Made by a program: the position numbers and the translations under genes. The notes under the pieces were generated by a model that was given only the letters and a program-made list of their open reading frames with translations, was not told where the DNA came from and ran no database searches. From the NCBI GenBank assembly GCA_049840735.1, contig JASGJN010000017.1, positions 352,001 to 416,000 on the forward strand: DNA of 64,000 bases, in the 5' to 3' direction. Of the stretch, positions 1-64,000 are shown in pieces. This DNA is from Anaeromyxobacter sp. Its GTDB lineage: Bacteria > Myxococcota > Myxococcia > Myxococcales > Anaeromyxobacteraceae. The stretch's first letter is position 1; each line of letters opens with the position of its first letter.

Positions 1-816
1 CCCCCAATGCTCATAAGCGTCCCCGTGGAACCCTTGTAATGTAGCCCGAGGGACTTCTCCGGATCGAAGCGGGACACAGTCGGACACTTCCCCTCTAGTT
101 GTCCCCACTCTCCGGGTGGCGGAGCCATTTCCAACTCCCCCGTTTCGACACGATAGCGGGAACCGGCGTCCGCGTCTCCCTTGCTTCGTGGATTGGGGAT
201 CGCATTTGGCTCGGAGGGAGTCGCACCAAGGAGCATGGACTGTAGAAGCGCCAGCCCACCACTGAAGCCAAAACCGCCCCCACCTGGTGATCCTCCCAAT
301 GCAGCTTCACGGAGACTCGGCGAGGTACCTGTACCCGAGTCGCCAGGGCCAGCATTCGAGGTCGCTCCCAAGCCCGTCGAATCTCCGGGCGATACGCTCT
401 CGGCGCCGGCGCGGGCTGACTCGTCATCCAGAGCCGCAGGAGGCGACGCATCCCCCGATTCATCCGGCTGGTCCTTGGCCGCGCCCGAGGCTGACAGCAC
501 CAACCGATCCATACCTTCCGCATCCGCCCCATCGCTAGTCGACGACGGGCCGTCCCCAGCCGAGGCGGCCGTCGCCGTCACAGAAGCGCCCGCATTCGCC
601 TTGGCCGGAGGCGGACCAGACACAAGTGCCTCGGTCGCATGCCTCAATCGATTGAACGCGTCTCTGCCGAAACCGTTATCCAATGCCTGCACAATTGCAC
701 CACCCAGAGCGTTTCCGAATGAATCCGTGGCCACCTGCTTAATGTCCACGCGGCCGTTGACGACAATAGAAACGGCGCTTTGACGAATGATGCCGTTCAT
801 GGTCTCGCGGAGCACC
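1..816 (-). pseudogene. 3' part of orphan RHS/LysM toxin module with an alternative C-terminal domain; runs off the window start
   Basis: Frame continues ...VLRETMNGIIRQSAVSIVVNGRVDIKQVATDSFGNAL, matching the giant gene, then diverges completely. No stop seen before position 1. Separated from its 5' part by the IS at 817-2230. Confidence 0.85.
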
Positions 817-2230
817 TGTAGTGTCCACCCTCTGTCAAGACAGTGCCGCCGGCGGTAATCGGGCGGGTTGAGCGGCACGGTCCCTGGTTGCTACGCAGCC
901 GTCACGACGACGTCCCCGAGCTTCTCGGCCCGGTACTCCGCAGGCGTCTTCCAGCCCAGCGCCTGGTGCGGCCGCTGGGTGTTGTAGCGGTGCTGCCAGG
1001 CCAGCACCGCCTCACGGAGCTGCTCGGCGGTGTCCCAGTCGCGCAGCCAGATGACCTCCTCCTTCATCGTCCGGATCACCCGCTCCGCGACCGCGTTGCC
1101 GGTGGGCCGACCCACCGGGGCGAAGGTGTGGGTCAGGCCCCAGGCCGCCACCAGGGCGGCGCAGTCAGCGCCGGTGTACTGCGGCCCGTGGTCGGAGCGC
1201 AGTTCGACGCCGGGCGGCACGCCCCGCGGCATTCCAAACGCCGCTCGCAGGGCCTCCTGGACCGATTCCAGGACCGCCGGGCCGTGCTGGTCCTTGGTCA
1301 CCTGCAGCCCCAGCACGCTGCGGCAGCCGCAGTCGATGGTGGGGACCACCGCCACCCACCCGTCCTGCTTCGTCCAGGTCGTCGTGAAGTCGGTGGCGAT
1401 GCGGCGGTTCGGCTCCGGGACCACCACGTGGCCGCGGGTGGGTCTCACCCGGCTCGCGATCACGGGCCAGCACGAGGCCGTGGGCCCGCATCAGCGCGTG
1501 GACCCGCTTCTTGGAAACCTTGAGCCCCTGGCGCTTCAGCGTCGCCCAGACCTTCCGGACGCCCCAGGCCGGCTCCGCCTGGATGATCTGGCGGATCGCC
1601 TCCAGCACCACCTCGTTGGAGGTGTGCCGCGGCGCCCGCCGCAGCGTCACCACCCGGGCCGCTGGCCGGGGCCTCTTCGCGGCGTAGTACGCCGCCCTCG
1701 AGATGTTGAACGCCTCACAGAGCTGGGTCACAGTAGCGACGCCCGCCCGAGGTTCTCCCTGCTCATTTCCGCGACCTCGCGGGCCGAGAAGGGCGGGGCT
1801 TGATGCCCCATCGCCTTCTGCAGCAGCGTCACTGCACCGTCGCGTTCAGGGCCGTCTCCCGCATGACCTCGAGCTCCGCCTCCAGCTCGGTCTCCCGGGC
1901 CGACTTCCCCCGTGCCCTGCCGCAACGCAGCGTCGATGCCGGCCAGCGCGTCCGCCCGCCAGCCCTCCACCGTCTCCGGCAGGACTCCGAACCGCATCGC
2001 CACCTGGTCCACGGTGGCCTTGCCGCCCAGCAGCTCCAGCACGGCCCTGCGCCGATCCTCGGCGCTGCGCCGGCCCGGCCGTCCCCGCACGTTCTCCGGG
2101 GCCGCCGCGGCCTTCGCCGCCTCCGTCTTCTCCGCAGTCTTCTCGTCCTTCTTCACAGCCAGCCTTCTACCCGATCCGCTCCGGGTTTACCGACCCGAGG
2201 ACTGTCAACCTCGGCGAGGGGAACACCGTA
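817..2230 (-). mobile_element. IS3-like two-ORF insertion sequence, copy 1, with 15-bp target duplication
   Basis: orfA HTH (from 2156) and orfB HTH+rve integrase (ELRSDHGPQY, GNAVAERVIRTMKEE, YNTQRPHQALG; ends 891). Ends TGTAGTGTCC.../...GGAACACCGTA. GTCTCGCGGAGCACC at 802-816 and 2231-2245. Confidence 0.9.
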
Positions 2231-5105
2231 GTCTCGCGGAGCACCGTCTCCCCAGCGCCGACCAACTGGTTCCCGCGAATGAGCGAATTATCAGAATGCC
2301 CAAGGTTCGAAAGCGCCCCGCCATAGAACACCTTGTCCGCTGCAGTGTTAAGCCCCGCAGACAAACTGGCCATCGCCATCGACTTCCAACTGAACTTGTC
2401 CTGCGTGCCCACCAGGATAGCAATGCCCTGCGACGCGGCGTTCTGAGCCGCAGCATTCAAGGCTGCTGCCCCAACCCGCAATGCGGTGTTCTGGATGCCG
2501 GAGATAGCTCCACTGCCCGCTCCAAGCACAGACGTGGCGGCGGCGACAGCAACCTGCTTCCAGCTGAAGCTCTCCTGCATGCCCATGGCCATTCCGACGA
2601 GCTGACCGGCAGCGGATCCCACAGCGGCACCGATGGCACCTGCGACCGTGCTAGCCGCGAAGCCCACGCTGAGGGCCCCCATCGCCGGTCCGAGCACCGC
2701 CAGTGCAGCCCCGGCGGTGAAGTACGCGGCCACCGCGGTGACCACGATCACCATGATCATCCCGATGACGCCGCACCCCTTGTTGGCGGGCATCGGGATG
2801 TTCGGCGTGGTGCTGCCGACGATCCGGGACTGGTCGTAGGGCTGGTACGTGTCGGCGGTGTTCTTGGAGCCGATCGCTCCGTTCGGGATGACCAGGGTCT
2901 GGCCGACGCGCAGGTCTGCGTCGGTGCGCAGGCCGTTGGCGTCGGCGATCAGGTACCAGAGGCTCGAGTCGCCGTAGGACGACTGGGCGATGGACTTGAG
3001 CGTGTCGCCCGCGCGGACCGGGTACTGGCCCACGGCGGCGGAGGGGTAGGCGTTGGTGATGGGCTGGTAGGTGAGGCCGAAGTTGCCCTGCGCGACGTAG
3101 TTCGGGTCGCCGTTGTCCTTGTTCTGCTTGTGCGGGTCGGTCCCCTCCCCGTACACGCCCATCACGTTGCCGTTGACCACCAGCTCGCGGAGGATGCGCT
3201 CCTCCTGCAGCTTCTGCAGGACGTGGCCGTCGGCGTCGTTGATGAAGCTGCGGTCGTAGGCGTTCTTGGAGGAGTCGTCGAGACCGATCAGGAAGCCGTT
3301 CCCGTCGTAGGTCTCGGTGGTGGTGCCCTTGTTGCCGGCGTCGTCCTCGCGATAAGCGACCACCTTGGCTTCCTTGTAGCCCTCCAGCTTCGCGAAGCTG
3401 ACCTCGAAGACCTGCTTGGCGCCGCTCGAGCCCTTGCTGGTGTAGTTCTTGACGTTGCCGGCGTCGTCGTAGCCGGCGCCGTCCGTCCACACCCCGGAGA
3501 CCTTGGCCTCGTAGCGGGTCTCGTTGTCGAAGGCCCCGTTGGCGTTCATCACCTTCATCGACTTCACGCGCCCGTTCTGGTCGTAGCGGGTCACGCGGTT
3601 GCGGGCGCCGTTGGCCTCTGCGTCGTTCTCCACCAGCTTGGCGCGGTAGCCCGGATCGACGTCGTCGGTGGTGCCGACCTTCACCACGCGCGAGGCGCGG
3701 TCGTACAGGCGTTCATCCAGCTTGAGCGCGTACTTCGGATCGAGCGCGTTCCAGTTCTGGTCGAACACGCCGGTCTTCACCGACTCGAGGCGGTTCAGGG
3801 CGTCGTAGGTGTAGTACTCGTAGTTCACGCCATCGCGCGACTCGAACACGGTCCAGGTCGTGGGCCCCGCGTAGTCCGAGCCCTGGGCGCGCGCCACCAC
3901 CTGCTTGCCCCAGGACACGTCCTTGATGCGGTTGCCGTTCTTGTCGTAGGCGAGGATGTGACCCTGGTCCTTGGTGATGTTGGCCAGGTCGCCGGCGTCG
4001 CCGTTGACCGCGCCGTCCACCAGGATCTGGCGGTTCATGGCGTCGAAGGCGAAGAACTGGTTCTTGGTGCTCGCCTTGGTGTCGTAGACGGTGTGGGTGC
4101 CGATCACCGGCGCGCCGTAGGCGCCGACCGGGCCGTAGTCGGTGACCACCCGCCGGGTCTGCGCCTGGTAGGTGGTCAGCTGGTGGATGCGGTTGCCGAC
4201 GGCGTCGTACTCGAAGAGCACCGAGACGCCGTCCATGGCCTCCACGGTCGCGAGTCGGCCCAGCGTGTCGTAGCCGAGCCGCTGGTTCTGGTAGGTGACG
4301 GCGTCGGTGGGTAGCGCCTCGTTGGCCTGGATGCCGACACCCGAGGCCAAGCCGCTGACCGGCGTGCCCTGGGTGGTCTGCTCGAGGATCCGCTTTCCGC
4401 CGTAATTGTAGGCGTAGACGGTGCGCTGGCCGATGGCCCGGTCGCGGATCTCGATCAGCTGACCGGCGGCATCATAGGCGTAGCCGAGGTTCTGGGCCGA
4501 GCGCTCGGTCGTCGCCGTGCTCCACTTGGCCACGAGCTGGTTGGCCTTGTCGTAGGCGAAGAGCGTCTCCGTACCGCCGATGTCCTTGTGCGACTTGAGC
4601 TGGCCCTTGTCGAAGGTCCAGGTGGCAACGGCGCCGTTCGCGTCCTTGTCCCCCACCTGGCGACCGGCCTCGTCGTACACCTGCTGGCTGATCTGGCCGC
4701 CCGGCTGCTTGGTGGCGATCAGGTTGCCGCGGAGATCGTAGGTGTACTCGACGCGCTCGGCGTTGGGATTCACCTGGGCGATCTTCCGCCCGGCCTGGTC
4801 GTACTCCATGGTCGTGGTGAGCTCGACCTTGCCGGCGACGGCCTCGGCGACCAGCGAGACGGCGTACGTGTCGCTGACCGTGTACGCCCCCACGCCCTCG
4901 CTCTTGATGCTGGTGTTCCGGCCCAGCTTGTCGAAGCCGTAGCGGGTGAGGTGGCCTTCGCCGTCCTCGACCTGGACCTGGTTGCCGAAGGCGTCGAAGG
5001 AGCGGGTGATCTCGCCGCCGTCGGCGTGGATCTCGCGCGTCAACTGGCCACCCTCGTCCCAGACCTGCTGGTTGAGATTGCCGTTGGCGTCCCGGTTGCC
5101 GATCT
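2231..5105 (-). pseudogene. Orphan duplicate of the C-terminal YD/LysM/hydrophobic region of the giant toxin, 5'-truncated by IS66
   Basis: Highly similar to about 23,955-26,812 (IGNRDANGNLNQQVWD ... LysM YPVRAGDTLKSIA ... CGVIGMIMVIVV). No native start. Confidence 0.9.
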
Positions 5106-6273
5106 GTAACCGCTGCACGGACCCCGGTTAGCGGCGCGGGGCGGCCCACCGCACGCTGGCCGGCATGTCGAGTCGGGAGATCTGGGCGGAGCGGGTGGCA
5201 GAGTGGAGGGCGAGCGGGCTCAGCTCCCCCCGGTTCTGCGAGGGCAAGGGGTTCACGGCGGGCGGCCTGCGGCACTGGTCGCATCGGCTGAGGCACGGCG
5301 GCAAGTCGGCCGGCGCGGATCCGCGTGGCGAAGGTGGTGCGCCTGCCGGCAGTCCCGAGCGCGCCCGCGGCCCCGGACCTGGTGGTCGAGGTCGGCATGG
5401 CGCGCATCGTGGTTCGTCCGGGGTTCGACCGGGCGACCTTCGCCGCCGTGCTCGAGACGCTGGCCGCGCGTGCGGAGGGCACCGCGATGATCCCGCACGG
5501 GCGTGGATGTGTTCGTGGGGCTCGACCCGGATCGACCTGCGGTGGAGCTTCGACCGGCTCGCCGGCATCGGTGACGGAGCGGATCCGGCCGGGAGGCCCC
5601 GGGTGCGCGGCGCGCTCCTTCGTCTTCTTCGGGAAGCGGCGTGACGCGATGAAGGTCGCTCTTTCTGCGATGGGACGGGAGATGTGCACTCTTCTACAAG
5701 CGCCTCGACCGCGGCACACTGCAGGCTGCCGGACGCGCCGGAGGGTGCGACGAGCATCGCCATCGACGAGCGGGCGCTGGGACGACCTGCTCCGACGGGG
5801 ATCGAAGTGCAGGAGAAGTAAAGCGAAGGTCGCGGTGGTCCGCACCCTTTGACAGATCGCGCCGGCGTTTGACTACCAACGTGGTCGCGATGGCGGCGAC
5901 GACGGTGGAGGATCGGATCAAGGAGCTCGAGGCGGCGCTCGCTGCCCGCGATGCCGCCCTGGCCGCCACCGAGGCGGAGCTGGCGAAGGTGACGCAGGAG
6001 CGTGATCTGCTCCGCGCCTCGCACGAGCGGCTGCGGTTCGAGCTGGAGCTGCTGGAAGCGCCGCATCTTCGTGGCCAAGGTTGAGCGGGTGGACCACCGC
6101 GCAGCTCGAGAATGGAGTTCGCCGCGAAGCTGGCCGAGCTGAACCGGCTCGGGGGGTGGCTTGCCGCCGAAGGCAGGCGGCGAGGACGGCGCCGAGCCGA
6201 AGGAGAAGCGCAAGCCAACCGTAGCGCCGGGAACGCCGCGTCTCCAGGTCAGTCCGGAGGCAGAGAAGACGGT
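5106..6273 (+). mobile_element. IS66 left part (tnpA, tnpB, 5' tnpC), degenerate and truncated
   Basis: End GTAACCGCTGCACGGACCCC at 5106. TnpA-like WAERVAEWRASGLS...FC, TnpB-like IDLRWSFDRLAGI, coiled-coil TnpC start at about 5888. Many frameshifts. Confidence 0.8.
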
Positions 6274-6574
6274 CGTTCTTGGGGGTGGGGCCTCGCCGGC
6301 TCCACCCCTTCTCTCTTTGCGCGGGCGGATGATCACCGAGGAGGATCGCGGCGTCGATCATCGGCGATCAGAAATCGGCGCGGCGGACAGGCGAGGCGCG
6401 CTCGCTCCACGAAACGGACCCAGATCTCGGCGCGCACAGGATCTTCAAGCGCCGCAGGCGCGAGACCGGCGGCGCGAAGGGTCAGCGGGAATCAGGTCTG
6501 GGCCCGCCCGCGGCCTGAATATCCGAAAGTGTAATGTAGGATGACGCGACCCCTACCCACGCGACCCCTACCCC
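6274..6574 (-). repeat. Composite boundary repeat copy A (ISAs1 left end + 59-bp tail)
   Basis: Near-identical to 10347-10677 (inverted) and 11771-12099. Ends in a tandem 15-bp ACGCGACCCCTACCC duplication. Confidence 0.85.
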
Positions 6575-6620
6575 AGGGGCCCGGGCTACGTCCGCCAGAC
6601 GGGGTTCGCCGGCCGGTTAC

Positions 6621-6858
6621 AGCTCGCCTCCGGCAAGCGCGCCGTCGTCGAGAGCCTCGTCTACGCGGCGCTGATCGGCCTCGCCGTCAGCCGCTCGAAT
6701 CTGGCGCTCCCTGCGCGCTCGCGCCGACGCAGCCCGGCGCGTCTCGGAGCGGCGTGTCACCGACGCGCTCGCCACGATCGCCGGCGATCTCGTTGGCGCG
6801 CTCCTGGGCGACGTCCCCGATGCTGCCCAGCTCCGGAGGTGGAACCGGCTGCTATCAC
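6621..6858 (+). pseudogene. Probable IS4-family transposase C-terminal fragment between two IS66-type ends
   Basis: QLASGKRAVVESLVYAALIGLAVSR resembles IS4 C-termini. Flanked by ...CCGGTTAC (6620) and GTAAGCGCTG (6859). Confidence 0.4.
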
Positions 6859-7713
6859 GTAAGCGCTGCACGAACCCCGTCTGGCGGCGGGCGGGCCGGG
6901 GAGGCAGGCTGGGCGCGTGGACTGGAACCACGCGCGAGCGCCAGGAGCGGCCCGGTCAGCCCGGCGACACCTGCTCACCCGCCACCGGGAGCGGCGGCGG
7001 GACGGTGAGCGTGCCGATCTCGTTGGCGAGCTCGGCGGGGTCGAGGCGCGCGCGGGTCTGGGCCCAGTACCTGGGTGCGAGCTCGAGGTAGCGGTCGCGC
7101 GGCCAGTGCGCGAGGACGCGGAAGAGGTCGCGCAGGTAGGCCTCGGGGTCGAGCCGGTGCAGCCGGGCCGAGGCGACGAGGGACAGGATGTGAGGCCGGC
7201 GAGTCCTCGCCGTGGTCGTGGCTGCCGACGAAGAGCCAGCTCTTCCTGCCGACGGCGACCCTGCGCAGCTCGCGCTCCGAGCGGTTGTTCTCGAGTTGGA
7301 GCCGCCCGTCCTCGAGCACGCGCATGAGCGCGTCCTTCTGCCGGACGGCGTAGCCGAGCGCCGAGGCGGACGAGCCCGCGCTGATCGCGGACGCGCTCGT
7401 ACTCCGCCTCGGCCCAGGCGAAGAAGTCGACCAGGTGCACGCGCAGGTGCTGACTACGCTGGCGCAGGATGGTCTCGGGCGGATCATTTCGCCAGAAGTC
7501 ATCGAGCGCGAACACGTACCCGATGCGCGCCAATCCCTCGCGGGCGACCTCGCTCTTCGTGCAGGTCGCCTCCCAGAACTTGCGTCGCGCGTGGGACCAG
7601 CAGCCGACCTCGACGCGGGTGTCCACCTCGCCGTCCTCGGGCGGCTTGTCCGGCTCGCGGAAGAGCACGTCGTAGACGCTCTTGGCGTCTGCCTGGATGT
7701 AGCCGGAGTACCC
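6859..7713 (-). mobile_element. tnpC: IS66 right part (3' tnpC + IR), truncated by the IS3-like copy 2
   Basis: YSGYIQADA, GCWSHARRKF and LENNRSERELRRVAVGRKSWLF motifs. End GTAAGCGCTGCACGAACCCC at 6859. Confidence 0.85.
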
Positions 7714-9125
7714 TGTAGTGTCCACCCTGTGTCAAGACAGTGCCGCCGGCGGTAATCGGGCGGGTTGAGCGGCACGGTCCCTGGTTGCTACGCAGCCGTC
7801 ACGACGACGTCCCCGAGCTTCTCGGCCCGGTACTCCGCAGGCGTCTTCCAGCCCAGCGCCTGGTGCGGCCGCTGGGTGTTGTAGCGGTGCTGCCAGGCCA
7901 GCACCGCCTCACGGAGCTGCTCGGCGGTGTCCCAGTCGCGCAGCCAGATGACCTCCTCCTTCATCGTCCGGATCACCCGCTCCGCGACCGCGTTGCCGGT
8001 GGGCCGACCCACCGGGGCGAAGGTGTGGGTCAGGCCCCAGGCCGCCACCAGGGCGGCGCAGTCAGCGCCGGTGTACTGCGGCCCGTGGTCGGAGCGCAGT
8101 TCGACGCCGGGCGGCACGCCCCGCGGCATTCCAAACGCCGCTCGCAGGGCCTCCTGGACCGATTCCAGGACCGCCGGGCCGTGCTGGTCCTTGGTCACCT
8201 GCAGGCCCCAGCACGCTGCGGCAGCCGCAGTCGATGGTGGGGACCACCGCCACCCACCCGTCCTGCTTCGTCCAGGTCGTCGTGAAGTCGGTGGCCATGC
8301 GGCGGTTCGGCTCCGGGACCACCACGTGGCCGCGGGTGGTCTCACCCGGCTCGCGATCACGGGCCAGCACGAGGCCGTGGGCCCGCATCAGCGCGTGGAC
8401 CCGCTTCTTGGAAACCTTGAGCCCCTGGCGCTTCAGCGTCGCCCAGACCTTCCGGACGCCCCAGGCCGGCTCCGCCTGGATGATCTGGCGGATCGCCTCC
8501 AGCACCACCTCGTTGGAGGTGTGCCGCGGCGCCCGCCGCAGCGTCACCCACCCGGGCCGCTGGCCGGGGCCTCTTCGCGGCGTAGTACGCCGCCCTCGAG
8601 ATGTTGAACGCCTCACAGAGCTGGGTCACAGTAGCGACGCCCGCCGAGGTCTCCCTGCTCATTTCCGCGACCTCGCGGGCCGAGAAGGGCGGGGCTTGAT
8701 GCCCATCGCCTTCTGCAGCAGCGTCACCTGCACCGTCGCGTTCAGGGCCGTCTCCCGCATGACCTCGAGCTCCGCCTCCAGCTCGGTCTCCCGGGCCGAC
8801 TTCCCCGTGCCCTGCCGCAACGCAGCGTCGATGCCGGCCAGCGCGTCCGCCCGCCAGCCCTCCACCGTCTCCGGCAGGACTCCGAACCGCATCGCCACCT
8901 GGTCCACGGTGGCCTTGCCGCCCAGCAGCTCCAGCACGGCCCTGCGCCGATCCTCGGCGCTGCGCCGGCCCGGCCGTCCCCGCACGTTCTCCGGGGCCGC
9001 CGCGGCCTTCGCCGCCTCCGTCTTCTCCGCAGTCTTCTCGTCCTTCTTCACAGCCAGCCTTCTACCCGATCCGCTCCAGGTTTACCGACCCGAGGACTGT
9101 CAACCTCGGCGAGGGGAACACCGTA
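7714..9125 (-). mobile_element. IS3-like insertion sequence, copy 2 (no target duplication)
   Basis: Near-identical to 817-2230. orfA 8659-9051; orfB ends 7788 with frameshifts. The two flanks are unrelated. Confidence 0.9.
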
Positions 9126-9331
9126 CGGCTCTACTGTTGACGCCTGTCGCCGAGCTGTCCGCGGCGACCGTGGTTGGTGCAGTGGTGGTGGCTGGTGCCG
9201 CGGGGGTGGGCATCGGGTACGCTGCACGCAAGCTATCAGGCGGGTGGATCGACGATCAGATGCAGCGCTTCTTCGACTGGGCGCTCGGCGACGCAGACAC
9301 CGCTTACGCACGAGAGCATCCAGTTGCTTGA
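9126..9331 (+). pseudogene. Orphan toxin C-terminal fragment, hydrophobic Gly/Ala-rich
   Basis: TALLLTPVAELSAATVVGAVVVAGAAGVGIGYAARKLSGGWIDD...; truncated by the IS and directly upstream of a lower-GC exported protein gene. Confidence 0.45.
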
Positions 9332-9435
9332 GGGGCGCCGCCGGTGCCGAGGTCATTGCGGCTGGATGACGTGCGGCGACGGAAAGGGTATAGAAGGGGA
9401 TAGGTGGATCGGGCGCTCGATGTGCCCGGCTTTTC

Positions 9436-10305
9436 ATGGGCCTCGCTTGTTCGTACGTGAAGTCAGGAGGGGCTGTGATTCTGGCGGGAGTGATTGCGGC
9501 GGCGGCCGTGCTCGCGGTTCCTTATGGTCGGCTCGATCCCTTGTCTGGGTGCGTGGTGCATCAGGTTCAGTCGGGTGCGCAGTATGTTTGCGACTCTTAC
9601 GTGGTCTCTATCGAGGATTACCCCACGGCCGAGTCGGCTCGCCAACGCGTAAGCGAAGTTGTTGCTGCGCTTCGCCGGGAAGCTCAAGGCGCTGCCGTGG
9701 TGGGGAAGCAGAAGTTGAGTGTCGCCGGGGTTGATCGGGAAGTGACGCGTATCGCCTACCAGGGAAAGGGTCGCGAAGCGTATCTTCTAGAGGTCAAGCG
9801 GCGCGAAGGGACTCGGATTCTGGGGTGTCGGGCTGCAGAACAAATTCGTGTCTGCGAGGCGGCGTTTAGCAGTGTTGTGAATCGCCAATGGGGTGAGGTG
9901 CCGCTAAATGTCGCGGGGCGGCTGATCGCTGAGCCAAAGGGCTGTCGGTGGTCGTCGCGCTGGGACGGAGGCAGAATCGAGTGCGGGACTGATTATCGCG
10001 CTGAGTGGGGGGTGGCTCCAAGTGAGGAGGAGGGCGTTCGCCGCTCTAACGAACTCGCAGATATCGTGTTCAATAGCTTCAGCCGCGCTGCCGGAGTTGT
10101 TGTGGAGCGTGGCATTGTGAAATGCACCCTTGGTGGTGTTGCGACTGAGTGCCAGCGGATTGTTGTTGAAATCGGACATCCTCGGGAGTCCGTGTACTTG
10201 ACGGCGGGTGCAATTATTGAGGGCCGACCTGTGTTTGCGTATTGCTCCTCGGCTGGGAAAGACGGCTCCCGAGCACCCTGCTCTGTGCTCTTCGCGGCTC
10301 CGTAG
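9436..10305 (+). CDS. Membrane-anchored/exported Cys-containing hypothetical protein, candidate immunity protein
   Basis: 289-aa ORF with N-terminal hydrophobic segment, paired cysteines and atypical codon usage. Start uncertain. Confidence 0.6.
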   Translation: MGLACSYVKSGGAVILAGVIAAAAVLAVPYGRLDPLSGCVVHQVQSGAQYVCDSYVVSIEDYPTAESARQRVSEVVAALRREAQGAAVVGKQKLSVAGVDREVTRIAYQGKGREAYLLEVKRREGTRILGCRAAEQIRVCEAAFSSVVNRQWGEVPLNVAGRLIAEPKGCRWSSRWDGGRIECGTDYRAEWGVAPSEEEGVRRSNELADIVFNSFSRAAGVVVERGIVKCTLGGVATECQRIVVEIGHPRESVYLTAGAIIEGRPVFAYCSSAGKDGSRAPCSVLFAAP

Positions 10306-10346
10306 TGGTCGGGGGTGCCGCCCATCAGGCATCGGGTGCACCCTTG

Positions 10347-10677
10347 GGGGTAGGGGTCGCGTCATCCTACATTACACTTTCGGATATTCAGGCCGCGGGC
10401 GGGCCCAGACCTGATTCCCGCTGACCCTTCGCGCCGCCGGTCTCGCGCCTGCGGCGCTTGAAGATCCTGTGCGCGCCGAGATCTGGGTCCGTTTCGTGGA
10501 GCGAGCGCGCCTCGCCCGTCCGCCGCGCCGATTTCTGATCGCCGATGATCGACGCCGCGATCCTCCTCGGTGATCATCCGCCCGCGCAAAGAGAGAAGGG
10601 GTGGAGCCGGCGAGGCCCCACCCCCAAGAACGGCCTACTCGCGCAAAGAGAGGCAGGCCGAGGAGCAGGAATCATGC
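10347..10677 (+). repeat. Composite boundary repeat copy B
   Basis: GGGGTAGGGGTCGCGTCATCCTACATTACAC... then ISAs1 IR CAGACCTGATTCCCGCTGAC at 10406, and leader up to ATG at 10674. Confidence 0.85.
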
Positions 10678-10740
10678 TGTCGCCACCGGTCTCGGGTGAG
10701 CCCAGTTCCACCGGTCCCACCGAGCACCCGGTTCCCACCT
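10678..10740 (+). mobile_element. Probable IS21-type terminal fragment
   Basis: TGTCGCCACCGG start with internal CCACCGGT repeats; similar end at 20112. Confidence 0.45.
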
Positions 10741-11105
10741 GAGATGGTGGATCGCCTCTTCGATCTGGCGTTCTTCCTCGTCGGAGCCATTCACCGGTGG
10801 TCAACTGCCTTGACCTTGGTGTTCGCGGAGGACCTTGAACGAGCCCACCAGCCCGTCTCTGCCCTGACCTGGAGGGATTCTGTTCGGCCCAGGCAGCAGG
10901 GGCCGGCGCTCGCCGGTGCCCAGGCGCCGATATGCCTCCACCCCACCGGGTGGGCTCATTGTTGCCGCTCACGCTGGTTGATGGAGACGCGAACAGCCTC
11001 GCTGCTGGCCATCGCGGCGTGAGCGCGGCGCGCGCAGTGGCGTGATGGAGGTCGCGGGCCGCCCGACCGCCGGGCGCGGGGGCCGCGGCGACGGGCGGGG
11101 ACGCG

Positions 11106-11276
11106 ATGGACGTGGTGCTGGGCGAGGACGATGGCCACCCCTGCCAGGCGAACCGCGACGCCATCGAGACGGTCAGCTGGCTGCGGATCATCGGCTACAA
11201 CGCGCTGAGCGCCTGGCGGGCCCTGGCGCCTCGCAAGGACGGGAAACCCGTCGCCTGGGCCCGCGCCACGGAGACC
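11106..11276 (+). pseudogene. ISAs1 transposase C-terminal fragment
   Basis: DVVLGEDDGHPCQANRDAIETVSWLRIIGYNAL is nearly identical to the C-terminus of the 18089-19355 transposase. Confidence 0.85.
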
Positions 11277-11601
11277 CGGACGCGCCTCGTCCACGGTGGG
11301 GAGCTTGGCCGCCCAGGACTTGACGTCGATGCGGAAGTAGACGATTCGAGAACTGCTCTGGCTTCCTCCAAGCAAGTAAGTCAGGGCACGACGGGGTGCG
11401 TGTTTGCGGCACGCCCCCGTCACCTTTTTGTGGTCAGCGACGCGCCAGCGCCCCGCCTACACCTAAACCGACTACCATCACCGTGAGTGACCGCCAGTTT
11501 GCATGCTGGGCGGCGGGCACCTACATGGCGCTGCCGGCCCGCCCGTCAGCCAGCCTGCGCGAAATCCGGCCTCCGACCCTCAACGGGCTCGCGCGCTAAC
11601 A

Positions 11602-11770
11602 GCGAACGAGATCGGCACGCTCACCGTCCCGCCGCCGCTCCCGGTGGCGGGTGAGCAGGTGTCGCCGGGCTGACCGGGCCGCCCCTGGCGCTCGCGCGTG
11701 GTTCGCGTCCACGCACCCAGCTTGCCGCCTCGGCCTACCCGCCGCCAGACGGGGTTCGTGCAGCGGTTAC
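11602..11770 (+). mobile_element. IS66 right-end fragment
   Basis: Inverted near-copy of 6859-7030, ending GGGGTTCGTGCAGCGGTTAC. Confidence 0.8.
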
Positions 11771-12099
11771 TGATCTCCTGCTCCTCGGCCTGCCTCTCTT
11801 TGCGCGAGTACGCCGTTCTTGGGGGTGGGGCCTCGCCGGCTCCACCCCTTCTCTCTTTGCGCGGGCGGATGATCACCGAGGAGGATCGCGGCGTCGATCA
11901 TCGGCGATCAGAAATCGGCGCGGCGGACGGGCGAGGCGCGCTCGCTCCACGAAACGGACCCAGATCTCGGCGCGCACAGGATCTTCAAGCGCCGCAGGCG
12001 CGAGACCGGCGGCGCGAAGGGTCAGCGGGAATCAGGTCTAGGCCCGCCCGCGGCCTGAATATCCGAAAGTGTAATGTAGGATGACGCGACCCCTACCCC
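11771..12099 (-). repeat. Composite boundary repeat copy C
   Basis: Same sequence as copies A and B, followed by a CTACCCCA micro-duplication. Confidence 0.85.
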
Positions 12100-12417
12100 A
12101 CTACCCCACACGAACACTCGCGAGACACAAACTGCCGACATAGCCGGGCGCTTTCGCCAGCCGGCGGGGATGATTTCGGCCGAGGATCAGGTCACCCGCT
12201 TCGACTGGGCGAGGTGCCCCGACCTTGCAGGACGCCTAAAGACTTGCTCGTGCTCATGGCGGCGGAAGGCCGGGAACATGCCCTCGGCAGAATCGAGTGG
12301 GCTACGAATACAACGTGCCTGGAGTAGCTACCGCCCGCGTTCGAGGCTCGGCTTGAAGAGTAGTTCGCAGACGCCTGTCGACCGCCCTCCCGACATCCGA
12401 ACCGGATTCGAATCCGT

Positions 12418-13059
12418 TCAGGATCCACTCCGCAAGCCAAAAAGCCACACATTGAGCGCAGCCTCCTGTCCATCGAAGTCCTCGGTCAACACAAGCAATG
12501 CTCGCTGTCCCAACATATGGATTCCGCAGAAGCATGCATCATCCGAGACCGCAACATCCTGCGACACCCAACGCCTCCCATTGTCCGACACCACAACTGC
12601 CACACGAAGAGCATAGCTACCAATCGTGTTCGACGTCGCATAAACGACCAAAGCCTCCCGCTCACCGCGCGTACGAACAGACTTAATGCGCCCCCCGCGA
12701 GGCAGGATGGCCGCCAGCTCGGCTTCTTCACCAGAGTGATCAACTGCGTTCCCGAAATCACAACGAGGAGGCGGGAGCGCTGAGCCGCGAGGCAAGTGGT
12801 GATCGAAGTCCTTCAGCCACTCACCATTTCTCCACCGGATCGAAATAACGCTGCCGTGAGGCCTACCGGCCTCTTTTGCCGAATTACGCCAAAACGCCAC
12901 CGTACCTGCGTACAGCGTCACCGCCTCGCCACTCAACGCGACAGAAGCATTTCCTCCGGACAACACGATCGGAGGCTGCAGCGGCCCCTGGTCTGCCAAG
13001 ACCACGTCACCACACACGAGACAGAGAACCGCAAAGGCGACTCTCCGAGCGCCATTCAC
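12418..13059 (-). CDS. Exported protein, candidate immunity to the upstream lytic-transglycosylase-like tip
   Basis: Signal-peptide-like N-terminus (RRVAFAVLCLVCGDVVLA-D). GTG start overlaps the upstream TGA (GTGA). Confidence 0.65.
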   Translation of the reverse strand: MNGARRVAFAVLCLVCGDVVLADQGPLQPPIVLSGGNASVALSGEAVTLYAGTVAFWRNSAKEAGRPHGSVISIRWRNGEWLKDFDHHLPRGSALPPPRCDFGNAVDHSGEEAELAAILPRGGRIKSVRTRGEREALVVYATSNTIGSYALRVAVVVSDNGRRWVSQDVAVSDDACFCGIHMLGQRALLVLTEDFDGQEAALNVWLFGLRSGS

Positions 13060-13600
13060 ACTGCGCCCCCCTTCGTCTTCATTGCCGACCGAATCACTTC
13101 AGTCCTGTACCAATGCAAGAAATGGTAGTCGCGATTATCGTTGTAGCCACCCTCTCTTCGGCCCATGCGATAGTCATACTTATTGCCCGGCGGCTTCTCC
13201 CCCACACCACCACAATCCCCCTTCTCGAGAACCCTGTTCGCCTGGGTGCATGCGCCTCATATCGGGTATCGGGCCCGGCTATTTGAACCAGCGTTATATC
13301 CGGAACACGTCCGTTGCGCTATCGTTTCGGCCGAAGCCCCGGCATATCCGCGATCGCTTGACGGTACGCGCGCACAACCATGGCTACCCCAAAATCCACA
13401 TTCCTTTCCCAGTTTCCCTCAACATCGGCCGCCACCGGCGTGAACAGTTTGCCGTTGGGGGCCACGATATTGTATTTCGCCAACGCATCCTTGTCAACGA
13501 GCCCCGGGGGCGGCAGATTGCGACTATTTACCTGCATAACACCCCGATCGATTGACGCCACCCTATACTTTACATTGCCCCAGAGTTCGTACGTAGCTGG
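13056..13600 (-). pseudogene. Orphan toxin tip, lytic transglycosylase/lysozyme-like, frameshifted
   Basis: DRGVMQVN and NVDFGVAMV, then after a frameshift near 13340 SGYNAG: the SLT motif order. A further shift reads to the stop at 13056. Confidence 0.6.
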
Positions 13601-13604
13601 TCAG

Positions 13605-16099
13605 TCACTTGAGCACCCAGCGTAGGCGGCGGCGGTCTGGATCGCCTGGCAGGGAGAGGCGCATGCGGGTAACATCGCGGAGGAAGACGCGGAGCGCGTC
13701 GCGCTCGGAGTCGTTGGCCGCCGGCATGAGCGTCACGGTGGCCGCCCTCGGGGAGATGCGAACGGTACCCGGTGCGCTGAACAGGGTGCGCTGAACAGGG
13801 TGGCGAGCAGCTTCTTCACCTCGCGGGGCCGGGTTGAGCTCTGGCGCGGGCTTCACCGCGAGGTCGGCTTCCGCGTTGGCCAGGGCGATTGCGCAGCGTG
13901 TCCAGGACCGTTCTTGTAGCCCTGGTCGTGGCGGCGGAGCTTGCCGGCCGGCGGCGTGTCGCTCACCTTCGCCACGCCTGGGCACGCTGGCGCGCTGCGG
14001 CCATCAGGTCCCGCTGGCCGGTCCATGTGGCCCGGTCGGCGTCCTGCCTCGCGTGGCCGCGCTCCGGATCGTCCTCGGGCGCCCGGACCCACCGCCGGCC
14101 ACGCCTCGCCTTCGGCGGTGTGCGAGAGCTTGAGGAGCCGATCGAGCCGACGCCGCGCCGGGTTTGGGGGATCAGCGTGTCCGTCGGCGGATACTCCTCC
14201 ACCCTGCGGCCATCGAGGTGGTTGATGCCCCACCGCTCGACTTCGTACTTGGAAGCTGGCTCTCCCTGCCGACCCCAGCGCGCCACCAGGCCGCGGATGA
14301 GGGTCGCTGCCGGGAGCTCGGAGACGGCGAGCACGTTCACCTGCGCCCCGTCCTCGGTGAGCATCGCGATGCGCCGCACCCGGCCACGCTCGCGACCCAG
14401 GTTCTTCTGCGGCGCCTCCACGTAGGAGATCCGGATCGGGCGCCGCGGGTCGCTGGCCAGCGTGATGGTGAGCGACTCCCGGGAACTCGGTGGGCGCCGA
14501 TCTCGCGAGTACGGCTTCCGCTCGTAGGTGACGAACTCGGCCCCTGCGTCGCGCAGCCCCGCCCATCATGTCCGGGTAGGAACCGCCGCGTGTCGAACAC
14601 CAGCGCCGGCTTCACCTCCTCGCCCAGCGCCAGGTCCGCGAAACTCCACCACCGGCATGAGCCACGCGCAGAGCGAGTCGTGCGAGGTGGTCGAGCAGCC
14701 GGAACAGCGCGGCAGCCCTCCTCGTCGTGCACGTAGTAGTCCGTCGTCCCCCGGCACCGCGCACTTGTCCTGCATCCGCCAGCCCTTGCGGATGACGTGC
14801 TTCCCCGTGTACGGCCGCAGGTGGTTGTCCACGTACAGCCAGACCCGGTCCTCGCCCTCGCCAGTCCGGGCCAAGAGGCGCGTCGCCATGAGCCCAGGGA
14901 ACGTCTCGTTTGCAGAGATCGGCGAAGTCGTGCAGCACCCTCCGCGCCCAGCTCGCCGAGAGGCCGTCGGCGGTGGCGCAGCAGCGTGCCCACGCTCGGC
15001 GTCTCCAGCCGCCGGATGCCCTCGACCGAGCCCTCTCCCAGCGCCAGCGAGATGGCGAACGGCGTCGAGCGCCGGCCGCAGCGAGGTCAGCGGCACGTCC
15101 CCTCGCTCTCCCGCCGCCACGTCGTAGAACCCCATCCGCTCCAGCATGCCGAGCAGGAGCCACGACCCGACGTGCTGCACCACCGCGCCGCGGGCAGGCG
15201 CCACCGCCTCCAGCGTCGGCTCCGCGGCCTCCGCCTCCGACTCCTCCGGCACCGCGGCCGGCGCAGGCGCGGCAGCGCTCGCCGCCTCGTCCCGCGCCGT
15301 CTCTGCCACGCACCCGCCGAACGCGAGCGCCGACTGGCTCGCCGCCGGCTCAGGGACCACCGAAAGCATCCCCTTCCCCAAGGCGCTGCCCGCTGCCAGT
15401 CCTGCGTGAACCGCGTACACCGTGCCGTAGCTCGCCTTCTTCGCCATCGCCTGGTGCGCCCGCGCGCGCCCCAAGCCCTTTATCGAACAAGCTCCCCCAG
15501 CCGCTTCTCCAGCGCTGGCGTCCGAGACCCGCCTCCCGCCGTGCCTCCCGTGGTCGGCCACCGCGCGTAGCCCGCCTTCGTTGAACCGCGTGACCACCCG
15601 GCCCACCGTCGCCGGCGACACCCGGAACGCCCGCGCCAGCTCCTCTCGCTCGGCCTGATCCCTCACCACCGCGATGAAGACGTCCCGGGTCCCCACGTCC
15701 TCCGCGGCGTACACGCCCAGGAGCTCGCCGCGCACGAACACCGCGTAGGTGCCGTCGTCATGCTGCTCGACGCACCCGCCTCGACCGAACCAGATCCGCC
15801 TCGGCTCCGTCTCCGACCACGCCCGCCAGCATCGCACCGCTCGCCGTCGCGATCATCGACTACCATCGTCCCGCCGACGGCCCTTCGCCCATAGCTCCGG
15901 GCTTGTCCCATCCCCACCTGGATCTTCGGGCCGTTCATCCCCGCCGAATCCCGCTCACGCGAGTTGACTGTGCGTCGCTCGCGCAACCCCGCGGAACTCG
16001 ATCGGTCTGCTCGGGCGGGACACGGCCAGGTCCGAACTCTGGCGCCCAGCCTGCCTCCCCGCCGCCCCTGTCGCCAGACGGGGTTCGTGCAGCGGTTAC
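13605..16099 (-). mobile_element. Large degenerate putative DDE transposase gene with N-terminal HTH, preceded by an IS66-type end
   Basis: HTH (EELARAFRVSPATVGR), LYVDNHLRPYTG, TDYYVHD and LVFD motifs across several frames. End ...GTGCAGCGGTTAC at 16099. Confidence 0.6.
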
Positions 16100-16330
16100 C
16101 CACCTTCGCCACGCGGATCCGCGCCGGCGATTTGCCGCCGTGCCTCAGCCGATGCGACCAGTGCCGCAGGCCGCCCGCCGTGAACCCCTTGCCCTCGCAG
16201 AACCGGGGGGAGCTGAGCCCGCTCGCCCTCCACTCTGCCACCCGCTTCGCCCAGATCTCCCGACTCGACATGCCGGCCAGTGTGCGGTGGGCCGCCCCGC
16301 GCCGCTAACCGGGGTCCGTGCAGCGGTTAC
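16100..16330 (-). mobile_element. IS66 left-end fragment (5' tnpA)
   Basis: Inverted near-copy of 5106-5335. Confidence 0.85.
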
Positions 16331-16602
16331 TGATCTCCTGCCTCTCGGCCTCCTTCTCGTTTGCGCGAGTTCGGCCGTTCTGGGGGTGGGGCCCGCAAGC
16401 TCCACCCCTTCTTCATTTGCGCGGGGCGGATGATCGCCGAGGAGGATCGCGGCGTCGATCTTCGGCGATCAGAAATCGCCGTCATCAGCGGGCAGGGCGC
16501 GCCCTCACCACGAAACCGACCCCGAAACTCGGCGCGTGTCGGATCTTCAAGCGCCCCAGGCAGGAGCGCGGTGGCGCGAGAGGTCAGCGGGAATCAGGTC
16601 TG
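16331..16602 (-). mobile_element. ISAs1 left-end/leader fragment (copy E, without the 59-bp tail)
   Basis: IR GTCAGCGGGAATCAGGTCTG at 16583-16602; diverged leader homologous to 19356-19635. Confidence 0.8.
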
Positions 16603-16628
16603 CCCCGCAGAACCCGCCGCGCGACAGA

Positions 16629-19600
16629 TCAGTGCCCCGTCAGCGCGCGCAAGGGCAGCCAGGTTCCAGGCGTGCCTGCGCGAGTACACTTCCAGCCCGT
16701 AATCACATACTTCTCAAGAATAGCCCCCAACTCCACGGGGACGCCGTTCTCGATGGTGTCACCCACGTTGCACCTGATCTTTCCAGCGAACGCCACGTCG
16801 GGACTCGCATCAACACCCGCATCCAAGTACCGAAACCCGACCGGCAACGCGGGCGATTGATTTATGTAGCTCAAATACGATCCTGGCTCGATCCAATTGC
16901 CGCGCACTTGGTGCCCGACCGTACCTGACACGTTCAGCGCATACGGCACCGGAGAAGTCGCACTTCCAAGGAAAAAGTTCCCCTCAACAATGGCCGCCCC
17001 GTTGTCCACCAGCGACACATACCCATTGCGGATGGAGTTGCCCTTGAACACCAGCCCATAGCCACCGACGCGGATCTCCCGGCCAGCGGAGCTCAGATCG
17101 AAGCGGTTTCCTTCGAAGATGACGCCCGCCCGGGAATTCCAAGCCTGCGGCCCGAACGTGTTGGAGCACACATTGTTGGCGAAGACCAGTCCATCCTTGA
17201 GCCGGCCTCCCGCGTAATAGTCCCCAACGCAGTGACCGCCATTGACGAACACGTTGCCGGCGATCGTCACATGCTCGTTGTTCGCGTTGATCTCGCTCGT
17301 GAACAGAACGTGCTCGGTCAAATCGGTCGACGTGGATGCGTTTCCAGTAATAGTGATGTTCGATGCGTCACATATCTCCACGAACCTGCCCCCGCCCGTC
17401 TTGACATTGGCGGAGATGGTCGTGGGCCCGACATTACGCGTCGGCGTGATGCGAGACTGAACGCCAAGCGGGTTGATGAACCTGTTCCCCTCAACCACTG
17501 CGTTCGCCGTCCCGTCCGAAAGCGCAACATCTTCGCCAAACGTATGCCAGCTGCGGCCAGTGCCCTCGCAATGATTGCCGGCGAACCGAACCCCGTCAGC
17601 ATTCCGCGCAAGAATCGAGTAGTTCGCTACCCCCCCAAACTCATTGTCGTGAACATTGATGTTTCTATTGGCCGCACCATGGTAGGCATCCGCAAACACC
17701 GCGGTCCGAGGCGTGACAAACTTGCACCCCACGACCTCCACACCGACATTGCCCTCCAGCGCAAGCGGATACCAGTTCTCGGTCGGCAGATAGGTCGTTC
17801 CCCCGTGGGAGGTCTGGGTATTCGAGAGGCCAAACCCGAGGTTCTCGACCTTCACACTGCTGCAGCCGGAAAAGAAGAAGGCGACGCGCTCTTCCTCCAC
17901 CCCCTCCACCACGATATTGACCACCCCTTCGCCCCCAGACCCGATCCGCGCTGACGCGGGATGATCTTCGCCGGCATCTCGGCGCCGCTCTCGCAGCGGC
18001 GGGACGCAGGTCGCCCAGCGGCGTCGGCCGCGGGACGGGTCAGGTTGTCAGCGCGCAATGAAGAAGGGGCGGCCTGCGGGCCGGTGATTCAGGTGACGGC
18101 GGCGGGCCCGTGCTGATCGGCGACCCGGGTGACGAGCAGCGCGTCGCGGAGGGTCTCCGCGGCGCGGGCCCAGGCGATGGGGCTGCCGTCCTTGCGAGGC
18201 GCCAGGGCCCGCCAGGAGCTCAGCGCGTTGTAGCCGATGATCCGCAGCCAGCTGACAGTCTCGATGGCGGCGCGGTTCGCCTGGCAGGGGTGGCCATCGT
18301 CCTCGCCCAGCACCACGTCCAGGGTCCAGTGGCAGCGGTTCTCGATGCCCCAGTGCAGACGGACGAGCGCCAGCTCCTGGTTGTGGGTCAGGTTCCCAGC
18401 CGGGATCGAGGTGACGAAGTACCGCTGCTCGACCGCCACGATCTCGCCGCGCCGGTCGGTCGTGGTCTGGCAGACGTACCAGAGCTGCTGGGCGCCCTCC
18501 ATGACGACGGATGGGCTGCCGGCGACGTCGCGGACGTACAGCTCGCGCACGATGGTGTGGCCCCTGTACCGCTCGGCGGTCCGGGCGACCGGGTCACCAA
18601 TCGTGTACTCGCCGTGCTCGCGGGCGAAGGCGTGCAGGTACGGCTGGTTGCCCTTGAGGCCGAACAGGTACCAGCAGCCGAGCGAGCTCACGAGCTCCGC
18701 GTTCTCACGGGCGCAGAGACCGGCGTCGCCGGTGACGATGCGGAAATGCGCGCCCAGCGCGTCGTGGACCTTGGGGAGCAGTTCCCGGAACGCCGGGGAC
18801 TCGCCCTCCTTGGAGCCGATGATCCGCTGCCCTACGCAGGGACAGGCCGCGGACGAGGTCAGCGCGGCGCGGAGGGTGCCGAAGGTCTGCACCGACGAGC
18901 CCTCGGCGTCGTAGGCGGACTGCAGGGCGCCCGGCAGCTGCTCGCCGTCGACCCGGGACCAGGTCCCCTTGCCGTCGAAGCTCATCACGCCGACGGGGAA
19001 GCGGTCGTGCCTCACCACCTTGCGGGCGAAGAAGATCCTTCGCCTGCGCCAGGACCGTCTGCTCCAGGCCGGCAGGCGACTGCTGGGCGAGCAGGCGGTA
19101 GAGGGTGGTGTCGCATGGTTTCCCCACGACCGAGAGCCCCAGCGTTCGACGGGCGCCGAGGCCGAGGTCGGCGAAGAAGTCTTCGGCGCGACGCAGGCTC
19201 CGACAGCCCACGGAGAAGGCGGCGGCCAGGCCTCCCAGCAGGCCGAGGTGGTCGTGGACCACCCAGGCGTCCTCTCGAGGATCCTCGACCTCCCGGTCCC
19301 AGGGGATGTCGGCGTGCCGCAGGGCACGTCGGGCTTGTGCTTCGGTGATCGGCATGATCTTCTTCCTCTCGGCCTTCCTCACTTCATTACGCGCGAGGTT
19401 CCGGCCGTTCTTGGGGGGTGGGGGCCCGCGAAGCCTCCACCCCTCTTTCACTACGCGCGAACGGATGATCGCCGAGGAGGAACCCGGCGTCGATCTTGCC
19501 GATCAGGAGTTCGAGGCGATGGCGGGCGGAGCCGGCCCGAGCCACGAAACTCACCCTCGTCTCGGGGCGAAGTGGAGTCTCAAGCGCCCCAGGCGCGAGA

Positions 19601-20029
19601 ACCGCGAGGCGACGGGTCAGCGGGAATCAGGTCTGCCCCTTCGCCCCGCAGAATCAGATTCTTCTTCCCGCGAACCTGGACGATCGTCATTCTCCTTCCG
19701 TACGGGGCGCCCAGATCTTTGTAGTCAACCCAATGAGCATCGTACTCCCGGAAGGCAGCAGCATTGAGGCGATACGTTCCCGCCGGAAAGATGATGATGG
19801 CGTTATCCGGAGCCGCAGCAACAGCCGCCACGATTCCTCGGGTGTCGGCCGTTGCGTTTCCGACCCCTGATGCCCCAAAGTCCATGACATCAACTCGAGT
19901 GGCGAACCTGTCGGCAATGTACCGCGCGGTTGTCGAGCCGGTCGCCCGCGCCCAAGATTCAGACACGTCCCCGCTAACCGCCTGAGACAGTACCCATGCA
20001 CTCATCACCGCAGCAAACGTGGTCATCAC
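16629..20029 (-). pseudogene. Phage-tailspike-like right-handed beta-helix (pectate lyase 3-type) protein interrupted by ISAs1
   Basis: N-part VDVMDFGASG...DTRGIVAA...IIFPAGTY, Asn-ladder beta-helix repeats, C-terminal GWKCTRAGTPGTW. Removing the IS and one TSD gives an in-frame 562-aa ORF (...ILRGEG|VVNIV...). Confidence 0.85.
17936..19635 (-). mobile_element. Complete ISAs1-family element (transposase 18089-19355, one frameshift near 19030)
   Basis: SFDGKG, VTGDAG, LKGNQP and RLHWGIENRCHWTLDV motifs. 20-bp imperfect IRs at 17936-17955 and 19616-19635. Direct repeat CCCCTTCGCCCC at 17924-17935 and 19636-19647. Confidence 0.92.
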
Positions 20030-20111
20030 AGCCCCCAGATGAGATCAAAGCCGCATTCACATAATCGCCGGCATGCCATTTGCGCATGCCCGCCACAACG
20101 ACAATCTACAC

Positions 20112-20620
20112 TGTCGCCACCGGCGTCCAAGGGCACCGGTTCCACCGGTATCACCGGTGCCCATGAGCCCGCCCGGCGGGTCGGAGGCAGATCACGGCCC
20201 GGGCACCCGCGAGCGCGGCTGCTGCCTGGGCCCTCCAGGCCAGAGCAAAGACAGGCTGCTCGCGACTGAGCTGGGTAAGCCGCCGCTCAGCGACGACCTC
20301 GCGACCCTGCAGCAGATCATGAACCAAGACCTGGAGCGCGACCCCGGCGGCAGCGGGAAGATCCGCGAGGGCGTGGCCCCGGACCGCCGGGCCTCCTTTC
20401 AGCTGGTGTCCACCGAACCGGATCAAGCCCAACTCGCTCCCTGTAGCGCCCCGACGGTGGCGTTGGCGAGCGAGGCCACGCGCTTGGCGTGGAGGTCGCA
20501 GTCGAGGATCGAGGACACGAAGTCGTGCACGCGGTGGGGGCGAATGGCTTGGGTGCGCATGGGCCCCGCACCATGATTCCAGGTCCACCGACCGTCTACA
20601 ACGGCGCCCATCCCATGACG
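20112..20620. mobile_element. Scrap of IS fragments (IS21-type end, IS1182-like internal piece on +, IS4-like 5' piece on -)
   Basis: TGTCGCCACCGG; QDLERDPGGSGKIREGVAPDRR; LHAKRVASLANATVG. Confidence 0.5.
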
Positions 20621-20629
20621 GAGGGACGT

Positions 20630-20875
20630 TCAGGGCGTCCGAGGAACCGCGGCTACTGCGACGAGAGTATCAGAGCCACCGAGCACTCGGCGCTCCACGC
20701 GAACAAGCGTCCCCGGTGTGAACTCCCACTCCTCGTCGGCAGCGTCGTACCCTTCCGGCTCCAAGAGCAGTACCGCGTCCGCACCGACAGGCGTGGCGGG
20801 TGCGGGCCGGTAGACTTCGATCCCTTCGCCGAGAAGGCGCACGTAGACGCGCGTCGTATCAGTACTTGAATCCAT
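20630..20875 (-). CDS. Small acidic candidate immunity protein
   Basis: 81 aa, VYVRLLGEGIEVYRP...DEEWEFTPG; overlaps the stop of the upstream RNase tip. Confidence 0.7.
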   Translation of the reverse strand: MDSSTDTTRVYVRLLGEGIEVYRPAPATPVGADAVLLLEPEGYDAADEEWEFTPGTLVRVERRVLGGSDTLVAVAAVPRTP

Positions 20876-21105
20876 CGCCGCCGGCATGGATGACCTCCTT
20901 GGTGACGTTGTCAACCACCACGGACCGCAACGTCTGCGGGTGCACGTACCTTGTGGCCGCGTTGCCGGGATTCACGAGATTCTCTGCGGCGAACGCCTGA
21001 CCGCTCCGCATCGCCTCGCCGATCTGCTCCGGCGTCCACCCCCGCTTCGTCATCTGGCTCGCCCACTTAGCATCCAACTTGAACGCACCGAGCTTCCAGT
21101 CAGGG
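20859..21105 (-). pseudogene. Orphan colicin E5-like ribonuclease toxin tip
   Basis: KWASQMTKRGWT...NLVNPGNAATRYVHP...SVVVD...EVIH. No N-terminal region. Confidence 0.75.
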
Positions 21106-21169
21106 ATGGGGGGATCGGTCAGAGTACAGGCAGTTCTGCGCGCGCTATCTGGAGTGGGCGCGGCCGCTC

Positions 21170-21406
21170 TCGGCAACGCTGCGGCAGGCCCACCACGCCG
21201 GCGAGAAGACCTTCATCGACTTCAGCGGCAGCGGCCTGGATGTCGTGGACCCGATCACCGGCGACCGGAGCAAGGCGGTGCTCTTCGTCGCGGTGCTGGG
21301 CGCGTCGAACCTGACCTACGCCGAGTCGGTGCTCCACCAGGACCTGCCGACGTGGGTGGGCTGCCACCCCCGGGCCTTCGAGTACTTCGGCGGCACCAGC
21401 GAGATC
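21170..21406 (+). pseudogene. istA: IS21 transposase internal fragment
   Basis: EKTFIDFSG...AVLFVAVLGASNLTYAE...WVGCH.RAFEYFGG. Confidence 0.8.
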
Positions 21407-21486
21407 GGGTCAGCGGGAATCAGGTCTGGCCCGCCCGCGGCCTGAATATCCGAAAGTGTAATGTAGGATGACGCGACCCCTACCCC
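21407..21486 (-). repeat. Composite boundary repeat copy D (IR + 59-bp tail only)
   Basis: GTCAGCGGGAATCAGGTCTGG...GACGCGACCCCTACCCC. Confidence 0.85.
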
Positions 21487-21854
21487 ATACGTTCGGACGC
21501 TCTCGCTGCTGAACCAGGGCCTCTTTCACTACGCGGCGCTGCCGAGGATGAAGGAGGAGCGTGCCGAGGCGCTCATGGCGAAGTTCGGTGAGCTGCTCCG
21601 CGAACACCGGATCTTCCGGGAGGTCTTCGGCCTGATATGAGGGGATGGCTCAGGCGCGCCGCTTCAGCATGTGAAGCACCCGAAGCAACCCGCCGATGTG
21701 GCCACTGGTCGTGTCCTCATAGGTCTTCGGATGTAGGCGTCCTAACGCGTCCCGCATCGCGGCTGAATTCCATGCACTCGCCCACGGTCCGAACTCGCCG
21801 CGCGCGCTGGCAAGTGACAAGAGACGCCTAACAAGACGGTCCTGAACTTCCCCG

Positions 21855-22481
21855 TCAGAAGCGGAGGCCATCCGCGCCGCCGCGAGCCGGATTCCTCTCG
21901 ATGGCGTCCCCCTCGCCGTCCGGATCCCACACGTCTACAACGTGAGCAAACCTGAGTTCAACAAACCGAACAAACGAAACGACCCCCTCAGACGTCGCGT
22001 AACGAAAACGCGCCAGCACAACCGAATTCCGCAACAGCATCTCTATGCGAGCCGCGACTCGCGTGGACGAGTTGGGCGGCGCCTCGCATGCCGCCTCAAT
22101 CAGTGTCCACCAGAGATTCTGCATTTCAAAGCCCCTTAGGGCCTCTTCAAAGAAGCGACGATACTGCTCCCCCATTTTCGACCAAGCCTCAAATCGAATA
22201 CGATCCCCGAGCCAAAGATGCCACACCTCCCCGCCTTCACGGGTCTCCAAGGCCCCATCATCAACGCACAACACATCCCCAGCAGAAACGGGCGAGAGCG
22301 GCGGCGGCGTAACCGCCCCCCCGCTCACCCAATCTCGGCTCCAAGCAGCGCCGGCAAGCTCACAGAGACGCAAGACGCCCTCAGAGCCACCCCGAAGAAA
22401 TGTCGGCAGCCTCAACTCCGCAACATCCGTCATGAGCACTCTCCACGCCCTAGCTTTCACCTCTAGTCTCATCGTCAGCAA
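21855..22481 (-). CDS. Candidate immunity protein of the giant toxin (may extend toward 21490 through frameshifts)
   Basis: Abuts/overlaps the toxin stop, lower GC. True start uncertain (possibly MTDVAE at 22433). Confidence 0.6.
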   Translation of the reverse strand: MLTMRLEVKARAWRVLMTDVAELRLPTFLRGGSEGVLRLCELAGAAWSRDWVSGGAVTPPPLSPVSAGDVLCVDDGALETREGGEVWHLWLGDRIRFEAWSKMGEQYRRFFEEALRGFEMQNLWWTLIEAACEAPPNSSTRVAARIEMLLRNSVVLARFRYATSEGVVSFVRFVELRFAHVVDVWDPDGEGDAIERNPARGGADGLRF

Positions 22482-25400
22482 ACGCTACCCTGGGAAGGGG
22501 AAGACGCCGCGGGGGCGGCGGGACAGGAAGCCGCGGCTGGGGACCAGAAGGGCCAGGCACTGGGGAGGGCCGCGGCCGGAGCGGAATCACATTTGAATCA
22601 TCTCGCGGCGCACTAGGAGCCCTGGGAATTGGGGTCTTGAGATCCTGAACGCCACGCCAGGCGGTAAGCAAGTTGTATATCTGGGCCACCAAATCGATCG
22701 CGGTGCTCGCAGCATCTCTATACCCCATCGACGCCCATCGCGCCTCAGCCCCAAACGTCGCCTCCTTCGCCACCTCCGCCGCCCACGGCCTCGCTTCGGT
22801 GGAAGTAACGAAGTGCCATGCGACCGGCTTGCCGCCGTACCTGGGCAGCGGCGCTAGATCCCGGCCAGGCGCCACCTTATCCCAAGACCAGCCGGCCGCA
22901 TGGTCCCCCGCCGCCTGCTTCCTGAGATCCGCCCTTAGCCAAGCGTACTGCGCAGCCCCCTCGTCGGTGGTGCGCCACGTGAGGAGCAAGAAGGATTTCG
23001 GGTCCCGGGGATCCGGAATTAGCTTGTCACCATCGAATGACCCCACGGGAGCACCGCGATACTCGATTCCCTCATAGGCGCCCCTATTTAGCCCACGGAG
23101 ATAGATGCGCTCCTCCCGCTTGGCGAGCTCCCGATAGTACGCCGACCGCTCAGGAGTATTGCCGGCCGGCTTAATCTCCATGCCGTCCATCTCAGAGCTG
23201 TTAGTAATGTCGGGTTTCATGTCCTTCTCAAAGTCCAACAACGAATCAGGATCGCCGGTTCGAGAGCGCTCTAGAATATAGGGAATGCGGTAATGATTGG
23301 CATAGATCTTCTCTCCGATTCTACCCAAGTCCGCCGCATAGGTGATTCCGATAATCTCGTGTGCGGCGAGGCCAAGCCAAAGCTGCTCAGCGCTCATCCC
23401 CGGCTCACCAAAGTCGTACGGATCGATGCCGAGAGCTTTTGCGCGCGCAAAGATCTCGTCTAGGGTGAGATTGCTGGGAGGAACTCCACCCGCGACCTGC
23501 AGCAACCCCGGGGCCACCGGCCCGGCCAGAACGGCTGGAGACACGACGCCCGCCGCCCCTGCTCTGGGCATCCCAGACATGAGGCTGCCCCGGGAGTCTA
23601 CCAGGGCACCACCATAGAACCCCCGGATGTCACCATCGGCATAGTAGTCGGACTCCTCAGCGCCGCCTGGAGCGTCGACAACTTGCCCGCCATACGCGGG
23701 ACTTCTCCCTACACCCGGAGCCCCCCCAGGCCCTGGCAAAGGCTTCTGGCCGTGAATGGCATTCTGTACGAAGCCGCCGAGTTTGTTGAATAGCCACTCC
23801 GGCCCTCCGGAGTGCTGCAGCGCGTTGACGGTAGCGCTGGCGAGCGCGTTTCCGAACGAATCGGTCGCGACCTGCTTGATGTTCACGCGGCCATTTACGA
23901 CCATTGAAACAGCGCTCTGACGAATGACGCCGTTCATGGCCTCACGGAGCACCGTCTCCCCCGCGCCCACCAACTGGTTCCCGCGAATGAGCGAATTGTC
24001 CGAGTGCCCGAGGTTTGACAGCGCCCCGCCATAGAACACCTTGTCCGCTGCAGTGTTAAGCCCCGCAGACAAACTGGCCATCGCCATCGATTTCCAGCTG
24101 AACTTGTCCTGCGTGCCCACCAGGATAGCAATGCCCTGCGACGCGGCGTTCTGAGCCGCAGCATTCAAGGCTGCTGCCCCAACCCGCAATGCGGTGTTCT
24201 GGATGCCGGAGATAGCTCCACTGCCCGCTCCAAGCACAGACGTGGCGGCGGCGACAGCAACCTGCTTCCAGCTGAAGCTCTCCTGCATGCCCATGGCCAT
24301 TCCGACGAGCTGACCGGCAGCGGATCCCACAGCGGCACCGATGGCACCTGCGACCGTGCTAGCCGCGAAGCCCACGCTGAGGGCCCCCATCGCCGGTCCG
24401 AGCACCGCCAGTGCAGCCCCGGCGGTGAAGTACGCGGCCACCGCGGTGACCACGATCACCATGATCATCCCGATGACGCCGCACCCCTTGTTGGCGGGCA
24501 TCGGGATGTTCGGCGTGGTGCTGCCGACGATCCGGGACTGGTCGTAGGGTTGGTACGTGTCGGCGGTGTTCTTGGAGCCGATCGCGCCGTTCGGGATGAC
24601 CAGGGTCTGGCCGACGCGCAGGTCTGCGTCGGTGCGCAGGCCGTTGGCGTCGGCGATCAGGTACCAGAGGCTCGAGTCGCCGTAGGACGACTGGGCGATG
24701 GACTTGAGCGTGTCGCCCGCGCGCACGGGGTACTGGCCCACGGCGGCGGATGGGTAGGCGTTGGTGATGGGCCGGTAGGTGAGGCCGAAGTTGCCCTGCG
24801 CGACGTAATTCGGGTCGCCGTTGTCCTTGTTCTGCTTGTTCGGATCGGTGCCCTCCCCGTACACGCCCATCACGTTGCCGTTGACCACCAGCTCGCGGAG
24901 GATGCGCTCCTCCTGGACCTTCTGCAGGACGTGGCCATCGGCGTCGTTGATGAAGCTGCGGTCGTAGGCGTTCTTGGTCGAGTCGTCGAGGCCGATCAGG
25001 AAGCCGTTCCCGTCATAGGTCTCGGTGGTGGTGCCCTTGTTGCCGGCGTCGTCCTCGCGGTAGGCGACGACCTTGGCTTCCTTGTAGCCCTCCAGCTTCG
25101 CGAAGCTGACCTCGAAGACCTGCTTGGCGCCGCTCGAGCCCTTGCTGGTGTAGTTCTTGACGTTGCCGGCGGCGTCGTAGCCGGCCCCGTCGGTCCAGAC
25201 GCCATTGACCTTGGCCTCGTAGCGCGTCTCGTTGTCGAAGGCCCCGTTGGCCTTCATCACCTTCATCGACTTGACGCGCCCGTTCTCGTCGTAGCGGGTC
25301 ACGCGGTTGCGGGCGCCATTCGCCTCGGCGTCGTTTGCCACCAGGGCCGTGCGGTAGCCGGGCGCAACATCGTCGCTGGTGCCAACCTTCACCACCCGCG

Positions 25401-28400
25401 AGGCGCGGTCGTAGAGCCGCTCGTCCAGCTTGAGCGCAAGATCCTCGCTGAGTGCATTCCAGTTCTCGTCGAAGACACCGGTCTTCACCGAGGAGAGCCG
25501 GTTCAGGGCGTCGTAGGTGTAGTACTCGTAGTTGACGCCCTCGCGCGCGGAGTAGGTCACGTAGGTCATGTCCGAGCCGTAGAACGGGCCAACCAGGCTC
25601 GTCGTGACCTGCTTGCCCCAGGACACGTCCTTGATGCGGTTACCGTTCTTGTCGTAGGCGAGGATGTGGCCCTGGTCCTTGGTGATGTTGGCCAGGTCGC
25701 CGGCGTCGCCGTTGACCGCGCCGTCCACCAGGATCTGGCGGTTCATGGCGTCGAAGGCGAAGAACTGGTTCTTGGTGCTCGCCTTGGTGTCGTAGACGGT
25801 GTGGGTGCCGATGACCGGCGCGCCGTAGGCGCCGACCGGGCCGTAGTCGGTGACCACCCGCCGGGTCTGCGCCTGGTAGGTGGTCAGCTGGTGGATGCGG
25901 TTGCCGACGGCGTCGTACTCGAACAGCACCGAGACGCCGTCCATGGCCTCCACGGTCGCGAGTCGGCCCAGCGTGTCGTAGCCGAGCCGCTGGTTCTGGT
26001 AGGTGACGGCGTCGGTGGGTAGCGCCTCGTTGGCCTGGATGCCGACACCCGAGGCCAAGCCGCTGACCGGCGTGCCCTGGGTGGTCTGCTCGAGGATCCG
26101 CTTTCCGCCGTAGTTGCAGGCGTAGACGGTGCGCTGGCCGATGGCCCGGTCGCGGATTCGACCAGCTGACCGGCCGCGTCGTAGGCGTAGCCGAGGTTCT
26201 GGGCGGAGCGCTCGGTCGTGGCGCTGCTCCACTTGGCAACGAGCTGGTTGGCCTTGTCGTAGGCGAAGAAGGTCTCGGTGCCGCCGATATCCTTGTGGGA
26301 CTTGAGCTGGCCCTTCACGAAGGTCCAGGTGGCAACGGCGCCGTTGGCGTCCTTGTCCCCCACCTGGCGGCCGGCCTCGTCGTAAACCTGCTCGCTCTTC
26401 TGGCCCCCGGGCTGCTCGGTGGCGATCAGGTTTCCGCGGAGGTCGTAGGTGTACTCGACGCGCTCGGCGTTCGGGTTCACCTGGGCGATCTTCCGCCCGG
26501 CCTGGTCGTACTCCATGGTGGTCGTGAGCTCGACCTTGCCGGCGACGGCCTCCGGAACCAGCGTGACGGCGTACTGGTCGCTGACTGTGTAGGCAGCCAC
26601 GCCGTCGCTCTTGATGCTGATGTTCCGCCCCAGTTTGTCGAAGCCGTACCGGGTGGTGTGACCCTCGGCGTCCTCGACCTGGACTTGGTTACCGAAGGCG
26701 TCGAAGGAGCGGGTGATCTCGCCGCCGTCGGCGTGGATCTCGCGCGTCAACTGGCCACCCTCGTCCCAGACCTGCTGGTTGAGGTTGCCGTTGGCGTCCC
26801 GGTTGCCGATCTCGCGCCCCAGCTCATCGTAGGAGCTGAACGACGTCGGTCCGCTCGCCCCGCCGTTCAGATCCGGCTGGGTCCGCTTCAGCAGCTTGTT
26901 CTGCGCGTTGTACTGGAACAGCGTGAGCCAGCCGCTGTTCCGGGCGTCGCTCTGGCTGGTGATGTTGCCCCAGCGGTCGAAGACCTGGTTCACCTCCGGC
27001 CGGATCGCCTGGGCGTCGGTCGAGTCCTGCCGCCACGGGAGCAGCTGCTTGGTCGCCCGCCCCAGCGCGTCCACCACGAACTCGGTGCGCCGGACGCCGC
27101 CCGTCTTGGCATCGAGCGTGTCCACGGCCGCTGCGGTGCTGTAGGCCGACAGGGACAGATCCAGCGCGCCTGCGCTGGAGATCTCGGCGGTCTTGTTGCC
27201 CAGCAGGTCGTACAGCGTGACCTTGATGGTCCCCTCACCCGAGCTGGTCCGCCACTGGCGCCCGGCCCCGTCGTAGTCGAAGGTCTCGACCTCCGACGCC
27301 GTCGTGCGGGAGGTCATCTCCCCGAAGGCGTTGTAGACCATCGTGCAGACGACCTCGACCGGCGAGGTCACGGGATCGACGATCGCTCCACCGTACTGGT
27401 TGACCCCGAGCTTGGTGGCCAGCCCCGGCGTGATGATGCGCTTCTGCTGGCCGAGGGCGTCGTACTCGAACCGCGTGAAGAGCGTCCGGTTGATGTGGTC
27501 GTTGCCGGTCACGGTCTGCGACTGGCTGAGCGCGTGGCCAGCCTTGTCGTAGGTCATGGAGTGCGAGTACCCCATGGCGTCCTTGACCTGGACGGCGTTT
27601 CCGGCCCGGTTGTACCGGGTGATGGTCTTCCGCTCCTCGCCAGCGACGGCCTCGCCGGTCTCGAGATTCGAGGCGCCGCCTGCCCACTCGTGCTGCACGG
27701 TGACATTGCCGAACGCGTCGCGCTCATACGTGGTCAGCGGGGCGAGGGCCGAGTTGTCCGCCGTGCTGGTGCGCGTCGGGGCCACCACCGCCTGGGTCCG
27801 GCCCAGCGCGTCGTAGATGGACCGGGTCACCTTCCCCAGGGCGTCGGTGGTGAGGGTCAGGTTCCCAACGCCATCGTAGGCGTAGCGGGTGGTGAGGTCT
27901 TTCTTGACCCCTAGCTTGGGATCAACGCTCAGCACCACGTCCTTGAGCGTCTCGGCCACCTTGCGGTTGAGGAGGTCGTACTCGTACGCCACGACCCGAT
28001 CGTCGGCCGAGGTCGTGGTGGACGTGAGGGTCTGGTTCGGTGTGGCGTACTCGGCCCGCTTGGTCAGGTTGCCGAGCGCGTCGTACTCCTGCACGGTGAG
28101 GTACTTCCCCGGATCGAGCGTCCGCACCTCGCGCCCGAGCCGGTCGTAGAGGTGGCTGGTCGTGACCCAGACCTGCTCCACGCCCGAGTTGTTGACGCTC
28201 TTGAGGGCGCGGACCTCGGAGACCTGCCCGAAGGCGTCGTAGGTGGTCTGCGTCTTCGCCCGCGCGCTCACGTGACCATAGGTGTCGCTCACCCAGGCCG
28301 AAGGCTGGCGCACCTCGGTCGCCCGGCCGAGCCGGTCGTAGTCGGTCTCGACCACGCGGTCGTCGGTGTGGGACTTGGGGGTGATCAGGTCCCTTACCGT

Positions 28401-31400
28401 CGTCGTGGTCGGCCAGGTGCCGTCCGCGATCGGAAGCCCGCTCTTGATGTCGGCCGCGTAGCGGGTGAGCTTCAGCGCTTCGCCGAAGGCGTTCCGCTCG
28501 TAGCCGGTGACGTACCCGGCCGCGTCCACCTCGTAACGGACCCGCCCGGCCTTGTCGTAGGCCTTGAACGCCTTGTTCCCGAGCACGTCGCGGTTGGCGA
28601 CGGCGTTGCCGAACACGTCGTACCAGACCTGCGTAAAGGTCTCGGTCCCGTCGTCGGTGGGCAGGCTGGTCCGGACCTGCCGGCCCATGGAGTCGTACTG
28701 GTAGCTCGTGATCCGCTGGTCGCTGCGGTCGGCCGCCTCGGTCCGGGTGAGCACGTTGCCCAGCCCGTCGTAGGTCATCCGCGTGGCCAGGCGCTCGTTC
28801 TTCTGCTCCACGTTCAGCTGGGCGTCGACGTACGTCAGCTGCACGGCGGGATCGAGCTGCTCCGTGAGCCGCCCGGCCGCGTCGTACGTGTAGTCCCAGA
28901 CGACGTTGTTCTTGTTCGTGTACCGGATCTTGCTGCCGACCGCGTCGTACTCGAACTTCTCGGTCTGGAGCAGCGCATCCCTGGAGAGCACCACGCGCCC
29001 CGAGGCGTCGTACTCGTAGCTGTCGGTCCGGTCGGCAGCCGGCGACTCCACCACCGCGCGCCAGATCTGGACCGCGCCCGCGCCGATGGACAGGCCGGAG
29101 AGGACCGGCGTGGCGTAGGACGTGGTCCGCGTGACCCGGCCGGCGCCGTCGTACTCGGTCCCCTTCACGCCGCCCTGGGCATCCACCGTGTAGCGCTGAC
29201 GGCCCGCGGCGTCGTACGCGACCAACGTGATCCGATCGTTGTTCGCATCCGCTGCCGGCAGTCCGCTGCGCACCCCGAGCGCGCTGATGGTCGGCGCGGT
29301 GTCGGGCGTGATCCTGTTGGCATATGCCGTGGTGCCGATCACGTGGCCCGCGCCGTCGTAGGTCCGCTCGACCACCGCCCCGATCCCGTCGACGCTGAAG
29401 ACCAGCCTGTTGGCGCTGTCATAGACGGCGCGAGTGATCCGGTCGCTGCCAGCGGTCACCACCGGCGTGAACCCGGAGGCCACGCCGGTCCATCCGCTGA
29501 CCACGGACAGCGGATCCTGGGCATAGGCGTAGGCGATGCTCCGGATGACGTTCCCGGCGGCGTCGTACTCCTGCTTGGTGATGCCGCCTGCGGCGTTCAG
29601 CTGGTACACGAGCCGGTTGGCCGTGTCGTAGGCGAAAAGCGTGACGCGGTCATCCGCGGTGAACGAGAGCACCTTGTCCACCGCGTCGGTGGACAGCAGC
29701 GCGGTGGCATAGGCCACCTGCTTGATCACGGCGCCATTCGCGCCGAAGGTCCGGTCGATGACTCCGCCGGCGCCGTCGATGGTGCGGCGCACGCGGCCCG
29801 CGCGGTCGCCCACCTGGCGGGTGGTCACGCCGGCGCGCGTCGTGTTGAGCCAGGTGTCCAGGTCGGTCTTGAGCGCCGCTCCGGTGGCCGTGGGCGAAAG
29901 GCCTTCCGGACGCTCCTTGTAAGCCACGTTCGTGGTCACGCTGCCGACGGTGGCGTTCACGTTAGCGTCGTAGATGAACTTCACCACCGCATTCGTGCCG
30001 TCTACCGTGTAGATCACCCGGTTGAGCGCGTCATAGACGGTACGGACACGCTGGTCGACGTCGGTGCCCTCGGGCCTGGCAAGCGGGTGAAGCGGATCCG
30101 GAGCCCAGGTCGGCTGCTTCTTGGCGTAGGTGCGGCGATCCACGACGTTGCCTGAGCCGTCGTAGGTCAGCTCGGTGATGCCGCCCAGGGCATCGATGGT
30201 GTACTGCAGCTGCCCGTCCGAGTTGTAGAAGCGGCTCTCCACCATGTTGGGCAGGGCCGCGGTACCCGGCTTCAGCCGATTGGTGATCTCGGTCCGCTTC
30301 GCCGCGCCGTCCGTGATCGCATCAAGCCCCTTGGTTTCGATGGGCGTGGCGTAGGTGGTGACCTGGGTGACCCGGCCATCCTTGTCGTAGGCCGTCTGCT
30401 GCACGCCGCCCGCCGGATCGACGGTGAAGGCCAGCCGGTTGGCCTCGTCGTACGCCATCCGCGTGACGTTGCCGTTGCCGTCGGTCCGGCGGACCACGTT
30501 TCCATTCTTGTCGTAGGCGAAGGCCTGGGTGAGCTTGAGCCCGTCCGGATCCACCACCGTCGCGACTCGCCGGCCCAGGGCATCGTACTGGTGCTCGGTG
30601 GTGGTCCCGCCGACGACCGTCACGCGCAGCGTGCGGCCAGCCAGGTCGTAGCTGTAGCGCGTGGTGATGCCGTTCTGGGTGACCTCCGTCACCTGCCCCT
30701 TGGCGTCGTACTTGGTGCTGGTGTTCTCGCCGGGGCCGGTGACGCAGGTGGTCTGCCCCTTGGCGTCGAAGCCGTACGTCGTGACGAGGTTGAGGCCGCC
30801 GGTCCCCGGATCCACGGTGCGGGTGCAGACACGGTTGACGGCGTCATAGCCGTACTCGACCACGTTCCGATTGAGATCATAGGTCCGGAGCAGCCGGCCG
30901 TGATCGTAGGTCCGCTCCTCCACCAGCGTGCCGCCGGCGAAGGACTTGGTCAGGTTGCCGTTGACGTCGTACTGCGACGTCCGCAGCAGCTCCTGCACGC
31001 CCCCCTTGCTGGTCGACACCTCGACGGTCGCGCCGAAGCGGTCGTGGGTGGTCTTGATGGCCACGTTCTCGGGCGTGGTCATGGTCACCGACCGGCCCGC
31101 CGTGTCGTAGGTGTACACGGTGGCCGGGTGGCCGGCCGCGTCGAACTGCTTGAGCACGCGGCTGAACGCGTCGTACTCGGTGACCCGCCTGTTGGTCAGC
31201 GGGTCGATGCTCTCGACCACCCGCCCGAGCTGGTCGTAGGTCTGCTTCCACTCTCCACCGTTCGCATCGACGGTGCGAATCAGTCGGCCGAACGCGTCGT
31301 ACTGCTTGGCGGTCTTGACCGCGAGACCGCCCACGTCGGCGACCGTCGAGGTCTGCTGACCGCGCCGGTCGTAGAAGATCGCGCTCACGACCTCCTTCCC

Positions 31401-34400
31401 GGCGAGATCGAGCTTCTGCACGGTGCGGACGGCCTGCCCGAAGGCGTCGTAGCTGGTGCGGACCCCGCCCCCGTAGGCGTCGATGGCTGCGTTCTGGCTG
31501 CCGCGGGCGTCGTACTGGAAGGTGGTGCGCTGGTTGAGGACCTGCTCGGACGCGTCGCCGCGCGCGCTGTCCAGCTTGGCCAGCGCGTCGCTGGTGAGCA
31601 CCCCGCCCGCCAGCGAGCCGAGATCGCTGGCCAGGATCGCCTTGGCGAAGCGGTTGGTGCTGAGCGCGTGGCCCAGGGCGGCGTAGGTGGTCTCGGCCAC
31701 CTCACCGGCAGCGTCCACCGTGAACCGGAGCCGCCCGGCCTCGTCGTAGAAGAAGACGGTCCGATGGCTGAAGACGTCGGTGGTCGCGACCTTGCGGCCG
31801 GCGGCGTCGTAGGTGTGCCGCACGGCGTACAGGGCCCAGGCAGCGGCCTCGGTCAGCTCACCCGACACGACCTTGGCGGCGCCCTCGGGCAGCAGCTCCG
31901 CGGTCACCCGGCCCAGGGCGTCGTACTGCGTCCGGAGGACCCGCTGGTCGGCCGTGCTCGCGGCCACCGTCTTGCGGACCAGGTTCCAGGCCTGGTCGTA
32001 GTCGTAGGTGGTGGAGGTCCCCTCGACGTTGACCTCGCTGCGCAGGTGACCGAGGCCATCCCAGTCGGCGGTGGAGGTCTGCACCTCCCCGCTGAAGCCG
32101 GTCTTGAGGGTGGCCAGGCTGGTCGTGGCCGTGATGGTCACGTTGGCCGCCACGGCGCTGGCGTAGCGCGTGGTCTGCACCAGCTTGCCGTTCGCGTCGT
32201 AGGCGAGCTCGGTCAGGTAGCGCTTGGGATCGACCTCGGCCACCTTCTGACCGCGCGCGTCGTAGTAGGTGAACGTGACCAGATCGTCCGTAGCGACGGA
32301 CGCAGGGCGAAGGCCAGTCAGATCGCCCGTGGACCGGGCTGTGGCGACCTGGGCGGCGATGCTGGCCGCGTTGATGAAACCGGACACCTTGGTGGCGTAG
32401 GCGGTCGACTGCACCTGGCGTCCGGAGGCGTCGTAGACGAACTCCGTCAGGTAGCCCTCGCCATCGATGGAGGCGCGCAGCAGCCCGTCCCGGTCCAGGA
32501 TGCGGACCGCGGCGCGATCGGTGGCGTCCTGCACCACCTGCACCGCCATGGTGCCGGCGGTCACGGTCTCCACCAGAGCGCCCGAGACCGCAGTGGCGTT
32601 GCTCGAGTCGCCCGCGTACACGGCGGAGAGGCTCTGCGAGCCGGTCGCCAGGGACACCTGGCTCACGGTCAGCGTGGCCACACCGCTCACCAGGCTGGCC
32701 GTTCCGAGCACGGTCGTGCCGCTCAGGAAGGTCACCTTGCCGGTCGGCGAAGTCCCGGTCACGCTCGCGGTCAGCGTGAGCGCCTCGCCCTGGGCAACAG
32801 ACGCCGCCGAGCGGCTGAGCGTCACCGACACCGGGGCAGCCATCACCTTGAGCACGGTGGTGGCCGAGGAGCTGCCCAGGTTGGTCGCATCGCCTCCGTA
32901 CACAGCCTTGAGCGCATGGCCCATCGCCGACAGGTTGCTGACCGTGACCGACGCGACCCCGTTCACCAGGCTCGCGCTCGCGAACGGCGAGTTGCCATCC
33001 CAGAAGAGAATGGTGCCGGTGGCATCCGGGTTCGCGACCTGCGCAGTCAGGACCACCGGCGTTCCGACCGCCACCGAGCCGGCCGGCGAGACCGTGAGCT
33101 TGGTCTCAGGGCCGGCCTTGGTGACGTTGCGCGAGAAGGTGACCGCGCTGGCCGCGTTCTGCCCGTCGCCGGAGTAGGCGGCCGTGAAGGTGCCGGCACC
33201 CGTGGGCAGCGTCACGCCCGTCAGGCTGGCGATCCCGTCCACCACCTGCACCGTCCCAAGCACGGTCGAGCCCAGGAGGAACGTGACCGTGCCGGTGGGC
33301 TTGGTGCCCTGGACCTGGACCTCGAGCGGCCCGCAGCAGGAGACATCGCCCGTTGCCAGCGCAGTGACGCTGCTGGCCGGCCGCTCCATGAAGACGGTGA
33401 CCGCGCCGGACGCCGCCGACGCGTTATCCCGATCGTCAGCCTGGTAGGTGGCCGTGAGCGACAGGCTGCCCGCGCCGAGCTGCGTCGTGGTGAGCGTGGC
33501 CACTCCGTTGACCGTGTCCACCGTGCCGATCGCGTTGCCCCCGGCGTAGAAGGTCACCTTGCCGGTGGGGTTGACGGCGCCGGACACGCGCGCGGTCAGG
33601 GTGACCTGGGCGCCGACCAGCGCGTTCCGCGTCGAGGCGGTCAGCGTGGTCGTGGGGGTGGCGGCCTGCACGGTGACCGTCTTGGCGGCGGCCGCGCTGG
33701 TCTTGTTGGCCGTGTCTCCGGAGTAGACCGCCGTGATGGATTGCGTGCCCTTGGTGAGGGTCGAGACGGTCAGCACCGCCTGGCCGCTGACCAGGTCGGC
33801 GCTGCCGATGGCCACGCCGCCGGTAAAGAAGGTCACGGTGCCGGTGGGGGTGGTCCCGGCCACGGCGGCCGTCAGGGTCACGGGGTTGCCGGCCTGGACC
33901 GAGGTCGCGCTGACGGTCAGCGTGGTGGTGCTGGCCGGCAGGACCGCGTTGACCGTGACGGACACCTCGGCCGAGGTGCTCGAGGCGTTGACGGTGTTGC
34001 CCGCGTACTTGGCAGTCAGCTTGAACGTGCCCGCCGCGAGCGAGCTGGTGGTGAGCGTCGCCACGCCACCCGAGATGGTACCGGTCCCGATGGAGGCACC
34101 ATCCCGGTAGAACGTGACCGTTCCGGAGGGCTCGAACCCCGTCACCTGCGCGACCAGGGTCACGGAGGCCCCCTGGTCCAGCTTCAGCTTCGAGGCGCCC
34201 ACCTGCACGCGGGTCGGCGTCTTGAGTCCGGTGTCAAGCGCACCCGTGCTGCCAGCGCTGAGCTTGTCGCCCGAGTAGACCGCCAGGAGGTTGCCAAGGC
34301 CGGTGTTGGTGACGGCCAGCTCGGCCTTGCCGTTGATCACCTCGGCGGTGCCGATGAGCTGCATGTTGTCGAAGAAGCTGACCGTGCCGGTGACCACCCG

Positions 34401-37400
34401 GTCGGCATCGACCACGGTCAGCAGCGCGCCGGGAATCACCATGGCCGTCAGCTTCGAGGGGGCCCCCTCGACCCCGCCCGCCGTCAGCGTCACCTCGGTA
34501 CGAGTGACCCCAAGCGTAGGACCGGCCCCGGGAGCGGTGCCGCCGCTCACCGTTATGGTGGAGGTGGTCGAGAAGCTCCCGACGTTGCCCAGGTCACCGG
34601 CGTAGCTGGCCCGGACCGTGATCGGCCCGGTGTTCCCGAACTTGACCGCCAGGGTGGCGACCCCGTTCACGACCGCCGCCGTCCCCAGGACCGTGCTGCC
34701 GGTGAGGAAGGTCACCGTCCCCTGGGGCAACTTCCCCGCCACGCGCGCTGTGAGCGTCACGCTGGCGCCCATGGACGCCGTGGCCGGCGCGGTGAGGGTG
34801 GTGGCCGAGATCACCGGCAGGTCGGACTTGCTGGCCGCGTTGCCGGTGTCCCCCAGGTACTCCGCCCAGAGGCTGCTCGTGCCAGCGTCGGTGGTGAAGC
34901 CGTCCGCACCCACCACCGCGCTGGCCGATGGCGTGAGCGAGCCGACGGTCAGCGTGGCCACGCCGCCGTTCAGCGTACCCGTGCCAATCTGGGTGCTCCC
35001 GTTCCAGAAGCGGACCGTCCCGCTGGGCGCGAGGATCCCCGCTCCCGTCACCCGGGCGGTGAGCCGCAGGGGGAGCGCCGCCGTGCTGGTGGTCGCAGCG
35101 GAGGTGAGCACCAGGCTGGTCGGCGCGGGCTTCACCGTGCCCTCGAGCTTGCCGATCGAGGCCGCGTCCTCGGCGCTCCCGCCGTAGACCGCCGTGATGG
35201 TCCCATCGCTCGCGGTCAGCTCCGTGGCAAGCGTGGCCTTGCCGTAGGACAGCGCGGCAGTCCCGATCACCCGCGTGCCGGACAGGAACGTGACGGTCCC
35301 GACCGGCTCGAAATTCTCCCGTCCGCTCACCGTCGCGGTGAGCAGCACGTTCGCGCCGACCACCATTCCCGCTGGAGGCGTGGAGCTCGTCACCACCAGC
35401 GACGTAGCGTGCGGCGCCACGGTGGTCACCTGGGTGACCTCACAGGCCTTGTTCTTCGTGTCGCCGGCGTAGGACGCCTTGAGGGTGACCGCTCCGGCCG
35501 GCAAGGCGGAGGTGACCAGGGTCGCCTGGCCGTTCACGACCGATGCGGTCCCGAGCGAGATGGCCCCAGCGTAGAACGTGACCACACCGCTCGCGTTCAC
35601 CCCGGCGACCGAAGCCGTGAGGGTTGCCTCCTCGCTGAACACCAGACTGGAGATCGTCAGGCTGGCGGTGGTCGTGACCTGCTGCACGGTGACCGACGCG
35701 GTTCCCGCGCTCGAGGTCGTGCTGGTGTCGCCGGAGAAGACAGCGCGCAGCGAGGCGGCTCCCACCGGAAGTGACTTCACCACCAGGGCGGCGGTGGAGC
35801 CGCTCAGCGTGACACTTCCAAGGAGGGTCGAGCCGTTGAAGAAGCTAACGGTCCCCGTGGGCGATCCACCGGTCACCGTGGCGGTGAGTGTCACCGGGGT
35901 CCCGAAGGCCGGCGTGCTGCTGGACACGGACAGGCCGGTCGTGGTGGTGGTGCGCGCCGCCGAGACCGTCACGGCCGCGACGGTGGAGGTGGAGGGCCCG
36001 TTGTTCGAGTCGCCCCCGTAGGTCGCCTTGATCGAGTGGCTGCCCGCCGCCAGGGAGGCGGTGGTGAAGGTGGCCAGCCCGTTGACGATGGTGCCGGTCC
36101 CGAGGGCCGTCGCTCCGTCGTAGAAGGTCACCGTCCCGCCGGGCGTTGCGCCAGTGACCTGGGCCACGAAGGTGGCCGAGCCCGCCGGGATGGTCGCGCC
36201 CGGAATGAAGAGCGTCGTCGCGGTCGCAGCTGTCGTCACGGTCTCCGTGACGGCGGCTGAGGTGCTGTATGCCGCCGAGGCGTCGCCGGAGTAGACCGCC
36301 GTGATGGCGTTGGCTCCCACCGGCAGGTCCGAAAGCGTGAGCGAGGCCTTGTTGCCGGTCCCGACAGTTGCGCTGCCGAGCAGCGTGGTGCCCTTGAAGA
36401 AGGAGACCGTCCCAGTCCGGGTCGTGCCCGATCCGCCCGAGACCGTACCGGTGAGCACGACCGCTGTCCCGCGGGCGGTGGTCGCGCTGGAGAACGTCAG
36501 GACGGTGGTGCTGGCGGCAAGCGAGGAGGTCGGCCAGCTGGTGTTTCCCGGGCCGGGTGAGGTGGCAGAGGCCGCGCTGGAGACGCTGGTGGCGTTGTTC
36601 GCGTCACCTGCGTAGACCGCCGTGTAGGAGACGGCGGTGCCGACGGGGGGGTACACCACCAGCGAGGCGCGCCCACCGCTCACCGTTGCGGTACCGAGCG
36701 CACGCAACCCGGCAAAGAAGGTCACCAGGCCGGTCGGGGAGCTGCCGGTGATGGTTGCCGTGAGCGTGACGTTGTTGGTGTAGGGTCCTCCCGCAACCGC
36801 CGTGAGAGCCGTCGTGGTGGTCCGCGAGATGGTGGGCGTGACGATGTTGGAGGTCGCCTGGGCGTTGTTGGTGTCGCCCAGGTACTTGGCGGTGATTCGC
36901 GGAGCCCCCACCGCGAGCGACGTGACCGTCAGGGCCGCCACCCCGTCCACCACGTCCACTTGCGCGAGCTCGGTGGCGCCCGAGTAGAACGCCACCTTGC
37001 CCGTGGCCAGCGTCGCGCCCGTGGCCTGCGCCAGCTTGGCCGTGAAGGTGATGGCCGAGCCCTGCGCCGCCGCCGTGGCCGAAGACGATAGCGTGACCGT
37101 CACCGGCGCGGTGGTCACCGTCCTGTTGAGCGCCGTGCTGGTGGCGCTCGTGGCGCAGTTGGTGCTGCCGGTGTAGGTGGCCGACAGGGCGTTGCTGCCG
37201 CCAGGCAGGCTCGAGACGGTCAGCGTGGCCAGGCCGTTGCTGATGGTCGCCCGGCCCAGCACCGTGGTGCCGGTGAAGAAGGTCACGGTGCCGGTCGGCA
37301 CCACACCGTTCGTGCCCACCACGGTTGCCGTCAGCGTCACCGAGTTGCCGTGGATGATGCTGGCTGGGGCGCTGAGGGTGGTGGTGGTCGGCGCCGTGGC

Positions 37401-40400
37401 CACCGTCTCCGCCACCACGGCCGACGTGCTGGTGGCGTTCCGGGTGTCGCCGACATAGGTCGCCTTGAGGCTGGCGGTGCCCACCGTGAGGTTGGTCACG
37501 CTGAGCGTGGCCACGCCGCCGGTCAGCGTCGCCGTCCCCAGCAGCGTGCCGCCGCTGTAGAACGAGACCGTGCCGGCCGGGTTGTTTACGCCGCTCACGG
37601 TCGCGGTCAGGGTCCGGGCGGCACCGAGGCCGTCGGCGGCGCGGGTCACGGCCAGAACGGTGGTGCTGGTGGCGGGAGAGACCGTGGTCGAGGCGGCGGC
37701 CGAGATCGCGCCGGTGTTGACGCTGTCACCGGAGTAAACCGCCGTGAGGCTAGCGGTCCCGGAGGCAAGGTCATCGGTGATGAAGGTGGCCACGCCGCCC
37801 GTCACCGCCGCGCTGCCAAGCAGCGTGCTGTCGCGGAAGAAGCTGACCGTGCCGCTGGCCGTGCTGGAGCTGATGGTCGCCGTGAGGGTCACCGGCGCGC
37901 CCGCCACCACCGAGCCGGAGGAGACCGCCAGCGTGGCCGTCACCGCCGTCAGCTGGGTCACGTCGATCAGCGCCGAGGTGCTGGCCTGGTTCGACCCGTC
38001 ACCCTGGTAGACGGCCTTGACGGTCGACACGCCGGCAGGGAGACCGCTGGCCACGTAGCTGGCCACACCGTTCACCACCGCCACCGTCGCCAGCTCCACC
38101 GAGCCCCGGAAGAACTTGACCGTGCTCCCGGGGTTCGCCCCGGCCACGATGGCCGTGAGCGTCACGCTCCCGCCTGGCGCGATCCGGGCCGTCGAGACGC
38201 GCAGCTCGGTGGTGGTGTTGGGGGCCGCGTCTACCGTGGCCGCCACCACTGCCGAGGCGCTCCCGGCGTAGGCGCTGTCGCCGCCGTAGACGGCGGTGAG
38301 CTGCTGGCTGCCCACCGGCAGGCTGGTCACGGTCAGCGTGGCCACGCCGTTCACGACCTCGGCCGCGCCCACGCAGGTCTGGCCGGCGAAGAAGCTGATG
38401 GTCCCGGTCGCGCCCAGGTTCGGAAGCCCATCGGCCCCCAGCACGGTGGCCGTCAGCAGGCGGGTTGCGTACTGCCCGGTGCTGCCGGAGACCATCTCGA
38501 GCCGCGTGGACGTCGCCGTCCCGGCCAGCGTCAGCGTGACCCCGATGCCGTTGCCGAGCTTGGACGTATCGACCGGGGTGGCAAGCTTCGTGACCGAGAG
38601 CACCCGGGAGGCGCCATCGTACTGCGTCTGCGTCACGTACCCCAGGCCATCCACCTGCCAGGCCAGGCGACCGGCCGCGTCGTAGAAGCTCCAGGACTTG
38701 ACGTCCTGGGCGCCCGCCGCCACATCCGGGAGCGCCATGATGCTCTCGGGCGAGAGCCGCGCGATGGCGTCCCACGCCGTCCCGATGGCGGACGGCATGG
38801 TCGAGATCTCATACGTGCTGTCCGCGACGTTGGCGTACTGGAAGTAGCCACCGGCCGTCCGGAGCTGCTCAACCTCGCCCAGGTATTTGAGCCAGTTCGC
38901 CTTGTCCCCGAGTTTGTAGAACGCGACCGCTGCCCCGAGCGTGCCCTCCGACCACACGGTGCTTGCGGCCCCCGGATACTCGTCCTGAGCCGAGTAGGGC
39001 ATGAAGCCCTCGACCCCGTTGACGGTCGTTCCATAGACCGCGACCGCACGCTGGAGGGAGCTCCTGGCCTCGGCCATCCGGCCAGTGGCAGCGAGGAAGT
39101 AGGCCCCCCACGTCAGGCAGTCCAGCGCGCTTCCCGTGTCCACGGTGCTGGCGTCGGCGAGCCCCTGGTAGAAGTAGCCGCCCGCCACATTGAAGTGCGA
39201 CCGCATCAGGTTCTTGTCGATGCCTTCTGCCGCCCGCGCGTAGCGGTCGTCCTTGAACACCTCATAGGCCCACCGGAGCGCGAAGAACGCGTCGATGTTG
39301 TGCTCGGTGGACGCCCAGGGGAGCACGTAGCCGGCGTCCAGCTCGCCGTTCACGTACCGCCCTCGGCCGGCCGTGATGCTACCGGCCTGGATCCCGGTCG
39401 TCGCCTGCTGGGTCAGCAGGTAGTCCGCCGCCTTCTGCGCCGCGACACGCACGGCCTCAGGCGCAGCCGAGCCGCGGAGCGCCAGATACCGGGTCAGGGA
39501 ATAGAGACACCAGGCGACGGAGCCGTTCCGGACGTAGGCGTCCCCCTCCCCGGACAGCATGTTCACCGAGAACGGGAACGAGCCGTCGGCGAGCTGCGTC
39601 CCCACCAGCCCCATCACGGCACGGTCCAGCGCCGCGCCCTCCTTTGCTTCCACGAGGGCGCAGATGTAGACCGCCTGATCGTAGGTGTAGGTCCGGTTAC
39701 GGAGGCTCCCGTAGGCAGGATCCGTCGTGGCGACCTCGTAGGAGCGGATCCTCCCCGTGTTCTCGGAGTAGATGGCCTTCGTCGCGCCCGTGGACGTATC
39801 GATGAGCCGGACGAGCTTGACTCCGGCGTGCAGCGGAACCGTGAAGTCGACACGGCCATCGGCCGCGATCGCCAGCTCCTGCTGGACGTACTCGATGTCT
39901 GCCACCAGGACGTACTGGAGCTTCAGGTTCTGATAGTAGCCGCCTGAGACCTGGTACTTGGACGGGAGTCCGGAAACCTGGACGCTGGGCACCGCATTCT
40001 GGCCGTCGTTGAGGACGGTCAGGATCTCGCCTTCGTTCAGGTAGTTTTCGGAGAGCGCCGGCAGGTAGTTGGACCGCGCTGCCAGCGCCGCGAGATCGGC
40101 CTGCACCTTGGCGGCCTCGACGCCGTCGAGCGCCGGCCGTTCGGGGGCGGCGCTCGGGCGGAGGGCGTCCAGCGTGACGGCAGAAGCCGAGGCGCCTGGA
40201 TTCCCGTTGAACGCGATGGTCGGATTGCCCGACGAGTCGACCAGCCGGGCCGTGTCGACCGGGTTTGCGTACCGGATCTGCTGGGTGACCCGGTTGCTGG
40301 CGTCATGGATGTACTCGGTGAGCCCGCCGGCGGGGTCGATGTCCGCCACCTTGCGACCGGCCGCATCGTAGAGGACCCATGACCGCTGACCGGTGGGGTC

Positions 40401-42273
40401 CTGCGTCATCACCAGCCGATCGTCCCGGTCGTAGAAGTAGCGCGTGGTCCCTAGCTCGGTCCCTGCGTTGGACTGGACCACGCTCACCAGCCGGCCAGCG
40501 GCGTCATACGTGGACAGCGTGACGAGGCCATTCGCCAGGGTCGTCGTGGTGCGGTTCGCGGCGTCGTCGTAGAGCGTGGCGCTCTGGTTCGCGACCCCGA
40601 ACTCGCTCGACAGCTCCAGCTTGCCGATCAGCCGGCCGAAGCCGTCGTACCAGCAGTCCACCTCGGCCTTGGTGTCGGCCGAGACCGTCTTCACCAGCCG
40701 GCCGCGCTCGTCGTACACGAAGACCGTGGTCGCGCCCGAACCCACGCCCACGCCGGCTGCGTCCACGGCGGTGTAGCTGGTCTGCGCGCTGAGCTGGCCG
40801 CGCAGATCGAAGGCGTAGTCGGTCCGGACCGTCTGGGTCCGATCCGCTGCGGCCGTCCACGCGACCAGGTCGCTCTCGGCCGCGCTGCCGCTGTAGGTCC
40901 CCGCGCGATACTCGATGGAAGCGACGCGCTGCCCGTTCGCGTCGTAGCGCTGCTCGGTCACCCTCCCCTCCGCCGAGATGACGAAGCGGAGCTGGTTCTT
41001 CCCGAGCGCGTCGTAGACGTAGCGGGTGGTGAGCGGGTCCGTGCTGCTGGCGCCCGAGTAGATGGTCTCGGACAGCAGCTGGTTCTGGGCGTCGTAGGTG
41101 CGGACCAGGCGGTTCCCGGCGCTGTCCACCTGCTCGGTCAGGTTGCCCTTCACGAACGTGGTGGTGACCGTCCGGCCCATGCCGTCGGTGGCAGTCTGGA
41201 CGTCCTGGGTGGCGTCGTAGCTGTAGTCGACCCGCGTCTTGCCAGCGGCAGACTGGATCGACTTGAAGTTCCCGGCCGCGTCGTAGTCGCAGACCGTGAC
41301 CAGTCCCAGCGCGTCGGTGACCGCCGTCCGCTTCGCCGCCGTGTCGTAGGCGAAGGTGGTGACCTGGTCGAGCGCGTCGGTCACCTTGCTGACGCGGTAG
41401 CTGCCGTCGACCAGCGTGTACTCGAAGGAGAGCGAGGTCCCGTCGGACTGCGTGATCTTCGCGACCCGCGTGCTGGTCCCGTCGTAGGTGTAGGTCGTGG
41501 TGTAGGTGGACTGCGCCAGCCCCGCCGCCACCTGCGCGTCGTTCTTCGGGTTGAGCTTGACGCTCACCGTGCTCAGCCGGTTCTGCGCGTCGTAGGTGTA
41601 GCTGACGTCCACCACCGTCAGCGCCCCACCGATTCGACAGGACGGTGCTCACGCTGGTGAGCGTGCTTCCCGAGTAGGTGTAGGTGATGGACTCGCCGCT
41701 CGAGCTGAGGATCTCGGTGAGCAGCCCGTTCGTGTAGTTGAACGCGAGCGTGTTCCCGGCCGTGTCGACGGCCGAACGGATCCGCCCGAAGGTCCCGGCG
41801 TCGTAGTTCTCGCGCGCGCCCGTCGCGCCGTCGGTCCACGTGTAGGTGCCGTCGCCGTTGAGGACGATGACGTCCTGCGCCGAACCGTAGGTCGCCAGCG
41901 CCACGTAGCGATTGGGGTCGCCGGTGCCGACGTTGGAGTAGTCGACGAACGAGCCGTCGTAGTCGTACCGGCGCAGCGTCCCGCCGCCCAGGTCCTGGAT
42001 GGCCCGCGTCTGCGTGCCCTGCCAGTTGTCGCCGTTGCCGTCGAAGTCGTAGCCGCCCTGGCTGTTGTAGGTGCGGATGGTCGAGCCATCCGGCCCGCGG
42101 CCCGCCAGGACCGAGTCCACGTCCTGCAGCACCAGGTTGCCGGTCGCGATGTTGACGTACGCCCGCTCGCCGCTGCGGCCCTGGGTCGCCGAGCCGAGCA
42201 CCCCGCGACCGCCGAGGTTGGTGAGCGAGCTGAGGTTCAGGCCCAGCGAGTTCCCACTGAAGATCGCGACCAT
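22450..42273 (-). CDS. Giant YD/RHS-repeat polymorphic toxin-adhesin (about 6,607 aa): YD shell + glycosidase-like insert + 21 Big_3 Ig domains + LysM + hydrophobic segment + PD-(D/E)xK tip
   Basis: Three ORFs joined by single-base shifts at about 41633 and 26157; total 19,824 bp = 6,608 codons. Dozens of YDxxGR repeats; LysM 24592-24739; KPDITN...MEIKP at about 23165-23220. Confidence 0.9.
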
Positions 42274-42353
42274 GGTGTGCAGACCCCGTCGTCATGCCGC
42301 GATTTGCCCCCCGGAGCACCTGCCCCTCTGGCCGATCGCAGCTGGCGGATGGG

Positions 42354-42380
42354 TTATCCGCAGCCGCGCGCAGATGTTTA
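42354..42380 (-). promoter_or_regulatory. Sigma28 (FliA/WhiG)-type promoter of the giant toxin gene
   Basis: TAAA-N15-GCGGATAA versus consensus TAAA-N15-GCCGATAA, 80 bp upstream of the ATG. Confidence 0.7.
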
Positions 42381-42548
42381 GGGCGGCCTGGCAGAAATCT
42401 TGACGACGAGGGGAAACCCGAGGCCCGGGAGCGCTCGGCGCCGGAGAAGCGCCCGTTCGAGGCGTTCTGTCGCAGCGCGCTGCGACCGTTGCGACCCTCA
42501 CAGCGCGCGTGCCACCCTGCCCCTCCTCACCAGCGGGGGCGGCGCAGC

Positions 42549-45419
42549 ATGATCGAGCGGGTCATCCACCAGATTTGGCATCCCTTCACCTCGAAGGAGA
42601 TGCCGCGCGACTGGCAGCGCTTCTCGCGCAGCTGGAAGCGGCAACACCCTGCGTACGAGCACCGGATTCGGGGCATCGACGAGAGCCGTCGCTTCGTGGC
42701 GACGCACTTCCCGGACTTCCTGCCCACCTACGACGGCTACGACGACCCCATCAAGCGCGTGGACACGCTGCGCGTGCTGCTGCTCGCGCACTTCGGCGGC
42801 CTCTACGTCGACCTGGACGTCGAGTGCCTGCGCCCTGTGGACCCGCTGCTCGCCGGCCAGCGGCTGGTCATCCCGGCAGAGCCGCCGGTGCACGCGGAGG
42901 GCTGGCGGAAGCGCGGCTACGATCACCGCCACGTGCTCTCCACCGCCTTCATGGCCTCGCAGGCTCGCCACCCCTTCTGGCGCGCGGTGATCGAGGAGTT
43001 CAAGCGCTCCACGCACCTGCCCGGCGTGATGGACAGCACCGGCCCGTTCGTCATCACCCGCTGCTACGAGCGCGACCCGGATCGCACCGCCATCGCGCTG
43101 GCGCCGCCCGACACCATCTACCCGGTGCACGGCGGCGAGTGCCAGACCGGCGCGGCCTACGACGTCGAGTACTGGGTGAAGCAGACCGCCCACTCCTACG
43201 CGGTCCACCACTGGGCCAGCACCTGGAACCGCCCCGGCGCCAAGGACCTGCCGGCGCTCCGTCCATACCTCGAGGGCCTGCCGGTCAAGTACCGCCACCC
43301 CAGGCTGCACGCGCAGCGCCCCGGCCAGCTCCTGCAGAAGGGGCCACTGGTGAGCTGCATCATGGTGAGCCGCGGCCGGGCCATGCCAGCGCGCTGGGCC
43401 ATCCAGTGCTTCCTCAACCAGACCTACGAGGACCGCGAGCTCCTCATCGTCACCACCCACGGCGAGGGCGACCTGCCTTCGCACATCCGCGAGCTGAACG
43501 ACCCGCGCATCCGCGTGGTGGGCGTCCTGCCGCCGGGCACGCCGGTGGGCACGCAGCGCAACGTGGCGCTGGATCACGCCAAGGGCGACTTCGTCTGCAC
43601 CTGGGACGACGACGATCTCTCCGGCGCGGACCGGCTGGCGGCCGGCGTCACCGCGCTCGCAACAGGCGCGGCCGCGGCGGCCTTCCTGGAGCGGATCCAC
43701 CTCTGGTGGCCGGGCCGCAAGCACCTGGCGGTGTCTGCGCGGCGCCACTGGGAGAAGACGGTCATCGCCCGCAAGGCGGTGATGGGCCGCTTCGACGACG
43801 TGGATCAGGCCGAGGACGCTGGCCTGATGGCGCGGCTCCTGGAGGAGCACCCGATCGTCGCGGTGGACGATCCCAACCTGTACACCTACGTGGCCTGGGG
43901 CGGGAACACCTCCACGCCGGAGCAGCTGGAGCGGCTCTTCGGCCAGGCCACCTTCCACGCCCGCGGCGCCGAACACGACCTCGCCGTGTCGGTGCTGGAC
44001 AAGCACGTTCCGGCGCTCGAGTACCTGGACTGGCTGGCGCGGCGGGATCCCAAGAGCTTCGAGCCGCCGCCCGATGCGGCGCCGCCGGCCCCTGCAGGCG
44101 AGCCGAGCCGGTCCCGGCTGGTCCCGGGCCCAGCCCGCCTCGGCCAGTCCCGCCCAGCGGGCAGCCCTTCCCTGCGCATCCTCTTCGCCTGGGAGCTGGG
44201 CGGTGGCCTGGGCCACACCGTGCCGCTCTCCCAGATCGCCCGGCCGCTTCTCGAGGCCGGCCACGAAGTCCACATGGCGCTGCTGGATTTCAGCTCCACC
44301 CGCGCTGCCCTGGGCAAGCTGGCCGGCCACCCCCGGCTGCACCTCTGGCAGGCGCCGTGCTGGCCGGCCAAGCTGAGCGGCCTGCCCGATCCGGCCTGCC
44401 ACGCCGAGCTCCTGTTCCACGCCGGCTTCCTCGACGCCCGGCGCATCGCCGGGCTGGCCGACGGCTGGGACAGCCTTTTCCGGCTGCTGCAGCCGGACCT
44501 GCTGGTGGCCGACAACGCGCCCACGGCGATGCTCGCCGCGCGCGGCCACGCCTTCAAGACCGCCATGGTGGGCACCGGCTTCTTCCTGCCCATGGACGGC
44601 GCGCCCATGCCCAGCTTCCGCGAGTGGGAGCCGGTGGCCCGGGAGCGGCTGGAGCAGGCCGAGGCGCGCGCGCTGGAGACCTGCAACACGCTGCTCCGGG
44701 CGCGCAGCCTGGCGCCGTTCCGGCAGCTGAGCGAGCTCTACCAGGTGGACGAGCGGTTCCTGATCACCGTCCCCGAGCTGGACCACTTCGAGGCCCGGGG
44801 GCGCGAGCCCTCGCAGAGCTACTACGGCATCCTGCCCGCGGCGACGCAGGGCCAGGCGGCCGAGTGGCCGCGGGGCACGGCCCCGGCCGTCTTCGCCTAC
44901 CTCAAGGCGGAGTACGAGCCGGTCCGCAAGGTGATCGCCGCGTTGCAGGCCAGCCCCTTCCGCGTGCTGGCCTACGTGGCCGGCATGTCGGCGCAGGCCG
45001 CAGCCGAGCTTTGCTCGGACCGGACCCGCATCGTGACCGACCCGGTGGACATGTCCGAGGTGGCCCGGACCGCCGATGCCATCCTCTGCCAGTCCGGCTC
45101 GTCCACGGTCGCCACGGGGCTGCTCGCCGGCAAGCCGCTGGTGATGCTGCCCATGCACGTGGAGCAGGCGCTGGTGGCCCGCCGCGTCCGGTCGATGGGC
45201 GCGGGGCTCTACGTGCTGGAGGACGCCATCGACCGGGTCGGCCCGGCGCTGCAGCGCGTGGTGACCGACCCGGCCTTCGGCGAGGCGGCCCGGGCCTTTG
45301 CCCGGCGCCATGCCAGCCCGCAGGGGAACCACGTGGCAGAGGCGGTCGCGGCCCGCTGCGAGGAGCTGGCCTCCGAGACCCGTAGCTCGCGCGCCGCGCG
45401 CCCGCCCTCCGCCGCATGA
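42549..45419 (+). CDS. Tri-domain glycosyltransferase (GT32-like + GT2-like + GT-B)
   Basis: IHQIW...GGLYVDLDVECLRP; PLVSCIM...WDDDD; ILFAWELGGGLGH...GKPLVMLPMHVEQ. Confidence 0.85.
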   Translation: MIERVIHQIWHPFTSKEMPRDWQRFSRSWKRQHPAYEHRIRGIDESRRFVATHFPDFLPTYDGYDDPIKRVDTLRVLLLAHFGGLYVDLDVECLRPVDPLLAGQRLVIPAEPPVHAEGWRKRGYDHRHVLSTAFMASQARHPFWRAVIEEFKRSTHLPGVMDSTGPFVITRCYERDPDRTAIALAPPDTIYPVHGGECQTGAAYDVEYWVKQTAHSYAVHHWASTWNRPGAKDLPALRPYLEGLPVKYRHPRLHAQRPGQLLQKGPLVSCIMVSRGRAMPARWAIQCFLNQTYEDRELLIVTTHGEGDLPSHIRELNDPRIRVVGVLPPGTPVGTQRNVALDHAKGDFVCTWDDDDLSGADRLAAGVTALATGAAAAAFLERIHLWWPGRKHLAVSARRHWEKTVIARKAVMGRFDDVDQAEDAGLMARLLEEHPIVAVDDPNLYTYVAWGGNTSTPEQLERLFGQATFHARGAEHDLAVSVLDKHVPALEYLDWLARRDPKSFEPPPDAAPPAPAGEPSRSRLVPGPARLGQSRPAGSPSLRILFAWELGGGLGHTVPLSQIARPLLEAGHEVHMALLDFSSTRAALGKLAGHPRLHLWQAPCWPAKLSGLPDPACHAELLFHAGFLDARRIAGLADGWDSLFRLLQPDLLVADNAPTAMLAARGHAFKTAMVGTGFFLPMDGAPMPSFREWEPVARERLEQAEARALETCNTLLRARSLAPFRQLSELYQVDERFLITVPELDHFEARGREPSQSYYGILPAATQGQAAEWPRGTAPAVFAYLKAEYEPVRKVIAALQASPFRVLAYVAGMSAQAAAELCSDRTRIVTDPVDMSEVARTADAILCQSGSSTVATGLLAGKPLVMLPMHVEQALVARRVRSMGAGLYVLEDAIDRVGPALQRVVTDPAFGEAARAFARRHASPQGNHVAEAVAARCEELASETRSSRAARPPSAA

Positions 45420-45997
45420 CCGACGAGCGCTACCACTTCACCTCGGACTGGTTCACCCGCGTCATCCCCGCCTGGCGGGCGCTCTTCAGCCTCATGAGCT
45501 GGAGCGCCCATGAGCCGCGTCTGGCGGTGGAGATCGGCTCGCACGAGGGGCGCTCAGCGCTCTGGACGCTGGAGCATGTCCCGGGGATGCAGCACCCCGA
45601 CAGCCGCATCCACTGCATCGACATCTGGGACCAGCCGGTCGCCCTGGCAAACTTCCAGGCCAACGTGGCCCGCTTCCACCGGCCCGAGCAGATCGTCATG
45701 CACCAGGGGCCGTCGTCCGAGGCGCTGGTCCGGCTTCCGGCGGGCTGCGCTGACATGGTGTACGTGGACGGGGACCACACCGCGCCGGGCGTCCTGTCCG
45801 ATCTGGTCCTGGGGTTCCGGGTGCTCAAGCTGGGCGGGGTGATGATCTGCGACGACTACCTGTGGAGCCGCAGCACGGACATCCTGGAGTCGCCGAAGCT
45901 GGCCATCGACATGTTCACCAACATCTACCGGGCGAAGATCGCTCTGGTTTCTGACCTGCCGCTCTACCAGATCATGTTCCTCAAGATGGGTCACTAG
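45416..45997 (+). CDS. Class I SAM-dependent methyltransferase (Methyltransf_24-like)
   Basis: VEIGSHEGRS, DMVYVDGDH, GGVMICDDY. ATGA overlap with the glycosyltransferase gene. Confidence 0.85.
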   Translation: MTDERYHFTSDWFTRVIPAWRALFSLMSWSAHEPRLAVEIGSHEGRSALWTLEHVPGMQHPDSRIHCIDIWDQPVALANFQANVARFHRPEQIVMHQGPSSEALVRLPAGCADMVYVDGDHTAPGVLSDLVLGFRVLKLGGVMICDDYLWSRSTDILESPKLAIDMFTNIYRAKIALVSDLPLYQIMFLKMGH

Positions 45998-46041
45998 GAA
46001 CCCGTCGCGGCCGGCCCGGAGGCGATTCTGCGCCTGGTCGC

Positions 46042-46068
46042 TAAACTGTGGCCGCGGCCGGAGGATAA
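46042..46068 (+). promoter_or_regulatory. Second sigma28-type promoter
   Basis: TAAA-N15-GAGGATAA; shares CTAAAC...GGATAAC with the toxin promoter. Confidence 0.6.
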
Positions 46069-46201
46069 CTCTCCATCACCCCCGAACATCCCTGTCTGAT
46101 GGTCCCCGGTGCCCGGCACCGGTGGCGCGATCCTTCCATCGCCTGACCGCGCCGCCCGTGCCGAACGGGCGGATCTGGGCCAGGGCGGACTGGAGCCGGA
46201 C

Positions 46202-47242
46202 GTGCTGGAATACAAGAACGACCTCCTGGAGCACCTCCGCTGGCTGCGCGAGGCGGTCCTCGGCGCAAGCGCCGAGCTGATCGTGGCGGGCCACTCGGTC
46301 CAGGCGCTGATCCGCCGCGAGCCGGCGGTCCTGGCGCTGGAGCCGCTGTTCAAGGGCAACGTCGACGGGCAGACGCTCTTCACGCCGCAGCTCCACCCGC
46401 AGGCGGATCGGTTCATGGGCTGGCTGCCCTACCCGCCCCGCCGCTGGGACGCGGCCGCCGACCGGCTGGCCTTCAAGGCGCACGCGCAGAAGGTGGGGCT
46501 GCGCGTGCCGGGGACCTTCACCGAGGCCAAGGGAGCGCCGGCGGACGTGGTGGTGAAGCGCCCCCAGCCCTCGGCCGACCACCCGCCCCGGGGCCCCTAC
46601 CGCTCCGCCTTCGAGCAGCCGCTCTCCGAGGCCGACGGTGAGTACTACGAGCCGCTGGTGATCGGCGACCGGCTCAAGGTCTGGTTCTGGTGCGGGCAGG
46701 CGGTCTGCGCCGAGTTGGACCGGCTCCCCTCGGTCCTGGGCGACGGCGCGTCGTCGCTGCGCGACCTGGTCATCCACCGCGCCAGCTTCACCGGCCCGCG
46801 CACCGACCGCGAAGCGCAGCTGCTGCTCGCCCGGGTCGAGACCGTGCTCCAGTTCTTCCGCACCACCCCGAGCGCCGTGCTCCCCGCCGGCCAGCGGCAG
46901 ATCGTCGACCTGCACCACGGCTCCGAGCTGGCCCACCCCTCCGACCGGCAGCACATCGACTTCCTCTCCGCGCCGGACGAGGGCTGGTTCGCCGAGATCC
47001 GCAAGGCGGGCCCGCTGCTGCTCGAAGCGCTCCCGGAGGCGCAGCGCGGCGACGCGCTCTTCACCGCCGACATCGTCCTCGACGAGGAGGGCCGCCCCTG
47101 GTTCCTGGGGATGAACAGCGTCTTCGCCGTGCACCCGCTGGTCTACCGGGCCATGATCCCCGCGCTGCTGGAGCGACGGGGAGCTTCCCTGCCTGAGCCG
47201 CTGCCCGAGCAGGCGCCCGCGACCACGGCGGACGCCAGCTGA
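46202..47242 (+). CDS. ATP-grasp-like hypothetical protein
   Basis: AFKAHAQKVGLRVP, VVVKR, VLGDGASSLRDL and TADIVLDEEGRPWFLGMNS. GTG start after GGAG. Confidence 0.6.
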   Translation: MLEYKNDLLEHLRWLREAVLGASAELIVAGHSVQALIRREPAVLALEPLFKGNVDGQTLFTPQLHPQADRFMGWLPYPPRRWDAAADRLAFKAHAQKVGLRVPGTFTEAKGAPADVVVKRPQPSADHPPRGPYRSAFEQPLSEADGEYYEPLVIGDRLKVWFWCGQAVCAELDRLPSVLGDGASSLRDLVIHRASFTGPRTDREAQLLLARVETVLQFFRTTPSAVLPAGQRQIVDLHHGSELAHPSDRQHIDFLSAPDEGWFAEIRKAGPLLLEALPEAQRGDALFTADIVLDEEGRPWFLGMNSVFAVHPLVYRAMIPALLERRGASLPEPLPEQAPATTADAS

Positions 47243-47280
47243 CCATCGAGCTTCGAAGCCCCGACGCAGCAGGAGGTCAC

Positions 47281-47850
47281 GTGAACGAGACGAACACCGA
47301 CTATTTCCCCGCGCTCATGCAGCGCATCCAGGCCGGCGCGCCGGCCCAGCAGCTCCTGGCGCAGGCGGCGGACGAGTATCCCCGCGACCCGCGGCCGCTG
47401 CTGCTGCTCGCCGCCGAGTTCATGCACGAGGGGCAGGTGGACCGCGCCGAGGCGGCCTACGTCTTCGCCCTGCACCGGGCGCCGGACTTCGCCATCGCCC
47501 GCTTCCAGCTCGGACTGCTCCAGTGGACCAGCGGCCGGCCCGCCGCGGCAATCGCCACCTGGGCGCCGCTCGACGCGCTCGACCCGGCGGAGCCGCTGCG
47601 CCTCTTCAAGCAGGGGCTCACGGCGCTCGCCCAGGACCAGTTCGAGGACGCGCGCCGGTGGATCCTCGAGGGCATCGCGCACAACAGCGTGAACCTGCCG
47701 CTCAATCGCGACATGCAGATGGTGCTCGACCGCATGGCCTCCGCCGGCCTGGGCGCCGGGGCGCCTCCTGCGCAGCCCCCTGCGGCCGCGCCGCCGGCCG
47801 AGGGCGGCCAGGAGCACGTGCTCATCTCCGGCTACCGCTCCGGACGCTGA
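47281..47850 (+). CDS. TPR-repeat protein
   Basis: LLLAAEF...AEAAY..AL..AP...IARFQLGLL helical repeats; AGGAGG RBS. Confidence 0.75.
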   Translation: MNETNTDYFPALMQRIQAGAPAQQLLAQAADEYPRDPRPLLLLAAEFMHEGQVDRAEAAYVFALHRAPDFAIARFQLGLLQWTSGRPAAAIATWAPLDALDPAEPLRLFKQGLTALAQDQFEDARRWILEGIAHNSVNLPLNRDMQMVLDRMASAGLGAGAPPAQPPAAAPPAEGGQEHVLISGYRSGR

Positions 47851-47862
47851 CCCAGCAGCCCG

Positions 47863-48246
47863 ATGAGCCCCATCGATCCCACCAGTCCCCTGCTGGCGCA
47901 GATCCGCGCCCAGGCCGTCGCCTGGGCGCGGCAGGCCCAGGGCAAGGAGCGGCCCGGACAGCAGGCCGGGGCCAGGCGCGGGACGCCCCGGGCACCGGGA
48001 GACTGGCTGGGGCACGTCGCCACCTCGGTGGCGGCGATCGACCGCGAGGACCCGAACCGCCAGCGCAAGGCCTTCCGCTGCTACCTGCAGGCGCTGCTGG
48101 CCCGCGAGTGCGGCATCGAGGACGACGGGGCGCCCGACTTCCAGCAGCTGGTGGACCGGGTGCTGGAGACCATGGAAGGGGAGCCGCAGCTCCAGGCTGC
48201 CATCCAGAAGGCCGGCGAGGCGCTGCTGAGGACGGCGAGCCCCTGA
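47863..48246 (+). CDS. Small helical hypothetical protein
   Basis: 127-aa ORF, host-like codon usage, 12 bp after the TPR gene. Confidence 0.7.
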   Translation: MSPIDPTSPLLAQIRAQAVAWARQAQGKERPGQQAGARRGTPRAPGDWLGHVATSVAAIDREDPNRQRKAFRCYLQALLARECGIEDDGAPDFQQLVDRVLETMEGEPQLQAAIQKAGEALLRTASP

Positions 48247-48266
48247 GCTCGCCCCCCGGGGCCTCC

Positions 48267-48950
48267 TCAGGGCATCCCGCCCATCCCGCCACCGCCCATG
48301 CCGCCGTGGTGGTCGTCGCAGCCCATCATCCCGCCGTCGGTGCAGGGCATCGGCCAGTCATCCGGGTGGTCCTCGCAGGTCACGCCGCTGGGCGTCGTTC
48401 CGGGCGTCCACGGCTGGCCGTTGATGGTGAAGGTGCCGTCGCCGTCGTCCACGCAGGTGAAGGTCTCGCCGGAGGCGCCGCCCATCATCCCGAGGTGCTC
48501 GCCGCACTGCTCGTAGCGGACCCGCTGGTGGTCCATGAAGGCGGACATGATGCAGTGGTGCCCGGCGGCCTCCGCCTCCTGACCGGCCGGATCCGCGGCG
48601 GTGCACGCGTGCGTGTGGTGGTAGGCCATCTGCGCCTGCATCGCTGCCACCATGCACTCCAGGTCGGCCGGCGTGGCGGCGGGCATGTGCGCGTCCATCC
48701 AGCCGCTCATGCCTTCCATCCGCGTGAGCATGCCGTCCATGGCGCTCTCATGCCGCTGCTCCGCGTCCTCGCAGGTGGCGGTGTCCGGCAGCGACGCAGT
48801 CTCGCCGGCGTAGGTGGTCAGCTCCCCGCTCACTTGCTGCCCGAGGGCCTGGTACGCGGCCATGCGCTGCTCCGCCGTGGCGCCCGAGCCACCCCCGGAC
48901 CCGCACCCTGCCGCCACCAGCACCGCCACGAACCACGCATGCCTGGTCAT
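48267..48950 (-). CDS. Met/His/Cys-rich lipoprotein
   Basis: Lipobox VAAG-C, AGGAGG RBS, many M/H/C residues. Confidence 0.75.
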   Translation of the reverse strand: MTRHAWFVAVLVAAGCGSGGGSGATAEQRMAAYQALGQQVSGELTTYAGETASLPDTATCEDAEQRHESAMDGMLTRMEGMSGWMDAHMPAATPADLECMVAAMQAQMAYHHTHACTAADPAGQEAEAAGHHCIMSAFMDHQRVRYEQCGEHLGMMGGASGETFTCVDDGDGTFTINGQPWTPGTTPSGVTCEDHPDDWPMPCTDGGMMGCDDHHGGMGGGGMGGMP

Positions 48951-49031
48951 GACCCGCTCCTCCTGGCGCGCCGGGCGCGCGACTGCCTCGCGACGGCAAG
49001 TCCTGCGCGCTGCGGCGCCGATCCGCGGCGC

Positions 49032-49047
49032 AGCACTTGGCGTGCCA
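49032..49047 (-). promoter_or_regulatory. Sigma54-type promoter of the lipoprotein gene
   Basis: TGGCACG-CCAA-GTGCT with correct GG/GC spacing. Confidence 0.55.
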
Positions 49048-49370
49048 GACGCTGCGGAGCGCCACACTCGGACCGCAGTTCGGCTCCACGGGGGCGGGAG
49101 CGCACACCCCTCGGTCGCGCCTTGCAGCGCCGTCCCGTTCCTCCAGTCCGCCAGAATTGCGCGAAGGCGCCCCGGCGGCCAGCCCTCCCCCTGGCCGCGC
49201 ATGATCCCGGGCCTGGAGGGCGAGGAGCGTGTGTTGGACGGCTCGAACCGGAAGTCCTAGCCGTCCGGCATCACGTTCGTCAGGCCCATGCAAGCGAAGA
49301 GCCCTCGCCGCCGCGTGGCGCGCCGGCACTGCGCGCTTGCGAAACGAGCCCGGACCAGCATGATGATTCG

Positions 49371-49844
49371 ATGCCCGCCACAGCCACGGTGACGCTCTTC
49401 CCGGTGGCCGCCTTGCCGGCGCTCCGCGAAGCCGCGGAGCAGCGCCAGCCGGGCGCGGCGCAGGGCACCTTGCGACGGACGGTCGCCCAGCACGGACGCC
49501 CGGTCGCGGCATATGGCTGGGCTGGTTATGTGCTCGCCACCCTCCTCGCCTGCCTGGAGGAGCTGCGCGCCATCACGCTCGACTCGGACCTGGACGACCT
49601 GGCGCTCGGGCTGGCCGAGAAGCAGAACGCCTCGTTCATCTTCCTCACCCCCGAGCACCGCAGGTGGCTGCCCGAGCTGGAGCCGGCGCGCTTCACCGAG
49701 CAGGAGCTGTGCGCGTACTTCAATGACTTCAACGAGTGCGAGGAGCCGGACTCCGGCCGCCCCATGCTCGAGGGCGTCGGCTTCCTCCAGCGCGCCATCG
49801 CGGCGGTCGAGCCGGACACGGTGGGGCTGCTGGTCATCGGCTGA
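49371..49844 (+). CDS. Hypothetical protein
   Basis: Protein-like 3' end of a long ORF (MPATATVTLFP...LLVIG). Confidence 0.6.
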   Translation: MPATATVTLFPVAALPALREAAEQRQPGAAQGTLRRTVAQHGRPVAAYGWAGYVLATLLACLEELRAITLDSDLDDLALGLAEKQNASFIFLTPEHRRWLPELEPARFTEQELCAYFNDFNECEEPDSGRPMLEGVGFLQRAIAAVEPDTVGLLVIG

Positions 49845-49862
49845 GCGGGCCGTCCCCGGTCG

Positions 49863-49906
49863 GCCTTCGACTCCGCCCCGCCTGCGGCGGGGCTACGCTC
49901 AGGATG
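49863..49906. repeat. REP-like palindrome between convergent genes
   Basis: CCTTCGACTCC-GCCCCGCC-hairpin-CTACGCTCAGG; same family as 55427-55454. Confidence 0.65.
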
Positions 49907-49934
49907 ACCGGGAACTCCACTCACCCCGCCCTCC

Positions 49935-50807
49935 TCACCGCAGGAGCTGCTGCAGCGCCTTGCGCACCGTGCGGGCGACCGTGGCGGGCACCGGCGCCTC
50001 GCCGGCCGTGCGGCAGAGCTTGAGCGTGGAGCGCAGGCTGTCGCAGCGGCGCTGGCAGGCCTGGCAGCCTTTGAGGTGCTCCTCCAGCTCGGCGCACAGG
50101 CTGGGCGCGATCTCTCCCTCCAGCCGGCGGGAGAACGCCTCCACCACGTCGCGGCAGCCCGCATCCGTTCGCGGTTCGACAGGCTCACCGCGAACGGTGT
50201 CGACGGGACCAGCCCGGGCGGGGACCAGCTCGGGCAGCCCGGCCTCGAGCACCGGGGCCATCCGCTCCCGGACCGCCACCCGGGCGCGGTGCAGGCGGCT
50301 CTTCACCGCCTCCACGGTGAGGCCCAGGATCTCCGCCACCTCGGGCGCGGTCAGCCCCTCCACGTCCCGGAGCACCAGCACCTCCCGGTACATCGGCTCG
50401 AGCGAGCCGATGGCATCGTCCAGCGCCGTCTCCAGGCGGCGGCCCTCGAGGTGCTCGTCTGGGCCGCGGGCGGGATCGGCGAGCTCGAGCGCTGCGCGGG
50501 CCGGCTCGCCCTGATCCAGCGACTCCACCACCTCCGGCGCGAACCTGGACCGGCGCCGGTGCTTGATGCAGAAGCTGCGGGCGATGGTGAAGAGCCAGGT
50601 GGAAATCGACGAGGCGCCGCGGAACTCGGGGAGGCTGCGGGCCGCGGCCAGCAGCGTCTCCTGGAGCACGTCCTTCGCGTCCTCCTCCGCGCGGCACATC
50701 TTCATGCCGAACCGGAACACCCGGGCCTGGTGGCGCACCAGCAGCCGCTCCAGCGCCTGGCGATCGCCGCCACGGGCAGCCTCCACGAGCTGGTCGTCGC
50801 TCTCCAT
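49935..50807 (-). CDS. ECF sigma-70 factor fused to a zf-HC2 anti-sigma domain
   Basis: DAKDVLQET, STWLFTIAR, VKSRLHRAR; C-terminal HLKGCQAC. Confidence 0.88.
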   Translation of the reverse strand: MESDDQLVEAARGGDRQALERLLVRHQARVFRFGMKMCRAEEDAKDVLQETLLAAARSLPEFRGASSISTWLFTIARSFCIKHRRRSRFAPEVVESLDQGEPARAALELADPARGPDEHLEGRRLETALDDAIGSLEPMYREVLVLRDVEGLTAPEVAEILGLTVEAVKSRLHRARVAVRERMAPVLEAGLPELVPARAGPVDTVRGEPVEPRTDAGCRDVVEAFSRRLEGEIAPSLCAELEEHLKGCQACQRRCDSLRSTLKLCRTAGEAPVPATVARTVRKALQQLLR

Positions 50808-50846
50808 GGCCAGCGTCATACCCGAGGGTCGGCCGGGGCTCAATCG

Positions 50847-51275
50847 CTACCGCTGGAACGCTGCCCTGAACACCTCCGGCATGTGCCCTACCTTGCCGGT
50901 CCGGTAGTCGAAGAAGACGATGCCGGTCTTGGCGCGCACCATCTCGGTCCCGCTGGCGCGATCGGTGATCCGGTAGTAGAGCTCGCAGCCGCGCGAGCGC
51001 AGCGCCGTCACCGCCACCTCCACCAGCAGCGACATGCCGTACTTCACCTCGCGGGCGTAGACCGCGGCGGTGTCCACGATGGCGATGCCGATCCCGCCCG
51101 CCACGTCCAGCTCGGACCAGCCCTGCGAGGCGAAGAGCTGGGCCCGGGCCTCGTGGGTGTAGCCCAGCAGCTTGTCATGCCCGACGTGGCCGCCGTAGTT
51201 CAGGTCCTGGATGCGGACCGGCAGCTCGGTGGTGAAGTCCCAGCGATCCGGCAGCTCCAGCTCCACCCGCGCCAT
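50847..51275 (-). CDS. Hotdog-fold (4HBT-like) thioesterase
   Basis: VRIQDLNYGGHVGH...HEAR. Confidence 0.85.
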   Translation of the reverse strand: MARVELELPDRWDFTTELPVRIQDLNYGGHVGHDKLLGYTHEARAQLFASQGWSELDVAGGIGIAIVDTAAVYAREVKYGMSLLVEVAVTALRSRGCELYYRITDRASGTEMVRAKTGIVFFDYRTGKVGHMPEVFRAAFQR

Positions 51276-51369
51276 GCGTGCCTCCGCTCAGTCCCGTTCG
51301 CGGTTCGACAGGCTCACCGCGAACGGTCTTCTTCGCCGCGAACGGTCCCGCCTCGGAGCGCCGCGGCCT

Positions 51370-53518
<2,149 letters not shown>

Positions 53519-53775
53519 CCGTCCTCCAGCCACCCCGCGGGCAAGCGTAATGGAGACTCCCTTCGGGACGGAGGAATTTCGCCTGCCTCCGGCGTCGCGC
53601 CTTCATGGTGCTCGCCCGGTATCCGGGCAACACCCTGCACGCGTGCACGGCCCGACCCGCCCCGCGCCTACCCCCGCAAGGCCACCCCGCGTGCCCGCGG
53701 CGGGGCTGCGCGAGCACGCGCACCCTGGTATCTCTTCGGTCCACGGGCAGGCACCTGGCAGCGGCGGAGGCCTCG

Positions 53776-55392
53776 ATGCAGCAGCTCGACTACCTGATCA
53801 TCGGCTCCGGCTTCGGCGGCAGCGTCAGCGCGCTCCGGCTGGTGGAGAAGGGCTACCGGGTCGCGATGCTGGAGAAGGGCCGGCGCTGGGCGCCGGAGGA
53901 CTTCCCCCGTTCCAACTGGAACCTGCGGCGCTGGCTCTGGATGCCGGCGCTCGGGTTCCACGGCATCTTCAAGATGACCTTCCTCCGCCACCTCACCGCG
54001 CTCTCCGGCGTGGGCGTGGGCGGCGGCTCGCTCGTCTACGCCAACACCCTCCCCACGCCCAAGGACGCCTTCTTCCAGGCGCCCACCTGGCGCGAGCTGG
54101 CCGACTGGAAGCGCGAGCTCGCGCCGCACTACGAGACCGCGCTGCGCATGCTGGGCGCGACCCAGAACCCGCACCTCGGCCCGGCGGACGAGGTGATCCG
54201 CGCCATCGGGCGGGACCTGGGACGCGAGGACGGCTTCCAGCCGGTCCGGGTGGCGGTCTACTTCGGCCAGCCGGGCGTGACCGCGAAGGACCCGTACTTC
54301 GGCGGCGAGGGGCCGGACCGGATCGGCTGCACGCTCTGTGGTGGGTGCATGGTGGGCTGCCGCCCGGGCGGCAAGAACACGCTCGACAAGAACTACCTCT
54401 GGCTGGCCGAGCGGCGCGGCCTGCGCATCGAGGCCGACACCGAGGTGACCTGGGTGCGGCCGCTCCCCGGCGGCGGCTACGAGCTCGAGGCCAGGCAGGG
54501 GCGCTCGCGCCTCTTGCGCAAGAGGGTCCGCTTCACCGCGCGCCAGGTGATCTTCTCCGGCGGCGTGCTCGGCACCGTGCCGCTGCTGCTCAAGGTGCGC
54601 GCCAGCCCCAACGGCCTGCCGCTCCTCTCGCGGCGCCTGGGCGAGCGGGTCCGGACCAACTCGGAGGCGCTCATCGGCGTCACCACCCTGCGCAAGGACC
54701 TCGACCTGTCGAAGGGGCTGGCCATCACCAGCATCCTCCACACCGACGAGCACTCCCACCTCGAGCCGGTGCGCTACCCGGCCGGCTCGGGCTTCTTCCG
54801 GCCGCTGATCGCGCCGCTGGTGGCGGGCGAGAGCGCGCCCATCCGCGTGCTCCGGACCTTCATCACGTTCCTGCGCCACCCCTTCCGGCAGCTGCGCATC
54901 CGGCTGGTGCCGGACTTCGCCCGCGCCACCACCATCCTGCTCTACATGCGCACGCTGGAGGGGACGCTGCGGCTTCGCCGCGCCGCCGGCGGCCGCCTCA
55001 CCACCTCGCTGGCGGGTGGGCCGGCGCCCTCCGCGTCGATGCCCGAGGCCTTCGACCTGGCGCGGCGGGTGGAGGAGAAGATCGACGGCGTGGCCGGCAC
55101 GCTGGCCACCGAGACGCTGCTGGGGACGCCGACCACCGCGCACATCCTGGGCGGCGCCTGCATGGGCAGGAGCGCCGAGGATGGGGTCATCGACCACCGC
55201 CATCGGGTCTTCGGCTACGAGGGGCTCTACGTGGTGGACGGCTCGGCGGTCTCCGCCAACCCGGGCGTCAATCCCTCGCTCACCATCACCGCGCTGGCCG
55301 AGCGGGCCATGAGCTTCATCCCGCCCGCCACCGAGGCGGCCGCGAAGGCGCCCGCCAGCCACGCCGTGCTGCAGGCGGTGCCGGCCAGCTGA
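53776..55392 (+). CDS. GMC oxidoreductase, cholesterol oxidase-like
   Basis: IIGSGFGGSV, GVGGGSLVYAN, TAHILGG, GVNPSLTI. Confidence 0.88.
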   Translation: MQQLDYLIIGSGFGGSVSALRLVEKGYRVAMLEKGRRWAPEDFPRSNWNLRRWLWMPALGFHGIFKMTFLRHLTALSGVGVGGGSLVYANTLPTPKDAFFQAPTWRELADWKRELAPHYETALRMLGATQNPHLGPADEVIRAIGRDLGREDGFQPVRVAVYFGQPGVTAKDPYFGGEGPDRIGCTLCGGCMVGCRPGGKNTLDKNYLWLAERRGLRIEADTEVTWVRPLPGGGYELEARQGRSRLLRKRVRFTARQVIFSGGVLGTVPLLLKVRASPNGLPLLSRRLGERVRTNSEALIGVTTLRKDLDLSKGLAITSILHTDEHSHLEPVRYPAGSGFFRPLIAPLVAGESAPIRVLRTFITFLRHPFRQLRIRLVPDFARATTILLYMRTLEGTLRLRRAAGGRLTTSLAGGPAPSASMPEAFDLARRVEEKIDGVAGTLATETLLGTPTTAHILGGACMGRSAEDGVIDHRHRVFGYEGLYVVDGSAVSANPGVNPSLTITALAERAMSFIPPATEAAAKAPASHAVLQAVPAS

Positions 55393-55426
55393 GCGGGGGG
55401 CCCTGCCCTTCGACTCCGCCGCGGCT

Positions 55427-55673
55427 TCGCCGCGGCTACGCTCAGGGCGAACGGAGGCTGAGCGTAGCCACAGCGTAGCCACGGGCGAACGGAGCCTTCA
55501 TCCGTTCGGGCTGAGCGTGGCCACGGGCAAACGGAGCCTTCATCCGCCCGGCTGAGCGTAGCCACGGGCGAGCGGAGCCTTCATCCGTCCGGGCTGAGCC
55601 TAGCCACGGGCAAGCGGAGCCTTCATCCGTTCGGGCTGAGCGTAGCGAGCCCGCAGGGCTCGCGGAGTCGAAG
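55427..55673. repeat. BIME-like array: inverted REP pair enclosing four 41-42 bp tandem hairpin units
   Basis: Unit AGCGTAGCCACGGGCGAACGGAGCCTTCATCCGTTCGGGCTG at 55472, 55514, 55555 and 55597. Confidence 0.85.
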
Positions 55674-55832
55674 CCCAGGCCCTGCTCCCCGCAGGCCAAC
55701 CCTGCGAGCGGACGGGCCTTCCTCGCCCTTGCCGGCGGGCCGGCGCGGCCACCGGCAGGTGCTCCGGTGGGTCTGGCGAGCCGCGTCGTCCATTTTCCAG
55801 GTGACAGGTCCGCTCGAAGTGAGCACGATGCG

Positions 55833-55937
55833 CGCTGTAATCGTTTACAGCGATGCGGGCCAGGTGATTTCAACCTGACCGGGACGCAGCTGGCAGGTTG
55901 GGCCCGAGAACGCGGGCCATCCCTGTAATCGATTACT
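55833..55937. promoter_or_regulatory. Two LacI-family operators
   Basis: CGCTGTAATCGTTTACAGCG (55833-55852) and TGTAATCGATTACT (55924-55937) fit TGNAANCGNTTNCA. Confidence 0.75.
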
Positions 55938-55985
55938 GACGAATCGGGGACTGCACGCAGGACCAACCATCGAGGAGCAGCTGCG

Positions 55986-57053
55986 ATGATCCGAGAGCGC
56001 CTTCAGAAGTTCGGCGGCTTCCTGGCCGCCATGGTCATCCCGAACATCTCCGCCTTCCTGGCCTGGGGGCTCATCACCGCCCTCTTCATCCCGGTCGGCT
56101 GGTGGCCCAACGAGCGGTTCGCGGCCCTGGTCGGGCCGATGATCACCTACCTGCTCCCGCTGCTGATCGGCTACACCGGCGGCAAGCTCATCCACGACGT
56201 GCGCGGCGGCGTCATCGGCGCTGCAGCCACCATGGGCGTGGTGGTCGGCGCCGGCGTCCCGATGTTCATGGGCGCGATGATCATGGGCCCGCTCGGCGGC
56301 TGGCTGATGAAGAAGGTCGACGAGGCCCTCGAGGACCATATCCCGGTCGGCTTCGAGATGCTGGTGAACGTCTTCACCGGCGGCTTCCTGGCGGTGGGCC
56401 TGATCCTGATCGCCAACGTGCTCATCGGCCCAGCGGTGCAGGGCGTCACGAACGGCTTCGGCCACGCCGTGCGGGTGATGGTCGACAACCGCATGCTGCC
56501 GCTGGCCGACCTGGTGATCGAGCCGGCCAAGATCCTCTTCCTCAACAACGCCATCAACCACGGCATCCTGGCCCCGGCCGGCGTCGCCGAGGTGCAGCAG
56601 TCCGGCAAGGCCATCCACTTCCTGCTCGAGACCAACCCCGGCCCCGGCCTGGGCATGCTGCTGGCGTACTGGGTGGCGGGCAAGGGCCTGCTCAAGGAGA
56701 ACGCGCCCGGCGCCGCCATCGTCCACTTCCTGGGCGGCATCCACGAGATCTACTTCCCGTTCGTCCTGGCCCACCCGATCATGCTGCTCGCCATGTGGGC
56801 CGGCGGCATGTGCGCCGACCTCTGGTTCGTGATCACCAACGCCGGCCTGGTGGCCACCCCCGCCCCGGGCTCGATCTTCGCGTACCTGGCGGTCATCCCG
56901 AAGGGCTCGCACGTCGCGGTGCTGGGCGGCGTGCTGATCGGGACCATCGCCTCGTTCCTGGTGGGGTCCTTCATCCTGAAGGTCTTCCCGGTCCGCAAGC
57001 TCGCAGGTGAAGAAGAGGCTGCGGGCACCCCGTCCGCCACCGCCGCGGCCTAG
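55986..57053 (+). CDS. mtlA: PTS mannitol-family EIIC
   Basis: FGGFLAAMVIPNI, EPAKILFLNNAINHG, ETNPGPGLG, HFLGGIHEIYFP. Confidence 0.9.
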   Translation: MIRERLQKFGGFLAAMVIPNISAFLAWGLITALFIPVGWWPNERFAALVGPMITYLLPLLIGYTGGKLIHDVRGGVIGAAATMGVVVGAGVPMFMGAMIMGPLGGWLMKKVDEALEDHIPVGFEMLVNVFTGGFLAVGLILIANVLIGPAVQGVTNGFGHAVRVMVDNRMLPLADLVIEPAKILFLNNAINHGILAPAGVAEVQQSGKAIHFLLETNPGPGLGMLLAYWVAGKGLLKENAPGAAIVHFLGGIHEIYFPFVLAHPIMLLAMWAGGMCADLWFVITNAGLVATPAPGSIFAYLAVIPKGSHVAVLGGVLIGTIASFLVGSFILKVFPVRKLAGEEEAAGTPSATAAA

Positions 57054-57080
57054 CGCGCGGTCCAGTCCCCGGAGGACGCC

Positions 57081-57404
57081 ATGGCCACATCCATCCCAGC
57101 GAAGCAGGTGGACACCGTCATCGTCGCGTGCGAGGCCGGCATGGGCTCGAGCGTGATGTGCGTCAGCGCGATGAAGAAGAAGCTCAAGGCCGCCGGCCTG
57201 GACGTGAAGGTGGTCCACTCGCCGGTGCGGGCCCTGACGGCCAGCGCCAAGCTGGTGCTGGTCCACCGCGGGCTCCTCGCCACGGCGCGCAAGACGGCGC
57301 CGGGCGCGGTGGTGGTGGCCTTCGACCACTTCATGAACGACCCCGTCTTCGACACCGTCGTGAAGACGCTGGCGGCGGGCGGCGACGTGGTCGAGGTCGG
57401 GTGA
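57081..57404 (+). CDS. PTS EIIB
   Basis: VACEAGMGSS. Confidence 0.88.
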   Translation: MATSIPAKQVDTVIVACEAGMGSSVMCVSAMKKKLKAAGLDVKVVHSPVRALTASAKLVLVHRGLLATARKTAPGAVVVAFDHFMNDPVFDTVVKTLAAGGDVVEVG

Positions 57405-57409
57405 CGGCC

Positions 57410-57844
57410 ATGGCGATCCTCACCACTGAGCTGGTCCGGCTCTCCGCCCGGGCCGCCGACAAGGCCGAGGCCATCCGGCTGGCGGGCGAGCTGCTGGTGA
57501 AGGCCGGCTGCGTGGCGCCGGCCTACGTGGACGGGATGCTCGCCCGCGAGCAGACCATGTCCACCTTCCTGGGCTCCGGGGTGGCCATCCCCCACGGCCA
57601 GTTCGGCGACAAGGAGCTGGTCCACCGCACCGGCATCTCGGTGCTGCAGGTCCCCGGCGGCGTGGAGTGGGAGCCGGGGGAGCAGGTCTACCTGGTCATC
57701 GGCATCGCCGCCCAGCACGACGAGCACGTGGACGTGCTCCAGCGGCTGGCCGAGGTGGTCGAGGACGAGGCGCTGATCGGGAGCCTGCGGTCGGCGACCG
57801 ATCCCGCGGCGGTCGTGGCGTGCCTCGACCAGCCCGCGGCGTAG
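57410..57844 (+). CDS. PTS EIIA (mannitol/fructose family)
   Basis: RE..MSTFLGSGVAIPHG. Confidence 0.88.
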   Translation: MAILTTELVRLSARAADKAEAIRLAGELLVKAGCVAPAYVDGMLAREQTMSTFLGSGVAIPHGQFGDKELVHRTGISVLQVPGGVEWEPGEQVYLVIGIAAQHDEHVDVLQRLAEVVEDEALIGSLRSATDPAAVVACLDQPAA

Positions 57845-57932
57845 GGCGGACGGCACCGGCGGCCCCGGCCCGCGCGCGGCGCGGCGGGTCGGGGCGCGCG
57901 GGCCGAGGCGAAGCGGACATCGACGCACCGAG

Positions 57933-59972
57933 GTGAGCATGCAAGCCGGGATCGAGCTGGTGATCCAGAACCGGACCGGGCTCCACGCCAGGCCGGCCCG
58001 CGAGTTCGTCAACCTGGCCAAGAAGTTCCAGGCCGACGTGCGGGTGCTGCACGGCGGCCGCAAGGCCAACGGCAAGAGCCTGGTGTCGCTCCTCACGCTG
58101 GGCGCGAAGCAGGGCGCCGCCATCCGCATCGAGGTGGACGGCCCGGACGCCGAGGCGGCGCTGGACGCGCTCACGGCAGCGGTCGCGAGCGGCCTCAACG
58201 ACGAGCCGGCCGCCGCCGCCGCGCCTCCGGCTCAAGCGCCCGTCCCCCTCCCCTCACCGGAGGCCCAGGCGCCGCTGGCGGCGGGGGCGCTGCGCGGCAT
58301 CCCGGCCGCGCCCGGCGTGGCCATCGGGCCGCTGCACCAGCTGGTGCGCGCCGCGGAGCCGATCCGCCGCGATGAGCAGCTGGACGATCCCTACGCCGAG
58401 GCGGGCAAGCTGCGCGAGGCCATCGCCACCGCCCGCCACCAGGTCGCGGCCATCCGCGAGCGGCTGGCCGGGCAGGCCACCGCCGCCGACGCGGCCATCT
58501 TCGACGTGCACCTGGAGATCCTGGAGGACCCGGACCTGCTGGCCGCCGCCGCTGCCCGCGTGACGCGCGGCGAGGGCGCGGTGCGGAGCTGGCAGTCCGC
58601 GCTGGAGGAGCGCGCGGTCCAGGTGGCGGTGCTGGAGGACGCGCTGCTGGCGGCCCGCGCCGCCGACCTGCGCGACGTGGCCGCCCGGGTGGTGCGCATC
58701 CTCACCGGCGTGGTCGAGGACGCCCTGGCCGCCCTCCCCGACCGGCCGGTGATCCTGGTGGCGAGCGACCTCTCGCCCTCCGAGACCGCCTCGCTCGATC
58801 GGACCCGCATCCTGGGGCTGTGCACGGCCGCCGGCGGGCCCACCTCGCACGCCGCCATCCTGGCCCGCGCCCTGGCCCTCCCCTCGGTGGTCAACGCCGG
58901 GCCGGAGGTGCTCACCTGGCCCAACGGGACCACGGTGGTGCTGGACGGCGAGGCGGGCGTCATCGAGCGCGATCCCGACCCGGCCCGGGTGGCCCGGGCC
59001 CAGGAGGCGCAGGCTGCCGCCGCGGCGCGCCGGCGCGAGGCCGAGCGCACCGCCAGCGATCCGGCCGTGACCCGAGACGGCCACCGGGTGGAGGTGGTGG
59101 CCAACGTGGGCAGCGCCGAGGAGGCGGTCCGGGCCCAGGCGGCCGGCGCCGAGGGCGTGGGGCTCCTGCGCACCGAGTTCCTGTTCCTGGAGCGCACCCA
59201 GCCGCCCGGCGAGGACGAGCAGCACCGGGTCTACGCCAACGTGGCCAGCGCGCTGCGCGGGCAGCCGGTGATCATCCGCACGCTCGACGTGGGTGGCGAC
59301 AAGCCGCTGCCCTACCTGGACCTGCGCCCCGAGGCCAATCCGTTCCTGGGTGAGCGCGGCATCCGGCTCTGCCTGGCCCGTCCCGCGCTCTTCCGCGAGC
59401 AGCTGCGCGCCATCCTGCGGGCCACCACCGCCGGGCGCATCCGCATCATGTTCCCCATGATCGCCGACCTGCGCGAATGGCGGGCCGCCCGCGCCCTGGT
59501 GCGGGAGGTGGCCACCTCGCTCAAGGTGCAGGAGGTCGAGGTGGGCATCATGGTGGAGGTCCCCTCCGCCGCCCTGCTGGCCGGGGCCTTCGCCCGCGAG
59601 GTGGACTTCTTCTCCATCGGCTCCAACGACCTCACCCAGTACACCCTGGCCATGGACCGCGGCCACCCCGGCCTGGCCGCGCAGGCCGACGGCCTGCACC
59701 CGGCGGTGCTGGCGCTGATCGCCCGCACCGTGGAGGGCGCCCACCGCGAGAAGAAGTGGGTGGGGATCTGCGGCGAGCTGGGCTCGGACCCGGTGGCGGT
59801 GCCCATCCTGGTCGGGCTGGGCGTGGACGAGCTCTCGGTCAGCGTGCCCGCCATCGCGGCGGTCAAGGCGCAGGTCCGGGGGCTCGGCTTCGATGACGCG
59901 AAGAAGGTGGCCGAGGTGGCGCTGGCGTGCAGCACCGCGGCCGAGGTCAGGCAGAAGGCGAGGCTCCCATGA
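57933..59972 (+). CDS. ptsP: HPr-Enzyme I fusion
   Basis: GLHARPA, GGPTSHAAIL, GVGLLRTEFL, FSIGSNDLTQY. Confidence 0.92.
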   Translation: MSMQAGIELVIQNRTGLHARPAREFVNLAKKFQADVRVLHGGRKANGKSLVSLLTLGAKQGAAIRIEVDGPDAEAALDALTAAVASGLNDEPAAAAAPPAQAPVPLPSPEAQAPLAAGALRGIPAAPGVAIGPLHQLVRAAEPIRRDEQLDDPYAEAGKLREAIATARHQVAAIRERLAGQATAADAAIFDVHLEILEDPDLLAAAAARVTRGEGAVRSWQSALEERAVQVAVLEDALLAARAADLRDVAARVVRILTGVVEDALAALPDRPVILVASDLSPSETASLDRTRILGLCTAAGGPTSHAAILARALALPSVVNAGPEVLTWPNGTTVVLDGEAGVIERDPDPARVARAQEAQAAAAARRREAERTASDPAVTRDGHRVEVVANVGSAEEAVRAQAAGAEGVGLLRTEFLFLERTQPPGEDEQHRVYANVASALRGQPVIIRTLDVGGDKPLPYLDLRPEANPFLGERGIRLCLARPALFREQLRAILRATTAGRIRIMFPMIADLREWRAARALVREVATSLKVQEVEVGIMVEVPSAALLAGAFAREVDFFSIGSNDLTQYTLAMDRGHPGLAAQADGLHPAVLALIARTVEGAHREKKWVGICGELGSDPVAVPILVGLGVDELSVSVPAIAAVKAQVRGLGFDDAKKVAEVALACSTAAEVRQKARLP

Positions 59973-61717
59973 CGGACAAGTTCACGCAGTACCGCGCCAC
60001 GCCGGTGCCCGTTCCGGCGCGGACGCTCACCTGGAACATGTACGGCGCCGGCCTGGAGAACGTCGGCCGCGCCGGACGGCCCGAGACCTTCCCGGTCCCC
60101 TCCCCCGGCCCCGACCAGCTGCTGGTCCGCGTGGACGCGGTGGGCATGTGCTTCTCCGACGTGAAGCTCATCAAGCAGGGCGGCAAGCACCCCAAGCTCT
60201 ACGACCGCGACCTGTCGCACGAGCCCACCCGGCTCGGGCACGAGGTGGCGCTGACGGTGGTGGAGGCGGGCGAGAAGCTGCGCGGCCGCTTCCGCCCGGG
60301 CCAGCGGCTCGGGCTGCAGCCGGACATCTACCAGGGCGGCCGGTCCACGGCCTACGGGTACACCATCCCCGGCGGCCTGACCCAGTTCCACCTCCTCGGC
60401 CCGGAGGTGCTGGACGCCGAGGGCGCCTGCTTCGTGCTGCCGCTCGAGGGCGACCTGGGCTACGCCGCCACCGCGCTCACAGAGCCCTGGGCCTGCGTGG
60501 AGGGGGCCTACCGGCAGCGCCGGCGGCTCGAGCCCAGGCCCGGCGGCGTGATGTGGCTGGTGGGCCGCCCCGGCGACGCCACCGCCTACACCTGCTCGCG
60601 CGGGCTGGAGGCGCCGGCCACCTTCGTGCTGACCGACGCGCCGCCCGCCGTGGCCGCGCTGGTCGAGAAGGAGGCTGCTCGCCGCGGCGCGAAGGTGATC
60701 CGCCGCGACGGCGTGGCGCCTGCGGGCTTTGCGGCGCTCTCCACCGAGCTGACCGGCGGCGCCGGCTTCGACGACGTGGTGCTGCTCGAGCCGCGCTCGG
60801 CCGAGGCCGTGGGCGCCGCGGGCCGGGTGGTGGCCCGCCGCGGCACGCTCAACCTGGTGGGCCGGACGCCGCTCGACGGCCCGGTGCAGGTGGACGTGGG
60901 GCGCATCCACTACGACTACACCGCCTACGTCGGCAGCCCCGGGCCGGACCTGGCCGCCTCCTACGGCGAGGCGCGCAACCGGGCCGAGCTGCGCGACGGC
61001 GGCCTGGCGGTCTACGTCGGCGCCGGCGGCCCCATGGGCCAGATGCACGTGCAGCGCGCGCTGGAGCTGCCCGGTGGCCCGCGCACGCTGCTGGCCAGCG
61101 ACGTCAACGGCGAGCGGCTGGCGGTGGTGGGCAAGGCCTTCGCCTCCCTGGCCCGCGAGCGCGGCAAGGAGCTGGTCCTGTTCCACCAGGCGCCCGGCGC
61201 CGAGCCGCTGCGCGAGGTGGTGGACCGGCTCTCCGGCGGGCGCGGCGCCGACGACGTGATCGTCTCGGTGCCGGTGGGCGAGGTGATGGCCGACGCGGCG
61301 AGGCTGATGGCACCGGACGGCATGCTGGTGCTCTTCGCCGGCGTGCCCAACGGCACCTACGCCCCGCTGGACCTGTCCGCGGTCTACCTGCACAACGCCC
61401 AGTACACCGGCACCTCCGGCTCCACCCTGGACGACCAGCGGCTGGTGATCCGCAAGGCGCTGGACCACACGCTGTCGCCGCAGCGCTCGGTGGGCGCGGT
61501 GGGCGGCCTGCACGCCGCGGTGGAGGGCGCGCGCGCCATGATGGAGGGGCGCTTCCCGGGCAAGATCCTGATCTTCCCGCAGCTGCCGGACCTGCCGCTG
61601 CTCTCGCTCCCGGAGCTGGCGCAGCGCTACCCGGAGGTCGGCGGCAAGCTCGACGCCAGCGGCGGGTGGACGCCGGAGGCCGAGAAGGCCCTCATCGAGA
61701 GGTTCTGGGCGCCGTGA
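59969..61717 (+). CDS. Extended Zn-dependent MDR dehydrogenase, L-sorbose-1-phosphate reductase-like
   Basis: GMCFSD, GHE, GAGGPMG, YTGTSGS; duplicated Rossmann-like C-terminal region. Confidence 0.75.
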   Translation: MTDKFTQYRATPVPVPARTLTWNMYGAGLENVGRAGRPETFPVPSPGPDQLLVRVDAVGMCFSDVKLIKQGGKHPKLYDRDLSHEPTRLGHEVALTVVEAGEKLRGRFRPGQRLGLQPDIYQGGRSTAYGYTIPGGLTQFHLLGPEVLDAEGACFVLPLEGDLGYAATALTEPWACVEGAYRQRRRLEPRPGGVMWLVGRPGDATAYTCSRGLEAPATFVLTDAPPAVAALVEKEAARRGAKVIRRDGVAPAGFAALSTELTGGAGFDDVVLLEPRSAEAVGAAGRVVARRGTLNLVGRTPLDGPVQVDVGRIHYDYTAYVGSPGPDLAASYGEARNRAELRDGGLAVYVGAGGPMGQMHVQRALELPGGPRTLLASDVNGERLAVVGKAFASLARERGKELVLFHQAPGAEPLREVVDRLSGGRGADDVIVSVPVGEVMADAARLMAPDGMLVLFAGVPNGTYAPLDLSAVYLHNAQYTGTSGSTLDDQRLVIRKALDHTLSPQRSVGAVGGLHAAVEGARAMMEGRFPGKILIFPQLPDLPLLSLPELAQRYPEVGGKLDASGGWTPEAEKALIERFWAP

Positions 61718-62637
61718 TCTACACGCTCACGCTCAACCCGGCCCTGGACCGGGAGCTCCAGGTGCCGGAGATCGCCTTCGACGCCGTGCTGCGCGCCAGC
61801 TCGCAGCGCGTCGACTGCGGCGGCAAGGGCTTCAACGTCTCCCGCGCGCTGGCCGGGCTGGGCGCGGAGAGCGTGGCGCTGGGGCTGGTGGGCGGCTTCG
61901 CCGGCCAGCAGCTGACGGCCGGGCTGGCCGCGCTCGGCATCCCCACCGACTTCGTCTCCATCGCCGGCGAGACCCGCACCAACGTGACCATCGTCGGGCC
62001 CGGGCACCACATCAAGGTGAACGAGGCCGGCCCCACCATCCGCCCGGAGGAGCTGGCGCGGCTGGTGTCGGCGGTGAAGGCCACGGCCCGCGCCGGCGAC
62101 TGGTGGGTCCTCTCCGGCAGCCTGCCCCCCGGGGCGCCGGACCGGCTCTACGCCGACCTGATCGCCATCCTGAAGGCGGCCGGCGCGCGCGCCGTGCTCG
62201 ACACCAGCGGCCCGGCCCTGCGCCACGCCTGCGCCGCGGGGCCGTTCCTGGCCAAGCCCAACGCGGCCGAGGCGACCGAGCTGACCGGTCACCGCGTCGA
62301 GTCGGCCGACGACGTGGGGCCCGCCCTCGACGCCATCCACGCCGGCGGGGTGAGCACGGTGCTCGTCTCGCTGGGCAAGCGCGGGGCGGTCCTCTCCGAC
62401 GGCACGAACCGCTGGCGGGCGCGGCCGCCGGCCATCGAGGAGCGGAACCCCATCGGCGCGGGCGACGCCATGGTGGCGGGGCTGGTCTGGGCCCTGTCGC
62501 GGAGCCTGGCGCCGGAGGAGGCGCTGCGCTGGGGCGTGGCCAGCGGCGCGGCCGCCGCGGCCATGGACGGCACGGCGGCCGGGTCGCGCGAGGCGGTGGA
62601 GGCGCTCACGCGCCGGGTGGAGATCGCGCCGCTCTGA
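61714..62637 (+). CDS. 1-phosphofructokinase-family PfkB kinase
   Basis: IYTLTLNPALD, GGKGFNVS, KPN, IGAGDAM. Confidence 0.9.
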   Translation: MIYTLTLNPALDRELQVPEIAFDAVLRASSQRVDCGGKGFNVSRALAGLGAESVALGLVGGFAGQQLTAGLAALGIPTDFVSIAGETRTNVTIVGPGHHIKVNEAGPTIRPEELARLVSAVKATARAGDWWVLSGSLPPGAPDRLYADLIAILKAAGARAVLDTSGPALRHACAAGPFLAKPNAAEATELTGHRVESADDVGPALDAIHAGGVSTVLVSLGKRGAVLSDGTNRWRARPPAIEERNPIGAGDAMVAGLVWALSRSLAPEEALRWGVASGAAAAAMDGTAAGSREAVEALTRRVEIAPL

Positions 62638-62658
62638 GCGGCGCAGGTGGAGGGCGTC

Positions 62659-63021
62659 ATGGGCTACGAGGTGAAGGGCACGAGGAGCTACGCGAAGCCC
62701 GCTGCGGCGGTGGCCGCGGCCGCGGCAGAGGTACTGGCGGCCCTCGGCGGCAAGGCGGCCAAGACCTCACGGCCGGCCGACGGGCACCTGGAGGCCATCT
62801 TCAACAAGGAGGTGGCGGGCAAGGCCTTCATGAACCGCTGCCAGCTGGTGCTTGACGTCGCCGCCTCGGGCGAGCAGGCCTCGCTTTCGGCCGGTTGCTG
62901 GCCCATCGACCCCATCGGCAAGAAGCTCCTCTTCGGCGTGATGGGCGAGCCGGCCAAGCTGGTGCTGGACACGTTCCTGGCGCGGCTGGACGCCGCGCTG
63001 GGGCAGACCGCCGGCGCCTAG
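62659..63021 (+). CDS. Hypothetical protein
   Basis: 120-aa ORF with GGAGG RBS. Confidence 0.7.
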   Translation: MGYEVKGTRSYAKPAAAVAAAAAEVLAALGGKAAKTSRPADGHLEAIFNKEVAGKAFMNRCQLVLDVAASGEQASLSAGCWPIDPIGKKLLFGVMGEPAKLVLDTFLARLDAALGQTAGA

Positions 63022-63025
63022 CGGC

Positions 63026-63054
63026 TTGGCGGCCGGCGGAGCCCGGGCTATGGT
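63026..63054 (+). promoter_or_regulatory. Sigma70-like promoter of the LacI gene
   Basis: TTGGCG-N17-TATGGT. Confidence 0.45.
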
Positions 63055-63077
63055 CCCGCGGCCTTGGAGGGCGAGAC

Positions 63078-64000
63078 GTGGCACGGATCCGGGACGTGGC
63101 AGAGCGCGCGAAGGTGTCGGTGGCCTCCGTGTCACGCGTGCTGGCCGGCCACGACCAGGTGAGCGACGAGGTCCGCCGCCGGGTGATGGAGGCCGTCAGG
63201 GCGCTGGACTACCGGCCGGACATGGCCGCCCGCCGCCTGCGCTCCCGGCGCACCGACACCATCGGCCTGGTCGTCTCGGACATCCGCAACCCGTTCTTCA
63301 CCGACGTGAGCCGGGCGGTCGAGGACCTGGCGTCGGCCCACAAGATGCGGCTCATCCTCTGCAACACCGACGAGGACCCGCGCAAGGAGGCCGCCTGCCT
63401 GGCGCTGATGCGCGAGGAGAACGTGAGCGGGGTGATCCTCTCGCCCACGCTCAAGCTCCTCTCCAGCCTGGACGCCACGGCCTACGGCTATCCGCTGGTG
63501 CTGGTGGATCGCTGCGAGCGCGGCACGGCCGCCGACGCGGTGGTGATCGACAACCAGGCGGCCGCCCACGAGCTCACCGACCACGTGCTGGCCAGCGGCC
63601 GCCGCAAGGTGGCCTGCCTCTACGGCGCCACCAGCGCCACCGGGCGCCAGCGGCTCGAAGGCTACAGCGCGGCCATGAAGGCCAGCGGCCTGCGCCCGCA
63701 GGCGGTGGGCGTGCAGCCGGTCATCGAGGCCGCCCGCGAGGCGGCCCTGGCCCTGCTCCGCGGCCCTGCCCTGCCCGAGGCCATCCTGGCCAGCTCCGGC
63801 CTGGTGCTGCTGGGCGCGGTGGAGGCGCTGCGCGAGACCCGCCGCGCCGTCCCGCAGGACGTCGCCGTCGCCGGGTTCGACGACCTGCCCTGGACGCGCC
63901 TGGTGGAGCCGGGCGTGACCGTGGTGGCCCAGCCCACCTACGAGATGGGCCGGACCGCCACCGAGCTGCTCCTGCAGCGCATCGCCTCGCCGCAGAAGCC
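63078..64000 (+). CDS. LacI-family regulator (3' end beyond the window)
   Basis: ARIRDVAERAKVSVASVSRVL, IGLVVSDIRNPFF, VAGFDD. Absent from the ORF track because no stop lies in the window. Confidence 0.92.
   Translation, partial: MARIRDVAERAKVSVASVSRVLAGHDQVSDEVRRRVMEAVRALDYRPDMAARRLRSRRTDTIGLVVSDIRNPFFTDVSRAVEDLASAHKMRLILCNTDEDPRKEAACLALMREENVSGVILSPTLKLLSSLDATAYGYPLVLVDRCERGTAADAVVIDNQAAAHELTDHVLASGRRKVACLYGATSATGRQRLEGYSAAMKASGLRPQAVGVQPVIEAAREAALALLRGPALPEAILASSGLVLLGAVEALRETRRAVPQDVAVAGFDDLPWTRLVEPGVTVVAQPTYEMGRTATELLLQRIASPQK

Follow-up and report, generated by a model that had tools for sequence, protein, structure and literature searches.

Two promoter-like boxes of the form CTAAAC-N16-GGATAAC, located within a 64,000-nt stretch of Anaeromyxobacter sp. 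DNA (the window), are best explained as promoters of a dedicated sigma28 factor encoded in a filament-less hook-basal-body gene cluster, which would activate giant YD/Rhs genes together with a helper operon, the toxins being predicted to be exported by that same machine. The probability of this reading is estimated at about 0.68. Site A occupies the gap between the giant YD gene and a divergent glycosyltransferase gene, while site B follows the methyltransferase stop (45997) and precedes the start of the ATP-grasp-like ORF (46109, or 46202 per the Atlas record). Both sites are where the earlier note placed them, with CTAAAC-N16-GGATAAC corresponding to its pattern TAAA-N15-GNGGATAA. The features of the locus are as follows.

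21855..22481, minus strand: 208-aa ORF overlapping the toxin stop, a candidate immunity gene by position only
22450..42273, minus strand: giant YD/Rhs gene, split into three open pieces at about 41.6 kb and 26.2 kb
42353..42381, minus strand: promoter-like site A, CTAAAC-N16-GGATAAC, 108 nt 5' of the YD start (42273)
42549..45419, plus strand: multi-domain glycosyltransferase (PF04488, PF00535, PF06722), divergent from the YD gene
45416..45997, plus strand: SAM-dependent methyltransferase (PF13578)
46041..46069, plus strand: promoter-like site B, CTAAAC-N16-GGATAAC, 5' of the ATP-grasp/TPR/127-aa operon
46109..47242, plus strand: ATP-grasp-like protein, first gene 3' of site B
47281..47850, plus strand: small TPR protein with TPR Pfam matches, present in 24/80 orthologous loci (best 80 of 188 relatives)
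47863..48246, plus strand: 127-aa helical protein, last gene of the operon, tracking the sigma paralogue
G000:C17:312782-335201: second flagellar cluster, 17-39 kb upstream of the window

The promoter-like motif and its conservation

The window contains two matches to CTAAAC-N16-GGATAAC, and none of 100 shuffled windows contains any. A scan of the 6.67 Mb genome, a check proposed by the earlier note, finds 8 sites with at most one mismatch, the spacer being 16 in every one and never 15 or 17; 3 of the genomic matches are exact. The sites stand 5' of all six paralogous giant YD/Rhs genes and of the ATP-grasp/TPR operon, and site B is the best genome-wide match of a matrix trained on other organisms only. 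The geometry of the sigma28 promoter TAAA-N15-GCCGATAA is present in the sites, while its TAAAG -35 element and extended -10 GC are not, and the canonical TAAA-N15-GCCGATAA itself has 0 matches in a scan of the whole genome.

Conservation upstream of orthologues, proposed by the earlier note as a check, is present. Orthologous loci were taken as the best 80 of 188 relatives, two of the 80 being left out of the first upstream-region motif search (less than 400 nt upstream) and one of the 80 out of the later motif scoring and reduced-pattern count. The reduced pattern TAAAC-N17-GA is found 5' of 62 of the 79 YD orthologues among these best 80 of 188, against 0/80 in-gene and 3/225 far-upstream controls, and other spacers between TAAAC and GA give 1-3 of the same 79. 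As the reduced pattern was chosen after the orthologue upstream regions had been inspected, the independent test is that of the held-out loci, 7/7 of which carry it; ten loci were initially held out, one having no upstream DNA and two being removed as members of the training set. The motif matrix was trained on orthologous sites, and related genomes in these counts are non-independent. Within the genus, the motif occurs in 4/4 genomes carrying a YD gene versus 1/33 without one. Three motif sites in a further genome (G036) stand 5' of methyltransferase genes.

The -35 element is TAAAC rather than TAAAG, with C in 61/62 sites (from the best 80 of 188 relatives), and the extended -10 GC is not fixed in orthologous sites, G being present in 15/66; these two features, the TAAAC box and a -10 element lacking a fixed extended GC, are diagnostic of the motif. 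The same count rejects as diagnostic the G of 'GNGGATAA', part of the shared deviation that the earlier note took as a hint of a dedicated sigma28 paralogue, since it is not conserved.

Neighbouring genes are less constant. The glycosyltransferase likely starts at 42549, the residue at which a homologue in a sister genome also begins; the layout is the same in that sister genome (G020), the gene is present in 2/80 orthologous loci (best 80 of 188), and it is possible that its product modifies the cargo or the hook. The ATP-grasp-like protein, encoded in 8/80 of the same best 80 of 188 loci, has no Pfam or NCBIfam match, but its earlier label stands as a fold prediction, with an Atlas feature and structure neighbours of RimK/ATP-grasp type (TM ~0.63, predicted models on both sides).

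A flagellar cluster without a filament

The second flagellar cluster is ordered fliQ, fliR, flhB, flhA, flgF, flgG, flgA, flgH, flgI, flgB, flgC, fliE, fliF and a G-like gene, continuing with fliH, fliI, fliJ, a K-like gene, flgD, flgE, fliM, fliN, fliO, fliP, the sigma gene and a TPR gene. Export gate, MS ring, rod, L/P ring and hook genes are all included, while flagellin, mot/MotAB, flgK/L, fliD and FlgM are absent from its ORFs. The host genome also possesses a full motility cluster, which includes FliA, and flagellin and the only FlgM of the genome belong to that separate cluster. The filament-less cluster does not classify as a non-flagellar injectisome, its FlhA scoring 776 bits with the FlhA model versus 576 with SctV, and FlgH/FlgI and rod/hook genes being present. 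The gene at the FliK position, in the fliJ-flgD gap, has no Pfam match; the best match of its predicted C-terminal domain by probability and TM is the PscP switch domain (prob 0.89, TM 0.54, rmsd 1.4), at a non-significant E of 1.2. The distribution of the cluster is patchy across phyla.

Clusters of this type are already noted in the literature; of the promoter, regulon and cargo no report was found in a literature search of main texts that covered few subscription papers. In Lysobacter enzymogenes OH11, FlgD and non-flagellar proteins are exported via a flagellin-less FT3SS (PMC7688988), which resembles the present cluster in having genes for rod, rings, hook and export but none for flagellin, a likeness drawn at the level of gene content (PMC7688988, PMC9927559). 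The L. enzymogenes protein P0097 is an orthologue of the sigma paralogue. The portions of those papers covered treat the OH11 system as a motility leftover and describe no sigma, promoter or YD cargo (PMC7688988, PMC9927559). Unlike it, the cluster here is found alongside a complete motility system in the same genome and is scattered across phyla. The flhA3 system of Xylophilus, likened by gene list only, matches in its Flg ABCDEFGHI, Flh AB and Fli AEFHIJMNOPQR content, and likewise lacks flagellin, has its G and K positions occupied by hypothetical genes and is patchily distributed; the part of the preprint covered proposes neither a function nor a promoter or cargo (bioRxiv 10.64898/2026.02.05.703958).

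The giant YD proteins and their proposed route out of the cell

The YD gene encodes, in order, DUF6531, RHS repeats, ~21 Big_3 Ig-like domains, RHS and LysM, and ends in a REase-like domain. The C-terminus is a PD-(D/E)xK-like domain, of a type found on Rhs C-termini, with invariant PDI and E-x-KP; the Tox-REase-9 match is weak (E 5e-4 to 1e-2) and found in 3/14 relatives. With RHS repeats and a variable C-terminal toxin domain the gene belongs with the Rhs polymorphic toxins, so that its earlier description as a toxin gene holds at the level of a predicted toxin. It shares with these proteins DUF6531 and the small downstream ORF, here the 208-aa ORF, for which no Pfam match was found. It differs from usual Rhs/YD toxins in its giant size, Ig or RTX inserts and LysM, and in being linked to a flagellar export cluster, not to type VI or Tc components. 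The breaks in the gene are probably assembly errors, since 2/15 matched ordinary genes of the assembly have frame breaks, the motility-cluster flhA is split, and relatives have unbroken ORFs of 4,600-6,200 aa; a programmed or otherwise special origin of the breaks is unneeded, ordinary genes being broken likewise.

The suggestion of the earlier note that the toxin is a late T3SS-type substrate is plausible, the candidate machine being the filament-less cluster with its putative FliK/SctP-like ruler gene. The YD products would leave the cell through this machine, helped by TPR chaperones, of which the small TPR protein may be one, and by the FliK/SctP-like switch; that YD proteins are substrates of the cluster's export gate with such assistance is rather likely. 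The main competing explanation retains the sigma regulon but has the YD proteins exit by other means (type I secretion, lysis or vesicles), with the hook-basal-body exporting smaller cargo or anchoring YD proteins. Cargo of 4,600-6,700 aa with many folded Ig domains is far above the usual size for type III export, and one YD paralogue (C13) carries RTX repeats, usually a feature of type I secretion. In addition, Kribbella carries a pair of YD genes sharing this N-terminus, yet neither sigma nor motif and no match to FlhA, and the substrates reported from Lysobacter are 15-40 kDa proteins (PMC7688988). The last point is weakened by the portion of that work describing the analysis, in which only 15-40 kDa bands were cut, so that giant cargo would be invisible (PMC7688988). 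Against a separate exit route, the sigma paralogue and the YD gene mark an identical 7 of 151 randomly drawn genomes, synteny is tight in Burkholderia, Ralstonia, Variovorax and Caulobacter loci, and clusters that have no sigma remain beside YD genes. Furthermore, none of 80 YD N-termini (best 80 of 188 relatives) has K or R at residues 2-6, and hence none has a Sec-type n-region. Taken with this evidence, a separate exit is considered unlikely, and export through the filament-less machine is preferred.

The sigma28 paralogue as probable reader of the boxes

A divergent sigma28 paralogue is encoded after fliP in the filament-less cluster, with 27% identity to the host FliA. Its orthologues score at least 228 bits versus at most 125 bits for FliA, while with TIGR02479 (FliA/WhiG, cut-off 189.6 bits) the paralogue falls under the cut-off at 92.7 and host FliA exceeds it at 208.8. 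A PDB sequence search gives WhiG-type factors and FliA as its closest solved relatives (105-140 bits; other sigmas at most 68), and Pfam Sigma70_r3 (region 3) is absent from the paralogue but present in host FliA. The residue at the position of P. aeruginosa R97 is Q in 62, E in 34 and R in 5 of 108 orthologues (108 of 120 proteins, 12 being missed by the regular expression); in P. aeruginosa FliA, R97 reads the extended -10 GC (PMC12784957, portions covered).

In relation to the FliA/sigma28-FlgM regulon of E. coli and P. aeruginosa, as described in the same portions, the paralogue is likewise a group 3 sigma-70 relative in a flagellar cluster, with the promoter geometry TAAA.-N16-.GATAA and the region 4.2 glutamine kept, and it likely drives exported late products (PMC12784957). 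Differences concern the -35 element (TCTAAAG for FliA versus CTAAAC), the conserved extended -10 GC, absent here, and the factor itself, in which R97 is replaced, Pfam region 3 is missing and the score is below the FliA family cut-off; moreover, the cluster has no FlgM, and the presumed targets, instead of flagellin, are Rhs-type toxin genes together with helpers (PMC12784957).

Motif and sigma gene are distributed together. Among 69 genomes, 57 have both, 6 neither, 3 the motif only and 3 the sigma only. In four genomes that keep the cluster (G001, G002, G005, G120), fliP is not followed by a sigma gene, the motif does not reach the threshold and the 127-aa gene is missing. Sixteen genomes carrying both motif and sigma give no match to flagellin. 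The motif occurs without the sigma in three MAGs (G087, G095, G114) and in G024; three of these four have no cluster-type FlhA and one a partial one, so that missing contigs likely explain the absent sigma. Three sigma-positive genomes have a motif score below threshold, and Pleionea retains the 127-aa gene and a sigma that is very divergent, with no matched motif. A paralogue without the GC-reading arginine and sites without a conserved GC, combined with co-occurrence and co-loss, sustain the earlier idea of a shared regulon under a dedicated sigma28 paralogue, also favoured by motif conservation. Judged from sequence, the paralogue very probably reads the CTAAAC-type motif; it would bind the boxes and activate the giant YD/Rhs toxin-like genes and the helper operon.

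That the ordinary motility FliA reads the boxes, coupling toxin genes to flagellar synthesis, is very unlikely. FliA and FlgM are indeed present in the genome as part of a full motility cluster, the geometry is that of canonical TAAAG-N16-CGATAA, and 3/79 orthologous sites (from the best 80 of 188) also fit TAAA-N15-GCCGAT. Yet flagellin and flgM upstream regions have no motif, two of three showing TTAAG-N15-G[CA]CGAA; 0 sites are found in complete genomes of the genus that possess FliA and lack a YD gene; all five motif-bearing genomes tested have no FliA above cut-off and no flagellin; and the motif is gone where the paralogue is gone, though FliA-like genes remain. A binding site of another regulator, or an RNA element, is just as improbable: the -10 half is degenerate beyond GA, but two boxes with the fixed 16-nt spacer of sigma28 geometry point toward the gene from 30-200 nt upstream, a second, divergent copy lies on the opposite strand in 18/79 loci (from the best 80 of 188), the motif is lost together with the sigma gene, and no regulator gene other than the sigma is found among the cluster's ORFs.

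The 127-aa protein has no family by Pfam, PDB-sequence, Foldseek or Atlas searches, and 0/23 members of its own family match FlgM (PF04316), with no fold match either. Its copy number equals that of the sigma in four multi-copy genomes (2/2 in G071, G098 and G108; 3/3 in G124), while G083 and G115 have the sigma with no 127-aa match, and copy numbers are unequal in G076 and G091. Co-loss and copy number make it a candidate non-FlgM anti-sigma. It would be exported at hook completion, freeing the sigma, with feedback via site B; that it takes FlgM's part in this manner is a tentative proposal, rated slightly below an even chance.

Flagellar clusters lacking flagellin have so far been interpreted as motility genes in decay, or no function has been assigned to them. 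Through a conserved private promoter their regulon can be named directly, and the cargo it suggests is giant polymorphic toxins. These clusters may, with somewhat less than even odds, constitute a distinct, mobile hook-basal-body secretion system, a needle for Rhs toxins of at least 0.5 MDa with its own rewired sigma28 and a non-FlgM anti-sigma checkpoint, spread across Beta-, Alpha- and Gammaproteobacteria, Acidobacteria and the host genus. The finding opens the questions of how type III export would handle proteins of at least 5,000 aa, of a non-FlgM anti-sigma coupling transcription to hook completion, and of whether a hook-basal-body can be dedicated to toxin secretion, which would parallel, in living cells, how injectisomes arose. 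It also provides a natural pair of sigma28 and promoter in which specificity is shifted.

A conserved promoter-like box before giant YD genes

The earlier note described two sigma28-type boxes, and a check of the window, C17:352001-416000, located both at the positions it gave; a third line lists an orphan from the genome scan (at most one mismatch).

Window 42353-42381, minus strand: site A, before a giant YD/Rhs toxin-like gene (the YD gene; 22450..42273, minus strand)
Window 46041-46069, plus strand: site B, before an operon for an ATP-grasp-like protein, a TPR protein and a 127-aa protein
C19:104189, minus strand: orphan divergent motif site

The pattern as first proposed occurs three times in the 6.67-Mb genome, with two matches in the window vs none in 100 shuffles, and the canonical TAAA-N15-GCCGATAA has no match across the genome. 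Written as CTAAAC-N16-GGATAAC with at most one mismatch, the box is found at eight genomic sites, every one with a spacer of 16, spacers of 15 or 17 being absent genome-wide at that tolerance. Six of these sites lie upstream of six paralogous giant YD genes, the others being site B and the orphan. The six are not independent of one another, because their upstream regions share descent; site B and the sites of other genomes are independent of them. With a matrix trained solely on other organisms, in which matches below about 16 bits are at shuffle level, site B ranks first in this genome and the top six matches all fall at YD or accessory loci. The orphan is strong, divergent from a YD promoter and aimed antisense into an unrelated gene, and is probably the remnant of a divergent helper operon. 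The promoter region of the C17:348669 paralogue has a degenerate second copy at C17:350286 (minus strand), which no gene start follows.

Upstream of orthologues, the reduced pattern TAAAC-N17-GA, picked post hoc after a first look at the loci, occurs within 300 nt in 62 of 79 loci (from the best 80 of 188 GTDB loci), against 0/80 in-gene windows, 3/225 far-upstream windows and 1-3/79 for other spacers. The held-out set provides an independent test, in which all seven loci score 16.9-24.9 at spacer 16 vs at most 4.5 inside genes. The box is visible by eye in all eight plasmid-borne relatives inspected, with a regular-expression match in four. Among same-genus genomes the pattern is present in 4/4 with a YD gene vs 1/33 without, the sole match in the latter group lying at an AT-rich contig end. 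Divergent copies, seen at 18 of the 79 loci, often face TPR, 127-aa or ATP-grasp genes. The proposal that the YD gene and the ATP-grasp/TPR operon share a regulon is well supported as a regulatory reading, by the conserved motif and by sigma co-occurrence.

A divergent sigma28 paralogue

A dedicated sigma28 paralogue, at which the earlier note had hinted, is backed by co-occurrence with the motif, joint absence in four clusters and matching protein and DNA changes. This sigma, encoded in a second flagellar cluster, shares 27% identity with the host FliA (the ordinary motility sigma28), falls below the FliA cut-off and lacks Pfam region 3; its nearest solved relatives are FliA and WhiG. Its orthologues score at least 228 bits and FliA at most 125. 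In a draw of 151 genomes, unselected for either gene except for the centre G070, sigma and YD gene are present in the identical seven. The 69 YD-bearing genomes divide into 57 with motif and sigma, six with neither, three with the motif alone (all MAGs) and three with sigma alone (with weak sites), kinship among genomes inflating any test on these counts. Four genomes in three distant groups keep the cluster, but in them fliP is not followed by a sigma and the motif does not reach threshold:

G001: Holophaga
G002 and G120: Noviherbaspirillum (weak motif score of 9.4 in G120)
G005: Steroidobacteraceae

Neither a FliA over the cut-off nor flagellin was found in five tested motif-bearing genomes. 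The motif has no match upstream of this genome's flagellin and flgM genes, where two of three regions carry TTAAG-N15-G[CA]CGAA.

In P. aeruginosa, R97 is reported to recognise the extended -10 GC (PMC12784957). The equivalent position in 108 sigma orthologues is Q in 62, E in 34 and R in 5, and G occurs in the extended -10 of 15/66 motif sites; in region 4.2 the S224 position is mostly G and Q228 is retained, and the final -35 base is C in 61/62 sites. The protein and promoter changes agree. Exceptions are Pleionea, whose sigma after fliP is highly divergent and which gave no motif match, and Kribbella, where YD genes are present and FlhA match, sigma and motif are all absent. The YD genes of the Kribbella assembly (G004; L099, L116) have the same N-terminus, reflecting either genuine transfer or contamination.

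A flagellar-type cluster without filament genes

This genome holds a full motility cluster, including FliA and FlgM, and a second one:

C17:312782-335201: second flagellar-type cluster, 17-39 kb upstream of the window, adjoining another YD paralogue

It encodes FliQ, FliR, FlhB, FlhA, FlgF, FlgG, FlgA, FlgH, FlgI, FlgB, FlgC, FliE and FliF, together with a FliG-like protein, FliH, FliI, FliJ, a FliK-position protein, FlgD, FlgE, FliM, FliN, FliO, FliP, the sigma and a TPR protein; the names FlhB and FliO were assigned by sequence and by comparison with annotated relatives. Flagellin, motor, junction, cap and FlgM genes are absent from its ORFs, as are motif sites from its interior. Records from Burkholderia, Ralstonia and Undibacterium show this gene order too. 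By predicted structure, the C-domain of the FliK-position protein is most like the PscP switch domain (probability 0.89, TM 0.54, but E 1.2), which would fit a retained early-to-late export switch.

A flagellin-less Xylophilus cluster with the same gene list has already been noted, with no function assigned in the accessible part of the preprint (bioRxiv 10.64898/2026.02.05.703958), and L. enzymogenes OH11 is described as exporting proteins through a flagellin-less FT3SS (PMC7688988; PMC9927559). L. enzymogenes has this sigma too, matched at the level of species rather than strain OH11. The literature searched, of incomplete coverage and with supplements outside it, contained no report of the promoter, regulon, YD cargo or 127-aa gene.

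The Holophaga cluster (G001:C1:3400884-3424000; L159, L038) is unusually near this genome's, FlhA being 76% identical across phyla, and nevertheless lacks sigma, motif and 127-aa gene, which suggests recent transfer and altered control. A third SctV/FlhA-type gene lies at G000:C13:678000-693500 (L022) among type III-like genes, interleaved with genes that by eye resemble type VI effector genes (VgrG-like, PAAR-like, pentapeptide repeats).

Predicted regulon genes and a proposed route of export

The 127-aa protein matched no known family in Foldseek, Pfam, PDB-sequence and Atlas searches. Its gene is present in 64/77 genomes; none of the four sigma-less clusters has it, and two MAGs with the sigma lack it too. 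Copy numbers of gene and sigma are equal in four multi-copy genomes and differ in G076 and G091. In being sigma-driven and tracking that sigma the gene resembles flgM, and an anti-sigma role is therefore our tentative best guess, a chaperone or co-activator being the alternative. In the sister genome G036, which is without flagellin, all five exact sites lie inside the island, preceding the YD gene, the TPR/127-aa pair and three methyltransferases.

The window's YD gene encodes DUF6531, RHS repeats, some 21 Ig-like domains and LysM, followed by a C-terminal domain in which PDI and E-x-KP are invariant; relatives of this domain occur at Rhs C-termini and match Tox-REase-9 weakly. The gene is read as three open pieces, the breaks probably being assembly errors. 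A Sec-type basic n-region is found in 0/80 YD N-termini. At window ~38800-39800 (minus strand), inside ORF 25884-41615, the YD repeats are interrupted by an insert that by eye resembles a helical-barrel enzyme domain, with no Pfam match. A second RHS and LysM fragment at window 2167-5118 (minus strand), among IS-like genes, resembles the terminal part of the main YD gene and is possibly an orphan C-terminal module. The paralogue at G000:C13:537649-555686 (L025) has many RTX calcium-binding repeats replacing the Ig domains. An ankyrin-like ORF (by eye) at C17:335680-336430 (minus strand; L019/L020) follows a YD paralogue whose C-terminus weakly matches Lipase_3 (E 0.012), a possible toxin-immunity pair.

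We infer export of the YD protein through the second cluster, and a private sigma regulon coupled to such export via a hook-basal-body has, in our estimate, a probability of roughly two in three. The main rival, that the regulon is kept and the giant YD proteins leave by another route, is favoured by their size, by the RTX repeats of one paralogue and by the Kribbella YD genes lacking an FlhA match; we consider it unlikely. Under export through the hook-basal-body, the lack of an internal motif site makes it likely that the second cluster is expressed early, from a different promoter; it would form the hook-basal-body, with the ruler then switching export. Next, the candidate anti-sigma would be removed, the private sigma would transcribe YD genes and helpers, and TPR chaperones would bring unfolded YD protein to the export gate.
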